In this document: piece after piece, positions 1-58,694 of the stretch | Layout: each line of letters starts with the position of its first letter | How positions within the stretch are numbered: position 1 is the stretch's first letter | Notes under the pieces: model-generated | What the model was told of the DNA's origin: nothing | What the model saw: only the letters and a program-made list of their open reading frames with translations | Databases searched by the model: none | Made by a program: the position numbers and the translations under genes | From: Planctomycetota bacterium | GTDB taxonomy: Bacteria; Planctomycetota; PLA2; JAEUHO01 | Length of the DNA: 58,694 nt | Assembly (NCBI GenBank): GCA_030065025.1 | Contig: JASJDY010000055.1 | Coordinates: 1-58,694, forward strand | Direction: 5' to 3'

Positions 1-786
1 CATTTCGGGAAGGCGCGCCGGGGGCTCATCGTCGCGCACGGCGACGGCCATGAGGCTGAGTCCCGTCGGGGGCGCCGCCGGTCCGGCCGCCGTGCGGTCC
101 CGGGCGGCCAGGATCTGCCCGACGCGCTGCGCTCCCCCGCCCTCGGCCGCCACCTGCAGGAGCGTGCCGACCAGCGTGCGGACCATCTTGTAGAGAAATC
201 CGTCGCCCACGACGTCCAGTCGCAGCTCCTCCTCCTCCTGCGACCAGTGCAGCGCGTGGAGTGTGCGCACCGTGGAGCCGGGATTCGAGCCGAGGTTGGC
301 GAAGGAACGGAAGTCGTGACGGCCCACGAGCGGTGCCGAGCCCGCCTGCAGCGCCTCGAGCGCGGGCACCCGCGACGTGCGCCAGACGCGCCTGCGACGG
401 AGTGGGCGCTTGCGGCGGGAGACGAGGATGCGGTAGCGGTACCACTTCCACACGGCGTCCTTCTGCGCGTGGAAGGCAGGATCCATCTCGCGCAGGTCGA
501 GCACGCCGACGTCCTCGGGCAGGACCGCGTCCAAGGCGCGTGCGAGCTCCTCGGCCGGCATGGCGTGCGTGGTCCGGAAGGACGACACATGATGCTCGGC
601 ATGCACGCCGGCATCCGTGCGGCCGCAGCCGACGACGGCGTGGCGCTCGCCGAGAATGCGCTCGAGGGCGGCCTCGACCGCGCCTTGGACCGTGCGCCCG
701 CGGGCTTGCCGCTGCCAGCCCTCGAAGTCGGTGCCGTCGAACTCGAGGTCGATTCGCAGCGTGCGCCGCCCGCCGTTCTCGACCAA
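1..786 (-). CDS. truA: tRNA pseudouridine(38-40) synthase, 3' end runs off the window
   Basis: Manual translation from TTG at 786 (absent from the ORF track because there is no stop in the window): EFDGTDFEGWQ, GCGRTDAGVHA, FHAQKDA, GRHDFRSF, GDGFLYKMVRTLVG, APPTGLSL. Confidence 0.95.
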   Translation of the reverse strand, partial: MVENGGRRTLRIDLEFDGTDFEGWQRQARGRTVQGAVEAALERILGERHAVVGCGRTDAGVHAEHHVSSFRTTHAMPAEELARALDAVLPEDVGVLDLREMDPAFHAQKDAVWKWYRYRILVSRRKRPLRRRRVWRTSRVPALEALQAGSAPLVGRHDFRSFANLGSNPGSTVRTLHALHWSQEEEELRLDVVGDGFLYKMVRTLVGTLLQVAAEGGGAQRVGQILAARDRTAAGPAAPPTGLSLMAVAVRDDEPPARLPEM

Positions 787-788
787 GC

Positions 789-2234
789 CTAGGCCCAGAC
801 GCGACGCTGGCGCGACGAGGGGATGTTGAGGGCCTTGCGGTACTTCGTGACCGTGCGGCGGGCTATGTCGAGGCCGAAGCGCTCCTTCAAGCGCTCGGCG
901 ACCTCGTCGTCGGACAGCGGGTTGTGCTTGTCCTCCTCGTCGATGAGCTCACGCACGCGCTCCTTGACGCTGAGGCGCGACTCGACGCCGCCGTCCTCGT
1001 TCTCCGTGCCGCCGGTGAAGAAGAACTTCAGCGGCACGATGCCGCGGGGCGTCTGCGCATGCTTGTCGCTGATCGCGCGGCTGACCGTGCTGACGTGGAT
1101 GCCGAGCACGTCGGCGATCTCCTGCATCTTCAGCGGCCGCAGGTGGTTCACCCCGAAGTCGAGGTAGTCACGCTGGCGGGCGACGATCTCCTTGACGACG
1201 CGCTCCAGCGTGCTCTGCCGCTGGGCGATGGCCTCGATGAGCCACTTCGCGGAGTCGATCTTGCGCTTGAGGTACTCGCGGACCTTCGGGTCACCGCGCG
1301 ACTGCTCGAGCATGCGGCGCACGTTGTGGCTGAGTCCCACGCGCGGCATGTGATCGTTCACGAGGCGCACGGCGTAGTTGCCGTCGTCCCACTCGATGAC
1401 CACGTCGGGGCGGATGTAGCGGATCGGCCCGGCGGAGTACATGGCGCCGGGGCGCGTGCTGAGGTTCGCGAGGCCGTGCATCACCTCGTAGAGGCGGCTG
1501 ATCTCGATGCCCATGGCGCGCGCGACGCGCGGCAGCTTGTTGCGCTTCAGGTCGTCGTAGTGGTCGCGGATGAGCGTGCGCTTGAGGTGTGCGTCCTCGC
1601 AGTCGTCGCTGATCTGCAGCAGCAGGCACTCCTGGAGGTCGCGCGCGCCGACGCCGCGCGGCTCGAGCGACTGCACGACGTCGAGAGCGGCCGCCATCGT
1701 CTCGGGCGGCAGCGGCACGTCCATGCCCGTGCTCACCTCGGCGAGCGAGCAGGGCAGCAGGCCCGTGTCGGCGAGGTTGTACACGATCGCTTCGGCGGCC
1801 ATGCGCACCTCGGGCTCGAGGTCGAGCTCCTCGAGCTGATGTGCGAGATGCTCGGCGAGGCCCGTGTCGTACGCGGGCGCGTTCTGCATGGCTTCGAGCT
1901 TGCGATCCGACGCTTCCTGTGCCGCGCCGCGACTCTGGTACTGGCTGCCGCGCTCGGCGCTCGCCAGGTCGTCAAGTCGTTCGAGCACACGCTCGGCGTC
2001 GTCCTCGAAGGAGCCGTCGTCCTCCTGTGACGCCGTGCGTTCGGTGCCGTTTTCGCCGTACGTCTCCGGCGCGGGTTCGACGACCTCGAGCGCCTCGTTC
2101 TCCTGCAGCTCGTTCTCGATGAGCTCACGCAGATCCATCGCGGGCAGCTGCAGGATCTCGATGGACTGGATGATCTGCGGCGCGAGCCGCAGCTGCTGTG
2201 AGAGCTTCAGGTTGAGGCCGAGTTCCAGTCGCAT
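789..2234 (-). CDS. rpoN: RNA polymerase sigma-54 factor
   Basis: Q/L-rich region I (LSQQLRLAPQIIQSIEILQL), HVSTVSRA helix, RpoN box ARRTVTKYR; start at 2234 preferred (alternative 2240). Confidence 0.97.
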   Translation of the reverse strand: MRLELGLNLKLSQQLRLAPQIIQSIEILQLPAMDLRELIENELQENEALEVVEPAPETYGENGTERTASQEDDGSFEDDAERVLERLDDLASAERGSQYQSRGAAQEASDRKLEAMQNAPAYDTGLAEHLAHQLEELDLEPEVRMAAEAIVYNLADTGLLPCSLAEVSTGMDVPLPPETMAAALDVVQSLEPRGVGARDLQECLLLQISDDCEDAHLKRTLIRDHYDDLKRNKLPRVARAMGIEISRLYEVMHGLANLSTRPGAMYSAGPIRYIRPDVVIEWDDGNYAVRLVNDHMPRVGLSHNVRRMLEQSRGDPKVREYLKRKIDSAKWLIEAIAQRQSTLERVVKEIVARQRDYLDFGVNHLRPLKMQEIADVLGIHVSTVSRAISDKHAQTPRGIVPLKFFFTGGTENEDGGVESRLSVKERVRELIDEEDKHNPLSDDEVAERLKERFGLDIARRTVTKYRKALNIPSSRQRRVWA

Positions 2235-2403
2235 CGGCATCCACTGTACAGCCCGGTGCGGCGACGTCGCAAACGCGTGTCAGGTGCGCACACGTGTGTT
2301 GCGAACACGGAAAAATCCCTTGACCTGAACCCGTGCGTCGGGGGCTGCGCGCTTTCGCACGTGCTGATTCGAACGTCGCGCGCAAACGCGTCTCGATGGG
2401 CGC

Positions 2404-3024
2404 TCAGGCGTCGAGCGCGCGCCGTCCCTCGAACGCATCGGCGAGGACGGATGCGTTCTGGTATTCGATCTGACCGCCCGTGGGAAGGCCGCGCGCGAGT
2501 CGCGTGATGCGGGGGCGTCCGTCGCGTTGGATGGAGCGCACGGCGTCCGCCACGGCCAGCGCGGTGCCGTCTCCCTCGAGGTCGGGATTCGTACCGATGC
2601 ACACCTCGTCCACCTCGGACTGCGCAGCGCGCGTTGCGAGACCGGCGAGATCGAGCGCGCCCGCGTCGACGCCCTCGAGCGGACTCAGTCGTGCGCCGAG
2701 GACGAAGTAGAGGCCGCGATAACTTCCCCCGCTCTCGACCGCCGTGAGGTCGCGCGGCGTCTCGACGACGAGGAGGAGACTGCGATCGCGCGCCTCGTCG
2801 GCGCACAGCGGACAGGGATCGTGCTCCGAAGGCGCGCGGCACGAGGAGCACGGTCGGATGCGCTCGCGCGCCGTGCGGATGGCGTCGGCGAGCGCCAGTG
2901 CGTCCGTCTCGGGCACGCGCAGCAGGTGGTGCGCAAGGCGCGCGGCGCTCCGGGGGCCGATGCCGGGTAGCCGCTCGAGCTCGGTGACCAGCGCTTCGAG
3001 GCTCTCGGGTGTCCGGGCGGGCAC
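2404..3024 (-). CDS. recR: Recombination mediator RecR
   Basis: LPGIGPRSAARLA HhH, CSSC..CPLC zinc finger, Toprim VVE..D, NPDLEGDGTA, ITRLARGLPTGG; GTG start immediately after the dnaX stop. Confidence 0.96.
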   Translation of the reverse strand: MPARTPESLEALVTELERLPGIGPRSAARLAHHLLRVPETDALALADAIRTARERIRPCSSCRAPSEHDPCPLCADEARDRSLLLVVETPRDLTAVESGGSYRGLYFVLGARLSPLEGVDAGALDLAGLATRAAQSEVDEVCIGTNPDLEGDGTALAVADAVRSIQRDGRPRITRLARGLPTGGQIEYQNASVLADAFEGRRALDA

Positions 3025-3025
3025 G

Positions 3026-4753
3026 CTACGTCGCTCCCGGCCGCTCGCGCGGCGCATCGTCGGCGCGACGCTCGATGTTGAGCAGACGACCGCCGGTGAT
3101 CTCGGTCACGTGCTGTACGGCGGGATGGCCGCGCATGTCTTCGCCGACGGGCTCCGTGACGGGCGTGATGCGCTGCACGTCGCGCACCTCGAGCTTGACG
3201 AACGACCCGAGGATCTCGCGCACGACCTGGCCGAACGCGAGCTGCATCTCGCGCCGGAGCAGGGTGCCGCGCGCGCTGGCGCGGCTCTGCGGCAGCGCGA
3301 CGATCGCCGCGTTCCCGCGTAGCTCGCGCGGCTCGGCGCTCTCGAGCGCACGGCCGAGGGGCGGACTGCGCCGCATGGCGCCGCGCACGATCTCCGGCCA
3401 GGCGTCACGCAGCCGGTTCACATCGAGGGACTCCGGCTGGGGCGGCCGTTCCCTGCTTTGGGTCTGCGTCTGGGTCTGCGCCGGTGCCACAGTCGATGCG
3501 GGGGCCGGCGTACGCGCCGGCGCCGATGCCACGCCCGGGTTGGGTGCCGCGGCCGGGGCGCGCGGAGCGTTGGAGACCGCTGGTGGCCGCGGCTCGGGGG
3601 CAGCCGGCGCCTCCCCGCCCTCGCCGCGCAACGCTGCGATCAGCGCATCGAGATCGCGGGCGTCGGGCAGGCGCGCCAGCTCGACGGCGGCGACCTGCAG
3701 GACCAGCCCCCCATCGGCGCCGGCGCGCAGATGGGCGCGCTTGCCGAGCAGGACGTCCACCGCGCGGGCGACGCGGGCGTAGCCGGGGCCGACCGGCTCG
3801 CCGCCGGAAGGCGCGCGCACGGACTGCACGAGCATCTCCCGCAGCCGCTCGAGCCACTGGTCCACGAGGACGCCGGGCTTGGAGCCGGCGCCCAGGCACG
3901 CGTCGACCGCGTCGAGCGCGGCGCCGGCGTCGCGCGCGTCGACGGCTGCGCACAGGGCGTCGAGCAGGTCGGCCGGCGCGCGACCGGAGAGGGCGTCGAG
4001 GTCGGCGACGCTGATCGGGTCGCCGTTGGGGCGCGCGGCGATCAGCTGCTCGAGCTGCGATTCCGCGTCCCGCAAGCCGCCCAGGGCGCCGTGGGCGATC
4101 GCCTTGGCCAGGCCCGGCCCGAGCGGCACGCCCTCGCGGGAGGCGAGCTCCTCGAGGCGCGCGGCCATGGCGGCGTCGTCGATGGGTCGAAACTCCACGC
4201 GCTGGCAGCGGCTGCGGAACGTGTCCGGCAGCTTGTGCTCTTCCGTCGTGCAGAAGAGGAACTTCACCTGCGGCGGCGGCTCCTCGAGCGTCTTGAGGAA
4301 CGCGTTGAACGCCGGCAGCGAGAGCATGTGGACCTCGTCCACGATCCAGATGCGGTAGCGCGAGCGCACGGTCGCGTACCCCACCTGCTCACGCAGCGCG
4401 CGCACGTCGTCGACGGCGTTGTTGCTGGCCGCGTCCATCTCGACGACGTCGAGGTCGGAGCCGGCGGCGATGTCGACGCACGACGAACACGTGCCGCAGG
4501 GCTCGAAGGCCTCGGTCGGCTCCGTGTCCTCGACGATCTCGTCGTGCGGCACGCGCTGCTCGCAGTTGAGCGCGCGCGCGAAGATGCGTGCCGTGGTCGT
4601 CTTGCCCACGCCTCGCGGACCGACCAGGAGGTAGGCGTGCCCGACGCGGCCGGAGGCCAGCGCGTTCTGGAGGATGCGCGCGACGTGCTCCTGACCGACG
4701 AGGTCGGTGAAGCGCTGAGGGCGGTACTTGCGGGAGAGGACCTGATGGGGCAT
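3026..4753 (-). CDS. dnaX: DNA polymerase III subunit gamma/tau
   Basis: LSRKYRPQRF, Walker A GPRGVGKTT, EMDAASN, IVDEVHMLS, NAFLKTLEEPP, SRCQ; Pro/Ala-rich linker. Confidence 0.97.
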   Translation of the reverse strand: MPHQVLSRKYRPQRFTDLVGQEHVARILQNALASGRVGHAYLLVGPRGVGKTTTARIFARALNCEQRVPHDEIVEDTEPTEAFEPCGTCSSCVDIAAGSDLDVVEMDAASNNAVDDVRALREQVGYATVRSRYRIWIVDEVHMLSLPAFNAFLKTLEEPPPQVKFLFCTTEEHKLPDTFRSRCQRVEFRPIDDAAMAARLEELASREGVPLGPGLAKAIAHGALGGLRDAESQLEQLIAARPNGDPISVADLDALSGRAPADLLDALCAAVDARDAGAALDAVDACLGAGSKPGVLVDQWLERLREMLVQSVRAPSGGEPVGPGYARVARAVDVLLGKRAHLRAGADGGLVLQVAAVELARLPDARDLDALIAALRGEGGEAPAAPEPRPPAVSNAPRAPAAAPNPGVASAPARTPAPASTVAPAQTQTQTQSRERPPQPESLDVNRLRDAWPEIVRGAMRRSPPLGRALESAEPRELRGNAAIVALPQSRASARGTLLRREMQLAFGQVVREILGSFVKLEVRDVQRITPVTEPVGEDMRGHPAVQHVTEITGGRLLNIERRADDAPRERPGAT

Positions 4754-4807
4754 TGGGGTCGTGAGTGTAGCGGGACGGTCCTACGGCGCCTGGTCACCGC
4801 CACGGCC

Positions 4808-4844
4808 ACGGGCGGGCACCGGCACCGGCAGAGGCACCGGCACG
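4808..4844. repeat. Family A hexamer repeat (GGCACC/GGCAGA), half element
   Basis: gggcaccggcaccggcagaggcaccggcacg, matching one arm of the copies at 5467, 6591, 12710 and 37055. Confidence 0.8.
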
Positions 4845-4846
4845 AA

Positions 4847-5425
4847 TCAGTCCGCCGCCGGTTCGTCCTCCGACGCCGCCTCGGACTCCTCGGCTTCGTT
4901 CGGCGCAGGAGATTCGACGACCTCCATATCGAACAACCGCATCAGGTCCTGCTGCAGCGTCTCGGCCTCCGCCTCCGACACCTGCGGCGCCGGCACGGTG
5001 AAGGTGTCCTTCTCCTTGGGCCAGCGCGCGGTGAGGGTGTCGGCATCCTGGTCCGTGACGATCAGTCTGCGCTTGCGCGCCAGGAGCAGGGCCAGCGTCA
5101 GACAGACGGCGGCACGATCCTCGCGCCCCTCCGCGAGCAGGCGCTGGAGGAACTCGCGTGCCATGCCCAGGTCGAAGCGCTTCGGACCATCGTCCTTGGC
5201 CGGCGCCGTGCGCGTGCGCCACGTGCACCAGGCGCCGGCGAGTAGCTCGTCGGTCGCCTCGCTGGCGAGGAAGTCCTTGCGCACGAAGCCGCTGCCCTTG
5301 ACGCGGTCCTCGGTCTCCTCTTCCTCCTCGCCAAAGAGCGCGGTCACGACCTCGCTGTCGGGCGGGAACGGTTCCCCGGTGAGGGCGCTCTTACGCGCGA
5401 GTCGCTGCAGCTTCCAGACGGCCAT
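4847..5425 (-). CDS. Hypothetical protein (192 aa, acidic C-terminus)
   Basis: Protein-like composition and GC3-biased codons; co-directional upstream of dnaX; LALLLARKRRL helix. Confidence 0.8.
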   Translation of the reverse strand: MAVWKLQRLARKSALTGEPFPPDSEVVTALFGEEEEETEDRVKGSGFVRKDFLASEATDELLAGAWCTWRTRTAPAKDDGPKRFDLGMAREFLQRLLAEGREDRAAVCLTLALLLARKRRLIVTDQDADTLTARWPKEKDTFTVPAPQVSEAEAETLQQDLMRLFDMEVVESPAPNEAEESEAASEDEPAAD

Positions 5426-5466
5426 GGGGTTGTCTCTATACCCGATCCGGGTGACGGCACGGCAGG

Positions 5467-5541
5467 CGTGCCGGTGCCGGTGCCTCTGCCGGTGCCCGCC
5501 CGTTTCGGCCGGGCAGAGGCACCGGCACCGGCAAAGGCACG
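5467..5541. repeat. Family A hexamer-periodic palindrome
   Basis: gtgccggtgccggtgcctctgcc...gggcagaggcaccggcaccggca inverted arms. Confidence 0.85.
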
Positions 5542-5543
5542 AG

Positions 5544-6401
5544 TCAGAACGGCAGTTTCGTCCTACCCCTCAGCGCCTCCTCGGCCTTCCGCTGCACGAA
5601 GGGATCGGGATCCCGCGCCGCCCGCTCGAGGATCGGCCGTACCCGCTCGTTCTTCCGCAGCGCCGCGCCGAGCCCCTGCACGGCGGCGGCGCGGTCCTGC
5701 CAGTCGGTCGCGGTGGCGAGGTGACGCTCGAGCGCGGCGACGGCCGCGTCGTTGCCGATCCTCCCGAGCGCGAACGCCGCGTAGCGCCGCCCGGAGGGTC
5801 GGGCGCGCTCCAGCAGCTCCGGCGATGCGAGCGTCGGCACGGCGGGCTCGCCGATGGCGATCAGGACGCGGGCGGCATCGCGACGGGTGAAGTCGTCGAT
5901 CTGGAAGTGGTGGAAGGTCTTCTTGATGCGCGCGCTGGGATCGTTCGGGTCCGGCACCTCCGCCACGACCGCCTTCCCCAGCGGCACGAGGTCCTCCACG
6001 AGCGGCTTGGCGAAGTAGGCGGCGGCGGGCTCGCCGATGACGGCGGCGCTGCTCGCGACGCGGTTGATCTCGCTCTTGCGGCTGTGGATCGAGGCCGTGA
6101 AGAAGTGGCGGAAGAGGTTCTCGCTCAGGACGTACGGCCCGGCACCGCCACGGGAGACAATGCTGCGGAGGCTCACGCGCCACACCGGGCTGCGGGCGAG
6201 GAACTGCCGCCACGCCCGCTCGATCTCCATCTTGTCGGCCGCGCTGAGCGAGCCCATCTCGACCTGACGCTGATCGCCGAGACGGATGCGGCTCGGATCG
6301 GGCGGCGCGGCGGCGTCGTCGCGCTGGCGGGAACCGGAGGTCGCCTCGTCGCCGGCGCAGGCCGCAAGGAGGAGGCACAGAACGAGGGCGAGATGTCGCA
6401 T
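5544..6401 (-). CDS. Lipoprotein with C-terminal HEAT/PBS-lyase-like repeats
   Basis: Signal MRHLALVLCLLLAAC with lipobox; repeats RRDAARVLIAIG, RRYAAFALGRIG, RAAAVQGLG, DPDPFVQRKAEEAL. The ORF-track extension upstream of 6401 is repeat DNA. Confidence 0.8.
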   Translation of the reverse strand: MRHLALVLCLLLAACAGDEATSGSRQRDDAAAPPDPSRIRLGDQRQVEMGSLSAADKMEIERAWRQFLARSPVWRVSLRSIVSRGGAGPYVLSENLFRHFFTASIHSRKSEINRVASSAAVIGEPAAAYFAKPLVEDLVPLGKAVVAEVPDPNDPSARIKKTFHHFQIDDFTRRDAARVLIAIGEPAVPTLASPELLERARPSGRRYAAFALGRIGNDAAVAALERHLATATDWQDRAAAVQGLGAALRKNERVRPILERAARDPDPFVQRKAEEALRGRTKLPF

Positions 6402-6482
6402 GGGGCGGGGAGGGTACGGGGGATTCGTCACGGGACGGTGACTTCTCCGCCTGCGTCTGCGTGGTCCTCCCATCGGGTCCCG

Positions 6483-6570
6483 TCGCGCTCGCGCTCGCGT
6501 GCGCGCTCGACCCTCGGGCAGTCGCCGGATCGCCGTCGTGGGTCGAGCGCGAGCGGGATCGCGAGCGCGA
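6483..6570. repeat. Family B palindrome (CGCGCT)n-CGACCC...GGGTCG-(AGCGCG)n
   Basis: Inverted arms; homologous to 21860-21949 and 24203-24291. Confidence 0.85.
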
Positions 6571-6590
6571 GGCCTGCGCGAGAAGCATCT

Positions 6591-6665
6591 GTGCCGGTGC
6601 CGGTGCCTCTGCCGGTGCCCGCCCGTTCCCGTCGGGCAGAGGCACCGGCACCGGCACCGGCACGG
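6591..6665. repeat. Family A hexamer-periodic palindrome
   Basis: Near-identical to 5467-5541. Confidence 0.85.
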
Positions 6666-6705
6666 CAACGCGGAGCTGTCGCTCCGCGTTCCTACCATCC
6701 GCCGC

Positions 6706-9700
6706 ATGCCGCGTCAGTTCGTCCACACCCACGTCCACAGCGATTACAGCCTGATCGACGGCGCCGCCAAGGTGAAGGACCTCGTCGCCGCCGCAGCCCG
6801 CTGCGAACAGCCCGCGCTGGCCCTGACGGACCACGGCAACATGTGCGGCGCCATCGAGTTCTACAAGACCGCTCGGGAGGCGGGCGTCAAGCCGATCATC
6901 GGCACCGAGGCGTACGTCGCCCCACGGTCCCGCTTCGACCGCCAGAAGAACCCGGTCGTCGCCCACCACCTCGTGCTGCTGGCGCAGAACGAGGTGGGCT
7001 ATCGCAACCTCTTGAAGCTCTCGACACGCTCGTTCACCGAGGGCTTCTACTACGTCCCGCGCATGGACAAGGAGCTCCTCGCCGCGCACAACGAGGGACT
7101 CATCTGTCAGTCCGCGTGCCTCTCCGGCGAGGTGCCCTACTACGCCAAGCACGACGACCAACGCCGGGCAACGGCTGCCGCCATGTCGTTGCGCGACATC
7201 TTCGGCGACCGCTTCTATCTGGAGATCCAGCGCAACGGCACCGAGGGCCAGGAGCCCGTCAATCAGCACATCCTGAGGATCGCGAACGAGACCGGCATCC
7301 CGGTCGTGGCGGCGCAGGACATCCACTACGTGGACCCCGCCGATCAGGACGCACACGAGGTGAAGACCTGCATCGGCATGGGCCGTGTGCTGCGCGACAA
7401 CAAGCTCAAGCACGCCGGCGCATTGTGCTTCCGCGACACGGACCACATGTACGAGACGTTCTCGGACGTCGAGTACGCCTGTCACAACACGGTGGAGATC
7501 GCGGACCGCTGCGACCTCGAGCTCGAGCTCGGCACGCACCACCTCCCCCATTTCGATCCGCCGGGGGGTGAGGACCCCACCTCCTACTTCCGCCGTCTGT
7601 GCATCGAAGGCGCGAAGGAGCGGTACGGCTCGCCGCTGTCCGACGCGGTCGTCGAGCGTCTCGAGTACGAGCAGCAGGTGATCGAGGAGATGGGCTTCGT
7701 CTCCTACTTCCTCGTCACGTGGGACTTCGTCCGCTTCGCCCGCGAGCAGGACATCCCGGTCGGGCCCGGTCGCGGCAGCGCCGCGGGCTCGATCGTCGCC
7801 TACTGCCTGGGCATCACGAACGTGGACCCGCTCGAGTGGAACCTCATCTTCGAGCGCTTCCTGAATCCCGCCCGCATCTCGATGCCCGACATCGACATCG
7901 ACTTCTGCAAGGACGGCCGCGAGCGCGTCATCCACTATGTGCGCGACAAGTACGGCGGCGCCGACTGCGTCTCGCAGATCATCACCTTTGGTCGCCTTGC
8001 CGCCCGCGCCGTCGTGCGCGACGTCGGCCGCGTGCTCGAGGTGCCGCTCGGCGACGTGGACCGCCTCGCCAAGCAGGTCCCGAACGGGCCCAAGGCGTCG
8101 CTGCGTGGAGCCCTGGAGGCCGACCCCGACCTGAAGCGCACGGTCGACCAGAACCCCGAGTACCGCCGGCTCGTGGACACCGCGCTCAAGCTCGAGGGCA
8201 TGAACCGCAATGCGGGGAAGCACGCCGCGGGCGTCGTGGTCGCCAACGGCAAGCTCGAGAAGTACGTGCCGCTGTACAAGGTCGGCGACGACATCACGAC
8301 CCAGTACTCGATGGACATCCTCGAGGAGATCGGCCTCCTCAAGATCGACTTCCTGGGTCTGCGCACGCTGACGATCATCGACAAGGCGCTGGCGAACATC
8401 CGCCGCAGCGGCGTCGAGCCGCCCGACATGGACACGCTGCCGCTCGACGACGCGCCGACGTACGCGATGCTGGCCGAAGGCGACGCTCTCGGCATCTTCC
8501 AAGTCGAGAGCTCGGGCATGCGCGACCTGCTGAAGAAGCTCCAGCCCAAGACGTTCGACGAGCTGGGCACGATCGTGGCGCTCTACCGTCCCGGCCCCAT
8601 GGGCTCGGGCATGGTGGACATGTACATCGAGCGCACGAAGGGGCGCGAGGAGGTCACCTACCCCCACCCGTCGCTCGAGCCGATCCTCGAGGAGACCAAG
8701 GGCGTCGTCGTCTACCAGGAGCAGGTGATGCGCATCACCAACGTCCTGGCGGGCTTCGAGATGTCCGACGCGGACAACCTGCGCAAGGCGATGGGCAAGA
8801 AGAAGCCCGAGCTCCTGGCGAAGTTTCGCGATCTCTTCGTCGAAGGCTGCGGCAAGAAGGGCATGGCCGAGGCGGACGCGATCGAGATCTGGAACCAGCT
8901 CGAGCACTTCGCCGGCTACGGCTTCAACAAGAGCCACACGGTCGCCTACGGGCTGATCACCTACCAGACCGCCTACCTCAAGCGTCACTTCCCCCGCGAG
9001 TTCATGGCCGCCCTGCTCACATGCGAGATGGCGGACATGGACAAGATCACGGAGTACATCGAGGAGGCGCGGCGGATGGGCATCGACGTCCTGCCGCCGG
9101 ACGTCTCGCGCTCCGACTGGGAGTTCATCGTCGAGGGCGAGAACGTCCGCTACGGACTCGCAGCGATCAAGGGCGTGGGCAAGGCCGCCGCCGAGTCGAT
9201 CGTCGCCGGGCGCGCGGACGGCGGCGACTACCCGAGCGTGTTCGACCTCTGCGAGCGCGTCGAGCTGGCGAAGGTGAACCGGGCCACGCTGGAGTCGCTC
9301 GTCCGCGCCGGCGCATTCGACGCCACGGGCGCGCTGCGCGCGCAGGTGGCAGCCGTGCTCGACCGCGCCCTGGCCCTCGGGCAGTCCGCCGCCGCCGATC
9401 GGCACTCGGGCCAGCTCGGTCTGTTCGGAGAAGCGGCCGCCGACGAAGCGGCGCCCGACTACCCCGACGAGCCGGAGTGGCCGGAGCGCGACCTCCTCGC
9501 GTGGGAGCGCGAGGCGATCGGCTACTACGCCACGAACCATCCCCTGTCGAAGCACGAGCGCCGCCTGCGCGTGCTCGCCAACGCTCGTACGTCGGAGTGC
9601 GACGAGATCCCGGACCGCACGGAGGTGCGCCTGGGCGGGATGATCCGCGGTCTCCGGACCTCGATCGTGCGCAAGGGTCGCAACGAAGGACGGCGCATGG

Positions 9701-10134
9701 GCTTCTTCGAGCTCGAGGACTTCTCGGGCACGGTGGAATGCGTCGTGTTCGCGCGCACGTACGCGGAGCTCGAGCACCTGCTCGAGCCCGACGCCATCGT
9801 GCTGATCGACGGCAAGGTCTCACGCGATCGGGACACGCCCTCGATCCACGTGAACCGCGTGGTGCCGATCGACGAGGCCTCGCGCGTGATGGCGCAAGGC
9901 GTGCTCGTGCGCCTCAAGGACGTCGAGGGCGACGTGCTGACCCGGCTCAAGACCGCGGTGGCCGAGGCGACGGGCTCGTTGCCCCTGGTGCTGGAGTTCC
10001 GCCCGGAGCCGGAGACGGTCGCGCGCGTGAAGGCCGGACCGTCGTGGGGCGTGGAGGCGAGCGAGCAGCTGCTGGCGAACCTCGATGCGCTGCCGGAGGT
10101 GGAGGGCGCTGAGTTCCTGGCGAGGAGCCCGTAG
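6706..10134 (+). CDS. dnaE: DNA polymerase III alpha subunit
   Basis: PHP HTHVHSDYSLIDG, GPGRGSAAGS, FERFLNPARISMPDIDIDF, GKHAAGVV, FAGYGFNKSH, C-terminal OB fold; no intein seen. Confidence 0.98.
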   Translation: MPRQFVHTHVHSDYSLIDGAAKVKDLVAAAARCEQPALALTDHGNMCGAIEFYKTAREAGVKPIIGTEAYVAPRSRFDRQKNPVVAHHLVLLAQNEVGYRNLLKLSTRSFTEGFYYVPRMDKELLAAHNEGLICQSACLSGEVPYYAKHDDQRRATAAAMSLRDIFGDRFYLEIQRNGTEGQEPVNQHILRIANETGIPVVAAQDIHYVDPADQDAHEVKTCIGMGRVLRDNKLKHAGALCFRDTDHMYETFSDVEYACHNTVEIADRCDLELELGTHHLPHFDPPGGEDPTSYFRRLCIEGAKERYGSPLSDAVVERLEYEQQVIEEMGFVSYFLVTWDFVRFAREQDIPVGPGRGSAAGSIVAYCLGITNVDPLEWNLIFERFLNPARISMPDIDIDFCKDGRERVIHYVRDKYGGADCVSQIITFGRLAARAVVRDVGRVLEVPLGDVDRLAKQVPNGPKASLRGALEADPDLKRTVDQNPEYRRLVDTALKLEGMNRNAGKHAAGVVVANGKLEKYVPLYKVGDDITTQYSMDILEEIGLLKIDFLGLRTLTIIDKALANIRRSGVEPPDMDTLPLDDAPTYAMLAEGDALGIFQVESSGMRDLLKKLQPKTFDELGTIVALYRPGPMGSGMVDMYIERTKGREEVTYPHPSLEPILEETKGVVVYQEQVMRITNVLAGFEMSDADNLRKAMGKKKPELLAKFRDLFVEGCGKKGMAEADAIEIWNQLEHFAGYGFNKSHTVAYGLITYQTAYLKRHFPREFMAALLTCEMADMDKITEYIEEARRMGIDVLPPDVSRSDWEFIVEGENVRYGLAAIKGVGKAAAESIVAGRADGGDYPSVFDLCERVELAKVNRATLESLVRAGAFDATGALRAQVAAVLDRALALGQSAAADRHSGQLGLFGEAAADEAAPDYPDEPEWPERDLLAWEREAIGYYATNHPLSKHERRLRVLANARTSECDEIPDRTEVRLGGMIRGLRTSIVRKGRNEGRRMGFFELEDFSGTVECVVFARTYAELEHLLEPDAIVLIDGKVSRDRDTPSIHVNRVVPIDEASRVMAQGVLVRLKDVEGDVLTRLKTAVAEATGSLPLVLEFRPEPETVARVKAGPSWGVEASEQLLANLDALPEVEGAEFLARSP

Positions 10135-10156
10135 GCGGTTCCAGCGGCCGTGTCGT

Positions 10157-10220
10157 GTGCCATCTCGAAGGAGACGACGCAGGAACCGCCGAGGACACAG
10201 AGGCCGCAGAGGACACAGAG
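10157..10220 (+). repeat. Family C element (9-nt periodic CGCAGAGGA/CACAGAG)
   Basis: 60 of 64 nt identical to 25307-25370 by manual alignment. Confidence 0.9.
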
Positions 10221-10355
10221 ACGCGGCAATGGCCGGCGGGGAAGAGGGCAAGCCGGCTGCGCGGCGCCCGCGTCCACGTCCGCGACCCCGTCCCCTACGT
10301 AGGTCGTCCGCTTCGGACGGGGACGCGGACTCGGTCGAGGACGCGGCCATGAATT

Positions 10356-10398
10356 GAAGAACGCCCGCGGGCCCTCCCTCAGGCTCGCGGGCGTCTTC
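10356..10398. terminator. Hairpin between convergent dnaE and the downstream gene
   Basis: gaagaacgcccgcgggcc / ggctcgcgggcgtcttc stem. Confidence 0.6.
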
Positions 10399-10423
10399 GT
10401 AGCAGCTGGTGGCTGCGGTGCGT

Positions 10424-11254
10424 CTACCCCTCGGTCGAGATGACGCGCAGGCCCTTCGGGCCACCTTCCTTGCCGACCTCGCCCTTGACCTTCCACTCAC
10501 CCTCGCCCTTCTGGCGGATGATGTCGTCCTCCGAGCGGATCTCGTCGCCCAGCCGCTCGAAGTTCAGCGACCAGTAGCGCGCCTCGGCGACCTCCTGGTA
10601 CTCGACGGCCGGACGGGGCAGGTCGCCGCCGCTGTCCTTGGCCGCCTTCTTGAGGCGCTTCAGGATCTTCTGGTTGTGGTCGTAGTAGGCCGAGTCGACG
10701 ACCACGCTGTCGGCGCCGAGCACGACGTTGTCGTCGCTGCTCTTGCTGCCGTACTGCTCGATCTTGTAGGTCGCGATGGGATCGACGAGACCGAAGACCT
10801 GCACGTTGATCCGGTCGTAGAGCGGATCGAGGCGGCCGAAGATGGCGACGGTCTGGAGCTTCTGGCCGGGCTTGATCTTGCCGGCCGTCGTCCCGATCGG
10901 AACCAGGTTCGGGTTGCGCTCGAGCTTGCGGATCGTGGCGAGCGCGGAGCTACCGCCGGCCGCGAGGTAGGTGCGGTTCGTATCGGTGAGCGCCTTGACG
11001 AGCGGGTGCCAACCGCGAGCGAACTTCGTCGGGTTCGTCACCTCGATCGTCATGTAGTGATGCGACGAGGACTTCCCCGTGGCGTCCCGGACGATGGCCG
11101 TGCGCAGGGGCCCGACCTTCGCGTTCAGGATCCAGCGCTGGCGGGTCTCCTTGTCGGCGGCCGCGGCCGGGCTCAAGGCCGAGAGGACGAGGAGCGCCCC
11201 GAGGGCGAGGCTGCCCAGCAGCAGGGCACGACGGGAGTGCAGGAGCGTCTTCAT
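10424..11254 (-). CDS. Secreted hypothetical protein (276 aa)
   Basis: Signal peptide ending SPAAAA; Lys-rich mature region; GC3-biased codons. Confidence 0.8.
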   Translation of the reverse strand: MKTLLHSRRALLLGSLALGALLVLSALSPAAAADKETRQRWILNAKVGPLRTAIVRDATGKSSSHHYMTIEVTNPTKFARGWHPLVKALTDTNRTYLAAGGSSALATIRKLERNPNLVPIGTTAGKIKPGQKLQTVAIFGRLDPLYDRINVQVFGLVDPIATYKIEQYGSKSSDDNVVLGADSVVVDSAYYDHNQKILKRLKKAAKDSGGDLPRPAVEYQEVAEARYWSLNFERLGDEIRSEDDIIRQKGEGEWKVKGEVGKEGGPKGLRVISTEG

Positions 11255-11389
11255 GAGCTAGGGATCCCTCCGCATCCGTGGAAGGGCGGATGCGCGCCGA
11301 AAGATACCCTCATCCCCCCGCAAACGGCAAGAAGCCCGCCTCCCGAGGGGCGGGAGAGCCTCACAAGGGGCGAATGCCGGGCGCAAGAC

Positions 11390-11581
11390 CGAAGGCGAGG
11401 GCGCCAGGACCCCGCTGGGGCGCAGCGGCAGTCCCATGCGCCTCGCACTCGAGTCGAATGCGAGGACGCACTCGCTCTGCAGAGACGCAGCGGCCGCCCA
11501 AGGTGCCTCGCGATCGATTCGAGGGCGAGGACGCCTCCGACTCGTGGGGCTGCAGCGGCAGTCCGCAGAGCCTCGCCTTCG
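11390..11581. repeat. Three-unit degenerate tandem array, period 65 bp
   Basis: Units start at 11395, 11460 and 11525: GCGAGG-RCGC-N17-GCAGCGGC-MGYCC-N5-GCCTCGC-N13; array closed by cgaaggcgagg/cctcgccttcg. Confidence 0.8.
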
Positions 11582-11618
11582 CGTCTGCTCATCGGCCTCT
11601 AGGCGCCTGAGTCGCCAG

Positions 11619-11764
11619 GCGCTGCGTACCGAGCGGGACGAGACCGAAGCGAGCCAGAGCCACGACGAGGCATCGCAGCGGAGGCGTGCTGCTGCACATC
11701 GAGCATGCGATGCCGAGTCGGGGCCTGGCGCAGCGAGAGGATCGTTCCGCGCAGGTGCAGCGCT
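11619..11764. repeat. Long nested imperfect palindrome
   Basis: Paired segments gcgctgc/gcagcgc, gcgggacga/tcgttccgc, gccag/ctggc, ggcatcgca/tgcgatgcc. Confidence 0.65.
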
Positions 11765-12440
11765 AGTTCGAACCCCAGAGATGGACCAGCTGCGGGTGCT
11801 CGGAGTCGTCGCCCAGGAACGGCTCGGGGTTGCGGGCGTCCTCGGGCTCGGGGAGCTCCAGGTCGTCCCACGTCATGAAGCGCACGGCGCCGTTGGTGTA
11901 GCCCGCCACGATGCCGTCCGGGTGGTGGAGGGGGCCGTCGTCGTCGTCGCAGATGATCATCACGCCGTCCTTCTCATCGGCGGGCGTGATGACGTGCTCG
12001 CGGTCGTTCGAGCTGTTGCGGCGGCCGGCGTACGAGGTGAGCTCGTGGAAGTCGGTGTCGTTCTTCAGCGCCGACTTCGTGACGTCCTTGTAGCGATCCA
12101 GGTCGACGTCCTCCATCGTGTAGAGCGAGTCGCCCGGGCTGAAGAACATCTCGATGTTCTGGCTGTTCTTGATGGAGACCTTCTTGTGCGCGATCAGCGA
12201 CAGGACGAAGTTCTTGCCGCTGTAGCGCGGCCAGCCGCCACTGACCTTGGACGTGCGCTCGCCGATCATGATCGTGATCATGTTCCGGACGTTGTCCTTC
12301 GACTTCGTCTGGCGGCTCTTCTCCTGGATGTTCGGGATCAGCACCACGACCATGCTCACGAGCACGGAGATGATGCCCATCACCACGAGGATCTCGATGA
12401 AGGAGAAGCCGGCCTGGCGGGACGTCTTGGCGGTGGTCAT
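11763..12440 (-). CDS. Prepilin/pseudopilin-type protein with H-X9-DG-like C-terminal motif
   Basis: Class III signal QAG|FSFIEILVVMGII; C-terminal HPDGIVAGYTNG (H-X9-NG). Confidence 0.85.
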   Translation of the reverse strand: MTTAKTSRQAGFSFIEILVVMGIISVLVSMVVVLIPNIQEKSRQTKSKDNVRNMITIMIGERTSKVSGGWPRYSGKNFVLSLIAHKKVSIKNSQNIEMFFSPGDSLYTMEDVDLDRYKDVTKSALKNDTDFHELTSYAGRRNSSNDREHVITPADEKDGVMIICDDDDGPLHHPDGIVAGYTNGAVRFMTWDDLELPEPEDARNPEPFLGDDSEHPQLVHLWGSN

Positions 12441-12509
12441 GCTTGGGTCTCCTAGGCCCCGCGAGTCGTACGGGGACGCGGCGTTCGGCGCGTGGTCACG
12501 TTGCACTAT

Positions 12510-12525
12510 ATCAACTGCCGTGCCC
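12510..12525 (-). promoter_or_regulatory. Possible sigma54 promoter of the prepilin gene
   Basis: GGGCAC-GGCAG-TTGAT on the minus strand; correct spacing but GA at -12, and it overlaps a small palindrome. Confidence 0.4.
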
Positions 12526-12709
12526 GAGCGGGCACGGCGCGTGGGTGAGCCCGACCGCGCCCCCCCACGGCCCGCACAGCCCAGATAGTCGGCGCTCCGT
12601 GCGCGGATGCGACCGGCAACGCTCTCACCGGTCGCGGCGGGCGGTGGTCACGAAGTCACCGGCTGGTGGAAGCTGCGTTGACAGGCCGCGGACGTAGTCA
12701 GTGCCGCGC

Positions 12710-12780
12710 CGTGCCCGTGCCGGTGCCGGTGCCTCTGCCCGCTGCATCACGCTCGACGGGCGGGCAGAGGCACGGGCACG
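12710..12780. repeat. Family A hexamer-periodic palindrome
   Basis: gtgcccgtgccggtgccggtgcctctgccc...gggcagaggcacgggcacg, just after the metK stop. Confidence 0.8.
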
Positions 12781-12790
12781 CTCGGGGCTC

Positions 12791-13957
12791 CTACGCTCCG
12801 GTCGCAGCCGCCACTTCCGCCTTGAGGGCATCCACCTTGTCCGTCGCCTCCCACGGCAGGCCCTCGCGGCCGAAGTGCCCCTGCGAAGCCGTGTCGGCGT
12901 AGATCGGACGCAGCAGGTCCAGCTGCTTGATGATGCCGTAGGGCGTCAGGTCGAAGACCTTCGCGACGGCTCGCTCGAGGACGGCGTTCGGCACGCCCTC
13001 GCCGCTCCAGGTCTCGCCCGTGACGCGGACCGAGACGGGCTCGGCCACGCCGATGGCGTAGGCCAGCTGGACCTCGCAGGCGTCGACGAGCCCGGCGGCG
13101 ACGATGTTCTTCGCCACGTAGCGGGCCATGTAGGTGGCCGAGCGGTCGACCTTGCTCGGGTCCTTGCCGCTGAAGGCGCCACCGCCGTGAGGCGCCCAGC
13201 CGCCGTACGTGTCGACGATGATCTTGCGGCCCGTGAGGCCCGTGTCGCCCTTCGGACCGCCGACGTGGAACGAACCCGTCGGGTTGACGAGGAGGCGCGT
13301 GCGCTCGTCGAGCAGTGCGCCCGGCAGCAGCGGGAACAGGTGCTCGCGCACGTCGGCCTCGATGCGCGCCTGGTCGATGTCCTTGGCGTGCTGGGTCGAG
13401 ACCACGACGGTGTCGAGACGCGCGGGACGGCCGTCGTCGCCGTACTCCACCGTGACCTGCGTCTTGCCGTCGGGGAGCAGGTAGTCGAGCGTGCCGTTCT
13501 CGCGGAGCGCGGTGAGGCCGCGGACGAGCACGTGCGACAGGTGGATCGGCAGCGGCATCAGCACGTCGGTGTCGCGGCACGCGTAGCCGAACATGAGGCC
13601 CTGGTCGCCGGCGCCCTGCTTCGCGGGGTCGCCGCGGTCGACGCCCTGGGCGATCTCGGCGGACTGACGCCCCACCGTGACCACGACGCCCACATCGTCC
13701 GCCGGGTAGCCGGCGCGCTCGTCGCCGTAGCCGATGCGCTTCATCGCGTCGCGGGCGATCGTCGCGTAGTCGACGACGGCCTCCGACCGGACCTCGCCAC
13801 CAACGATGCACAGGCCGTTCGTGACGAAGGTCTCGACGGCGACGCGCGCATGCGCGTCCTGCTCGAGGAAGGCGTCCAGCACGCTGTCGCTGATGGTGTC
13901 GGCGAGCTTGTCCGGATGGCCGGCTGTCACGGCCTCCGAGGTGAAGAGATGACCCAT
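12791..13957 (-). CDS. metK: S-adenosylmethionine synthetase
   Basis: [59 protein letters not shown]. Confidence 0.98.
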
Positions 13958-14098
13958 GTCGTGCTCCTGAGAAGGGCAAGATCGTACGCAGCCAAGACGA
14001 CAGAACGGGCGAAATGCCCCTGTGCCGCCCGCAAGCGATGCGACAATCCGGGGCAGCAGTTCGACGGGCCTCGCCGGCGGCCCATGGAGACGAAAGCC

Positions 14099-14464
14099 AT
14101 GCGCAGCCTGCACCCCGGCCCGTCCGCGTGCCTCGCGATCCTCGCCGCCGCGATCCTCATTCCCGGAAGCCTGATCCTGGGCGGCTGCGGCCATCACCAT
14201 CACGACGACGGCTTCGTCGTGGTGGACAACCGCACCGACCTCACCACGAGCGAAGATCTGCTCGCCTTCCGCCTCGCCTCCTTCGGCGACCCCTTCACCG
14301 GCGACCTGCTCAGCGCCGATCTGCCGCCCGGCTCGGCCGAGAACCTCGGGATCTGGCGGGAGGACTTCTACGACGGCGAGGGCGACCTCGAGCTGGGTCA
14401 GCTCATCGAGTGGTTCGACCTCTTCGTCGGCAACGGGGATACGACGGTCTTCGAGGCCCGCTGA
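14099..14464 (+). CDS. Small acidic lipoprotein (paralog 1)
   Basis: GGAG RBS, lipobox LGGC, then GHHHHDD; aligns with 14662-15045. Confidence 0.8.
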
Positions 14465-14600
14465 CCCCGAAGCGGGCGCTGCCGGTGTCCACGGCGCGAG
14501 GCGACACGAGCGCCTGAAAGTGGACACGTGCCGACCGCCCCCTGACCGCGCAAGATCGCAAGATTAAACAGAATAACGACTTACGTCGATTCTCCGGCTT

Positions 14601-14616
14601 TGGCACCGGCGTTGCT
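14601..14616 (+). promoter_or_regulatory. Sigma54 -24/-12 promoter
   Basis: TGGCAC-CGGCG-TTGCT is a consensus match; AT-rich IHF-like tract at about 14561-14584. Confidence 0.85.
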
Positions 14617-14661
14617 CCTCCCCGGGCAACGACGGAACGACCCGTCGCACCGGAGAATCCC

Positions 14662-15045
14662 ATGGTCAGCAAATCCCTCCCCCGATACGCCCTCGTGCTC
14701 CTCGCCGCGGGCGCCCTCGTGCTGGCCGGCTGTGGCGGCGGCTACGGCGAGGTCTACTACGAGGAAGAGTTCATCTTCGAGCCCATCGGCGACGTCGAGG
14801 TGGACAACCAGACGGACCTCGGCGGCACGTTCGAGGACATGTTCGCCTTCGAGATGGCGCCGGCCGGCACGGCCGCGTGGTCAGGCAACCTCCTGCCGGA
14901 CATCCTCTTCCCGGGCGAGATCGCGTTCGTCGGCAGCTTCTACGAGGACTTCTACGACGCGGACGCCGACCTCGATCTCGGCATCGTCAGCTTCTTCGAC
15001 GTCTTCGTCGAGGACGGCTTCACCACGACCTTCGAGGTCTTCTAG
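14662..15045 (+). CDS. Small acidic lipoprotein (paralog 2)
   Basis: GGAG RBS, lipobox LAGC; shared motifs VDNxTDL, GxLL, EDFYD, FDxFV, TTxFE. Confidence 0.85.
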   Translation: MVSKSLPRYALVLLAAGALVLAGCGGGYGEVYYEEEFIFEPIGDVEVDNQTDLGGTFEDMFAFEMAPAGTAAWSGNLLPDILFPGEIAFVGSFYEDFYDADADLDLGIVSFFDVFVEDGFTTTFEVF

Positions 15046-15187
15046 CCAGGAGTCATCCACAGACAGGTAGTGCCCCGGGTTTCGGGAACGACTCGATGTG
15101 CCGGACACCGCGCTGTGTTGGCGTGGTGACGTCGAGCCCGAGCCCGGGGCACGTTTCTGCCTGCTTCGCTGCCAAGATAGGAGCGCC

Positions 15188-17830
15188 ATGGCCACTCCGC
15201 GACTCCTCCTCCTGTTCCTCGTCGCCCTGGCGGCCGGTTGTCTCCTCTGGTGGAGCCTGCAAGACGGCGAGCCGGAGACACCGCAGGAGCAGCTGCAGGC
15301 CGACGGCGACCCGGACGCGGCCACATCCCCCGATCTCATGGAGGCCGATGGCGCGGGTACGAGCACGGACGCCGCGGGCGGCAATCGCCGGGACGGCGGC
15401 AAGACCGGCGACGCGGCCGCCCGGGACACCGCGCAGCTGACAGGCGTGGTCCAGGACGAGACCGGCCGACCGCTGGCGAACGCCGAGGTCGTGCTGCGCG
15501 AGATCGATCCGCAGAGCCTCCGCGGCGCACCGTTCCCGGATCTGCGCACCGTGGCCAAGACGACGACCGAGCGCGACGGCACGTTCAGCCTGCCGGCGCC
15601 GAACGCCGCATGGCTGCGCGTCGTGGCCTCGCACCCCTCGCGCGCCACGGTCGGCAAGCGCATCGCGAGCGCGGGCGCGCACGTCGTGATCACCCTGCCG
15701 CCCGCGGGCAGCCTGCTGGTCAGCGTCGGCGGTCCGGGCCACGGCGGCACGGCCAAGCTCGTGCTGCGCGCAGGCGACGACGTGATCGAGGGCTACACGG
15801 CGACGGGTGGATCCGCGCGCTTCGACGACCTGCCGCCGGGCGAAGTGCGCATAACCGCCCTCGGCCCGATCGCCAGCACCACCGCAGGCCCGTTCACGAT
15901 CCGTGCAGGCGAGACCACGGAGGTCGGGATCCTGCTGCCCCGTGGCATCGAGATCGAGGGTCGCGTGCTCGATGACGCGACAGGCAAGCCCGTCACGGGC
16001 GCGGAGGTCCACGTCACGCACCCCGGCCGCGCGGACGCGGCCGAGCCCACGGGCGCCGACGGGAGCTTCGGCCCTCTGCCCGGCGGCGCCGAGGGCGAGC
16101 GCGTGTTCCTCGCAGTCCGTGCAGACGGCTACGTGCCCGCGCTGGAGCCGGTCGTGCTGCGCGCGCAGGACCGGCAGTCCGTCGAGCTGCGTCTGACGAA
16201 GGGCGAGCCGTGGACCGGCATCGTCCGGTTCGCGAACGGCGAGCCCGCACCCGGCGCGGCAGTGGGCTACACGGCCGACGGCGTCGCGGGTCGCGCCCCC
16301 GCGAGCACGGTGAGTGACGAGCAGGGCCGCTTCAGCCTGTCGCCGCCGCCGCCGCCCGCGCCAGGACGTCGTGTCGTGCTCAGTGCGACGCTCGGTGACG
16401 CGCTCGGCGCACTGGCGCTCAGGCCCACGACGCCCCGCCCCGCATCCATCGTGCTGGTGCTCGCCGATGGCGCGGTGGTGCGAGGCACCGTCGTGCGACC
16501 GGACGGCGAGCCCCTCGCGGGCGCCACCGTGCGGCTGGCGCCGGACTGGCAACAGGTCGAGCGCGGCCTCGACATCGATGCCGCCAGCGCGCGCCTGCTC
16601 GCGATGAACGAGACCGGCTTCGTCGGACTGGCCACGGCTACCGGCGCCGACGGCGCCTGGCGCCTGCGCGGTGTGCCCCTCGGCGTGTACCGCGTGGTGT
16701 TCGAACACGACGGCAACACCCACAAGCGCACGGCCAAGCTCGACGTCCGCACGAACGACGTGGACGCGGGACGCGAGCGCTTCGGCTATGGCCTCACGCT
16801 CGAGGGTCGCGTGCGCGACGAACGCGGTGAGCCGATCGCGGGCGCGGGCGTGCGCTTGAGGCCCGAGAGCCAGGAGGGCATGTGGCGCACGACGCGGACG
16901 GCCCACGACGGCACGTTCGTCTTCCAGGGACTGGGCATCGGGCGCCACCAGGTCACCGCGACCTGGGCGGAGCGTAATCCGCTGCGCGGCGTGGTCGACA
17001 TGCAGGAGGGCGAGGACGCGCTCATCGAACTCGACTTCGACGCGGCCGCGACGCTCGAGGGCACGGTGCGCCACGGCGACAAGCTGTACACGGGGACGCT
17101 GCAGGTGCGTCTCGTGACCGACAGCGGTCGGGCGCGCATCCGGCGGGCCGTGTACGTGACGACCGGGAAGCTCCACCTCGACGGACTCCAGACGGGCACC
17201 TACACCCTCGACGTGTCCGACGACAAGGGCCTGCTCCGGGCACGCACGCCGGGGCTCGAGCTCACGTCAGGCCAGACGACGACGGCCGAGGTGACGCTGG
17301 AGAGCGCCTCGCGGTTGTACGGCGTCGTCAGCACCCCCGGCGGCGCTCCGGTTCCGATGGCCCGGGTCACGCTCGTCCACGGGGAGAGCGACGGTGCGTA
17401 CCGGGTCCTCGCCACGACGGACGCGCAAGGCCGGTACGACGTACGAGGCCTGGCGCCGGGGCCGTGGAGCGTGATCGCCCAGGGGCGCGGCGGCGGCAGC
17501 GTATCCGTCGAGGTCGACCTCTCGTTCTCGGCCCAGCGCAGTCTGCCCCTGAGGCTCACCGCGATCGGGACGCTGGACATCGAGGTGGTCGACGCGAAGG
17601 GACGCGGCGTGGCCGAGGCGCAGGTCTACTGGCGCAGCGCCGATGGCAAGAGCCGCTCGCTCCTGCCGGCGCGCACCGACGCTCGGGGCCGCGTCACGCT
17701 GCAGGACGTCCCGGCGGACGAGGACATCACCGTGCGCGCCCGTTCCAAGGACGGCGACCGCGGCGCAGCGAGCGCGCGTGTGTCGGCGAACGCGACCGCG
17801 AAGGCCGTGGTGCGGGTCAGCGCGCCGTAG
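15188..17830 (+). CDS. Membrane-anchored protein with tandem carboxypeptidase-regulatory-like beta-sandwich repeats
   Basis: N-terminal TM segment; repeated GxVxDxxGxPxxGAxV...TxxDGxF units; AGGAG RBS. Confidence 0.85.
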   Translation: MATPRLLLLFLVALAAGCLLWWSLQDGEPETPQEQLQADGDPDAATSPDLMEADGAGTSTDAAGGNRRDGGKTGDAAARDTAQLTGVVQDETGRPLANAEVVLREIDPQSLRGAPFPDLRTVAKTTTERDGTFSLPAPNAAWLRVVASHPSRATVGKRIASAGAHVVITLPPAGSLLVSVGGPGHGGTAKLVLRAGDDVIEGYTATGGSARFDDLPPGEVRITALGPIASTTAGPFTIRAGETTEVGILLPRGIEIEGRVLDDATGKPVTGAEVHVTHPGRADAAEPTGADGSFGPLPGGAEGERVFLAVRADGYVPALEPVVLRAQDRQSVELRLTKGEPWTGIVRFANGEPAPGAAVGYTADGVAGRAPASTVSDEQGRFSLSPPPPPAPGRRVVLSATLGDALGALALRPTTPRPASIVLVLADGAVVRGTVVRPDGEPLAGATVRLAPDWQQVERGLDIDAASARLLAMNETGFVGLATATGADGAWRLRGVPLGVYRVVFEHDGNTHKRTAKLDVRTNDVDAGRERFGYGLTLEGRVRDERGEPIAGAGVRLRPESQEGMWRTTRTAHDGTFVFQGLGIGRHQVTATWAERNPLRGVVDMQEGEDALIELDFDAAATLEGTVRHGDKLYTGTLQVRLVTDSGRARIRRAVYVTTGKLHLDGLQTGTYTLDVSDDKGLLRARTPGLELTSGQTTTAEVTLESASRLYGVVSTPGGAPVPMARVTLVHGESDGAYRVLATTDAQGRYDVRGLAPGPWSVIAQGRGGGSVSVEVDLSFSAQRSLPLRLTAIGTLDIEVVDAKGRGVAEAQVYWRSADGKSRSLLPARTDARGRVTLQDVPADEDITVRARSKDGDRGAASARVSANATAKAVVRVSAP

Positions 17831-19194
17831 GTCGAGCGACCCGCTCCAACAGCGGCCGCAGTTTCTCCAACGTCCGCGACGTCGCGCCCTTGCTGCGCTC
17901 GATCACATCGCGTGCGCGGTGGCCGATCTCGCTCGCGCTTGCCGGATCCGCCAGCCATGAGCGGAGCGTGGCCTCGACGCCCTCTGCGTCGCGCTCGACG
18001 ACGATGCCGTCGACGTGCTTGAGCATCTCGACCTCGCCGCGGAAGTTGTGGACGTAGCGCCCCACCACGACGGGCTTGCCGAGGCTGGCCGGCTCCATCA
18101 TGTTCTGGCCGCCGTGGCGCACGAGGGAACCACCGACGAACACGACGTCGGCTCGTGCGTACACGCGCTCGAGCTCCCCCACGGTGTCGAGCAGCACGAT
18201 CTGCCCGTCGGACGGCCGGCCCTCGGCGCCCATCCGGCTCCGACGCACGACGTCCCCACCCTCGCGGCGCATGTCGGCCTCGACCGTGTCGGCCCTCGCC
18301 GGATGACGCGGAGCCACGACGAGCCGGTGCTTCATCCCCGACTCGGTGAGGCGTCGGCTGATGCGCGCGAGCGTGCGCTCCTCGTTGGGATGCGTGCTGC
18401 CCGCGACCACGATCGGCAGGCCGTCGTCCGCGCCCAGCAGACGCACGAACTCGTCGTCCCGCACCTGGTCCTGCTTGATCGGGATGTTGTCGAACTTCAT
18501 GTTGCCGGTGACGTGGATGCGCTCGGCCGGCACGCCCAGGGCCCGGAAGCGCTCTTCGTGCAGGGGCAGCTGCACGCAGAGGATCTCGATGCAGTCGAGC
18601 AGACGGCGCGTGACCGCGGGTAGCGCGCCGAAGCGCTTCGCCGATCGCTTGCTCATCTTGCCGTTGACGAGTGCGACGGGGATGCCGCGGTCGCGAGCGG
18701 CGAAGAGGAAGTTCGGCCAGAACTCGCTCTCGACCAGGATCATCAGGTCCGGCCGGATGGCGTCGAGCGAGTCGAGCACGATCCACGAAAGGTCGGGCGG
18801 ATAGAACTCGACGCGGTGCCCGGGATAGCGCTTGCGGGCAACGCGGAAGCCCGTGTCCGTGGTCACGCTGATCACGACCTCGACGCCGGGAACGCTGCGC
18901 TCGATCTCCGTCACGAGGCGGGCCGCGGCCTTCACCTCCCCGACGGAGACGCCGTGGACCCAGACGCAGGGACCGTTGGACGTGCGCGCCTGTCGGCGGC
19001 CGAAGCGAGCCGAGATGTCGCGGGCGTAGGCGGCCCAGCGAGAGCGCGCCTTGGGATCCCCCGCGGCACGGCCGGCCGCGTAGAGCGGCATCGCGGAGAC
19101 GAGACCGGCATAGAGCGCGTCGAACGACCAATGAACGACGCGCAGCGGCAGTGCGCCGCGCCTGCGCGCGGGACGTTCGCCGTTCCCGCTGCCG

Positions 19195-19211
<17 letters not shown>
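17817..19211 (-). CDS. waaA: 3-deoxy-D-manno-octulosonic acid transferase
   Basis: [63 protein letters not shown]. Confidence 0.95.
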
Positions 19212-21777
<2,566 letters not shown>

Positions 21778-21859
21778 GGAGGGAAGGACTCCGGGGTCGA
21801 ACGGCTGAGGGTAACCGGGGCGAGGGCCTGCGCCACGGTTGGCCGGGCGCCTGCCGGCA

Positions 21860-21949
21860 CTCGCGCTCGCGCTCTCGCTCACGCTCGACCCTCGAACGCC
21901 TGCTCGAGGCCCGTCCGAGGGTCGAGCGCGCAAGCGAGCGGGAGCGCGA
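21860..21949. repeat. Family B palindrome
   Basis: cgctcgaccctcg...cgagggtcgagcgcgc core with hexamer arms. Confidence 0.85.
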
Positions 21950-22014
21950 TGTCGGGCACGGACCGTCCAAGGCCACGGTGGTAGAGCCCGCGCGGTGCGG
22001 CGTGCCGCTCGAAC

Positions 22015-22060
22015 GGGCGACCATTCCGCGCGGCCAAGGCCGCGCTCAGGTCGCCCCTAC
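22015..22060 (-). repeat. GTAG-type REP overlapping the pyrD stop
   Basis: Minus strand reads GTAG-GGGCGACC...GGTCGCCC with an inner GCGCGGCC/GGCCGCGC hairpin. Confidence 0.75.
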
Positions 22061-22983
22061 GGCATCTCGAGCGTGCCGATGACCTCTTGCAGACTCGTCG
22101 CCCCCAACGACGCGATCCGCTCGGGCAGCCCCTCCAGCAGCTCGATCGCCGCCGTCGGCCGGTAGTAGTTGGCCGTGCCGACCTGGATCGCGGAAGCGCC
22201 CGCCACGAAGAACTCCATGGCGTCGTCGGCCGTCTCGATGCCGCCGATGCCGATGATCGGGACGTCCACCGTCTCGTAGAGCATCCGCACCATGCGCAGC
22301 GCGACCGGCTTGATGCACGGGCCGGAGATGCCACCGAAGCCGCGCCCGAGGATGGGCCGCCGCTTGCGCCAGTCCACGGGCATGCCGACGATCGTGTTGA
22401 TGGCGCTGATGGCGTCCGCGCCCCCTGCGACGGCGGCCTCGGCGATCGGCCGGATGTCCGTCACGTTCGGCGAGAGCTTGGCGATGAGCGGCAGGTCGGT
22501 CTCGGCGCGCGCGCGCACGAGCACCTCCTTGGCCACCTTCGGATCCGTGGAGTAGTCGAGGCCGCCCGACACGTTCGGGCACGACATGTTGAGCTCGAGC
22601 GCGTCGATGCCCTCTTCGGCGGCGAAGCGCCGCGCGAGGATCGCGAAGTCGGCGATGTCGTGGCCCGCGATGTTGATGACGAGCGGCGCACCGAGTGTGC
22701 GCAGCTTCGGCAGCACGGTCTCGATGTAGGCGTCGACGCCCGGGTTGGGCAGGCCGATGCTGTTCATCAGACCGCCGGGGATCTCGCACAGCCGCGGGGG
22801 CGGATTGCCGGCGCGGGCTTCGGTGGTGATCGTCTTGACGACGACGTAGCCCAAGCGGGCGACCTCGTAGAACGGCTGGAACTCGAGGCCCTTGCCGTAC
22901 GTGCCCGACGCAGTGCCGACGGGATTCTGGAGCTCCAGGCTGCCGATGCGGAGGCTCAGATCCACGGCTTGCGTTGCGGTCAC
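22057..22983 (-). CDS. pyrD: Dihydroorotate dehydrogenase, family 1B catalytic subunit
   Basis: NPVGTASGT, GNPPPR, NSIGLPNPG, ELNMSCPNV, KLSPNV, GGISGPCIKP, IIGIGGI. Confidence 0.95.
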   Translation of the reverse strand: MTATQAVDLSLRIGSLELQNPVGTASGTYGKGLEFQPFYEVARLGYVVVKTITTEARAGNPPPRLCEIPGGLMNSIGLPNPGVDAYIETVLPKLRTLGAPLVINIAGHDIADFAILARRFAAEEGIDALELNMSCPNVSGGLDYSTDPKVAKEVLVRARAETDLPLIAKLSPNVTDIRPIAEAAVAGGADAISAINTIVGMPVDWRKRRPILGRGFGGISGPCIKPVALRMVRMLYETVDVPIIGIGGIETADDAMEFFVAGASAIQVGTANYYRPTAAIELLEGLPERIASLGATSLQEVIGTLEMP

Positions 22984-23588
22984 GACCTGGACGCCTCCTT
23001 CGCGGCCTTGCGCTCTTCAGCGACGCGCTTGGCCTCCTTCGCTCCGAGTCCGAAGAGGGCATCCCACAGCACGAGACCGACACCGACGACGATGCCCGAG
23101 TCGGCAACGTTGAAGTTGGGCCACGTCCACGTGGGTTTCTCGAGGGTACCGAGATACACGAGGATGAAGTCGCGCACCTCCCCCCATTGCCAGCGGTCGT
23201 ACAGATTGCCCACGGCCCCGGCGAGGATCAGCGCAAGCCCGATATGCAGGGCGCGGCTGCGCGAGCGCGTGCCGCCGAACCACGCGAGCAGCGCGATCGT
23301 GGCGATGCCCGTCAGCGCGAGGATGAGCTTGGTCTGCCGCGGCGCGAAACCGAACGTGACGCCCGGGTTCCACGTGCCCTGCCAGGCGAAGAAGCCAGGG
23401 ATGACGTCGATCTGGTGCGCGCCGCGGGGCTGCCCGGGCACCAGGCCCAGGCGGTCCTGCATGTCCGCCTTGCTCCACAGGTCGAAGGCGAGCCACACCG
23501 CGAAGAGGATGGCGCAGAGCACCTTCAGCTTCACCAGCCGCTTGCCGGTGAGGGGGCCCGGGACGGCGCCCTTCTCGTCGGCACTCAC
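22980..23588 (-). CDS. lspA: Lipoprotein signal peptidase II
   Basis: DLWSK, NPGVTFG, GAVGNLYDR, VRDFI, WPNFNVADS. Confidence 0.95.
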   Translation of the reverse strand: MSADEKGAVPGPLTGKRLVKLKVLCAILFAVWLAFDLWSKADMQDRLGLVPGQPRGAHQIDVIPGFFAWQGTWNPGVTFGFAPRQTKLILALTGIATIALLAWFGGTRSRSRALHIGLALILAGAVGNLYDRWQWGEVRDFILVYLGTLEKPTWTWPNFNVADSGIVVGVGLVLWDALFGLGAKEAKRVAEERKAAKEASRS

Positions 23589-24040
23589 GCTTCGACCTCT
23601 TCCTGCTCTTCCTGGTGCGCAACGCACAGGGTCGCGTAAGGCAGCGCCATGAGGCGAGCCGTGGGAATCCAGGGCGTGCCGCTGGGCCAGACGCCGGTCT
23701 CCGCGCACTGCAGGCAGATGCCGTAGGGCGGCCCCTCCGCGCCGTCGATCCTGCGGATGGCGAACTCGATGGCGTCGAGCATCTCCTGTTCGCCCTCGAG
23801 GAGGGAGAGCGAGACCTCCTGCTCGAAGTTGTCGCTGCCGTGGTCGGCCATGTGGTCGACGGAGAAGTCCTGACCGGAGCCCTTGAGGGCCTCGTCGGCA
23901 AGGTCCTTCGAGCTTCGGAGGATCTGGCCTCGCATCTCCATGAGCTTGGCGCGCAGCGTCTTCTTCTCGGCCGCGGTCGGCCCGCCACGCGGGAACGAGC
24001 GACGGGGCTGGTCCGAGCTGTCGGCGGCGCTGGGCGACAT
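23585..24040 (-). CDS. TraR/DksA family transcription factor
   Basis: HMADHGSD coiled-coil tip, YGICLQC...IPTARLMALPYATLCVAH. Confidence 0.9.
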   Translation of the reverse strand: MSPSAADSSDQPRRSFPRGGPTAAEKKTLRAKLMEMRGQILRSSKDLADEALKGSGQDFSVDHMADHGSDNFEQEVSLSLLEGEQEMLDAIEFAIRRIDGAEGPPYGICLQCAETGVWPSGTPWIPTARLMALPYATLCVAHQEEQEEVEA

Positions 24041-24202
24041 GAAGGCTCCGTGGGCGTGCGGCGCGGGAGGATACCCCTGCCCCTCGGGGCGGTCAATTTG
24101 GGTGGGGGTCTCCCCCCGTCTGCGTCTGCGCCTGCGTCTGCGTGGTCTGTCAGCCGTCGCCGGAGCCGATTCGTGGAGCAAGGCCGGAACACAGCCTGGC
24201 TC

Positions 24203-24291
24203 TCGCGCTCGCGATCGCGCTCTCGCTCGACCCTCGGACACCTGCTCGAAAACCGCCCGAGGGTCGAGCGCGCACGCGAGCGGGAGCGCGA
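24203..24291. repeat. Family B palindrome
   Basis: Homologous to 21860-21949; preceded by (ctgcgt)n-ggtc, as is the 6483 copy. Confidence 0.85.
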
Positions 24292-24381
24292 GGCGGACAA
24301 GACGATGTTCGTGTCACGAACGGTTTACGCACGCCACCTCGGTTCAAGGAACTGGGCAAGCAAGCCGCACAATGGAAGGAG

Positions 24382-25305
24382 ATGCCCTACCGCGCACCCC
24401 GCGATCCGGACGGCGCCCTGCAGGCCTGGCTCGACCACCTGCAGGTCGAGCGCGCGGCCTCACCGAACACGCTCTCCGCGTACGCCGGGGACGTGCGGCA
24501 CGTGCTCGCGGCATGCGGCCTCGAGGAGCACCGCTGGCACGAGGACGGCGCCCTCGACTGTCTGAACGGGCCGGCCCTCCTCCGCTGGCTGCGCACGGCA
24601 CGGCGCGCGGGCAGCGCTCCGACGACGATTGCCCGGCGCCTCGCCGCCGTGCGGGGCTTCGCCCGCTTCGCCGTCGGACTCGGCGCCATGGAGGCGGACC
24701 CGACAGCCGGTCTGCCGACCGGCCGCACGTGGGAGCGGCTGCCCAAGACGCTCTCGCGCGCCCAGATCGACCACCTGCTCGAGTCGATTCGCCCTGAGCG
24801 CCCGACCGACGTCCGCGACCGCGCGCTGCTCGAGACGCTCTACGCGACCGGGGCGCGCGTGCAGGAGGCGTGCGACTGGAGACTCGAGGACCTGCGGCTG
24901 GACGACCGGGTCCTGCGCTGCATCGGGAAGGGCCGCAAGGAGCGCTGGGTCCCGCTGGGCGAGGGCGCGGCGGAGGCCCTGCGGAGGTGGCTGGACGAGG
25001 CGCGCCCACGGCTCGACAGGACGGGCAGCGAGACGCTGTTCCTCTCCCGCACCGGCCGGCCGCTGGACCGCACGCGCGTCTACCGGATGGTGCAGGCGCG
25101 AGCCGCGCGAGCGGGGCTCTCCGCCGACCTCTCGCCGCACACGCTGCGGCACTCCTTCGCGACGCACCTCCTGGAGGGCGGCGCCGATCTGCGCGCGGTC
25201 CAGGAGCTGCTCGGCCACGCGTCCGTGCAGACGACGCAGGTCTACACGCACGTGGATCGCGAGCGGTTGAAGAAGGTGCATAGGCGGTTCCATCCGAGGG
25301 CCTGA
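24382..25305 (+). CDS. xerD: Tyrosine recombinase, XerD type
   Basis: AAGGAG RBS; [62 protein letters not shown]. Confidence 0.88.
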
Positions 25306-25306
25306 C

Positions 25307-25444
25307 GTGCCATCTCGTCGGAGACGACGCAGGAACCGCCGAGGACACGGAGACCGCAGAGGACACAGAGGCGCGTTCCGGCCGTCGATACGCCAGCGAC
25401 AGCGGCTTGCCATGCCTCTGCGACCTCTGCGTCCTCTGCGGTTC
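25307..25444. repeat. Family C element with its complementary arm
   Basis: gaaccgccgaggacacggagaccgcagagg pairs imperfectly with cctctgcgacctctgcgtcctctgcggttc. Confidence 0.85.
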
Positions 25445-25529
25445 AATCCGAGCACCGGCTAGCTGGACACAGCAACGGGTCCCCCGTCGTGGGTACCCTC
25501 CCCAAACCAAGAGAGACCCTGGAGTGGAC

Positions 25530-26195
25530 ATGCAGATCTTTCTCGATACCGCCGAGGTCGACGACATCCGCACCTACGCCGCCTGGGGCGTGATCGACGG
25601 GGTCACCACGAACCCGAGCCTCATCGCGAAGTCGGGCCGCGTCTTCGAGGAGGTGATCGCCGAGATCTGCGAGATCGTCGACGGGCCGATCTCCGCCGAG
25701 GTCACGGCACTCGACGCCGAAGGCATGGTCGCGCAGGCCGAGCCGCTCGCAGCCATCCATCCGAACGTCACGATCAAGGTGCCGCTCATCCCCGAAGGAC
25801 TCAAGGCGACCAAGGTGCTCTCGGGTCGCGGCATCAAGACGAACGTGACGCTCTGCTTCTCGCTGAACCAGGCCGTGCTCGCCGCGAAGGCCGGCGCGAC
25901 CTTCGTGAGCCCCTTCATCGGACGGCTCGACGACCGCGGCGAGCGCGGCATGGAGCTCATCGAGGAGATCGTGCACGCGTACGAGCAGTACCCCGAGTTC
26001 CACACGCAGGTGCTCGTCGCCAGCGTGCGCAACGCCGATCACGTGCGACAGGCCGCGCTCGCCGGCGCCGACATCGCCACGATCCCGCCGAAGATCATGG
26101 ACAAGATGGTGAAGCACGACCTCACCGACTCGGGCCTCGCCGCCTTCCTCGCGGACTGGGAGTCGGCGAAGACGGCCGAGGGCGTAGCGCTGTAG
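25530..26195 (+). CDS. tal: Transaldolase, short FSA-like subfamily
   Basis: [19 protein letters not shown] (Glu), IKVP Schiff-base Lys, SPFIGRLDD (Phe); Glu and Phe favour transaldolase over FSA. Confidence 0.9.
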
Positions 26196-26325
26196 GGGCG
26201 GCCGGAGGAGCTCTGAGCGAGCGAAGCGAGTCGAAGAGCGACGAACGCCCGCCCGCGAGCCACCCTTGGTGCGCGACGGGCGGGCGTTCGGCCTTCGCTA
26301 CGCTCAGGCCTCCGGCCGCCCCTAC
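26192..26325. repeat. GTAG-type REP doublet (REPIN-like)
   Basis: Perfect 17-bp terminal IR GTAGGGGCGGCCGGAGG/CCTCCGGCCGCCCCTAC with further internal pairing. Confidence 0.85.
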
Positions 26326-26346
26326 GGCGTCATCGCCGTTCGACCA

Positions 26347-28374
26347 TCACCTGACCACGGTCGCGCCCGCCGCCAGGTTGCCGTCGCCGTCCGTGACCTG
26401 CACGACGACGTCGTGCGCGCCCTGCTTCGGCGCACGGACGATGCCCTCGAAGGCCTCGTCGCCCGTGTCGTAGAGGCCGTCCTTCGCGCCGAGCGGCACC
26501 CACGGGCCGCCGTTGAGCGACACACGCACCTGCAGGATGCGTCCGCCCCGCGCATCCTTGGCGCGGCCCTGGATGTGGATCCGGCCGCCGCCGTGACGCC
26601 TCGCGCTCACCTCGACCGTCGGCGGCGTGTTGTCAACGCGCACGCCCGTGAGCACCGCCGACGCTTCGCGCGCGCGGCCGGGCTCGTTGTCCGGTGTGTC
26701 CGCGAGCGCCACGCGCACCTGGTAGAGCCCATCGGGCATGCCCGTCGTGTCCCACGAGTGGGCGGGCTTCTTCAGCACCTCGCCGTCCACGAGCGTCGTC
26801 CAGTGCGGCGAGCCCTGGCGGTTGACCGCGACGGTCGTCCGAAGACGATCCCCGTCGGCGTCGGCCGCCTTCCAGCTCAGGTCGCGCTTCGCCGTCGCGA
26901 CCGGCGGCGCGCCCTTCTTCTGTCCGGGCTTCGTGACCTTGAGTTCGGTGACCGTCGGCGCGCGGTTGGGCGTGCGGCGCACGAGCTCGACGCTGCGCAG
27001 CTCGGCGTCCTTGCCCGTGAGCGTCGCCTCGATTTGCACGAAGCGCGCCGTGGTCTTCATGGCGCCGGCCTGCCCGTCGAAGCCTTCGAGCGAAGACCAC
27101 GCGGACCACGCGTCGTCGGGCTCGGACGTCGGGCCGCTGCGATAGCGCAGCGTGCGGACGGAGCGGCCCCAGAGTGTCACGCGGCCCCACATCGACGGCG
27201 CGCCCGCATCGATCGGTACCGACGTCCAGGCGCCTTCGTTGCTCGGCGACTCGACCCAGTGCACGACCGCCGGGTTGCTGGTGGCGACGGCGAGCACCGT
27301 CTCGGTCTCGTCGGTCAGCACGACACTCGCCTCGGCTTCGGGGAGATCCGCGACCAGCGCGTACGGCTTGCCCGGCTCGACGCGGATGACGCGCGCCGAG
27401 GGGTACGTGCCCGCGACGGCTCCGCCGGCATGACCCGCCAGGCCGAGCACGGCGGTCTTCTTCTTAGACCACAGCGTCGTGACGACGCCGCTCGGCTCGA
27501 TGTGCAGGATCTGACCGTCCTGCAGTGCCGTGCGCTTCGCGGGCTTCTGGCCCTTTTTCGTCTCGCGCGGCTCGGCGATCTGGCGCAGGAGGCTAGCCAT
27601 CTGCTGCGCGTTGCCGCCGGCTTGATCGGCGTTGGCCGCGACGATCAGACTGCCGTCTCCGCGCTCGACGATGCCCACGACCTCCTGCGGCTCCAGGTCG
27701 CGCACGACGCGCACCTTCTGGCCCTCCACGGCCAGCACGCGGCCCTTCGGCGCCGTGCCGACGAAGAGCGTCTTGCCGTCCGCGCCAGGGGTCATGCACC
27801 GGGCGTGTGCGTCGTCGACGTCCGCGAGCTTCGTCACCGCACCGAAGGGGTCGACGCGGTACAGGGTCCCCGGCACGCCGCACGCCGCGGTCAAGACGCC
27901 CGTCGCCGAACTCGTCAGCGCCCAGACGTGCTCCACCGGCAACTTGGCGAGCGGGGACACCTTGCCGTCCTTGCCGCCTTCGATCTTGACGATGCGTCCG
28001 CCCGGGAACACGGCCGCTGCGATCGCGTCGCCCGGCAGGGGCGCCATGGCCGTCACCATCAGGCCTTCACCCAGCTCGATGCGCTTGCGAAGGTCGGGGG
28101 TGATGTAGTGCACCGCGGCCCGGTTGCCCAGGCCGATCCACGTGGCCTTGTCCGAGTGCGACGCACACCAGGCCGTGTCCGCTTTCAGGGGCATCGACGT
28201 CAGCGTCGGGCCGGGACGCAGTACGCCCTCGGCGTCGAGCGTCAGGTTCTTCAGCGTGCCCTTGGCGAAGGCGTCGTGGCCCGCGATGCGCTCCGTCGCC
28301 GGTCCGCCGGCCGAAACCGGCGCGGCGAGCAGGAGCAGCAGCGCCAGCGGCGCGAGACGTGTGAGGAGGTTCAT
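26347..28374 (-). CDS. Secreted beta-propeller protein with C-terminal Ig/FN3-like domains
   Basis: Signal peptide; repeated blade-like segments; NRAPTV, DADGD, WDTTGMPDGLY, VDNTPP. Confidence 0.75.
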   Translation of the reverse strand: MNLLTRLAPLALLLLLAAPVSAGGPATERIAGHDAFAKGTLKNLTLDAEGVLRPGPTLTSMPLKADTAWCASHSDKATWIGLGNRAAVHYITPDLRKRIELGEGLMVTAMAPLPGDAIAAAVFPGGRIVKIEGGKDGKVSPLAKLPVEHVWALTSSATGVLTAACGVPGTLYRVDPFGAVTKLADVDDAHARCMTPGADGKTLFVGTAPKGRVLAVEGQKVRVVRDLEPQEVVGIVERGDGSLIVAANADQAGGNAQQMASLLRQIAEPRETKKGQKPAKRTALQDGQILHIEPSGVVTTLWSKKKTAVLGLAGHAGGAVAGTYPSARVIRVEPGKPYALVADLPEAEASVVLTDETETVLAVATSNPAVVHWVESPSNEGAWTSVPIDAGAPSMWGRVTLWGRSVRTLRYRSGPTSEPDDAWSAWSSLEGFDGQAGAMKTTARFVQIEATLTGKDAELRSVELVRRTPNRAPTVTELKVTKPGQKKGAPPVATAKRDLSWKAADADGDRLRTTVAVNRQGSPHWTTLVDGEVLKKPAHSWDTTGMPDGLYQVRVALADTPDNEPGRAREASAVLTGVRVDNTPPTVEVSARRHGGGRIHIQGRAKDARGGRILQVRVSLNGGPWVPLGAKDGLYDTGDEAFEGIVRAPKQGAHDVVVQVTDGDGNLAAGATVVR

Positions 28375-28390
28375 GGCAGCGCGTTCCCCT

Positions 28391-30142
28391 TCAGCGCACG
28401 ACGCGGAGCGTCACCTTCTGTCGGCCCGCGACAACGAAGGGGACCTTCTGGATCACCTTCTCCGTGACGGGCTGGAGCTTCGTGTTGCGGCCGCCCGGCG
28501 AGCGGGCGAGGCGCGCGACGGCCGAGAGCGGCAGGTCGCGCAGCAGATGGCCGTCGAGATCGAGGTCCACGCGGCCGGTCGGCAGCACGGCGACGAGCTC
28601 GGTGCTCTTGTGGAACGCCGCGTAGAGCTTCGGGTAGTCCGCGATGTCCTTGGGCGTCGGCACGGCGGCGGGTACGAAGTCGCCGCCCAGCACCGAGATG
28701 ACGTAGTTGCCTTCGGGCGCGTCGTGCGGGATGCGGACGTCGAGCGTCTGCTCCACGGGATCGCCGCCGTCCTTCGTCTCGAGGCCGACGCGGAGCGTGA
28801 CCTGCTCGCCCGGGCGCACCTCCTCGCGGGAGGCGCCGACCGTGCGCACGTAGGCGCGGCGGTCGCGGTGCTCGATCTCCACGTCGAGCTTGAACGACTC
28901 GAACTCCGGACGCTGTGTGGGATGGTTGAGCGGCCGATCCACGAGCCCGATGAGCTGGCGCTGGAAGCCACCGTCGAAGCCGGCGATCACGTCCTCGTAC
29001 GTCCAGGGCTCCAGCCCTTTCAGCTTGGCCGTCATCCTGTAGCGCTTGGTGTTCTGGCCGAGCGTCGCCTCGGCGCGCGCGAAGGACTCCTTCAGCGCGA
29101 AGATGAGGAGCTGCGTGAAGAACACCGTGTTGGGGGTGACCTCGAACTCGAAGGTCTCCTCGCGCTTCGTCACAGCGTGCGTGAAGCGCACCTGCACCGG
29201 CACCATGCGGGCGGGCTTGCCGAGGTGCCCGACGATGCCCGACGGACGGTCCTGGACGAGCGCGCCGATCTCGCGGATCGAGCTGCCCAGCTTGAAGGAG
29301 AGGTCGCGACTCGCGATGACCGAGTAGACGTAGCCGACGCTCATGGGCAGCAGCGTCTCGCCGAGCATGTTGAAGTCGTGGCCGAAGCCGTACACCTGCT
29401 TGCCGTCGACGAACGTGCACGTGCCGATGGCGGCCGCGCTGTAGTCACCGCGCAGCAGGTCCACGACCACGGCGGAGCCGGGCTCGACCGGCGCGTCGAG
29501 GTTCACCCAGTCCGCGCCGCGCTGCGGACGACCGGCGACGGCCCCGCCGCCGCACACGGAGAAGCCGTGCGGCGCGAAGGCCGCATTGAGCGCGTTGCGG
29601 GACGCATGCGAGAAGCCGCCGACGGTGATCGGCGTGCCGATGGGCCGGAGCTCGGTGCTGCGTCCGGTCTGACCGGCGACGCGGCGGATGCGCGTAGGCG
29701 GCTGCATGCCGGTCGGGCGGCCTGACAGCTTGCGCTTGCCCTCGGCGAGCATCGTCTCGATGGGCGTGACGCCGCCGATCGGGTGCTTCGCCTGGGCCCA
29801 GGTGTAGGCGAGGGCCCCGGCGACCTTGCCCTCGAAGTAGATGGGCGAGCCGGACATGCCCTGGGCGATCTGGTGGTCGGCGAAGGCCTCCCCGAGGCAG
29901 CGGACGAGGATCACGTCCTGCTTGACGAGGTGGTTGCGGATGACGTCGATGACCTCGACCTCGAAGCGCTCGATCTTCGTGCCCTGCTTCACGGTCAGGC
30001 CGTGGCCTTTCATGCCGGGCCTGACGGCGCTGAGGGGGAAGATGTCGTCGCGGGTCTCGGCGGGCTTCTCGTCGGCGGCGGACGGGCACGGGCCGAGGGC
30101 CAAGGCGAGGAGGAGGGCGACGGCGAGGCGGGCGAAGGGCAT
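28391..30142 (-). CDS. Secreted SpoIVB-like (S55) serine peptidase
   Basis: QGMSGSPIYFEGKVAGA, IGTCTF..VYGFGH; signal peptide; AGGAG RBS. Confidence 0.85.
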   Translation of the reverse strand: MPFARLAVALLLALALGPCPSAADEKPAETRDDIFPLSAVRPGMKGHGLTVKQGTKIERFEVEVIDVIRNHLVKQDVILVRCLGEAFADHQIAQGMSGSPIYFEGKVAGALAYTWAQAKHPIGGVTPIETMLAEGKRKLSGRPTGMQPPTRIRRVAGQTGRSTELRPIGTPITVGGFSHASRNALNAAFAPHGFSVCGGGAVAGRPQRGADWVNLDAPVEPGSAVVVDLLRGDYSAAAIGTCTFVDGKQVYGFGHDFNMLGETLLPMSVGYVYSVIASRDLSFKLGSSIREIGALVQDRPSGIVGHLGKPARMVPVQVRFTHAVTKREETFEFEVTPNTVFFTQLLIFALKESFARAEATLGQNTKRYRMTAKLKGLEPWTYEDVIAGFDGGFQRQLIGLVDRPLNHPTQRPEFESFKLDVEIEHRDRRAYVRTVGASREEVRPGEQVTLRVGLETKDGGDPVEQTLDVRIPHDAPEGNYVISVLGGDFVPAAVPTPKDIADYPKLYAAFHKSTELVAVLPTGRVDLDLDGHLLRDLPLSAVARLARSPGGRNTKLQPVTEKVIQKVPFVVAGRQKVTLRVVR

Positions 30143-30208
30143 ACGTCTCCTAGGGACGGATACCCTTCAATTTCGGCAGATCGCGGCTCGGGCCTTCGTC
30201 GGTTCCAC

Positions 30209-30328
30209 CCGTATCCGTTTCCGTGCACGTTTCCGTTTCCGGCGTGACCCGGCTGCCGTATCTAGGCCCGCCCGCCGCCCGTCTCTCTGCCCGGAAACGG
30301 AAACGGAAACGGAAACGGAAACGGAGAT
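30209..30328. repeat. Family D hexamer-periodic palindrome (CGTTTC)n...(GAAACG)n
   Basis: ccgtttccgtgcacgtttccgtttccgg and ccggaaacggaaacggaaacggaaacggaaacgg. Confidence 0.8.
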
Positions 30329-30346
30329 CCGCGGCTCCGCCGCGGA

Positions 30347-31828
30347 TCACGTATCGATCTGAGCCCGCTGCAGCCCCCCGGAGTAGTCGATGTAGACCGT
30401 CTTCTGCTCCGAGTAGAAGTCGATGCCCGTGATCCCCGCCTCGCGGTGGCCGTTGCCCGTGGCCTTCATGCCGCCGAAGGGCAGATGCACCTCGGCGCCG
30501 ATCGTGCCGTTGTGCAGGTACACGATGCCCGTCTGCAGTGCGCGCATCGCCTTCATCGACGCGGCGAGATCGCGCGTGATGATCGCGCCCGAGAGCCCGT
30601 AGCGCGTCCCGTTGTGCACACGGATGGCCTCGTCGAGGTCGTTCACCCGGATGAGCGCCGTCACCGGGCCGAAGATCTCCTCCTGGGCGATCCGCATGTC
30701 CGGCGTCACGTCGGCGAAGACCGTCGGCTGGAAGTACCAGCCGCCCGCGAGCTCGGAAGGCAGGTCGGGACGCGCGCCACCGGTCACGAGCCGCGCGCCG
30801 TCCTCCTCCTGTCCGATCTTCACGTAGCGCTCGATCTTCTCGAGCGCGGACGGCCGCACGACGGGACCGACCTCGACGGCGTCGTCCCAGCCGTGGCCGA
30901 CGGTCTGCGCCGCGGCGGCCTTGGCCAGCTTGTCGAGCAGCGCGTCGTGCACCTTGTCGTGGACGATGATGCGGCTGCCGGCCGTGCAGCGCTGGCCGCT
31001 CGTGCCATAGGCGGACCACAGGATCGCCTGGACGGCGAAGTCCAGGTCCGCGTCGTCCATGACGATGATGCCGTTCTTGCCGCCCAGCTCGACGTGCACG
31101 TGCTTGAGCATGTCGGCGGCGTTCTTCGAGACGATGCGCCCCGTCTCGGTCGAGCCGGTCATCGAGATGACGGGCACGTCGGGGTGCTTCACCAGCGCGT
31201 CGCCGGCTTCCTCGCCCGTGCCGTTCACGATGTTCACGACGCCCGCCGGCACGCCGGCCTCGAGGAGGCACTCGACGTAGGCCGTCAGGCATCCGCCCGT
31301 CTCCTCGGACGGCTTGAACACAACGGTGTTGCCGCAGATGAGGGCGGGCAGCGACTTCCACGAGGGAATCGCGATGGGGAAGTTCCACGGCGCGATGAGG
31401 CCGCAGACGCCGATCGGCTCGCGGAGCGTGAAGCAGATCTTGTTCGGCAGCTCGCTCGGCGTGGTGTTGCCGAAGAGGCGGCGGCCTTCGCCGGCGATGT
31501 AGTAGGCCATGTCGATGGCCTCCTGCACGTCGCCGAGCGCCTCGACCTTGACCTTGCCCATCTCGCGCGTGACGAGGCGTCCGAGCTCCTCCTTGCGGCT
31601 CTCCATGATCTGGGCCGCGCGGAAGAGGATCTCGCCGCGCTTGGGCGCGGGCGTCTCCGACCAGGCCGGGAACGCCGCCTTCGCCGCAGCCACGGCGGCG
31701 TCGATCTCCGCCTTGCCGCCGCGCGGTGCGGTCCCGATGAGCTCGCCCGTGGCGGGGTCGAACATCTCGATGCCGTCGCTGCCGGCCTCGACCCACTCGC
31801 CATCGATGAAGTTACGTGCCGTGGTCAC
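30347..31828 (-). CDS. Aldehyde dehydrogenase
   Basis: PWNFP, FKPSE, TGST..G, ELGGKN, GQRCT, EEIFGPV, PFGGMK; AAGGAGG RBS. Confidence 0.95.
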
Positions 31829-31925
31829 GACGTCCTCCTTCGTGGGGAAGGAGGCAACCTACCTCTGCGGGCCCAGGAGTCGACGGAAGTCCGAGGGCCG
31901 TTTGACAGACGACGCACGGGGCGCT

Positions 31926-32100
31926 GTAGGGGCATCCCGAGTCCTGGGCAGAGCCCAGGAGGAGTGGTTGCCCGGCCCGTTACGAACGTGGAGGCCCGAT
32001 CGACGCCCGGCGTCGGGCTCGGCCTCGTCGGGTCCCTGGAAGGACGGGCGGGTCGGGCAACCACTCGGCACGCCTACGGCGCACCTCGGGATGCCCCTAC
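31926..32100. repeat. GTAG-type REP doublet (REPIN-like)
   Basis: Perfect 16-bp terminal IR GTAGGGGCATCCCGAG/CTCGGGATGCCCCTAC; inner gagtggttgcccg/cgggcaaccactc. Confidence 0.85.
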
Positions 32101-33227
32101 CGCTTCCCGTCCAGCTTCGTGATCAGCAGCTCCATCTTGGCGAAGTCCTCCTTGGAGGCGGAGATCACCAGTGCATTGGTCTGTTCGTCGGCGATCACGG
32201 CGGGGCGCGCACCGGAGCTCGCCCAGAGGTGAGGCGAGCCCGCAATGAGCTGACCCAGGACGCTGGCCACCTCGTCCGCCGATACGTGCTTCATGCGCAC
32301 GTAGAACGCCTCCGTCTCAGGCGCCGGCACCGGGGTATCCAGCAGGGCAATGGCCTCCTGCACCTGCTTGATCTCGGCGTCGTCGCCGGTCACCAGGATG
32401 CGGTTCGTGCGCTTGTCGGCTGTGATCCGCGGCGCGGACGCCTGCGGGATCGTCACCGCGCCGCGGCGCGTCGGCTGCGCCATCCGGGGGCCTGAGCGGT
32501 AGTGCTGGTTCAGGACCTCAGCCAGCTCGAGGGCGCTCGCGTGCTCGAGCGAGACGGCGACCGTCTTGCCCGTCGCGGTCGAGACCTTGGCCTTCGGCAC
32601 GTCCATCTTGCGGAGCAGGCGGTAGATCGCGACGACGTTCGGCGCGAAGTCGGTCACGACGAAAGCCTTGGCGTCCGGCACCTCGGTCACGCTGCCGATG
32701 TTCATGCCCGTCACGATGCGGGCCAGTGCGTTGCGCGCGTGCTGGAGGTTGTCCATGTGTTGCACATGGATGGTCGTCGTCACGAAGAGACCGTCCGCCG
32801 ACTCGTACGTGGCCAGGTTGTCATCGGTCAGCGCGATCGGCTGCGGCTTGAGCTTCAGGATCGCGCTCGACTGACGCGCGTCGGCGATCAACATCACCTT
32901 GTTGCCCTCGGGGCCGATCGGGATGAACACGAGGTCGTAGAACGTCAGCAAGCCCCGCACCAGCGGGAAGAGCTCGTCCCGCTTCGCCTTCAGCACGATG
33001 CCGCCCTTGAGCTTGCGCCCGCGGATGTTCTTGTCGACCGGGTTCCAGACGAGCCGCATGCCGGTCGTCCGGGCGACGGCCGTCAGGAAGGCCTCCATCT
33101 CCATGTTCTCGCTGACGATGATCGAGACATCCTCGTCGGCGAACGCTTCACGGTGCGGCGTGCCGACCTGCGTGAGCACGCAGAGAACACAGATCGAGAG
33201 ACAGGTCAGCAGACGGAACGGGCGCAT
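32097..33227 (-). CDS. Secretin (GspD-like) N-terminal domains only
   Basis: Signal peptide, N0-like region, repeats LEHASA...ADKRTNRILV...IALLD and MKHVSA...ADEQTNALVI...ITKLD; no secretin barrel. Confidence 0.8.
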   Translation of the reverse strand: MRPFRLLTCLSICVLCVLTQVGTPHREAFADEDVSIIVSENMEMEAFLTAVARTTGMRLVWNPVDKNIRGRKLKGGIVLKAKRDELFPLVRGLLTFYDLVFIPIGPEGNKVMLIADARQSSAILKLKPQPIALTDDNLATYESADGLFVTTTIHVQHMDNLQHARNALARIVTGMNIGSVTEVPDAKAFVVTDFAPNVVAIYRLLRKMDVPKAKVSTATGKTVAVSLEHASALELAEVLNQHYRSGPRMAQPTRRGAVTIPQASAPRITADKRTNRILVTGDDAEIKQVQEAIALLDTPVPAPETEAFYVRMKHVSADEVASVLGQLIAGSPHLWASSGARPAVIADEQTNALVISASKEDFAKMELLITKLDGKR

Positions 33228-33293
33228 CGCATCCTCCTCGGGCCATCCAGGCCACGGCTTGGACGCGCGCGCCCCGGATGCCCTTCCGAGAAG

Positions 33294-34232
33294 CTATGCG
33301 CTGACGTAACGGCGCTGCAAAGGCGACCTGCGATTTGCGGCTTCGACGATCAGGTCGGCGTTGGCGATCGCGCGGTTGGCGAGCCGCGCGTGAAGACGCC
33401 AGCGGCCGTTCGTCGCGAGGAGCTTGCGCAGCGTCTCGGACCGCACGGGCACACGGACGGCGCTGTCGCTCACGTGCCGCACCGGTCGCAGCCGGATCGT
33501 CTGGCTGCTGCCCGCGTGCGAGAAGGCGAGGTGGAGGGTCGGCGACCGCCAGGGACAGCGTGGGCGGGCCATCCCGTAGCGGCCGCTGAGGAAGAGATCG
33601 ATCGTCAGGGACTCGGTGTGCGGGCCTAGCACGGGCACACGCTCGCTGGAGCCGCCGTCCGCCTGGAAGACGATGCGGCCGCGTACGTCGTCGAGGTAGT
33701 CCTCGAGTCGACGGCGCTGGTGGCGCCGTACGCCGGCCGTGACGATCAGGGCGAGGATGCCGATGGCGCCGATCACGCCGAGAGGCCTCGAGACAGGACG
33801 CACGCGCCAGGCGAGTGCGATGTTCACCGCGTGCTCGGCGCGTTCCTGGAGCTCGATGTGGGTGGGTGCGAGCCGAGCCGCCAGCTGCGCATGGCGCGCG
33901 CCGGCGAGGCCCTCGCCTGCGCCGAAGGCGGCGAGCGAGAGCACGTGATGCAGCTCGGCACTCGGGTGGTCCTTCACCACGGTGGCGAGCGCATCCGCCG
34001 TACCCGCGAGGTCGCGGGCGCGGAGGTGCCGGCGGGCCGCGGCGAGTGCTTCGACCGCGGCCGCGCCGGCGTCTTCGGGTGCGAGCGTGCGGGACAGCGC
34101 GTCCGGAAGGGCGCGCTGGGCACGTGACACCTCGGAGCGGGTGACGGCCTCGACCGACAGGGCGCCGACCACGAGGCCGACGACCACGAGACCGAGCACA
34201 CCGCGTCCGAGATGGCGAGCTCGCACCGTCAT
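33294..34232 (-). CDS. Hypothetical membrane protein
   Basis: Two hydrophobic segments flanking a TPR-like helical region; GGGAG RBS; in operon. Confidence 0.75.
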   Translation of the reverse strand: MTVRARHLGRGVLGLVVVGLVVGALSVEAVTRSEVSRAQRALPDALSRTLAPEDAGAAAVEALAAARRHLRARDLAGTADALATVVKDHPSAELHHVLSLAAFGAGEGLAGARHAQLAARLAPTHIELQERAEHAVNIALAWRVRPVSRPLGVIGAIGILALIVTAGVRRHQRRRLEDYLDDVRGRIVFQADGGSSERVPVLGPHTESLTIDLFLSGRYGMARPRCPWRSPTLHLAFSHAGSSQTIRLRPVRHVSDSAVRVPVRSETLRKLLATNGRWRLHARLANRAIANADLIVEAANRRSPLQRRYVSA

Positions 34233-34292
34233 TGGTTTCTCCCGTTGGGGGTTGGGGCAGACCGGTGGCCCGGCCGTGCCGTGGACGTGCGC

Positions 34293-35095
34293 TTAGTTGC
34301 CGGGGTAGGCGGCCAGGGCCTCTTCGATCGCCGTTGCGGGATCGGTCGGGCCGTCGGTCACCATGGCCTCCGCCGTGTCGAGGCGGACGACGCGCTCGTA
34401 CTCGTAGTACTGAAGCAGCTTGTTCTGCTCACGGAGCTTGGCGCGGATCTTGGCGATCCGTCCCTGGGCGTCGGAGTAGCCGCTGCCGCTGATCGACGCG
34501 TCGCCGACCGCGTTGCGCGTGCGCGCGGCGGCCTTGCGGGCGTGGAGCGACTCGACCTCGGCGGCCAGGACGCGGATCTCCTCGCCCAGGCGCATCTGCT
34601 CGGAGCGAGCCTGCTCGAGCGAGCCGAGCGTGGCCTGGTACTCACCCTTGAGGCGCTCGAGGTCCCGCGTACGCCGCTGGAGCAGCTCGTTGTTGGCCTC
34701 GAAGGCGCGCACACGGCGCAGCACGTGCCGGGCCTGGCGGCCGTCGGCGGGCTTCAGCGTCGCCGGTACGGCTTCGCCGCGCGAGCCGAAGTCGGTTCGC
34801 ATGGCTGCGAGTGTCTCGCGCTCGCGCTCGACCCGGACGGTGAGGGCGCGAACTTCGCGCTCCACGCCGGTAATCATGTCGCGCAGGTTCTCGGCCGCGA
34901 CTTCGCCGCGAATGATGCTCTCGGCGTAGGCGTCGACCTGGGCCTGGGCTTCGGCCAGCTGGTTCGTCAGGGGCACTTCGGAGGTCAGGGCATCGCGTAC
35001 GGCAGTCCTGACGGAACCGACGCTGGACTTGATCACGTCGGTGCCGACGAAGGCAGCCACACCGATAGCCAACAGGGCGATCAGAGCGATCTTCT

Positions 35096-35099
<4 letters not shown>
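34293..35099 (-). CDS. Membrane-anchored coiled-coil protein, PspA-like
   Basis: GTG start overlaps the kinase TGA; N-terminal hydrophobic helix followed by long heptad helices; PspA likeness is judged from pattern only. Confidence 0.65.
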
Positions 35100-36841
<1,742 letters not shown>

Positions 36842-36894
36842 GGCGGGTCGTCCTCCTCGGTCCATGGTCGCTGCGTTGCCCACGGCAGCGCTAG

Positions 36895-36910
36895 CACAAG
36901 TGGTGTGCCA
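36895..36910 (-). promoter_or_regulatory. Probable sigma54 promoter of the kinase operon
   Basis: TGGCAC-ACCAC-TTGTG (GT instead of GC at -12); AT-rich IHF-like tract at about 36938-36966. Confidence 0.6.
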
Positions 36911-37005
36911 GGGCCGAGAGACTCCCGCAATTCCGTCGTAACCCCCTGTCGGAAAATGAGTTTAGACGAGGGGCGGGGGTTGCGCAGGTGGGGGTGAGGT
37001 GTCCT

Positions 37006-37026
37006 CGTTGAAAGAAACGTTCAACG
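37006..37026. promoter_or_regulatory. Candidate enhancer (activator-binding) inverted repeat
   Basis: CGTTGAA-N7-TTCAACG about 100 bp upstream of the -24 box. Confidence 0.5.
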
Positions 37027-37054
37027 CCAGACCGAACGATTTGTCAGATCGCGT

Positions 37055-37150
37055 CGTGCCGGTGCCTCTGCCCGTGCCAGTGCCCGCCCGTGCCCGTGCC
37101 CGCCGCGGACGAAGAGCCCGGGCACCGGCACCGGCACCGGCAGAGGCACG
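37055..37150. repeat. Family A hexamer-periodic palindrome
   Basis: cgtgccggtgcctctgcc...ggcaccggcaccggcagaggcacg. Confidence 0.8.
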
Positions 37151-37174
37151 GCGCCTGTCGCTGCAGCACGACCC

Positions 37175-39022
37175 TCACAGGCCATACTCCCGGATCTTCC
37201 GATTCAAGGTGGGCCAGCTGATCCCCAGCACCGCCGCCGCCGCGCCCTTCTTGCCCCCCGTGTGCTCCAGCGCGGCCTTCACGGCGCGCTTCTCGGCCTC
37301 ACGGATGGTCATCACCTCGCTCGGTACCTGCGGGGCGTCCTCGTCGTGCACCCGGCGCTCGCGGATTTCCTGCGGCAGGTCGCTCGCCGTGATCGTGTCG
37401 CCTTCCAGCAGCACGAGTGCGCGCTCCAGCACGTTCAGCAGCTCGCGCACGTTGCCCGGCCACGGATAGGCCTGCAGCACCGCGCGCGCGTCCTCCGCGA
37501 GTCGCGGCACGCGGCGACCCAGCTGCGCCGCCAGTCGTTCGAGCGAGGCTTCAGCGATCACGATCACGTCGCCCGTGCGCTCGCGCAGCGGCGGCACGTC
37601 GAGCTCGAGGACCTGCAGGCGGTAGAAGAGGTCTTCGCGGAACGTGCCGTCCTTCACCATCTTGCGCAGGTCGCGGTTCGTCGCCGCGAGCACGCGGCAG
37701 CGCATCGGCAGCATCTCCTTGCCGCCGACGCGACGGAACGTGCCCTCGGAGAGCACGCGCAGCAGCTTCGCCTGGAGCTGCGCCGGCAGCTCGCCGACCT
37801 CGTCGAGGAAGAGCGTGCCGTCCGCGGCTTGTGCGATGCGGCCCTCGCGACGGTCGGTGGCGCCGGTGAACGCGCCCTTCTCGTGGCCGAAGAACTCACT
37901 CTCGAGCAGGCCTTCTACGAGCGCCGCGCAGTTGAGCGCCACGAAGGGGCGCGTTGCGCGTGTGCTCTCCGCGTGCAGATGCCGCGCGACGAGCTCCTTG
38001 CCGGTGCCCGTCTCGCCCGTGATCAGCACGGGCGAGTCGGCGGCGGCCGCCTTGCGGATGAGCGTGCGCACCGCTTCGACGCTCTCGTGCTCGCCGAGGA
38101 AGGGCGGCGCCTCACCGGTCGTCACGGCCTGGAGGCGGCGCACCTCCTCGCGCGCGCCGAGCAGCGCGCGGAGGTTGCGCAGGGCCAGTGCCGCCTGACG
38201 CGCCGCGGCGGCGAGCGCACGCAGGTCGCCTTCGGTGTACGCGTCGGGCGACTCGGCCTCGACGCTGACGAAGCCCAGGACGCCTTCTGCGACCTTCAGC
38301 GGCGCAGCGAGCATCGACCGGTAGCGGCTGCGCACCATCGACTTGCCGCCGGCGCCGGCCTCGGGGTCGTGGGCGTCGCGAATCAGCACCGCCTCGCCGC
38401 CCTCGAGGACGCGCTGGCGCAGTGTGCTCGAGGCGGGGGGCGTCGCGGCCTCGGGATGCGCCGCCGCGACCTCGATCGCGCCGCCCGCGCCCCGCAGACA
38501 GACGAGCGCACGTTCGGGCGCGAACGCCTCGACCATCAGTCCGAGCAGGTCACCGAGCATCGCGGGAATCTCGGCTGCGTCGGCGCACGCGACGGCACCG
38601 TCGCAGACGAACCGAAGGCGGCGTATCGCGCCCTCGCCTGCGGCCTCGACGGCGGGGTCGGCTGCGTCCGGATCGAGCGCGGCCTGCACGTCGTCGTTCG
38701 CCTGGCCTTCGACGACCGTGATGCGGTCGCTGCCGTCGCCGCTGAGGTAGCGCAGCTGCGTATCGCCGATGCGGATGACGTCGCCGTCGAACAGCCGCGC
38801 CGGACCGTCGACGCGCTCGCCGTTCAGCCACGTGCCGTTGCTGGACTTGAGGTCCTCGAGCGTGACGACGTCGCTCGCGACCTCGATGCGCGCATGGCGC
38901 CGTGAGGTCGTCTCATCGAAGAGGCGCAGGTCACAGGCCTCGTGCCGGCCGAGCAGGATGTTCGCCTCGAGGTCGAGGCGATCCGGATCGCAGCGGCCTT
39001 CGAGGAGCTCCAGCCTGCGCAT
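37175..39022 (-). CDS. Sigma54 enhancer-binding protein, FHA-GAF-AAA+-Fis HTH
   Basis: FHA LGR..SRRHA..SSNGT; GAF region; GETGTGKE, GAFTGA, FLDEVGE, FREDLFYRL, WPGNVREL; C-terminal HTH. Confidence 0.95.
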   Translation of the reverse strand: MRRLELLEGRCDPDRLDLEANILLGRHEACDLRLFDETTSRRHARIEVASDVVTLEDLKSSNGTWLNGERVDGPARLFDGDVIRIGDTQLRYLSGDGSDRITVVEGQANDDVQAALDPDAADPAVEAAGEGAIRRLRFVCDGAVACADAAEIPAMLGDLLGLMVEAFAPERALVCLRGAGGAIEVAAAHPEAATPPASSTLRQRVLEGGEAVLIRDAHDPEAGAGGKSMVRSRYRSMLAAPLKVAEGVLGFVSVEAESPDAYTEGDLRALAAAARQAALALRNLRALLGAREEVRRLQAVTTGEAPPFLGEHESVEAVRTLIRKAAAADSPVLITGETGTGKELVARHLHAESTRATRPFVALNCAALVEGLLESEFFGHEKGAFTGATDRREGRIAQAADGTLFLDEVGELPAQLQAKLLRVLSEGTFRRVGGKEMLPMRCRVLAATNRDLRKMVKDGTFREDLFYRLQVLELDVPPLRERTGDVIVIAEASLERLAAQLGRRVPRLAEDARAVLQAYPWPGNVRELLNVLERALVLLEGDTITASDLPQEIRERRVHDEDAPQVPSEVMTIREAEKRAVKAALEHTGGKKGAAAAVLGISWPTLNRKIREYGL

Positions 39023-39024
39023 GG

Positions 39025-39384
39025 CTACATCGTCACGGCCGTGCGGCCTTCGGAGAGGAGGAGCGCGAGGTAGGTGGGGTCCGCGACCTCGGCGCCCTCA
39101 CGCACAGCGTCCGTTTCGTACTGGCGGCGCTCGAAGGAGGGACGGTCGAGGTACGCACGTCCGCCCGCCTCGACGATGGCCTGCCACGACTCGGCGGCGG
39201 TCTCGGGCAGCGGCTCCGCCAGCGTCTCGGCGACGCCTTCGACGCCCAGGCGGACGCCCTCGCCGCTGAGCCACAGCGCGACGTCGTGCCCGCCGCGAGC
39301 GGACGAGGCCGCGGTGAGGAGGGCGGTGGCCGCGCGATCGGGATCGTCGGTCGAGTGGTGCAGGACGTAGATGATGGAGGCCAT
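39025..39384 (-). CDS. DsrE-like small protein
   Basis: DDPDRAATAL...GHDVALWLSGEGV pattern; 119 aa; no Cys. Confidence 0.65.
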   Translation of the reverse strand: MASIIYVLHHSTDDPDRAATALLTAASSARGGHDVALWLSGEGVRLGVEGVAETLAEPLPETAAESWQAIVEAGGRAYLDRPSFERRQYETDAVREGAEVADPTYLALLLSEGRTAVTM

Positions 39385-39468
39385 GGGAGGGAGGGAGTGT
39401 ACCGAGCCCCACGCAGCCGCAGCTGTGAACGTTCACGAGTTGATGATCGGCCCGCTATCCTCCGCGCC

Positions 39469-40269
39469 GTGCCGTCCCGCCCCCTCATCACCGACGAGCC
39501 CGTAGACCGCCTCTTCTCGAGGCCGGTGGCCGGGCTCATCGTGAAGGTGCTGGCGCCGACGCGCGTCACCGCCAATCAGGTCACGTGCTTCAACGCCCTG
39601 CTCGGCGTCGCCATCGGTACCTGCCTCTGGTTCGCATGGGCTGTCCCCGCCGCGATCTGCATCGGCGCCTACCTCGCGTTCGACTGCGTCGACGGCCAGC
39701 TCTCCCGCCTGCGCGGCGGCGGCGGCTACCTCGGTCGCGCGATGGACGGGTGGGGGGACTACGTGACGGCGATCGCCGTCCACATCGGTCTCGCGGGCTG
39801 GATCGCGACGGGCCAGGGTTGGTGGGCCGCAGGCGCGCTGACCTTCGGCGCCGCCGCCGGCATGGCCTGGGCCTCGTTCCTCCTCGACCGCTACAAGCGG
39901 CGCTACACGGGCAGCACGGACGACATCGAGGAGATCCAGCGTGAGGCGGCCGAGCGTGGCGGGTTCGCCGGACGGCTGGTGATCGGCATGCTGCCGTACG
40001 CGAAGCGGCTCGACACGGAGGGCGTCGTGATCGCGGACCGCGCGGCCTACCAGCAGCGCGTGCGCATCCCGATGCTGATGTGGCTGCTCAACGGCCCGAC
40101 GATGCACTTCACCGTGATGGCCGTCTGCTGCGTGCTGGCGCGCCCGACCCTCTACGCGTTCATCGCCGTGGGTCCGATGCTCGTGGTCACGCTGCTGACG
40201 CTCTGGATCCAGCGCAGCCTCGAGACGCGGGAGCCGGCCGTCGTGGGGCGACGGAGCGCGCAGAGCTAG
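39469..40269 (+). CDS. CDP-alcohol phosphatidyltransferase family protein
   Basis: TANQVT and signature DCVDGQLSR...GRAMDGWGD; several TM segments. Confidence 0.9.
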   Translation: MPSRPLITDEPVDRLFSRPVAGLIVKVLAPTRVTANQVTCFNALLGVAIGTCLWFAWAVPAAICIGAYLAFDCVDGQLSRLRGGGGYLGRAMDGWGDYVTAIAVHIGLAGWIATGQGWWAAGALTFGAAAGMAWASFLLDRYKRRYTGSTDDIEEIQREAAERGGFAGRLVIGMLPYAKRLDTEGVVIADRAAYQQRVRIPMLMWLLNGPTMHFTVMAVCCVLARPTLYAFIAVGPMLVVTLLTLWIQRSLETREPAVVGRRSAQS

Positions 40270-40302
40270 ACTCTCCACGGCACCTGACCGAGGAGGGTTC
40301 TC

Positions 40303-41256
40303 ATGCACCGTCGCACGTGGTCGCTGTTCGTCGTTTCCGGCTTGATCGCGACGCTGCTCCTTGCGCTCACGCCGGCCGTCGCGGAGAAGCCGCTCTCGAG
40401 TCCGGCACAGTTGCGCGAGCAGGCGACGCACATCGTGCTCGGCACCGTCGAGCGGGTGCATCCGCGAGTGCGACGGCACGGTGACTGGGAGCACGTCGAG
40501 TACCTGGCCGAGGTGACGGTCGCCGCCGTGGAGAAGGGCGAGGACCTTCCGCTCGATCGGCCGCTCTACGTTCGCTACTGGACGAAGGCGTGGAAGGGCA
40601 AGGGCGCCCCGACCGCGACGGGATCGGGCGGGCATGCGCCCTTGCCGAAGGAGGGCACCGCCGCGCGCCTATACCTCGCCCGCAACGCCTACGACGGCTT
40701 CGGGACCGAGCGGCACGACGGCGGCTATCACATCCTCGGCGTGAACGGCACGCAGCCCCTGACGGCCGAGGAGATGAAGAGGGCCGCTGACGCGGCGGCG
40801 CCGAAGGAGGCGCCGAGCTTCCCCATGTCGTGGCGTGGCGTATGGCAGGGCACGCTGAAGATCACGCCACCAGGCGGCAAGCAGGCCGAGACCCGCATGT
40901 TCATCGCCATTCGGCCGACGGATGACCCCAAGCGCTGGGAGTTCCGGCTCGGCTACGGGCAGCAGCCCCAGCGCAAGTACGAGCTCGTGGTGCGCGACGC
41001 TGCCAAGGGGCGCTACGCCATCGACGAGAAGAACGGCATCGTGCTGCCCGCCACGTATGCGGACGGCGAGCTGTTCTCCTACTTCTCGCTGAATGGGAGC
41101 ATCCTCCTCGCGCGCTACCGGCTCGTGGGTGACTTCCTCCACTTCGACCTCACGCAGACGCGCCTCGCGCCGGATGTGAAGACCGGCGGCCAGGGCACGC
41201 CGGAGGTCGGCGGCCACGACGTGCGCGTCGTACAGCGCGCCGTGCTGCGGCGCTGA
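40303..41256 (+). CDS. Secreted two-domain hypothetical protein
   Basis: GGAGG RBS, signal peptide; two beta-rich domains joined by an Ala-rich linker. Confidence 0.8.
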   Translation: MHRRTWSLFVVSGLIATLLLALTPAVAEKPLSSPAQLREQATHIVLGTVERVHPRVRRHGDWEHVEYLAEVTVAAVEKGEDLPLDRPLYVRYWTKAWKGKGAPTATGSGGHAPLPKEGTAARLYLARNAYDGFGTERHDGGYHILGVNGTQPLTAEEMKRAADAAAPKEAPSFPMSWRGVWQGTLKITPPGGKQAETRMFIAIRPTDDPKRWEFRLGYGQQPQRKYELVVRDAAKGRYAIDEKNGIVLPATYADGELFSYFSLNGSILLARYRLVGDFLHFDLTQTRLAPDVKTGGQGTPEVGGHDVRVVQRAVLRR

Positions 41257-41259
41257 TCT

Positions 41260-41970
41260 TCATCCGGCGCGTCGAAGCGGTGAATCTCCCGCCTCGTCGA
41301 GCCCGTAGCCCACGCCGTACCGGGTGGTGATCAGGAATGCCGCTGGGCCGAGCTTGCGGCGTATCTCCTTCACGTGCATGTCGACCGCGCGCGAGACGCC
41401 CGCGTCCACGCTGTGCAGCAGGCCGCGGGACAAGGACTGGCGCGATACGTAGTGCCCGGCGGCGGCGGCAAGGCGCCACAAGATGGCGAACTCCGTTCGC
41501 GTGAGCGGCAGCTCGACGTCCTCGAGCTGCGCTCGCGCAGCGATCCGGTCGAGCAGCAACGGCCCGACGCGCCGCACGGTCCGAGGTAGGCGAGCGGTCG
41601 TCCGCCTGAGCAGCGCGGCCAGACGGGCCTGGAACGACGGACGCGCCATCCGATGGCGCTTGACGAAGTCGTCCGCGCCCGCGTCGAAGAGCGCGAGCTC
41701 GTCATCCTCCTCGGCATCGCTCGCAACGAGCACGACGAGCGTTCGCTCGAGCTCCTCGTCCATGCGCACGAGCCTGCAGATGCTGACGCCTACGGCCACG
41801 CCCAACGTGTCGAGATCCAGCAGCAGGAGCTGCGGGCGCCAGCTGCGAACGAGCGCCATCGCCTCATGCGGGCGTTCGGAGGAGCGGGCCTCGACGCCCT
41901 CGCGCGGCAAGGTGGATCCGATGCGCGGCTGCTTTCGATGTCGGTCTTCGACGACCAGCAGGCGCGCCAT
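41260..41970 (-). CDS. OmpR/PhoB-family response regulator with degenerate receiver
   Basis: LLVVED, LLLLD, GADDF; winged helix LTRTEF..RAVDMHVKEIRRKLG..TRYGVGY. Confidence 0.85.
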   Translation of the reverse strand: MARLLVVEDRHRKQPRIGSTLPREGVEARSSERPHEAMALVRSWRPQLLLLDLDTLGVAVGVSICRLVRMDEELERTLVVLVASDAEEDDELALFDAGADDFVKRHRMARPSFQARLAALLRRTTARLPRTVRRVGPLLLDRIAARAQLEDVELPLTRTEFAILWRLAAAAGHYVSRQSLSRGLLHSVDAGVSRAVDMHVKEIRRKLGPAAFLITTRYGVGYGLDEAGDSPLRRAG

Positions 41971-42127
41971 GAGCGTGAGGTGGCTTCCGCGGTTGATCCC
42001 GCCACATCGCGTCTCTCGTCGATTGCCTATCGACCCCCGAATGCTCCGGCTGAACCGTTCACCCACAATCGCGTCGCACGATGAGACCGACGCGTCAACG
42101 GGAGACGCTATCCGCGTGGGGCTCCGC

Positions 42128-42685
42128 TCAGGAGTCGAGCCGTCGTCTGAGTCGACCCTCGAGCGACTTCAGGATGCGGCGCACCGTGCGCTCGCTGCAG
42201 CCGGCCTCCGTCGCGATGGCTTCCTGGGTCTTGCCCTGGAGGCGCAGCGCGAGGATGCGGCGCTCCTCTTCCTCGAGCTCGGCGAAGATGGTCTCGAGTG
42301 CGTCGTGAAAGGCGACCGCGTGGTCGGGGCCGTGCGTCGGATCGGCGACCTCGCGTGCGGACTCGATCGGCACCTGGCGACCGAGGTCGCGCTTCTCGCG
42401 TGTGTGGTAGCGCACGCGCTCACGCACCTTCGTCAGCGCGATGGCACACAGGAGACTCCACAACGCGTCGCCGTCCTCGAGCACGTACGGGTTGTCGTCC
42501 ATGCGCCGGAGGAACGTACGACAGACCGACTGTGCGACGCTGTCCGGCGTGATGCGCGGACGTAGTCCAGGCGCGATGGCGCCTCGGGCGATGCGCTCCA
42601 GTGCCGGTCGATAGCGCTGGACGAACGCAGCCATGGCGCGTTCGTCTCCAGCGCGAAGTCCAACAATGAGATCGGCGTCATCCAT
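42128..42685 (-). CDS. ECF sigma factor, kinase-associated type
   Basis: LRAGDERA, VAQSVCRTF, LWSLLCAIA, ILALRLQGKTQEAIATEAGCSERTVRR. Confidence 0.88.
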   Translation of the reverse strand: MDDADLIVGLRAGDERAMAAFVQRYRPALERIARGAIAPGLRPRITPDSVAQSVCRTFLRRMDDNPYVLEDGDALWSLLCAIALTKVRERVRYHTREKRDLGRQVPIESAREVADPTHGPDHAVAFHDALETIFAELEEEERRILALRLQGKTQEAIATEAGCSERTVRRILKSLEGRLRRRLDS

Positions 42686-42715
42686 GCAAGGGGCGCGGAG
42701 GATATCATCCCGCGC

Positions 42716-45700
42716 ATGTCGAATGCCGTGTCGCCCATTGACGAGACCCGCCGCCGGGAATTCGAGCGGCAGTGGATCGAGCAGGGGCATGCGCAGATCG
42801 AAGATCATCTGCCCGAGCGCGGCGACCCGGCGTTCAGCGCGACCTTGATCGAGCTCGTGTGCATCGACATGGAGATGCGCTCCCGGCTCGGCGAGCCTCC
42901 CTCTGTGTCCGACTACGTGCGTGCGTACGACTTCGAGGGCGAGGAGCGCATGCGCCTCAAGGAAGAGGCGGCGTACCTCGCGCGCCGACGTATCCAACGC
43001 GGTAGCCGCATCGGACGGTACGTGCTGGAAGAGGTGCGTGGGCAGGGCGCGTTCGCCGCCGTATGGCGGGCGCGTGACCCCGACCTCGGTCGCGTCGTCG
43101 CCCTGAAGCGTCTGCGTCCCGCGCTCGCCACCGATGAAGAAGCCCGCGAGCGGTTCCGCCGCGAGGCGCGGAGCGCCGCGCGCCTCAGGCATCCAGCCAT
43201 CGTCACGGTGCACGAGGTCGGAGAGGACGTCTCGGGGCCGTTCCTCGTCTCGGACTTCATTCCGGGACCCACGCTCGGTGACGCGCTGAAGAAGCGTGCG
43301 TACACGCCCGACGAGGCCGCCGAGCTCGTGACGCGACTGGCCGACGCGCTGGACTACGCGCATCAGTTCGGGATCGTGCACCGGGACGTGAAGCCCTCCA
43401 ATGTCCTGCTCGACGAAGCCGGGCGGCCCCTTCTGACCGACTTCGGGTTGGCGCGACTGGGCGAGGCGGACGCCACGCTCACGCGGCAGGGGCAACTCCT
43501 GGGCACGCCCGCCTACATGTCGCCTGAGCAGGCGCGTGGCGACGTGGATGCGATCGATCGACGCAGCGACGTCTACAGTCTGGGCGTCGTGCTGTACGAG
43601 CTGCTGTGCGGGCGACCGCCGTTCCAGGGCGAGACGGCGACGTTGTTCTACGCCGTCGTGCACAAGGACGTGCCGAGACCGCGCAAGCTGCGACGCGAGA
43701 TCCCTGCGGACCTCGAGACGATCTGCCTCAAGGCCATCAGCCGCGAGCCGGATCGACGCTATCCCACCGCCGACGCCCTCGCCGACGATCTGCGGCGCTA
43801 TCTCGCGCGTCAGCCGATCGAGGCGCGGCAGGCCGGCGTGCTCGGACGCGTTGCGCTATGGGCGCGGCGCAACCCGGCAATCGCGGCGAGTCTGGTCGTC
43901 ATCGCAGTCGTCGTCGGGATCGCATTCCAGCGTGTACTGACCGAGCGAACGCGCTTCGAGGACGCGCACCGACAGTCGCAGGCCAACCTCTATCGCTCGC
44001 TCGTGCGTCAAGCAGAGGCCCAGCTGGCGTTGCCGCGCGGCGCCGGTCGCGAGGCAGCATGGACCAGCGTGCAGGATGCGACGCGGGTCGAGACCGCCGA
44101 GCGCGACATCGTGGAGTTGCGCAACCTCGCGCTGCGCTACCTGACCGCCGAAGGACCCCACTTCCGCGAGGCGGGAAGGTGGCGCTCGGAGGAGAAGATC
44201 ACGCGGTTGGCGCTCTCGCCGGACGGGACGAAGCTCGCCGAAGTCGGCCCCTCCGGCACGTACCTCCGCGATGCGGCGACGGGGAGCGTCCTACGTCACA
44301 TCGCGAAGCCGGCCCGTGCCGTCAGCTTCGCCCCGAACGGCGCGACGATCGCCGTCGCCCGTGACCGCTTCGTGCACATGCTCGATGCGACGACGCTCGC
44401 CGAGCGCGCCTCGTTTCCGTGCACGGCGCCTCCGGAGGCGATCGCGTTCGATCATGCGGGCGCGCGAGTCGCGTGCGTCTCACGGGACGGGCCGGCCGAG
44501 GTCTTCGCACTGACGACGGACGGCGCCCGTCGCGCGCTCGAGCTTCCTCACGCGGGCCACGACGTCGCCTTCGGCGCCTTCGACACGCTGACGCTCGCCT
44601 GCGTCGACGGCGGCATCCGGCAGGTCGACCTGGCGACGGCTGAGATCCGCTGGACGCAGCACTTCGAGGAGCCCGTCCGGCAGGTCGTGTCGGCGGGCCA
44701 GCGCGTCGCCGCCTTCAGCTGGGAGCGATTGCGCTTCACGATCTTCGACGCGCAGGGCGGCGGCCAGCGACATCCCGAGGGTCTCCACGAGGCATCACTG
44801 CGCACCGTCGCTTTCGGGCCGGGCGGGTACGTCCTGACGGCGTCGTCCGACGGCGTCGTCGCCGCGTACGACAAGCAGCTGGCACGCACGACGGAGCAGC
44901 GCGTCGCCGGCGCGATCCACCTGGCCGCAGTCGGCGGCGGACGCATCCTGGCGCTCGATCGGGATGGTGAGCGGACGCTGTGGCAGATGACGGTGCCCCG
45001 AGGTCGCGCGAGCTTCAGCGCCGAGCACCGGGCGAGATTCCTGCCCGGGCAGCTGCGGCTCTTCGACGGTCGCCGGATCCTCGACTGTGAGAACGGCTTG
45101 CGCGCCGTGTCGCCGACGGCGCATGCGGACAGCGCGGTGTGGGGCGTGGCGGTGGATCCCGCGGGGCGGCGTCTTGCGCGCTCGACGCACAACGGACGCA
45201 TCGAGCTGCTCGACGCGACCACGCTCGAGCGTGTCCATCTCCTTCTTCCCAAGGGACCGCTCGCGTGGACGACGGCGTTCAGCCCGGACGGACGCGTGCT
45301 CGCCTCGGGCAGCGGCAACGACGTCTTGCTCTTCGACACGGAGAGCGGGGAGATGCTGCACCGTCTCCAGGGGCACGAGCGCTTCGTCTCCGGTCTGGCG
45401 TTTCGCGGCGACGAGCTGATCTCCGCCTCCCAGGACTGGACCCTCCGGACGTGGAGCTGGCGCTCGGGTCGAGCCCTCGGCGTTCTCGCCCGCCGCACGC
45501 GCGTCTATGACCTGCACGTGGAGGGCGACACCGTGTATGCCGCCTGTCGCGACGGCTGTCTGCGCATCTGGGAGCCGGCGCACACGGATCCACATGTCGT
45601 GCGCGTCGGCGCGGAACCCCTCTGGGCGGTCGGACCTGGCCCGGGAGGGCTGATCGCGACCGGCTCCCAGGCCGGGGAGATCCACCTCCTCGCTCCGGAC

Positions 45701-45868
45701 TCCTGGGCCCCGGTCGCGGAGCTCCGGGCCAGCCCCCGCGTGCGCTCGATCGCGATCGGCCCGACAGGTCGCTATCTCGCCGCGTCCGTCTACGTGGCCG
45801 ACGGCGCCGTGTGGGACGTCGCGTACCTCCGCCGCGAGCTCGACGTCCTGGGTCTCGACTGGGACTGA
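42716..45868 (+). CDS. Ser/Thr kinase with TM segment and WD40 repeats
   Basis: GQGAFAAVW, VALK, HRDVKPSN, TDFGLA, GTPAYMSPE, DVYSLG; WD-like repeats such as FSPDGRVLASGS and LQGH..SASQDWTLRTW. Confidence 0.93.
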   Translation: MSNAVSPIDETRRREFERQWIEQGHAQIEDHLPERGDPAFSATLIELVCIDMEMRSRLGEPPSVSDYVRAYDFEGEERMRLKEEAAYLARRRIQRGSRIGRYVLEEVRGQGAFAAVWRARDPDLGRVVALKRLRPALATDEEARERFRREARSAARLRHPAIVTVHEVGEDVSGPFLVSDFIPGPTLGDALKKRAYTPDEAAELVTRLADALDYAHQFGIVHRDVKPSNVLLDEAGRPLLTDFGLARLGEADATLTRQGQLLGTPAYMSPEQARGDVDAIDRRSDVYSLGVVLYELLCGRPPFQGETATLFYAVVHKDVPRPRKLRREIPADLETICLKAISREPDRRYPTADALADDLRRYLARQPIEARQAGVLGRVALWARRNPAIAASLVVIAVVVGIAFQRVLTERTRFEDAHRQSQANLYRSLVRQAEAQLALPRGAGREAAWTSVQDATRVETAERDIVELRNLALRYLTAEGPHFREAGRWRSEEKITRLALSPDGTKLAEVGPSGTYLRDAATGSVLRHIAKPARAVSFAPNGATIAVARDRFVHMLDATTLAERASFPCTAPPEAIAFDHAGARVACVSRDGPAEVFALTTDGARRALELPHAGHDVAFGAFDTLTLACVDGGIRQVDLATAEIRWTQHFEEPVRQVVSAGQRVAAFSWERLRFTIFDAQGGGQRHPEGLHEASLRTVAFGPGGYVLTASSDGVVAAYDKQLARTTEQRVAGAIHLAAVGGGRILALDRDGERTLWQMTVPRGRASFSAEHRARFLPGQLRLFDGRRILDCENGLRAVSPTAHADSAVWGVAVDPAGRRLARSTHNGRIELLDATTLERVHLLLPKGPLAWTTAFSPDGRVLASGSGNDVLLFDTESGEMLHRLQGHERFVSGLAFRGDELISASQDWTLRTWSWRSGRALGVLARRTRVYDLHVEGDTVYAACRDGCLRIWEPAHTDPHVVRVGAEPLWAVGPGPGGLIATGSQAGEIHLLAPDSWAPVAELRASPRVRSIAIGPTGRYLAASVYVADGAVWDVAYLRRELDVLGLDWD

Positions 45869-45971
45869 GCCGCTTTTCTCGATTCCGTTGACCGGTTCCG
45901 CGGCGCGACGGCAATGCCCTCCTGCCACCCGTTCGGGTGGAGCCGTGGTGTGCCGGGAGGAGCAGCTCGTG

Positions 45972-46706
45972 ATGTGGATGAAGCGATGTGCGTTGGCCGT
46001 GTTCCTGCTCCTCGCGGCCGCCGCCTTCTCGCAAGAGGCGTGGGCCGACAGCATCACGCTCAAAGGCGGCACGCAGCAGGTAACCGTGACGAACGGCTCC
46101 AGCACGGGCTCAGCGTTCCACACGGCGCCGAATCCCGGGTCTTCTTGGAGTCAGACGACCCAAGCCACCAGGAGCCGTTCGGGGGGCAGCTACGCGAGCA
46201 CGGGCACCCTGATCACGGATCTGGGGCAGACCGAGTTCGATCTCGACATGACGCTGAGCGCCTCTCGCTACCGCAGGGAAGGACGCAGGGGCAGCGCGAC
46301 GGCGTTCGGCACGCTCTACTTCACGGCGGACGAGGCGCTGGACTACACGCTCTCCGGCGGCCTCACACGGACGTCTGGGAGCGGCACGGTGCAGCATCGA
46401 GTCCTGCTCATCGACGACACGGCCAACACCGAGCTCTATAACAGCGGCTACGTCAGCAACAGCACCTCGACGTCGCTCACAGGTGCAGGGCTCACCGGCA
46501 GCCTGATCGCGGGCCACGCCTACAGTCTGTCGTTCGAGTACTTCGCAGGTACGACCGCCCACAACGGATCCATCGCAGCGACCGGTGATCTCCTGCTCTC
46601 GTTCGCAGGCACGGGTTCGCCCGTGCCCGAGCCCGGCACGCTCGCCCTGCTCGGTCTCGGTCTCGGCTGCATCGTCCTGCACCGCCGCCGCGCGCGCGCC
46701 GCCTGA
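45972..46706 (+). CDS. PEP-CTERM sorting-signal protein
   Basis: Signal peptide, Ser/Thr/Gly-rich body, C-terminal VPEPGTLALLGLGLGCIVLHRRRAR. Confidence 0.92.
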   Translation: MWMKRCALAVFLLLAAAAFSQEAWADSITLKGGTQQVTVTNGSSTGSAFHTAPNPGSSWSQTTQATRSRSGGSYASTGTLITDLGQTEFDLDMTLSASRYRREGRRGSATAFGTLYFTADEALDYTLSGGLTRTSGSGTVQHRVLLIDDTANTELYNSGYVSNSTSTSLTGAGLTGSLIAGHAYSLSFEYFAGTTAHNGSIAATGDLLLSFAGTGSPVPEPGTLALLGLGLGCIVLHRRRARAA

Positions 46707-46711
46707 CGTCG

Positions 46712-49700
46712 CTACGGCAGCCCCCACGGCAGCCAAGCCGCCCAGTAGTAGGGATGCGCCCACTTGGCCTGGCTGCGGACGTGGAGCTGCGCTTTGCGCA
46801 ACGCTGCCGCGGGCGCGAGGCCCTTTCCGTCCTGCGGGCTCCATAGCTCGTAGAACTTCACCATGAGCGCGCGCGTCGCCTCGTCGTCAACCCGCCAGAG
46901 TGATCCGATCACGCGTTTGGATCCGGCCATCTGGAAGCCCTGGACCAGACCGATGACGCCTTCGCCGGACTCCGCCTTGCCGAGCGCCGTCTGACAGGCG
47001 GACAGCACGACCAGCTCGACACCGTCGAGGTCGAGGTGAGACGCCTCGAGCGCGGTGAGGATGCCGTCATCGCCATGTCCGCCCGCGCGGGGGTTCGCGC
47101 CGGCCAGCGCCAGACCCGCCAGCAGCATGGGGTCGTGCCCCTGCGCCAGCTTGCGCTCCATGTTCGCGCCGAGCCACGTCCGCTCTTTCCGCCGGCGCGT
47201 CAGTCCGCGCAGGAGGTCGTCGCGGACGAAGCCGTGGGTGGCGAGGTGGAGTACGCGCTTGCCGGCCAGCTGCGAACGAAGGCGGCTCTCCGTCGCCTCC
47301 TTGCCGGAGAGGACCTCCGAGCCGCTGCCGATGCGGTCGCGGATCGCCTCCGTCTCAGCCTTGGTGCCCGCGAGGTACGCGAAGCGCCGTCCCGGAGGGG
47401 GGCGATCCACGAACGTCCGCCCCGTCTGCGCCGTGTCCTTGCCGACGGCCGCCTCGTCGTAGTTCACGCCGCCGAGCAGGAGTGCGCCCGTTCCCGCCGC
47501 TGGCGCATCGGGCCACGGCACGAGATCCTGCGCCATCGAGACTGCCGAGAGCTCGTACTCGTCGATCACGAGACGGCCAGGCGCGGCGCCTGGGAGCGCC
47601 CCAAACGGAACGGCCGCCAGGGCCGCGTCGGGACATACGTGGATCCGGTTGACGGACTTGCCGAGGCGTGCCGCGATCGGATCGAAGATCAGCGCGCGCA
47701 GCGTCTTGCCTGCGTCGCGCCACCCGTCGTCGTCGCTCTCGGGGGCGCTCTCGGCGAACTCGGCGGCAGCCTCTTCGATGGCCTCGGCGTCGCCGAGCTC
47801 CACGCGCACCGGCTGGCCGCGGCGGCCGATGATCCACGCAAGGTAGGTGTCGTCCGAGCGCAGGTACTCGAGCAGCACGGCGTCGGCTTCCAGCCGTGCC
47901 TGGATGTCCGCAAGCGACAGCTGCAGGCGCTCGAGCTTCTGACGCATGGGCGCAAGGTCGCGCTGCAGCGCGAGCGCAAGCTGCTCCCGCTGCGAGGCTG
48001 CGTCGGCGTAGGCCTTCTGCCAGGCAGCCTTCTTCCGCTTGTCCCGTAGCGAGGGCATGGCGTTCGCCAGCTTCGCGAGTCGGCGCTCCGCCTGCTTGAG
48101 GGCGCCGATGCGCGCGCGCGCTTCCTCGTCGGCACCACGAGCGAGTCGTCGCTCCCCCGACTCCGCTCGCGCGATCAGGCCCTTGAAGCGCAGCACCTCG
48201 GCGACACCGGAGCGCTCGATGCGAGGCGCGACCTCGAGCCACGAGGCGAGGTACGTGCGCAAGGACCGCAGCAGTCCGTAGCGCGTCGATGCCTGGAGGC
48301 CGGTCAGTCCCTGCCGGACCTGCTTCTCCGCCACGGAGAGGCAGCGCGTCAGGAGAGAGGCTGCCTGATCGTGCTGACCCTGCTTCAGCAGCACGCGGCC
48401 GAGGTCGTGGAGGCTCATGGCCACGCTGGGGTGCTCCGCGCCGAGGGACTCCTGGCGGATCGTGAGCGCGCGCTCATAGAGCGGACGAGCCTCCGCGTAC
48501 GCGCCCCGCGCCATGTGCAGATCCGCCAGGTTGCGGAGGTCGGCTGCGACCTCGGGGTGTTTCGGTCCGAAGACCTTCTCGTCGATCGCGATGGCTCGTT
48601 CGTAGAGGCGGCGGGCTTCGGCGTACGCGCCGAGGGTGACGAGAAGAGCAGCGAGGTTGTTCAGGCTCATGGCCACGCTGGGGTGCTCGGGGCCAAGAGC
48701 CTTCGTCCGGATCCGGAGCGCCTGCTGGTGAAGCGCCAGGGCCTGCTCGTGATCGCCGACGAAGACGAGCAGCTCGGCCAGGTTGTTCATCGCGGTCGCG
48801 ACTTCGGGATGCTCCTCGCCGTTGGCCTTCCTTCGGATACCAAGCGCTCGCTCGTAGAGCGGTCGGGCTTCCTCGTAGGCACCCTGCGCGACGAGCACCG
48901 CGGCGACGTTGTTCAGACCCGTGGCCACGTCGGGGTGCTCCTTCCCCAGTGCCTTTTCCCAGATCGCCAGGGCACGCTCGCACAGGGGGCGCGCACGTTC
49001 GTACGCGCCCAGCGTCTCCAGCAGCAGCCCGAGGTTGCTGAGGCTCATGGCCACCTCGGTGTGCTCGGGTCCGAGCGCCTTCTCGCGGATCCTGAGCGCG
49101 CGCTCGTAGAGCGGGTGTGCCCCCTCGTAGTCGCCCAGCGCGTCGAGTGCCAGGGCCAGGTTGTCGAGGCACGTCGCGACGTTGCGGTGCTCGCGTCCGA
49201 AGGCGATCTCGAAGATCCGCAGCGCACGCTCGTAGAGCGGGCGAGCCTTCTCGTAGGCTCCCGCGGCGTAGTGCAGCATCCCGAGGTTGTTGAGGGCCGT
49301 CCCGACGGAAGGATGGTCCTTGCCGTGCGCGCGCTCCCAGATGGTGAGGGCGCGTTCGTAGCGCGGCCGCGCCTCGGCGTAGGCGCCCATCGCCTCGAAC
49401 AGCGCGGCGAGGTTGTTGAGCACCCGCGCCACGTTCGGGTCATCAGGACCGTACGTCTTCTCCCAGATCGCGAGCGCGCGCTCGTAGAGCGGACGCGCTT
49501 CCTCGTACTCGCCCAGCGTGCGCAGCAGCGCAGCGAGGTTGTTGAGGCCTGTGCCCACGTCCTCGTGCTCCGGGCCGCTCGCCTTCTCCCAGATCCTCAG
49601 CGCACGTTCGTACAGTGGGCGGGCCTGCTTGTACTCGCCGAGCGCCTCCAGCATGGCCGCCAGGTTGTTGAGACTCGTGGCCACGTCGGGGTGGTCCGGT

Positions 49701-49945
49701 CCGAGTGCGCGCTCGCGCAGCTCGAGCACCTGGCGCGCGACGGGTGCCGCCTCGCGGTACTTGCCCTCGCGGTAGAGCGCCAGCACGCGCTGGTTCCACG
49801 CGCGCGCCATGGAGAGGGCCATGCGCCGCTCGGTCTCCGTCATCTCCCTGGCCGGCTTCTTGGGCTCGTCCTTCGGCTTGTCGTCGGACGCAGCGGGTCC
49901 TGCCATGAGCAGCAGGCAGATGCAGAGTCCCACCAGCGTGCGCAT
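46712..49945 (-). CDS. Secreted TPR-repeat and CHAT (caspase-like) protease
   Basis: Signal peptide; about a dozen 42-aa GPEHPxVAxSLNNLA repeats; LHLATHG and LVVLSACQT dyad; HPYYWAA. Confidence 0.93.
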   Translation of the reverse strand: MRTLVGLCICLLLMAGPAASDDKPKDEPKKPAREMTETERRMALSMARAWNQRVLALYREGKYREAAPVARQVLELRERALGPDHPDVATSLNNLAAMLEALGEYKQARPLYERALRIWEKASGPEHEDVGTGLNNLAALLRTLGEYEEARPLYERALAIWEKTYGPDDPNVARVLNNLAALFEAMGAYAEARPRYERALTIWERAHGKDHPSVGTALNNLGMLHYAAGAYEKARPLYERALRIFEIAFGREHRNVATCLDNLALALDALGDYEGAHPLYERALRIREKALGPEHTEVAMSLSNLGLLLETLGAYERARPLCERALAIWEKALGKEHPDVATGLNNVAAVLVAQGAYEEARPLYERALGIRRKANGEEHPEVATAMNNLAELLVFVGDHEQALALHQQALRIRTKALGPEHPSVAMSLNNLAALLVTLGAYAEARRLYERAIAIDEKVFGPKHPEVAADLRNLADLHMARGAYAEARPLYERALTIRQESLGAEHPSVAMSLHDLGRVLLKQGQHDQAASLLTRCLSVAEKQVRQGLTGLQASTRYGLLRSLRTYLASWLEVAPRIERSGVAEVLRFKGLIARAESGERRLARGADEEARARIGALKQAERRLAKLANAMPSLRDKRKKAAWQKAYADAASQREQLALALQRDLAPMRQKLERLQLSLADIQARLEADAVLLEYLRSDDTYLAWIIGRRGQPVRVELGDAEAIEEAAAEFAESAPESDDDGWRDAGKTLRALIFDPIAARLGKSVNRIHVCPDAALAAVPFGALPGAAPGRLVIDEYELSAVSMAQDLVPWPDAPAAGTGALLLGGVNYDEAAVGKDTAQTGRTFVDRPPPGRRFAYLAGTKAETEAIRDRIGSGSEVLSGKEATESRLRSQLAGKRVLHLATHGFVRDDLLRGLTRRRKERTWLGANMERKLAQGHDPMLLAGLALAGANPRAGGHGDDGILTALEASHLDLDGVELVVLSACQTALGKAESGEGVIGLVQGFQMAGSKRVIGSLWRVDDEATRALMVKFYELWSPQDGKGLAPAAALRKAQLHVRSQAKWAHPYYWAAWLPWGLP

Positions 49946-49964
49946 CGTCCTCCCTCGGAGCGGT

Positions 49965-50636
49965 CTAGAGCTGAGGGAGGATATCGCGCTCCGCGGTCTC
50001 GACGTCCTCGGGGAAGTCGATCTCGGTCCACGGGCGGCCGGCGACCTCGACGTACTGGGCGCCGTGCTCGGCTACGAACGCGTCGAGCGCCGCCTCGTAG
50101 TCGCCCTCCGGGTCGGCCGCGTCGATGCTGGTTCGCAGCGCCGGAAGGGAAGCCGCGTCGAGCTTGAAGAAGCCCACGCCCTCGCCGACGAGATCGAAGC
50201 CGGGGAGCTTGCCGCGGCGGATGGCGCGCACGATGCCGCCCTTCACGCCGATCATCATCTCCTCGTCGCCCGGATCGGTGCGCGGGTCGATCGCGAAGCC
50301 GCGCTCGAGCTGCGTCACGTCGGCGAGGATCGTCGGGTCGTAGAGCACGTCCGCGTCCATCACGACGACGTCCTCGTCCAGACCCTCGAGGCCCGCGGAG
50401 AGCGATAGCAGGCTGCCGCGGCGGAACTCGGGGTTGTGGCGGTGGGCGGTGCCGGGGGCATGCTCGAGCAGCTCCTCGGCCATGAAGCCCGTCACGATGC
50501 GCACGGGCACGTCGAGCGCCGCGAGGTTCTCGAGGTGACGCGAGAGCAACGTGCGACCGCCGATCTCGAGCAGGGCCTTCGGCCGGTCGTCCTTGAGGCG
50601 GCGGCCGACGCCCGCAGCGAGGATCACCGCCCTCAC
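49965..50636 (-). CDS. LicC/PntC-like cytidylyltransferase
   Basis: AVILAAGVGRRL..PKALL, MDADV, WTEIDFPED; last gene of the phosphonate operon. Confidence 0.88.
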   Translation of the reverse strand: MRAVILAAGVGRRLKDDRPKALLEIGGRTLLSRHLENLAALDVPVRIVTGFMAEELLEHAPGTAHRHNPEFRRGSLLSLSAGLEGLDEDVVVMDADVLYDPTILADVTQLERGFAIDPRTDPGDEEMMIGVKGGIVRAIRRGKLPGFDLVGEGVGFFKLDAASLPALRTSIDAADPEGDYEAALDAFVAEHGAQYVEVAGRPWTEIDFPEDVETAERDILPQL

Positions 50637-51691
50637 GAGCGGACTCCGGCCAGAGCATCGGCGAGCCCGTGCAGGCGCTCGTCCGGGATGATGCCCATGT
50701 TGCAGACGCGCCAGGCCGAGGACTCCAGGTCACCCTGGCCTGCGTAGATGACGTAGCCCTTCGAGCGCAGGTGCGCGTGCAGCTTCTCGTACGGCACGCC
50801 CTCGGGCAGGCGCGCGCACGTGATCGTGTTGCTGTGCAGCTCCGGCGGCAGGAGCAGCTCCATGCCCCGATCGGCGAGGATGCCGCGGATGATGCCGGCC
50901 GCCCGCGCGTAGCGGGCCTGGCGCCCCTCGACCGTCTCCTCGATCAGCTCGTCGAGCGCGGCCTCGAAGGCGGCCGTCACCTGGATGGCGGGCGTGAACG
51001 GCGTGCCGCCCGCGCGCTGCTTGGCCAGCTGGTTGCCCATGTCGAAGTAGACCGACCGCGTGCGCAGCTCGGCGCCCTTCTTCACGAGTACGAACGAGAC
51101 GCCCGGCAGGCCCTGGATGCACTTGTTTGCCGTCGAGCACACCGCCGCCGGCTGGATCGCGTCGAAGTCGAACTCCTCGCCGGCGAGGCCGCTCACGCTG
51201 TCGACGAGGAGGCGCCGGCCCGTGCGGTGGGCGATCTCGGCGATGGCCTGCACGTCGTTGAGCAGTCCCACGGTCGTCTCGTGGTGGACGCACGCGATCG
51301 TGTCGAGGCCGTCCTCGAGCGCGTCTTCGATCACCTGCGGGTCGGGGCGATCGGTCCACGGCACCTGCACGACCTTGCAGCGAATGCCGTGCGCCTCGGC
51401 CATTTTGCGCAGGCGATCGCCGTAGACGCCGTTGTCGATCACGAGCACGCCGTCGCCTGCGGCGGAGCAGACCATCATCTCCATGCCCGCCGTGCCCGAG
51501 CCCGAGACCAGCGCGGCCTCGTAGTCCGCCTCGACGCCGAAGGCCTGGACGAGCTTGGCGCGCACGCGCGTCTGCATCTCGAGGTACTCGGGCTCGCGAT
51601 GACACTGGTCCTCGCACTCGGCGAGGGCGCGGCGGACGTTCTCCGAGACGTTGATCGGTCCCGGGTTGAGCAGCGTGAAGGCCTGGCCCAT
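50633..51691 (-). CDS. 2-aminoethylphosphonate transaminase (PhnW/AepZ family)
   Basis: LLNPGP, SGSGTAGME, NGVYG, VHHETTVGLLN, DSVS, ANKCIQGLPG, PFTP, VIYAGQG. Confidence 0.88.
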   Translation of the reverse strand: MGQAFTLLNPGPINVSENVRRALAECEDQCHREPEYLEMQTRVRAKLVQAFGVEADYEAALVSGSGTAGMEMMVCSAAGDGVLVIDNGVYGDRLRKMAEAHGIRCKVVQVPWTDRPDPQVIEDALEDGLDTIACVHHETTVGLLNDVQAIAEIAHRTGRRLLVDSVSGLAGEEFDFDAIQPAAVCSTANKCIQGLPGVSFVLVKKGAELRTRSVYFDMGNQLAKQRAGGTPFTPAIQVTAAFEAALDELIEETVEGRQARYARAAGIIRGILADRGMELLLPPELHSNTITCARLPEGVPYEKLHAHLRSKGYVIYAGQGDLESSAWRVCNMGIIPDERLHGLADALAGVRS

Positions 51692-51696
51692 GCGGT

Positions 51697-52254
51697 CTAA
51701 CCCTGGCAGGCCTGGGCGAAGCGCGCGGTGATCTCGGGGGGCGTGTGCGTGACGCGGCCGATGCCCTTCACGTTGCCCTTCTCGACCTTCACGAGGAGCA
51801 TCGCCGGACCCTCGCGCTCGAGGAACGCCGGCAGCGCGGCCTCGAGCTGGTCGGCCGCGACGCGCTCGGCGTAGGCGTAGCCCGAGGCCTTGGCGATCTG
51901 CTCGAGGTGGATCTTGTCGCTGATCGTGGCCTGGCCGCCGGTCGAGCCGTGCGACTCGTTGTCGAGCACGACGTGGTGCAGGTTCTTGAGGTCCAGCGCG
52001 CCGGCGCTGGCGAGCACGCCGGCGCCCATGAGCACGTTCCCGTCGCCGTCGAGGCACAGCACCTTCTTGTCGGGCTGCGTCACGGCGACGCCGATGGCGA
52101 TCGAGAGGCCGAGGCCCATCGAGCCGATCATGTAGAAGTTCTGTCCGCGGTCTTCGGCCGTGAACGCCTCGCGCCCGATCATGCCGTTGCACACGACGGT
52201 GGGGCGGTCGTCCAGCGCCTTCATGACGATCGCTGCGGCTTCAGCTCGACGCAT
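51697..52254 (-). CDS. Phosphonopyruvate decarboxylase beta subunit (ComE-like)
   Basis: NFYMIGSMG, TPP-binding DGDGNVLM...LDNESHGSTGGQ. Confidence 0.88.
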   Translation of the reverse strand: MRRAEAAAIVMKALDDRPTVVCNGMIGREAFTAEDRGQNFYMIGSMGLGLSIAIGVAVTQPDKKVLCLDGDGNVLMGAGVLASAGALDLKNLHHVVLDNESHGSTGGQATISDKIHLEQIAKASGYAYAERVAADQLEAALPAFLEREGPAMLLVKVEKGNVKGIGRVTHTPPEITARFAQACQG

Positions 52255-52759
52255 CGAGGATCCCCTTCGCGACGATCAAGGCGCCCGGCACCTTGCGCTC
52301 GTCGATCTCCTTGGTGATGGCGGCGACGTCCTCGGCGATCGTGTCGGGATTCAGGATCCGCCAGGGCAGGCCCTTCATCTCGCCGAGCGTGATGTTGTCG
52401 AAGTAGCTCGTCATGATCTCGCCCATGACGAGGTGCTCGGGCGCGTCCTGGCCGTCCTTGCCGCGCCACGACACGACGATCAGCGTGGGGATCTCGTAGA
52501 TCACGTCCAGGCTGACGATGGCGTTGAGCGCGACGCCCAGGCCGCTGTTCTGCATGAACACGGCCGGCTTCTTGCCCGCCATGAACGCGCCGGCGGCCAT
52601 GCCCAGCGCGGAGTCCTCGCGGACCGCGCTGATGTAGCCCCACTCCGGCTCTTCGTCGAAGCGGCGGATCACGCCCTTGAGCAGGGAGCACGGCACGCCT
52701 GCGTAGAAGTCGTAGCCGTTGGCCTGCATGGCCTCCAGGAACTCGGTCGTCTGCGGCAT
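52241..52759 (-). CDS. Phosphonopyruvate decarboxylase alpha subunit (ComD-like)
   Basis: GVPCSLLK, REDSALGMAAG, MQNSGLG, SWRG..DAPEH..MG. Confidence 0.88.
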   Translation of the reverse strand: MPQTTEFLEAMQANGYDFYAGVPCSLLKGVIRRFDEEPEWGYISAVREDSALGMAAGAFMAGKKPAVFMQNSGLGVALNAIVSLDVIYEIPTLIVVSWRGKDGQDAPEHLVMGEIMTSYFDNITLGEMKGLPWRILNPDTIAEDVAAITKEIDERKVPGALIVAKGILDASS

Positions 52760-52766
52760 CCCTCGC

Positions 52767-54389
52767 CTACCTCATCTGCGCCCAGGCGCGCTGGTAGTCC
52801 TCGAACGTGTCGATCTCCATCCAACCCTTGTAGGTGTCGATCGTGTTCACGGTCAGGCCCTTGTCGACGAGGGCCTGCAGGAGATCGGTGAGCGCGGCCG
52901 TGGCCAGGCTCTCGGCCTCGTGGACCGGGCCCTCGTCCAGGCCCTCGTACAGCTCGCGTAGCCCCTCGGCGCCCTTCTTCGAGAGCATCAGCATGCCGAT
53001 CCACTCGCCGTTCGGGTCTTCGATCCGCTGGCCGATGCGCTCGAGCGTGTCGCTGCGCGTGCCCTTGAGGAAGCGCTGCCCCGAGCCGGTCTCGCCGTTC
53101 ACGGTGTGGACGAGGTCGCGGTTCGGACGACCCTCGAGGTTCGAGCGGTCCACGACAAGCACGACGTCGCCCTCGGACTGCAGGAGGCGCTCGACCATCT
53201 CCTGGTCGAAGAGGATGTCGCCGTAGAGCACGAGCGTGCGCCGGTCGAGCTCGCCGGCGGCCTCCATGAGCGAGGCCACCTCGCCCTGCGAGGAGTCCGC
53301 GCTGTAGGTCTTGAGGTTCGGGAGGTCGACCGCCTCCTTCTTGTAGCCCACCACGACGGAGATGTCCTTGATGCCGGCCGCGTTGAGCGCGTCGACCTGA
53401 TGGCCGAGGACGGGCTTGCCCTTCACGTCGAGCATCGCCTTCGGGCGGTCCTGCGTGAGCTCGCCGAGCTCGGGGCTCGCGCCCGCCGCGAGGATCACCG
53501 CGCCGACGCGCTGGCCGCCCGACGGCATGAAGGTCTTCTCGTCGGCCTTCATCTGCGGCACGCCGATGAGCTCGTACACGTCGTTCTTCGGCACGACGAG
53601 GTCGTCGACCGACGCGCACGTCTGCTCGCGCGCGATCGTGGCTAGCGCCTCGCGCTGCGCCTTGATGCCGGAGCGCAGGACGTGGTTCGCGTAGATGACG
53701 ATCTGGTAGCCGCCGTCGTAGAGGGTCTGCGCCGACGTCGTCTTGTAGATCGTCGGCACGCAGACGAGCGGCGTGTCGCGGTCCCACTGCTCCGCGAAGC
53801 CGAGCACCTCGTCGGGCTCCGTGGACTTGCTGTGCACGAGCACGAAGTCCGCGCCGGCGTCGGCGTAGGCCCGGCCGCGCATCAGCGCCTCCTCCATGCC
53901 CCACCCGGCAATGAGCGCCTCGGTGCGGGCGATGACGAGGAAGTCGTCGCTCGTGCGCGTGTCGAGAACCGCCTTCACCTTGCCGGCGTGCTCCTCGACG
54001 GGGGCCAGCTCGCGCTTCACGCCCGCATAGAACGAGCAGCGCTTCGGGAAGACGTTGTCCTCGATGCAGACCGCCGAGATGCCTTCGCTCTCATAGGCCT
54101 TCACCATGTGGATGACGTTGATGGCGTTGCCGTAGCCGTTGTCGCAGTCGGCGATGACGGGGATGTCGATGGACTTCACCATCCAGGACGCCGCGCCGAG
54201 TTGCTCGGCCATCGTGAGGATGTTGGCGTCCGGGACGCAGTGTGCCGCCGAGATCTCGAAGCCCGAGGCCCAGACCGCGTCGAAGCCGGCCTCCTCGACG
54301 AGCTTCGCCGTCATCCCGTTGTGGGCTCCGGCCACCAGCAGCGGCCCCGGCTGAGACAGCCGCTCCCTCAGGCGTCGTTTCGCGTCCAT
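52767..54389 (-). CDS. pepM: PEP mutase-like enzyme fused to a C-terminal cytidylyltransferase
   Basis: GAHNG, WASGFEISA, PDAN, ADCDNGYGN, EDNVFPKRCS, IARTEALIAG, VHSK, VPT; then VILAAG..DRPKAML..YGDILF..WMEIDTFEDY. Confidence 0.85.
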   Translation of the reverse strand: MDAKRRLRERLSQPGPLLVAGAHNGMTAKLVEEAGFDAVWASGFEISAAHCVPDANILTMAEQLGAASWMVKSIDIPVIADCDNGYGNAINVIHMVKAYESEGISAVCIEDNVFPKRCSFYAGVKRELAPVEEHAGKVKAVLDTRTSDDFLVIARTEALIAGWGMEEALMRGRAYADAGADFVLVHSKSTEPDEVLGFAEQWDRDTPLVCVPTIYKTTSAQTLYDGGYQIVIYANHVLRSGIKAQREALATIAREQTCASVDDLVVPKNDVYELIGVPQMKADEKTFMPSGGQRVGAVILAAGASPELGELTQDRPKAMLDVKGKPVLGHQVDALNAAGIKDISVVVGYKKEAVDLPNLKTYSADSSQGEVASLMEAAGELDRRTLVLYGDILFDQEMVERLLQSEGDVVLVVDRSNLEGRPNRDLVHTVNGETGSGQRFLKGTRSDTLERIGQRIEDPNGEWIGMLMLSKKGAEGLRELYEGLDEGPVHEAESLATAALTDLLQALVDKGLTVNTIDTYKGWMEIDTFEDYQRAWAQMR

Positions 54390-54493
54390 GTGCACGGCCC
54401 CCCGCTTGGAAATGCCAAGCGCAAGAGTGTAGGTCCGGCCGGGCGAACGGGAGAGGGGCGCGCGACGGCGAGGGGATCGGGCCGCCGGGGGCC

Positions 54494-54534
54494 AAAAATG
54501 GAATAAGGCGCGCCCCGGTGAAGGGGCGCGCCTT
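54494..54534 (-). terminator. Intrinsic terminator
   Basis: 12-bp perfect stem AAGGCGCGCCCC/GGGGCGCGCCTT followed on the minus strand by ATTCCATTTTT. Confidence 0.75.
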
Positions 54535-54691
54535 GCAGAGACCGGTCCGGTGGGCGCGGGGCGCCGGGAGGGAGGGTAGGGAGGGAGGAGGGATGGCGCA
54601 CACGCGCACCCGTCCGGTCCGGTCCCGATCTGGTCAAAGAGCCGCGGAGTGGGGCTTCCTCCTTGCGAAGGGTGCCTCCCTCAGCGATGCA
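54494..54691 (-). ncRNA. Candidate sigma54-dependent sRNA with CU-rich loop
   Basis: Bounded by a sigma54 promoter and a terminator; hairpins; 29-nt CU loop; no credible ORF. Confidence 0.55.
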
Positions 54692-54701
54692 CCCAACGTA
54701 C

Positions 54702-54717
54702 AGCGAAATGCGTGCCA
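54702..54717 (-). promoter_or_regulatory. Sigma54 -24/-12 promoter
   Basis: TGGCAC-GCATT-TCGCT (GG-N10-GC). Confidence 0.75.
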
Positions 54718-55007
54718 CGTCGGGCCGACCAAGGCCCCGCATCAAATGGGCCTCTCCGGGGCATCGATGGGGCCTGGGTGCGAGAAAGTGCAACACCGGC
54801 TGTACTCATCGGGCGAATTCCGCACGCCGGTTTGACATTCCACAATCCGCGAGCGAGCCCGCACGGTGGGGTCTCGGGACCCCATTCCCGATCCCGGCGG
54901 GGTGTTCGCGTCAGGGGCTGGAGTCCGCCCTGCCTCATGCCGGACTCCGTATACTCGGGCCAGCCCCAGGAAGCGCGCGGCCCCCTGCCGCGCCCAGGGA
55001 GGCCGTC

Positions 55008-56612
55008 ATGCGGATATCCGTCCTCGCCCTCGTTGCAGCCGCTCTGCTCCTCGCGCCCGCCGGCACGGTGCGCGCCGAGGACGTGGCCGACGCCGACCGC
55101 CATACCGCCAAGGTGCGCCACCTGCTACGCCGCGCGACGTTCGGGCCGCGTCCCGGCGACGTCGAGGCGGTCAAGACGATCGGCATCGAGGCGTGGCTCG
55201 ACCGGCAGCTCGCGCCGCAGACGATCCCCGATCCGGAGGTCGAGAAGCGCCTCGAGGGCTATGCGACGCTCAAGCTGACGCCGGAGGAGTACGTCGCCCG
55301 ACTGCGCGGCGCGAGCATGAACCGCGACCAGGGTCCGCCCAAGAAGGGCGAGGATCGCTTTGCCAAGGCGCGCCGCACCCAGGCCGAGCTCAACCGCCTG
55401 CGCAACCAGGCCGCCCGCGAGGTGCCGCGCGCCATCCTCATGGAGGCCGTCTACAGCGAGCGTCAGCTCGAGCAGGTGATGGCCGAGTTCTGGCGGAACC
55501 ACTTCAACGTCGACATCACGAAGGACGACGTCCGCTACTACATCCCCGACTACGAGCGCGTCATCCAGCGGGGCATGTTCGGCAAGTTCGAAGACCTGCT
55601 GATGAGCACGGCCAAGCACCCGGCCATGCTCTTCTACCTCGACAACCACGTCTCGCAGGCGCCGATGGCGCGCGCCGAGAGGGTGGCCCAGGGGCGCGAG
55701 GACGAGAGCCGCACGGGTGGCCTCAACGAGAACTACGCGCGCGAGCTGATGGAGCTGCACACGGTCGGTGCCGACAACGGCTACGACCAGGACGACGTCA
55801 TCCAGCTCTCGCTCGTGCTCACAGGCTGGTCGATCCAGAACGGCAAGTTCCACTTCCGCGAGAACTACCACGCTCGCGGCCGCAAGCGCGTCATGCGCAA
55901 GACCTTCAAGCCCGCCGGGGTCGAGGAGGGCGAGGCCGTCGTCCGCTTCCTCGCGCGCCACAAGCTCACGCGACAGTACGTCGTCGGCAAGATGGCGCGC
56001 TACCTCCAGGCCGACGAGCCGAGCGAGAAGCTCATCGCCGACGTGTGCAAGGTCTGGGCGAAGACCAAGGGCGACCTCCGGGCCGTCACGAAGGCGATCC
56101 TCATGCACGACGACTTCTACGCGAAGTCGAGCGTGCTCACGAAGGCGAAGACCCCCTTCGAGTACGTCGTGAGCGCCATGCGCGTCACCGGTGCCGACGT
56201 CCGGGATATGGGCGGCGTCATGCAGCGCCTGGGCGACATGGGTCAGCCCGTGCTGCGCCAGGAGGACCCGACCGGCTACAGCGACGCCGCCGTCGACTGG
56301 ATGGACACGGGCGTCCTCGCCGTGCGCTGGCAGTTCGCCTTCGACCTGCTGAACAACCGCATCCCCGGCGTGAAGGTCGACGGGAGCCCGCTCTTCGAGC
56401 ACCTGCGGCAGAAGCCGGAGGTGTGGGAGTACCTGATGCAGGACGCGCTCTTCGCGGGCGAGCGTCCCGGCTCCCTGACCATGGCGCCCTTCCGGCGCCG
56501 CGTGAACGACGTCCGTCGCAACTACCGCAAGATGCGCATCGCGGAGCTGCGCAAGGAATACAGCATCCTGGCCACGCTGCTGCTCGGCTCGCCCGAGTTC
56601 CAGCGCCAGTAG
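55008..56612 (+). CDS. DUF1800 family protein
   Basis: HLLRRATFG, FWRNHF, PAMLFYLDN, NENYARELMELHTVG, LTGW, KTPFE, SPEFQ; GGAGG RBS. Confidence 0.93.
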   Translation: MRISVLALVAAALLLAPAGTVRAEDVADADRHTAKVRHLLRRATFGPRPGDVEAVKTIGIEAWLDRQLAPQTIPDPEVEKRLEGYATLKLTPEEYVARLRGASMNRDQGPPKKGEDRFAKARRTQAELNRLRNQAAREVPRAILMEAVYSERQLEQVMAEFWRNHFNVDITKDDVRYYIPDYERVIQRGMFGKFEDLLMSTAKHPAMLFYLDNHVSQAPMARAERVAQGREDESRTGGLNENYARELMELHTVGADNGYDQDDVIQLSLVLTGWSIQNGKFHFRENYHARGRKRVMRKTFKPAGVEEGEAVVRFLARHKLTRQYVVGKMARYLQADEPSEKLIADVCKVWAKTKGDLRAVTKAILMHDDFYAKSSVLTKAKTPFEYVVSAMRVTGADVRDMGGVMQRLGDMGQPVLRQEDPTGYSDAAVDWMDTGVLAVRWQFAFDLLNNRIPGVKVDGSPLFEHLRQKPEVWEYLMQDALFAGERPGSLTMAPFRRRVNDVRRNYRKMRIAELRKEYSILATLLLGSPEFQRQ

Positions 56613-56634
56613 CGCCTCACCCCAAGGAGACGCC

Positions 56635-57933
56635 ATGTCCAACACCCGTCGTGAAGTCCTGGCAGCCGGCGCCGCCGGCCTTGCCGGCCTGACCGCCTAC
56701 GGCTCGCTCGCGAAGCACGCGCACGCCGCTCCCGAGAAGGAGATCGCAGTCCGCCCCGCGGTCGTCGTGATCTACCTGCGCGGTGGGCAGGACGCGCTCA
56801 ACGCGCTCGTGCCGTACACCGAGGGCCGCTACTACGACATGCGCCCGAACATCGCGGTGCCGACGCCCGACAAGGAGAACGGCTGCATCGATCTCGACGG
56901 CACGTTCGGCCTGCATCCTGCGCTCACCGGCTTCAAGACGCTGTGGGACAAGAAGCTGCTCGCGCCGATCGTGAACGCCGGCGTGAACTCGCCTTCGCGC
57001 AGCCACTTCCAGATGCAGGACTTCATGGAGCAGGGGCGCATGCGCAACTCGCCCGTCCGCTCCGGGTGGCTCAACCGCTATCTCACGGCGACGTCCGCCG
57101 GCGAGCACGAGGCGGACTTCCGTGCGCTGGCGCTGCAGAGCCGCCTGCCGCGCTCGATGCGCGGCAAGTTCCCGGCGCTGGCCGTGGCGCCGAGCCGCGC
57201 GCGCGGCCGCACGCGCGACAAGGACAGCGACGTGCTCGAGCTGTTCGACAAGCTCTACAAGAAGCCGCCCTCCATGGAGGGCGCGGGCATGAAGTCCGAG
57301 CGTCCCGACGCCGACGAGCTCACCCAGAACGGTCGCGCGACGATCGACGCGCTCCGGAAGCTCGAGGAGATCCTGACGCAGAAGCCCGCCGGCAAGGAGG
57401 TCCGCTACCCCGCCACGGCCGGCGGCATGGGCCGCCAGCTGAAGATGGCTGCGCGCCTGCTGAAGTCCGGCCAGGGCGTCCAGGCCATCGCCATCGACCG
57501 CAACGGCTGGGACCACCACATCAACCAAGGCAGTGTCAACGAGCAGGACATCTTCTATCGGATGCTGCGCGAGGTCGGCACGGCCGTCTCGACCTTCTAC
57601 GAAGACATCCAGTTCATGAAGAACATGGTCACCACGGTGATCATGACCGAGTTCGGCCGCACGAACCGTGAGAACGGCAACAACGGCACCGACCACGGCC
57701 ACGGCGGCCTGATGTGGTTGGTCGGCGGCAAGGTCAACGGCGGCAAGGTGTACGGCGACTGGACCGGCCTGGCCCCGGGGCAGACCTACCAGAACCGCGA
57801 CCTGCTCGTCACGACCGACTGGCGCGACGTGCTGAGCGAGGTCCTGTACGACCACCTGCGGCTGCACCCGTCGAAGCAGGTCTTCGGCAAGTTCACCCCG
57901 CGAGAGCAAAAGCTCGGGTTGTTCAAGACCTAG
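56635..57933 (+). CDS. DUF1501 family protein with Tat signal
   Basis: TRREVL Tat motif; LRGGQDALN, GLHPAL, RSHF, GWDHH, TEFGR..ENGNNGTDHG. Confidence 0.93.
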   Translation: MSNTRREVLAAGAAGLAGLTAYGSLAKHAHAAPEKEIAVRPAVVVIYLRGGQDALNALVPYTEGRYYDMRPNIAVPTPDKENGCIDLDGTFGLHPALTGFKTLWDKKLLAPIVNAGVNSPSRSHFQMQDFMEQGRMRNSPVRSGWLNRYLTATSAGEHEADFRALALQSRLPRSMRGKFPALAVAPSRARGRTRDKDSDVLELFDKLYKKPPSMEGAGMKSERPDADELTQNGRATIDALRKLEEILTQKPAGKEVRYPATAGGMGRQLKMAARLLKSGQGVQAIAIDRNGWDHHINQGSVNEQDIFYRMLREVGTAVSTFYEDIQFMKNMVTTVIMTEFGRTNRENGNNGTDHGHGGLMWLVGGKVNGGKVYGDWTGLAPGQTYQNRDLLVTTDWRDVLSEVLYDHLRLHPSKQVFGKFTPREQKLGLFKT

Positions 57934-58021
57934 GTCTTGTACAACCTGATTGCCTCTTCGCCTGAGGCCGACGGGTCGTGATCCGCGAGGATCACGGCCC
58001 GTTCTTATGTGAGGGGTCGCC

Positions 58022-58627
58022 TCAGTCCGAGAGATCCACCTTCGGAGCCTCGCGCTGCGAGCTGTCTTCGATCTCGAAGAACTCCTTCTTCTGGAAGCCG
58101 TACATCGACGCCAGGAGGTTGCTCGGGAAGGTCTCGATGCGGTTCGCGAGGTCGCGCACGTTGGCGTTGTAGAAGCGTCGCGCGCGCTGGATGCGGTTCT
58201 CCGTCGTCGTCAGCTCCTCCTGGAGCGACAGGAAGCTGCGGTTCGCCTTGAGGTCGGGGTAGCCCTCGACGACAGCGAAGAGCTGGCGCAGGCCGCCGAC
58301 GAGGTTGTTCTCGTCGCGCGCCTGGTCCTCGGGCGTGCCCTCGTTGGACGCGGCCCGGTTGCGCGCCTCGATGACGCGCTCGAACGTATCGCGCTCGTGC
58401 TCCGCGTAGCCCTTGACCGTCTTCACGAGGTTGGGGATCAGGTCGTAGCGGCGCTTGAGCTCCGTCTCGACGCCCGACCACGACTCGTCGCAGTGGTTGC
58501 GCGTGCGGACGAGGCCGTTGTAGATGCCGATCGCCCAGAGCAGGAAGAGGACGACGGCGCCGATGCCGACGTAGAGACCGATGGGGGCTTGGGCGAGAAC
58601 GGGAGCGGCGAGCGAGGTCAGGGCCAT
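58022..58627 (-). CDS. lemA: LemA family protein
   Basis: YNGLV, LKRRYDLIPNLV, EGYPDLKAN, ENRI..ARRFYN, FPSNLLA. Confidence 0.95.
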   Translation of the reverse strand: MALTSLAAPVLAQAPIGLYVGIGAVVLFLLWAIGIYNGLVRTRNHCDESWSGVETELKRRYDLIPNLVKTVKGYAEHERDTFERVIEARNRAASNEGTPEDQARDENNLVGGLRQLFAVVEGYPDLKANRSFLSLQEELTTTENRIQRARRFYNANVRDLANRIETFPSNLLASMYGFQKKEFFEIEDSSQREAPKVDLSD

Positions 58628-58694
58628 GGGGGGGATGATACCCCCTGACGTGGGGCGGGCCGGGCCCGGGGGGGGGGGCGCCCCGGCCCCCCCC

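What the first reader, a model, noticed from the sequence alone, without database searches (positions are those of the whole stretch)
54033..54062. PEP mutase with non-canonical catalytic loop EDNVFPKRCS
Seen: the loop reads EDNVFPKRCS. Known: PepM is normally recognised by EDKxxxxxNS, while ICL-superfamily lyases carry K[KR]CGH with a catalytic Cys. Here the internal Lys is kept, but K becomes N and the conserved Asn becomes Cys. Inference: gene context argues for a real mutase, so motif-filtered surveys of phosphonate producers would miss this clade. Alternatively it performs different chemistry.
Basis: partly seen in the sequence, partly recalled or inferred. Interest (0 to 1): 0.75.

Follow-up and report, generated by a model that had tools for sequence, protein, structure and literature searches.

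The report
PEP mutase with a lyase-type cysteine loop
This gene most likely makes the carbon-phosphorus bond of phosphonates like a normal PEP mutase, but its catalytic loop carries a cysteine where the textbook signature demands asparagine, so a widespread group of phosphonate producers escapes the usual motif filter.

Summary
Window 54033..54062 (minus strand) encodes EDNVFPKRCS in a 540/542-aa fusion of a PEP-mutase domain and an NTP-transferase domain. This gene heads a tight five-gene operon: pepM-like/ntp, split ppd alpha and beta, AEP transaminase, and a second PntC-like NTP transferase.

The loop is not a one-off. 119 of the 120 listed homologues and 27 of 27 genome loci, from several phyla, carry ED[N/A]xFPKRCS. 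Every other PepM active-site residue checked is kept. The loop differences match the lyase pattern of E. coli PrpB (EDQVGAKRCGH), and the Cys aligns with PrpB Cys123.

In three trees these proteins lie outside the canonical EDKx5NS clade, with moderate support. None of the 28 genomes examined has a canonical PepM, yet all 28 have Ppd. More distant stand-alone Cys-type relatives sit next to Ppd, a NifV-like synthase or an Ldh_2 dehydrogenase.

In genome samples, 24 of 38 PepM-like genes in Planctomycetota and 6 of 35 in Myxococcota are Cys-type. The gene scores below the TIGR02320 cut-off. I found no description of the clade in print.

Verdict: a real but uncharacterised PepM variant that keeps an ancestral-looking loop. 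The role of the Cys is open.

The parts
52767..54395 (-). Gene for a PEP-mutase-like domain fused to an NTP-transferase domain. 542 aa from GTG 54395; more likely 540 aa from ATG 54389.
   Evidence: ORF list and translation. PF13714 at 180.7 bits over residues 10-254 and PF12804 at 60 bits over residues 299-418. The 540-aa database copy P0002 is 100% identical.
53520..54395 (-). PEP-mutase-like domain (residues 1-292).
   Evidence: phmmer against PDB: 5unc PepM 6.5e-87, PPH 2dua 1.7e-71, Mytilus PepM 7.9e-65, methylisocitrate lyases 1e-31 and weaker. AF2 model pLDDT 96.4. Foldseek TM 0.96 to 5unc.
54033..54062 (-). Gating-loop motif EDNVFPKRCS, the reported finding.
   Evidence: Conserved in 119 of 120 homologues and 27 of 27 loci.
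54036..54038 (-). TGC codon of the loop Cys. It takes the place of Asn122 of Mytilus PepM and aligns with Cys123 of E. coli PrpB.
   Evidence: The title of 1xg3 names the C123S mutant of PrpB.
52767..53519 (-). C-terminal NTP-transferase domain (LicC/MobA-like) of the fusion.
   Evidence: PF12804 and PF00483. Best PDB hits are 2ggo at 5.7e-11 and LicC 1jyk at 2.3e-10.
52241..52759 (-). Phosphonopyruvate decarboxylase-like alpha subunit (N-terminal TPP domain).
   Evidence: TIGR03297 at 125.7 bits over profile positions 1-157, against sulfopyruvate decarboxylase alpha at 112.1.
51697..52254 (-). Phosphonopyruvate decarboxylase-like beta subunit (C-terminal TPP domain). It overlaps the alpha gene by 14 nt.
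   Evidence: TIGR03297 at 173.5 bits over profile positions 171-358, against sulfopyruvate decarboxylase beta at 152.1.
50633..51691 (-). 2-aminoethylphosphonate transaminase-like gene (352 aa).
   Evidence: TIGR03301 PhnW-AepZ at 294.7 bits, cut-off 360.8. Start found.
49965..50636 (-). Second NTP transferase, PntC-like. It overlaps the transaminase stop by 4 nt.
   Evidence: PF12804. The best solved relative is 6pd1 (Tde1415, nucleotidyl transferase/aminotransferase) at 1.2e-9 over residues 2-222.
54486..54650 (-). Conserved structured RNA-like element upstream of the operon: a long stem around a C-rich region, then a GC hairpin with a U tract. This is a side finding.

Best explanation
The gene encodes a working PEP mutase (PEP to phosphonopyruvate) of an uncharacterised, deep-branching lineage. 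Its mobile gating loop keeps the lyase-type arrangement: Asn/Gln at 116, Arg121, Cys122 and a basic residue at 130 (Mytilus numbering). The barrel carries the PepM/PPH-specific residues Trp44, Ser123 and His190, and the full Mg2+ site.

Inferred pathway: the unfavourable mutase equilibrium is pulled by the adjacent split phosphonopyruvate decarboxylase. The transaminase then makes 2-aminoethylphosphonate. The fused and the separate NTP transferase activate it, or a derivative, as a nucleotide conjugate (CMP-AEP type) for attachment to an unknown lipid or glycan.

Shown here: the sequence features, their conservation, the synteny, the absence of any other PepM candidate, and the position in the tree. 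Inferred: the activity itself, the product, and that Cys takes over the phosphoryl-holding role of Asn122 rather than acting as an acid/base.
For: - Similarity to solved structures follows the order PepM > PPH > lyases, in sequence (6.5e-87, 1.7e-71, 1e-31 and weaker) and in fold (TM 0.96, 0.93, 0.87-0.90).
- Across 14 clade rows, W44, S46, D58, D85, D87, E114, K120, S123, R159 and H190 are invariant. PrpB has Y, G and E at positions 44, 123 and 190.
- The operon is tight, with Ppd alpha and beta, AEPT and a PntC-like gene.
- Synteny across 27 loci from Planctomycetota, Myxococcota, Binatia, Thermodesulfobacteriota, Auribacterota and others: Ppd alpha+beta in 22 (plus 1 cut at a contig end), AEPT in 18, the second NTP transferase in 21.
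- All 5 genomes whose fetched locus lacked a complete adjacent Ppd have Ppd elsewhere. One is a full-length Ppd at 486.7 bits, over its cut-off.
- No alternative source of phosphonopyruvate was found. The own genome (89% complete) has one PF13714 hit over the cut-off. In 27 of 27 related genomes the clade member is the best TIGR02320 hit, none exceeds the cut-off, and second hits reach at most 142.7 bits. The three second hits that were read carry lyase-type EDQ..KKCG[H/F].
- Each of the 73 sampled genomes with a PepM-like gene has either a Cys-type or a canonical one, never both.
- Stand-alone Cys-type relatives sit beside three different enzyme types that can plausibly consume phosphonopyruvate: split Ppd (L106), a NifV-like homocitrate synthase at 466 bits (L108), and an Ldh_2 dehydrogenase with sulfolactate-dehydrogenase likeness (L107).
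- The PepM-NTP_transf_3 fusion with a second PntC is a published architecture of AEP clusters (PMC6697681 and PMC8942020, passages read).
Against: - The residue replaced, Asn122, is thought to help hold the phosphoryl group.
- It is also the position to which most authors attribute the difference between mutase and phosphonopyruvate hydrolase (Asn to Thr), according to the review PMC7916636 (passages read). A change there could change the reaction.
- The Cys aligns with Cys123 of PrpB, the residue replaced in the C123S mutant structure 1xg3. From my own knowledge, not from any call, this Cys is the catalytic acid/base of the lyases. Such a Cys could protonate the pyruvate enolate and favour hydrolysis.
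- All three pathway enzymes score below NCBIfam's curated cut-offs: PepM 273.9 against 319.55; Ppd halves 125.7 + 173.5 against 312.5; AEPT 294.7 against 360.8.
- The split Ppd also resembles sulfopyruvate decarboxylase ComDE (112.1 and 152.1 bits).
- No member has been assayed.
- The backbone of the tree is only moderately supported (SH-aLRT 88-91).
Confidence: 0.8

Rival explanations
1. The domain is not a mutase. It is a hydrolase or lyase of the PPH or ICL type that uses the loop Cys as general acid to protonate C3 of pyruvate enolate (phosphonopyruvate or PEP to pyruvate + Pi, or cleavage of another 2-oxo acid).
For: - Cys occupies the column of PrpB Cys123, and Arg119 and Lys118 are in register with KRC.
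- PPH differs from PepM at this same position (PMC7916636 passages).
- The TIGR02321 score (253.9) is close to the TIGR02320 score (273.9).
Against: - A hydrolase placed first in an operon with Ppd, AEPT and PntC would destroy the pathway's substrate.
- No other PepM was found in 28 of 28 genomes, all of which have Ppd.
- Lyase-specific residues are absent: Tyr at 44, Gly-His after the Cys, and Glu at 190.
- prpB models score 169.5 against a cut-off of 354.4.
Confidence: 0.07
2. The whole operon works on a different, analogous substrate. One example is a sulfonate route through sulfopyruvate, sulfoacetaldehyde and taurine, which would use the ComDE-like split decarboxylase.
For: - The decarboxylase is split like ComD/ComE and matches TIGR03845 and TIGR03846 at 112.1 and 152.1 bits.
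- All three core enzymes fall below the phosphonate equivalog cut-offs.
- Recalled, not from a call: sulfopyruvate binds the PepM active site in entry 1m1b.
Against: - Both decarboxylase halves score higher on the Ppd model (125.7 and 173.5).
- The transaminase's best model is PhnW-AepZ.
- The residues that bind the phosphoryl group (R159, H190, S123) are kept.
- I know of no reaction by which a PepM-like enzyme makes sulfopyruvate (own knowledge).
- One clade genome pairs the Cys-type enzyme with a full-length Ppd that scores over its cut-off.
Confidence: 0.04
3. The PepM-like domain is catalytically dead and serves only as an oligomerisation scaffold for the fused NTP transferase.
For: Two residues of the signature motif are missing.
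Against: - All metal and substrate ligands, and the Cys itself, are invariant across sequences down to 48% identity.
- Stand-alone Cys-type genes without any fusion lie next to Ppd or a NifV-like synthase.
- There is no other source of phosphonopyruvate in these genomes.
Confidence: 0.03

Closest known systems
Canonical PEP mutase (PepM/Ppm, EC 5.4.2.9; Mytilus edulis 1pym/1m1b, Streptomyces platensis 5unc; TIGR02320)
   Same: - Same fold: TM 0.93-0.96, 36-49% identity.
- Same Mg2+ ligands, and the same W44, S46, K120, S123, R159 and H190.
- Same fusion to an NTP_transf_3 domain, and the same ppd/AEPT/PntC neighbourhood as published AEP clusters.
   Different: - The loop reads EDNVFPKRCS, not EDKx5NS: K116N, T121R, N122C.
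- Clade-specific T88N, Q130R and F276Y.
- Below the TIGR02320 cut-off.
- Branches outside the clade that holds all canonical sequences.
Phosphonopyruvate hydrolase (PPH, Variovorax 2dua/2hjp; TIGR02321)
   Same: - Same PepM-type barrel residues and loop frame (EDKTFPKDTS).
- It too departs from PepM at the Asn122 position.
- TM 0.93.
   Different: - PPH keeps EDK and has Thr, not Cys.
- In the trees it nests inside the canonical clade (rows P0179 and P0226, with EDK..KD[T/S]S).
- PPH is catabolic (own knowledge). Here the context is biosynthetic, with Ppd.
- Scores 253.9 against a cut-off of 374.4.
2-methylisocitrate lyase / isocitrate lyase (PrpB 1mum/1xg3; signature K[KR]CGH)
   Same: - The loop is in register: PrpB E115-D116-Q117-x3-K121-R122-C123 against window E112-D113-N114-x3-K118-R119-C120.
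- Both have a basic residue at Mytilus position 130 (K in PrpB, R here).
- KKCGH is called the ICL active-site signature in the abstract of PMC5430663 (search listing).
   Different: - No Gly-His after the Cys (Ser-Phe instead).
- Trp not Tyr at 44, and His not Glu at 190.
- 24-28% identity, TM 0.87-0.90.
- TIGR02317 scores 169.5 against a cut-off of 354.4.
Ppm-PntC fusion clusters for AEP decoration (Rice et al. 2019 PMC6697681; Li & Horsman 2022 PMC8942020, for example the 'Burkholderiales_CDP-OH' group)
   Same: Ppm fused to PF12804, plus a second PntC, Ppd and AEPT (passages read). The second NTP transferase here is most like Tde1415 (6pd1), the PntC solved in Rice 2019.
   Different: - Those inventories kept only EDKX5NS sequences. 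Rice et al. removed 22 fused sequences that lacked the motif.
- Here Ppd is split in two genes.
- No oxygenase or phospholipid gene is in the operon.

Membership tests
PEP mutase (PepM/Ppm) as operationally defined: TIGR02320 equivalog and EDKx5NS | ICL/PEP-mutase superfamily domain (PF13714) | tested here: met
   180.7 bits against a cut-off of 31.5, residues 10-254.
PEP mutase (PepM/Ppm) as operationally defined: TIGR02320 equivalog and EDKx5NS | Score over the curated equivalog cut-off of TIGR02320 | tested here: not met
   273.9 bits against 319.55. 0 of 27 related genomes exceed it.
PEP mutase (PepM/Ppm) as operationally defined: TIGR02320 equivalog and EDKx5NS | Signature motif EDKx5NS | tested here: not met
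   EDNVFPKRCS: Lys to Asn and Asn to Cys. The motif is used as a filter in PMC6697681, PMC8942020 and PMC12723261.
PEP mutase (PepM/Ppm) as operationally defined: TIGR02320 equivalog and EDKx5NS | Mg2+ site (D58, D85, D87, E114) and the substrate/phosphoryl residues W44, S46, K120, S123, R159, H190 | tested here: met
   All present in the window protein and invariant in 14 of 14 clade rows. Only Asn122 of the phosphoryl-contacting set is replaced.
PEP mutase (PepM/Ppm) as operationally defined: TIGR02320 equivalog and EDKx5NS | Placement inside the clade of canonical PepMs | tested here: not met
   The canonical clade excludes it in all three trees: FastTree support 99, IQ-TREE SH-aLRT 91, and 88 with the loop columns removed.
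PEP mutase (PepM/Ppm) as operationally defined: TIGR02320 equivalog and EDKx5NS | Genomic coupling to an enzyme that consumes phosphonopyruvate | tested here: met
   Split Ppd lies 7 nt downstream. Ppd is in 22 of 27 loci, with a 23rd cut at a contig end, and elsewhere in all 5 genomes whose fetched locus lacked a complete one.
PEP mutase (PepM/Ppm) as operationally defined: TIGR02320 equivalog and EDKx5NS | Catalysis of PEP to phosphonopyruvate | not testable with these tools
   Needs an enzyme assay. No characterised member was found.
Phosphonopyruvate hydrolase (TIGR02321) | Score over the curated cut-off; Thr at the Asn122 position with EDK kept | tested here: not met
   253.9 bits against 374.4. 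Cys, not Thr, and EDN, not EDK.
Isocitrate / methylisocitrate lyases | K[KR]CGH signature and lyase-type barrel residues; score over TIGR02317 or TIGR01346 | tested here: not met
   KRC is present but followed by Ser-Phe. W44 and H190 stand in place of Tyr and Glu. Scores are 169.5 against 354.4 and 37 against 275.9.
PntC-type phosphonate nucleotidyltransferase (fused domain and gene 49965..50636) | LicC/MobA-like NTP-transferase fold in a phosphonate cluster; likeness to Tde1415 | tested here: inconclusive
   PF12804 in both. The separate gene matches 6pd1 at 1.2e-9 over its full length. The fused domain matches LicC 1jyk at 2.3e-10 only over its N-terminal 60 residues. Substrate not tested.

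The most novel reading that the evidence does not exclude
Cys-type PepMs are a surviving intermediate between the C-C lyases and the canonical mutases, and the retained lyase Cys takes part in chemistry rather than merely replacing Asn122. One possibility is a transient S-phosphocysteine, that is double displacement instead of the dissociative metaphosphate route. Another is a thiol that gates or redox-switches C-P bond formation. Either would be a mechanistically distinct way of making the C-P bond. It would also mean that EDKx5NS marks one clade and is not a functional requirement.
Probability: 0.15. Interest if true: 0.8.

Novelty: new variant of a known kind. Interest (0 to 1): 0.6.

Why it matters
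PepM is the marker gene for nearly all surveys of phosphonate biosynthesis, and EDKx5NS is the usual filter.

If the Cys-type proteins are active mutases, strict-motif surveys undercount producers. In the genome samples examined here, 24 of 38 PepM-like genes in Planctomycetota and 6 of 35 in Myxococcota would be discarded. Marine-sediment and soil lineages would then have to be added to the phosphonate budget.

For enzymology, the clade is a natural experiment. It pairs a PepM barrel with a lyase-type gating loop, and the lyase Cys sits at the position that separates mutase from hydrolase. It therefore bears directly on how mutase activity arose in the ICL superfamily, and on whether Asn122 is really essential.

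Tried and rejected
- Literature. I found no paper describing an EDN..KRCS PepM. The search for 'PKRCS' gave 2 unrelated papers. I also ran the searches EDKX5NS, EDKXXXXXNS, 'phosphoenolpyruvate mutase'+motif+EDK, pepM+Planctomycet+'phosphonate biosynthesis', and PepM+'canonical motif'+Ppd. The one supplement of PMC6697681 held as text has none of the terms KRCS, Sorangium or Planctomyc. Other supplements could not be seen and may list the 22 fused sequences that lack the motif. Subscription-journal papers are not in the library.
- Expression: no RNA holder listed for the operon. Only DNA runs labelled marine sediment, marine or mangrove metagenome hold it. No reads were laid.
- Sigma-70 promoter scan of 49700..54900: 0 sites.
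- Rfam on 54300..55100: only a 20-bit match to a terminator-like 3' end, far below the gathering score.
- Structure. The AF2 model confirms the fold. No coordinates are returned, so the position of the Cys relative to the substrate could not be measured. The loop block 121-130 has the lowest pLDDT (77).
- Monophyly of the fused Cys lineage is not established. It has support 91 in FastTree, but the lineage is unresolved in both IQ-TREE runs. No AU test and no 'careful' search was run.
- Rows dropped from the trees: 15 of the 150 representatives with fewer than 240 aligned residues. For the IQ-TREE runs I hand-picked 31 of the 89 canonical rows.
- The first regex passes missed some motifs. They were redone with looser patterns.
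Full report
**1. Observation**

The minus strand of 54033..54062 reads GAG GAC AAC GTC TTC CCG AAG CGC TGC TCG, which is EDNVFPKRCS. It lies in an ORF at 54395..52767 (542 aa from GTG). The ATG at 54389 gives 540 aa, the length of the identical database copy.

Pfam finds PEP_mutase (PF13714, 180.7 bits, residues 10-254) followed by NTP_transf_3 (PF12804, residues 299-418).

Against solved structures the N-terminal 292 residues match as follows:
- PepM of Streptomyces platensis, 5unc: 6.5e-87
- Phosphonopyruvate hydrolase, 2dua: 1.7e-71
- Mytilus PepM, 1m1b: 7.9e-65
- Methylisocitrate lyases: 1e-31 and weaker

These alignments have no gap at the loop. EDNVFPKRCS therefore stands against EDKRFPKVNS, EDKTFPKDTS and EDKLFPKTNS, and window residue n equals Mytilus residue n+2.

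**2. The loop is a conserved state of a large clade**

- All 120 listed homologues are PepM-NTP_transf_3 fusions at 55-100% identity (2902 hits among the 8000 candidates scored, lengths 298-949 aa only). They come from Planctomycetota, Myxococcales and Sorangium records where named.
- 119 of the 120 have ED[N/A]xFPKRCS and one has EDNSFPKRRS.
- 27 of 27 genome loci at 48-87% identity have EDNxFPKRCS. Their titles name Planctomycetota, Byssovorax, Myxococcales, Deltaproteobacteria, Thermodesulfobacteriota, Binatia, an Alphaproteobacteria MAG and Auribacterota.
- Among the best 150 representatives of 50%-identity clusters (8514 hits at E ≤ 0.001), 98 carry EDKx5NS, 21 carry Cys-Ser at the Asn-Ser position, 2 are lyase-like (KRCG, KRCA), and 29 are other variants such as EDN..KRNS.

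**3. What differs and what does not**

I compared 14 clade rows with 89 canonical rows.

- Conserved in both sets: W44, S46, D58, D85, D87, E114, D115, K120, S123, R159 and H190. These are invariant in the 14 clade rows. In the canonical rows S46, D87 and H190 have a few exceptions.
- Clade-specific: T88N, K116N, N122C, Q130R and F276Y, with Arg fixed at 121.
- E. coli PrpB reads EDQVGAKRCGH. In the same columns it has Q116, R121, C122 and K130, but Y44, G123 and E190.
- So the clade joins a PepM/PPH-type barrel to a lyase-type gating loop, and its Cys is the positional counterpart of PrpB Cys123. That residue is the one replaced in the C123S structures 1xg3/1xg4.
- Across all 144 rows, K116 goes with Q or H at 130, and N116 mostly with R at 130, whether position 122 is Asn or Cys. 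This looks like a relocated positive charge on the loop (inference).

**4. Phylogeny**

Three trees were rooted on PrpB:
- FastTree, 144 rows
- IQ-TREE quick, LG+C20, 86 rows
- The same 86 rows with the loop columns (window residues 112-131) removed

In all three, the canonical sequences fall in one group that contains no Cys-type row. Support is 99, 91 and 88. PPH-like rows nest inside that group. The fused Cys-type lineages lie just outside it, as one clade in FastTree (support 91) and unresolved in IQ-TREE. Stand-alone EDN..KRCS and EDN..KRNS proteins and the lyase-like rows lie nearer the root.

With the loop shared with the outgroup, the simplest reading is that EDN/KRC is the older state and EDK/NS a derived signature of one successful clade. 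This is an inference. It depends on a single long outgroup and on moderate supports.

**5. Does it make phosphonopyruvate?**

The genomic evidence is consistent and comes from several directions.

(a) *The operon.*
- The pepM-like/ntp gene comes first. After a 7-nt gap comes Ppd alpha.
- Ppd beta overlaps Ppd alpha by 14 nt.
- After a 5-nt gap comes an AEP transaminase, whose best model is TIGR03301.
- A second NTP transferase overlaps the transaminase by 4 nt. Its best solved relative is the PntC enzyme Tde1415, 6pd1.
- Sources.

(b) *Synteny.* The order recurs across phyla. Ppd alpha+beta are in 22 of 27 loci (a 23rd is cut by the contig end), AEPT in 18, and the second transferase in 21. 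All 5 genomes whose fetched locus lacked a complete adjacent Ppd encode Ppd elsewhere. One is a full-length copy at 486.7 bits, over its cut-off.

(c) *No other source of phosphonopyruvate.* The own assembly (89% complete) has a single PF13714 hit over the cut-off. In 27 of 27 related genomes the clade member is the top TIGR02320 hit (226.9-300.9 bits) and nothing exceeds the cut-off. Second hits reach at most 142.7 bits, and the three that were read carry EDQ..KKCG[H/F].

(d) *Mutual exclusion.*
- In an even sample of 401 Planctomycetota genomes, 38 have a PepM-like gene at E ≤ 1e-50. 24 are Cys-type and 14 canonical.
- In 301 Myxococcota genomes, 35 have one. 6 are Cys-type and 29 canonical.
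- No genome has both kinds.

(e) *Different coupling enzymes.* Three stand-alone Cys-type genes in Planctomycetota have these neighbours:
- L106: a fatty-acid desaturase and then split Ppd.
- L108: a NifV-like homocitrate synthase (466 bits). From my own knowledge, this is the enzyme type used as phosphonomethylmalate synthase.
- L107: an Ldh_2 dehydrogenase with sulfolactate-dehydrogenase likeness, plus an AMP-binding enzyme.

The last two readings are inferences from family names.

**6. Mechanism**

The best-supported reading (about 0.8) is an ordinary PepM reaction pulled by Ppd, followed by AEP formation and nucleotidyl activation. The acceptor is unknown, because no transferase is in the operon.

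What the Cys does is open. According to the review PMC7916636 (passages read):
- Arg159 and His190, and hypothetically Asn122 and Ser123, contact the phosphonyl oxygens of a metaphosphate-like intermediate.
- Most authors attribute the PepM/PPH difference to Asn122Thr on the mobile loop.

A thiol could simply replace the amide as a hydrogen-bond donor. It could also act as in the lyases, which would favour hydrolysis; that is the main rival, which context makes unlikely. Or it could form a phosphocysteine, the novel case at about 0.15.

The AF2 model is confident (pLDDT 96.4; loop block 77) and closest to PepM (TM 0.96 to 5unc). No coordinates were available to measure distances.

**7. Known or new?**

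- Rice 2019 (PMC6697681), Li & Horsman 2022 (PMC8942020) and a 2025 actinomycete survey (PMC12723261) keep only EDKX5NS sequences. Rice et al. report 22 fused sequences removed for lacking the motif (passages read).
- Acker et al. (bioRxiv 10.1101/2020.11.04.368217, passages read) accept sequences that lack up to two motif residues if Ppd or MpnS lies within 5 kb. That rule would keep this gene, but in the passages read the variant is not described.
- NCBI names relatives only 'isocitrate lyase/phosphoenolpyruvate mutase family protein', while JGI calls them phosphoenolpyruvate phosphomutase.
- My searches found no description or assay of the Cys-type loop. The library lacks most subscription journals.

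I therefore class it as a new variant of a known kind. It works like a PepM and is its close homologue, but it fails three operational membership tests: the motif, the equivalog cut-off, and placement in the canonical clade.

**8. Side finding**

Upstream of the operon, 54486..54650 (minus strand) holds a conserved structured element. A long stem (GGGACCGG...CCGGTCTC) encloses a C-rich region, followed by a 12-bp GC hairpin with a U tract.

- The C-rich word is unique in the genome.
- A covariance model built from 5 sequences finds the element upstream of the pepM-like gene in further relatives that were not used to build it: L003 at 103 bits, L009 at 60, L014 at 28.8, L013 at 23.9.
- 14 of 34 pairs show changes on both sides, and 96.4% of cells pair against 39-55% in the slid controls. 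That alignment was fitted to the model, so it leans toward the structure.
- No Rfam family matches.

Noticed in passing
window 54486..54650 (-); also L004 7556-7719, L006 9746-9911, L016 3776-3943, L005 7036-7195, L003 9268-9436, L009 3362-3507: Conserved structured RNA-like element upstream of the pepM-like operon in related Planctomycetota. A long stem surrounds a C-rich region (CCCTCCTCCCTCCCTACCCTCCCTC) and is followed by a terminator-like GC hairpin with a U tract. 14 of 34 pairs have compensatory changes. No Rfam family matches, and the C-rich word is unique in the genome. It could be a leader attenuator or an independent sRNA. The distance to the start codon varies from about 100 to 560 nt.
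   Followed up: partly
window 49965..54395 (-): All three core enzymes of the operon fall below NCBIfam's curated equivalog cut-offs: PepM 273.9 against 319.55, the two Ppd halves 125.7 + 173.5 against 312.5, AEPT 294.7 against 360.8. Ppd is split into two overlapping genes, like sulfopyruvate decarboxylase ComDE. The whole pathway module looks like a divergent lineage, not only the mutase.
   Followed up: partly
L108 7852-9871 (-) and L107 5233-8770 (-): More distant stand-alone Cys-type PepM-like genes (EDNAFPKRCS, EDSRHPKRCS) lie next to other genes. L108 has a NifV-like homocitrate synthase with an MFS transporter and a ketoacyl synthase. L107 has an Ldh_2 dehydrogenase with an AMP-binding enzyme. 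These are possible non-AEP phosphonate clusters in Planctomycetota.
   Followed up: partly
L106 1118-5845: A stand-alone Cys-type PepM (EDNPFPKECS) is followed by a fatty-acid desaturase and split Ppd, with an acyltransferase and a methyltransferase on the opposite strand. This hints at a phosphonolipid product.
   Followed up: no
representatives P0150, P0160, P0163, P0207, P0216, P0257 and others: A further set of PepM-like proteins has EDN/EDH/EDQ..KRNS: Asn is kept but the first Lys is lost. They too would fail the strict EDKx5NS filter. Their contexts were not examined.
   Followed up: no
window 42716..49945 and 54663..58627: The neighbours are typical of Planctomycetota-like genomes: a Ser/Thr kinase with WD40 repeats (42716-45868 +), a PEP-CTERM protein (45888-46706 +), a 1077-aa TPR-CHAT protein directly downstream of the operon on the same strand (46712-49945 -), a DUF1800/DUF1501 pair (54663-57933 +) and LemA (58022-58627 -).
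   Followed up: no
window 1..42600: The rest of the window holds chromosomal housekeeping genes: TruA-like pseudouridine synthase, RpoN, RecR, DnaE, SecA, dihydroorotate dehydrogenase, signal peptidase II, a Xer-type integrase, transaldolase, aldehyde dehydrogenase, and a sigma-54 activator with FHA and GAF domains. The phosphonate operon therefore sits in core chromosome, not on an evident island.
   Followed up: no

Follow-up and report, generated by a model that had tools for sequence, protein, structure and literature searches.

The cuckoo RNAs include CcsR1-4/RSs0680, SmelC397/NfeR1 and the alpha-r14 family, all from Alphaproteobacteria (Rhizobiales and Rhodobacterales). The description of the family (RF02344) reports two to four adjacent hairpins with CCUCCUCCC anti-Shine-Dalgarno (anti-SD) loops, in which the stems vary in a compensatory manner and the loop motif alone is conserved (PMC4615179). 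NfeR1 silences translation of ntrB via three anti-SD seeds, and the promoter, in the account given by the same source, is of the sigma-70 type, without a sigma-54 signature (PMC10746234). The 6C sRNA binds several mRNAs through C-rich loops without the help of an RNA chaperone (PMC6486639). Small RNA genes with a -24/-12 promoter that requires an enhancer-binding protein are exemplified by GlmY/GlmZ (PMC3045617) and Qrr1 (PMC10162802).

Here we analyze a stretch of 58,694 nucleotides (hereafter, the window) from a metagenome-assembled genome (MAG) of a member of the Planctomycetota. On its minus strand, upstream of the phosphonate gene pepM, lies what looks from its sequence like a stand-alone, undescribed sRNA gene that, as far as searched, occurs only in one uncultured family of Planctomycetota. 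We put at roughly 0.85 the probability that the locus works as an RNA gene of the sigma-54 type and is transcribed independently. By analogy with the cuckoo and 6C RNAs, the product would best be read as a sigma-54-dependent, trans-acting sRNA.

The similarity to the cuckoo RNAs consists in a loop that contains CCUCCUCCC, covarying stems that hold this loop open, and modules that are tandem duplicates; the window RNA has a single C-rich module, and relatives have two or three, not all with the exact 9-mer CCUCCUCCC. However, the window RNA yields no covariance-model match to RF02344 at E <= 10 and belongs to a family of RNAs that occupy one locus per genome in Planctomycetota, whereas cuckoo RNAs are alphaproteobacterial and reach nine copies. 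Instead of one motif of ~9 nt, the loops here are 20-48 nt long with 2-10 CCUCC units; the promoter is of the sigma-54 type, unlike that of NfeR1; and a GCUCUUU motif and a 5' hairpin come in addition. With the 6C sRNA (B11, from high-G+C Gram-positive bacteria), the locus shares a high-G+C host (69.8% in the present genome, where no Hfq was found) and C-rich loops. The two RNAs are nevertheless unrelated in sequence, structure and taxon, Rfam gives no match, and 6C has loops of short C runs rather than CCUCC repeats. 6C is not known to be sigma-54 dependent, nor are Actinobacteria known to have sigma-54. CrcZ and Pxr are further sigma-54-dependent sRNAs that need an enhancer-binding protein. 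With these two, GlmY/GlmZ and Qrr1-5, the locus has in common the -24/-12 promoter motif, in a genome that encodes RpoN and ~17 activators; it differs from them in showing no Rfam sequence or structure match, in its long CCUCC loops, and in the lack of an adjacent activator gene, the usual neighbor of those sRNA genes.

Promoter and upstream elements

The features of the locus are listed in Table 1. The first-pass annotation had proposed a promoter TGGCAC-N5-TCGCT, and this motif is indeed present at 54717-54702, with GG at 54716-54715 (-24) and GC at 54704-54703 (-12), that is, in the GG-N10-GC spacing, and with one mismatch to the consensus TGGCAC-N5-TTGCW (TCGC for TTGC). Taken by itself, this match is not beyond chance. 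Among the 7.79 million positions of the genome, the strict version of the pattern occurs 18 times and the loose version 432 times, so that a single strict match means little. The promoter gains its significance from conservation: the pattern [TC]GG[CA]AC-N5-[TG][TC]GC is located upstream of the core in 20/20 homologous loci (14/14 by pattern, then 4/6 by pattern and two by eye), compared with a background rate of 0.012 per 220 nt scanned. The GG-N10-GC frame is kept in all 20, and the motif persists while the spacer and flanks diverge.

Table 1. Features of the candidate RNA gene and its surroundings, with positions in the window
Feature	Position	Strand	Basis or remark
Conserved upstream block GAGAGGCCCATTTGATGCGGGGCCTTGGTC	54727-54756	-	~65-36 nt upstream of the predicted start
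Sigma-54-type promoter TGGCAC-N5-TCGCT, TGGCACGCATTTCGCT	54702-54717	-	sequence and conservation
Predicted transcription start	54691	-	usual distance at sigma-54 promoters, 12 nt beyond the cytosine of the GC at -12
5' hairpin, sequence variable among relatives	54643-54686	-	MFE and centroid folds
Single-stranded motif GCUCUUU	54636-54642	-	invariant in the 7 closest homologs
Module 1	54538-54626	-	MFE fold and covariation
29-nt unpaired loop AUCCCUCCUCCCUCCCUACCCUCCCUCCC, five overlapping CCUCC units	54566-54594	-	MFE fold
Terminator-like hairpin AAGGCGCGCCCC-UUCACC-GGGGCGCGCCUU (54534-54505), then tail AUUCCAUUUUUGG	54492-54534	-	terminator scan and MFE fold
Degenerate remnant of module 2 (...GCGCGCCCCUCUCCCGUUCGCCCGGCCGG...)	54432-54491	-	downstream of the terminator; compared with intact second modules of G001, G003, G005, G006
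TACACT, candidate pepM -10 box	54426-54431	-	conserved in G002, G004
pepM, PEP mutase-nucleotidyltransferase fusion, downstream neighbor	52767-54389	-	Pfam PF13714 (4.5e-53), PF12804 (4.1e-16)
TATACT, candidate DUF1800 -10 box	54950-54955	+	sequence
DUF1800 protein with signal peptide, divergent upstream neighbor	55008-56612	+	Pfam PF08811 (4.8e-116)
DUF1501 gene, after DUF1800	56635-57933	+	PF07394

The genome encodes RpoN (PF04552 match of 8.2e-61 at window positions 801-1277) and enhancer-binding proteins, represented by 17 strong Sigma54_activat (PF00158) matches (E <= 1.4e-48). The activator gene nearest to the RNA lies ~15.7 kb away, at 37175-39022. The block GAGAGGCCCATTTGATGCGGGGCCTTGGTC upstream of the promoter is kept in the seven closest genomes and partly in the wider alignment, and could be an activator-binding, IHF-like or promoter-proximal element. 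Sigma-54 promoters typically have an activator-binding site ~80-150 bp upstream; TGTCC-N5-9-GGACA-like inverted repeats are found ~95-110 nt before the -24 element in several genera (G006, G008, G043 and G017), the window copy being degenerate. We infer that the RNA gene depends on sigma-54.

Predicted transcript and its 5' region

From the predicted ends, the RNA would be ~198 nt long in the window (54691 to ~54494, minus strand). The ~200-nt length given in the first-pass annotation fits the window but does not extend to most relatives, where two or three C-rich modules bring the predicted length to ~270-450 nt; the single-module form of the window is a shortened derivative in which module 2 survives as a degenerate remnant past the terminator. 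The minimum free energy (MFE) fold of 54700-54490 has -101.7 kcal/mol (z = -3.59), a stability equaled in none of 200 shuffles.

A 5' hairpin equivalent to that in Table 1 is predicted in 14/14 folded homologs, and RNAalifold indicates some compensatory changes in its pairs. It is not the one initially proposed: GGGTGC and GCACCC do occur in the sequence, yet the MFE and centroid folds do not pair them, and GGGTGC begins upstream of the predicted start. The GGAGG motifs assigned to that hairpin are not conserved among the homologs. The GCUCUUU motif that follows the hairpin recurs in most of the loci beyond the seven closest.

As the first-pass annotation had held, there is no credible open reading frame. 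A coding function was rejected because the indels in the loop and stems of homologs are not multiples of three, as in the 5-nt deletion of G006. A repeat or mobile element was likewise rejected, given the single copy in the genome and the one locus per relative. The RNA also appears to be undescribed, as had been surmised: cmscan of 53900-55300 against Rfam at E <= 10 returned only two unrelated weak matches, and at the gathering score, the whole window gave none.

C-rich module and covariation

The outer helix of module 1 is formed by GGGACCGG (54626-54619) paired with CCGGUCUC (54545-54538), and together with an inner G+C-rich pairing that includes GGCGC-CCC-GCGCC (54565-54553), it encloses the C-rich tract. 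The MFE fold thereby bears out the long stem with a 29-nt loop noted earlier, as an irregular stem of ~54626-54595 with 54565-54538 and a loop at 54594-54566. On the MAFFT alignment, RNAalifold favors a pair of inner hairpins and hence a three-way junction, whereas most MFE folds of individual sequences form a single long stem; both models leave the C-rich tract unpaired. It is also unpaired in the individual MFE folds of 14/14 homologs, as it is in that of the window.

The stems covary among homologs. Across 24 aligned modules, 93.3% of the cells are paired, compared with 32-55% when the partners are slid; compensatory changes occur in 10 of the 13 modelled pairs, and the covariation score was reached by 0/500 shuffles. 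For the outer helix, the corresponding values are 96.7% paired and compensatory changes in 7/8 pairs. Covariation was also computed on a 15-sequence version of the alignment. The aligned stems contain 24 G.U cells and 4 A.C cells, which is consistent with the minus strand being the folded RNA.

In 19 of the 20 genomes, we identified 35 C-rich tracts, with at least one CCUCC in 35/35 and at least two in 34/35. These tracts are conserved in composition and span 20-48 nt with 2-10 CCUCC units; in two genera (G018 and G022), the tracts are degenerate and CCUGCC-rich, with few or no CCUCC units. Such tracts could conceivably act at the DNA level, with a plus-strand GGGAGGG G-quadruplex or a minus-strand i-motif affecting the DUF1800 and pepM promoters and the RNA features being incidental. 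We consider this highly improbable even though the complement of the window loop has at least five runs of G3 separated by single nucleotides, a quadruplex could form on the other strand in 24 of the 35 tracts in relatives, and the element keeps to the intergenic region between DUF1800 and pepM. The remaining 11 tracts cannot form a canonical quadruplex, yet all 35 retain CCUCC; the flanking helices covary, with G.U pairs on the minus strand only; the promoter and terminators are strand-specific and conserved; and the DUF1800 -10 box, at a distance of ~230 bp, faces in the opposite direction from the element.

Terminator and tandem modules

The 12-bp terminator hairpin of the first-pass annotation is present in the MFE fold and coincides with the only site that a terminator scan of 54300-55100 detected (a stem of 12 pairs, including 10 G-C pairs, followed by the tail ATTCCATTTT; shuffle mean, 0.3 sites), with an imperfect U-tract. 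The hairpin is kept via compensatory changes; for example, one pair is CG in three sequences and GC in three. Only G000, G002 and G004 have a good U-tract at this position; most of the other relatives have it after module 2 or 3. After the last module, many relatives have a good stem-plus-U-tract terminator, and in several the U-tract is weak or absent. Conservation in relatives, on which the initial proposal had been made to depend, was found for all three elements concerned: the promoter in 20/20 loci, the CCUCC tract, which is conserved and unpaired, and the terminator hairpin.

The C-rich modules are arranged in tandem, one to three per RNA across the genomes. Second modules match the module-1 model in four loci (L039, L036, L047 and L049), which indicates tandem duplication.

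Distribution among genomes

Covariance models detected the RNA in 20 of the 29 genomes of family f1 (12 of 16 genera), always at one locus per genome. Every genome used is an incomplete MAG, and the number of independent lineages behind the 20 loci is perhaps a dozen. Model R1 matched 11/29 genomes of the family and 14/40 of the order. The broader model R2 matched 20/40 genomes of the class, all 20 within f1, and none of the 11 genomes of the sister family f2. Covariance models were needed for the more distant relatives because a plain DNA search reached only the closest ones, along with three short, probably spurious matches (G010, G016 and G024). A pattern scan of public genome contigs produced 18 stretches, of which six were known loci and the other 12 had arisen by chance, in coding DNA or in Actinobacteria, and a scan of metagenomes produced two, one identical to the G001 locus and one due to chance. 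The sample stayed at 20 genomes because these public scans added no new loci.

Genomic neighborhood

The pepM gene, with its ATG at 54389, is the first gene of a 2-aminoethylphosphonate-type operon. The RNA gene lies directly upstream of pepM, in the same orientation, in 15 of the 20 genomes, and adjoins the divergent DUF1800 gene in 18; a conserved GAGTATAC block is associated with this DUF1800 neighbor. Within the family, 16 of the 17 pepM-positive genomes carry the RNA, a strong association for which common descent, and also a functional link, may be responsible.

This arrangement is compatible with an attenuator or other cis-acting leader for the pepM operon, whereby sigma-54 transcripts would be stopped before pepM at the hairpins or at a Rho rut site, and regulated read-through would supplement the output of the pepM promoter with sigma-54-dependent expression. 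Rho prefers unpaired RNA that is C-rich and G-poor, as the tracts are, Rho is encoded in the genome, and the weak or missing U-tracts of some relatives would suit such a scheme. Nevertheless, we regard an attenuator as improbable. Linkage to pepM was tested and is not obligatory: four genomes (G008, G012, G013 and G024; completeness, 86-93% and 80%; three consist of at most 10 contigs) retain the RNA together with its promoter although they lack a PF13714 match and hence a detected PEP mutase. In G008, a gene for a PAP2_C protein occupies the place of pepM downstream of the RNA, and conversely, G009 has adjacent DUF1800 and pepM genes without the RNA. The RNA is therefore not an obligatory pepM leader. 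The good terminators found after the last module in many relatives also argue against this scheme, as does the 5' region of pepM, which is not a notable partner of the loop (rank ~828 of 2696).

A further argument is that pepM seems to have a promoter of its own. The TACACT box pointed out in the first-pass annotation is at 54431-54426, and other genera have TATAGT, TATCAT, TATATT, TATCGT or TATCTT at this place, so that a candidate -10-like box separates the element from pepM in all lineages inspected. A sigma-70 consensus scan called no full promoter at TACACT.

Anti-SD complementarity and putative targets

We return to the reading of the locus as a gene for a trans-acting sRNA. The CCUCC units of the loop are complementary to the GGAGG core of the Shine-Dalgarno (SD) sites of this genome. 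Upstream of the first ATGs of 2696 long open reading frames with high GC3, which only roughly approximate the gene starts, GGAG/GAGG peaks 5- to 7-fold at -9 to -14, and the enriched hexamers in the SD region are CGGAGG, GGAGGA, AGGAGG and GGGAGG. The 3' end of 16S rRNA is not assembled in the MAG; all 15 matches to GGATCACCTCC are in coding-like sequence. Neither Hfq nor CsrA was found in the genome, which fits the chaperone-independent mode of action through C-rich loops reported for the 6C sRNA.

The target prediction recommended in the first-pass annotation did not reveal a specific conserved target. Duplex prediction between the loop and the 2696 approximate 5' regions gave strong energies for very many G-rich regions and singled out none, and a scan for 9-mer complements gave 284 sites, with no outstanding or obviously meaningful target among the matches listed.

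Proposed mode of action

Under the proposed mechanism, sigma-54 RNA polymerase would wait at the -24/-12 element and fire only once an enhancer-binding protein is activated. The transcript would fold into the 5' hairpin, the single-stranded GCUCUUU and one to three tandem modules, in each of which covarying G+C-rich stems would hold open a 20-48-nt tract of CCCUCC/CCUCC repeats, and an intrinsic terminator would end it. The exposed CCUCC units could then pair with GGAGG-type SD regions or other G-rich stretches of mRNAs encoded elsewhere, so that binding of the 30S subunit would be blocked and/or mRNA stability altered, without Hfq. We infer action in trans on SD-led mRNAs; the sparing of leaderless mRNAs, which had also been suggested, is speculative. 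We give about even odds to pairing with SD or G-rich sites of mRNAs as the principal mode of action.

The non-specificity of the target prediction would also be expected of a decoy, in which the CCCUCC units titrate a factor that binds C-rich or anti-SD sequences (for instance, Rho, a protein of the KH or cold-shock type, or a factor that processes the 3' end of 16S rRNA), similarly to CsrB/RsmY or CrcZ. Here, each tract repeats a short motif 2-10 times, the RNA has one to three tandem modules, and the length and register of the tracts vary freely among genera; repeated motifs with free length and register are the pattern of sequestering RNAs, such as CsrB and CrcZ. CrcZ is also known to be under sigma-54 control, a feature that the RNA described here would share, and Rho is encoded (two PF07497 matches in the genome). 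We view a decoy as unlikely: no candidate binding protein was found, the motif is not that of CsrA or Hfq, neither of which was found in the genome, and the repeat unit is the exact complement of the SD core of the genome, which base-pairing explains more simply.

A bolder variant of the base-pairing mechanism, which we deem rather unlikely, is a sigma-54-triggered multivalent mimic of the anti-SD tail of 16S rRNA, a global sponge with 5-20 CCUCC units per molecule. If so, once an enhancer-binding protein senses its signal, this mimic would soak up many SD regions or a factor that recognizes the anti-SD, and would shift the entire translation program towards mRNAs with a weak SD or none. We know of no global SD-titrating switch described as a dedicated system, and a word search of open-access full texts (main text) on Planctomycetota found nothing resembling one.

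Significance for Planctomycetota

The same type of search found no paper describing a regulatory sRNA of Planctomycetota. If real, the RNA would be the first well-defined sRNA family of this phylum, one for which the class of promoter, the structure and a plausible effector motif are all at hand, and would extend to a distant phylum, and combine, two themes: sigma-54-controlled sRNAs and Hfq-free sRNAs with C-rich anti-SD loops. The long multi-unit loops raise the question whether such an RNA regulates selected targets or titrates ribosome-binding sites globally. The persistent location next to the phosphonate operon and the DUF1800/DUF1501 pair provides a starting point for identifying the signal and the regulon.

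As to the dimensions of the loops, 20-48 nt with 2-10 CCUCC units far exceed a normal seed and resemble a multivalent decoy at least as much.

Anatomy of the predicted RNA gene

The 620-bp gap between the DUF1800 gene and pepM, the downstream gene for a PEP-mutase/nucleotidyltransferase fusion, houses an RNA element on the minus strand that we consider, with a probability of about 85%, to be a functional sigma-54-type RNA gene. The promoter motif, stem, loop and terminator lie where the first-pass annotation had placed them. The minimum free energy (MFE) fold of 54700-54490 (-101.7 kcal/mol, z = -3.59; none of 200 shuffles equally stable) recovers the long stem with its loop open, and also the terminal hairpin, which is the sole terminator-like site in a scan of 54300-55100. 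The GGGTGC/GCACCC pairing previously proposed for the 5' hairpin is not favoured in the fold, and the GGAGG motifs noted there are not conserved among homologues. The RNA had been called undescribed, and it indeed falls outside every Rfam family, with no match for the region at E ≤ 10 and none at the gathering score across the whole window.

Features of the predicted RNA gene and its flanks
Feature	Position	Strand	Basis or remark
DUF1800 gene	ATG 55008	+	one flank of gap; Pfam PF08811
PEP-mutase/nucleotidyltransferase fusion gene (pepM)	ATG 54389	-	other flank of gap
Sigma-54-type promoter motif TGGCACGCATTTCGCT	54717-54702	-	sequence reading
G+C-rich hairpin	between promoter motif and GCUCUUU	-	sequence reading
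Motif GCUCUUU	54642-54636	-	sequence reading
Outer helix of long irregular stem, GGGACCGG with CCGGUCUC	54626-54619 with 54545-54538	-	
29-nt loop AUCCCUCCUCCCUCCCUACCCUCCCUCCC	54594-54566	-	unpaired in MFE fold
12-bp hairpin, then AUUCCAUUUUUGG	54534-54505	-	terminator scan and MFE fold

The single-stranded GCUCUUU motif, located between the 5' hairpin and the first module (a stem enclosing a C-rich CCUCC tract), is one of the most highly conserved segments of the RNA; it might serve for processing or as an additional binding site.

Distribution and conservation among relatives

A DNA search detected the region in every one of the genus's five remaining genomes and also in a second genus; in the alignment of the closest relatives, the promoter motif is invariant, the loop nearly so, and the terminal hairpin carries compensatory changes. 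A covariance model of the core matched 11 of the 29 genomes of the family and, at E ≤ 0.01, 14 of the 40 genomes of the order. A second, broader model built from these hits places the RNA in 20 of the 40 genomes of the class, at a single locus per genome. All 20 belong to the family of the window's genome (20 of 29 genomes, 12 of 16 genera); the same search found the RNA in none of the 11 genomes of the sister family, and a scan of large public collections yielded no further loci. The RNA family looks narrow and rare.

The pattern [TC]GG[CA]AC-N5-[TG][TC]GC is found upstream of the core in all 20 loci, with varying spacer, flanks and distance to the core; it was called by pattern in the first 14 loci and in four of the later six, and by eye in G013 (TGGCAC-N5-GTGCG) and G022 (TGGAAC-N5-GTGCT). 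Because a loose version occurs in the host genome at a rate of 5.5e-5 per position (0.012 per 220-nt window), a single match is unremarkable; recurrence in 20 of 20 loci is not chance, even with relatedness allowed for. Further upstream, by about 95-110 nt, several genera carry an inverted repeat resembling TGTCC-N5-9-GGACA, at the distance expected of an activator site. The repeat is degenerate in the window and hence counts as no more than a hint of a candidate activator site.

Most relatives contain a second module, and the genus of G020 and G042 a third, each with a C-rich tract; in many relatives, a stem and U-tract follow the modules. The module-1 model also matches the second modules of four loci (L039, L036, L047 and L049), which points to tandem duplication. 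In the window, as in G002 and G004, its two nearest relatives, the terminator directly follows module 1, and module 2 is degenerate (a remnant at 54491-54432 in the window).

The homologues bear out the proposed architecture: besides the ubiquitous promoter motif, the stems covary and the C-rich tract is unpaired in all 14 homologues folded singly. Among 24 aligned modules, whose fitting to the covariance model somewhat favours the structure in the pairing figures, 93.3% of cells form standard pairs, compared with 32-55% after shifting partners by 1-3 columns; for the outer helix, the paired share is 96.7%, and seven of its eight pairs are compensated. Compensatory changes affect 10 of 13 pairs, and none of 500 shuffles reached the covariation score, which was also computed on an earlier 15-sequence version. 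The excess of G.U over A.C cells in modelled pairs (24 to 4) identifies the minus strand as the folded one. As modelled, module 1 could be either a single extended stem or a three-way junction. A coding function was ruled out by indels among homologues whose lengths are not divisible by three, in agreement with the earlier reading of no credible ORF.

The 35 C-rich tracts, from 19 of the 20 genomes, are 18-48 nt long; in G018 and G022, the tracts are degenerate and CCUGCC-rich. An element acting at the DNA level appears highly improbable, given that an opposite-strand G-quadruplex is possible for only 24 tracts, whereas CCUCC is present in all 35, with at least two copies in 34.

Relationship to pepM

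The divergently oriented gene next to the RNA is DUF1800 in 18 of the 20 genomes; downstream, pepM adjoins it in 15, the contig of G015 ending too early to tell. By locus comparison, the element is not an obligatory pepM leader, because the two are separable in both directions and pepM appears to have its own -10-like box. Four genomes (G008, G012, G013 and G024) carry the RNA and promoter and have no PEP-mutase match anywhere; in G008, a PAP2_C protein gene lies downstream. Conversely, in G009 (L065), DUF1800 and pepM adjoin, about 370 nt apart, without the RNA, the -24/-12 motif or a C-rich tract, and the intergenic region retains the -10-like boxes of both genes; by its sequence, this is a clean loss within the family. 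The separate pepM box reported in the first-pass annotation, TACACT, has counterparts between element and pepM in relatives (TATAGT, TATCAT, TATATT, TATCGT or TATCTT). A cis-acting attenuator or rut site for pepM would suit the presence of the RNA in 16 of the 17 pepM-positive family genomes, a count that leaves room for a functional tie, but is at odds with these five genomes, and we regard it as improbable.

Host machinery and proposed mode of action

The host MAG (3.9 Mb, 89% complete, 69.8% G+C), of which the window is one contig, encodes a single detected sigma-54 (rpoN, window 801-1277, minus strand), 17 strong matches to enhancer-binding proteins, including an FHA-GAF-sigma-54 AAA+-HTH_8 protein (window 37175-39022, minus strand), and Rho. 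Neither rpoN nor this enhancer-binding protein adjoins the RNA, although they share the window. Hfq and CsrA were not found, an absence that is not proven because the genome is incomplete. Shine-Dalgarno (SD) usage is clear: in 2696 long ORFs with high GC3, GGAG/GAGG is enriched 5- to 7-fold at -9 to -14 relative to the first ATG, with CGGAGG, GGAGGA, AGGAGG and GGGAGG as enriched hexamers. The 16S 3' end is absent from the assembly.

On the simplest reading, the sRNA would be transcribed in a sigma-54-dependent manner and act in trans, its exposed CCUCC units pairing with ribosome-binding sites of the GGAGG type or with G-rich stretches elsewhere in mRNAs. We give base-pairing an even chance of being the main mode of action; loop-based target prediction, which the first-pass annotation had suggested, returned unspecific matches. 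A decoy, whether it titrates a protein or SD regions en masse, would fit tracts this long and numerous at least as well, and yet seems rather unlikely overall. The proposed CCUCC pairing is analogous to that of cuckoo RNAs, thought to act through anti-SD pairing with ribosome-binding sites (PMC4615179), and of NfeR1, shown to act by anti-SD pairing (PMC10746234). The 6C sRNA, described as chaperone-independent (PMC6486639), likewise has C-rich loops, Hfq and CsrA likewise not having been found here. In working mode, the RNA would resemble sRNAs under sigma-54 control as well as those with anti-SD or C-rich loops; new are the combination of the two kinds, the phylum and the unusually long multi-unit loops. 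Searches of open-access full text turned up no description of such an RNA and no article about sRNAs in Planctomycetota.

Additional observations

About 53 nt before the DUF1800 ATG lies TATACT (54950-54955, plus strand; minus-strand form GAGTATAC), which is retained in most of the 14 loci in the alignment and is probably the -10 box of that gene. The pepM operon (49965-54389, minus strand) begins with the fusion gene and includes a split phosphonopyruvate-decarboxylase-like pair (TPP_enzyme_N, 52241-52759; TPP_enzyme_C, 51697-52254), a gene for a class-V aminotransferase and another NTP_transf_3 gene (49965-50636); its content suggests a route to 2-aminoethylphosphonate that includes activation steps. 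Nearby are two large signalling-type genes, one (42716-45868, plus strand) for a WD40-repeat Ser/Thr protein kinase and the other (46712-49945, minus strand) for a TPR-CHAT protein.

In G012 and G024, where the RNA locus lacks both pepM and DUF1800, a conserved 26-codon ORF follows the RNA (L037, about 1657-1740, plus strand; L044, minus strand). Its product is hydrophobic and signal-peptide-like with a C-terminal IGGC, and a conserved GGCCAGTATGGCCGT block comes thereafter.

The host genome contains a second candidate sRNA (contig C130, about 15330-15500, plus strand; L071, about 630-800), with only a sub-threshold Rfam match, to Pxr (20.6 bits; gathering score, 80). A GAGCUC/GAGCUC stem presents a CCCUCCCCUCCCUCCCUCCCCCCC loop; next comes a strong hairpin whose tail reads UUUGCUUUUUU, and partial DNA homologues occur in four relatives (G004, G002, G005 and G019).
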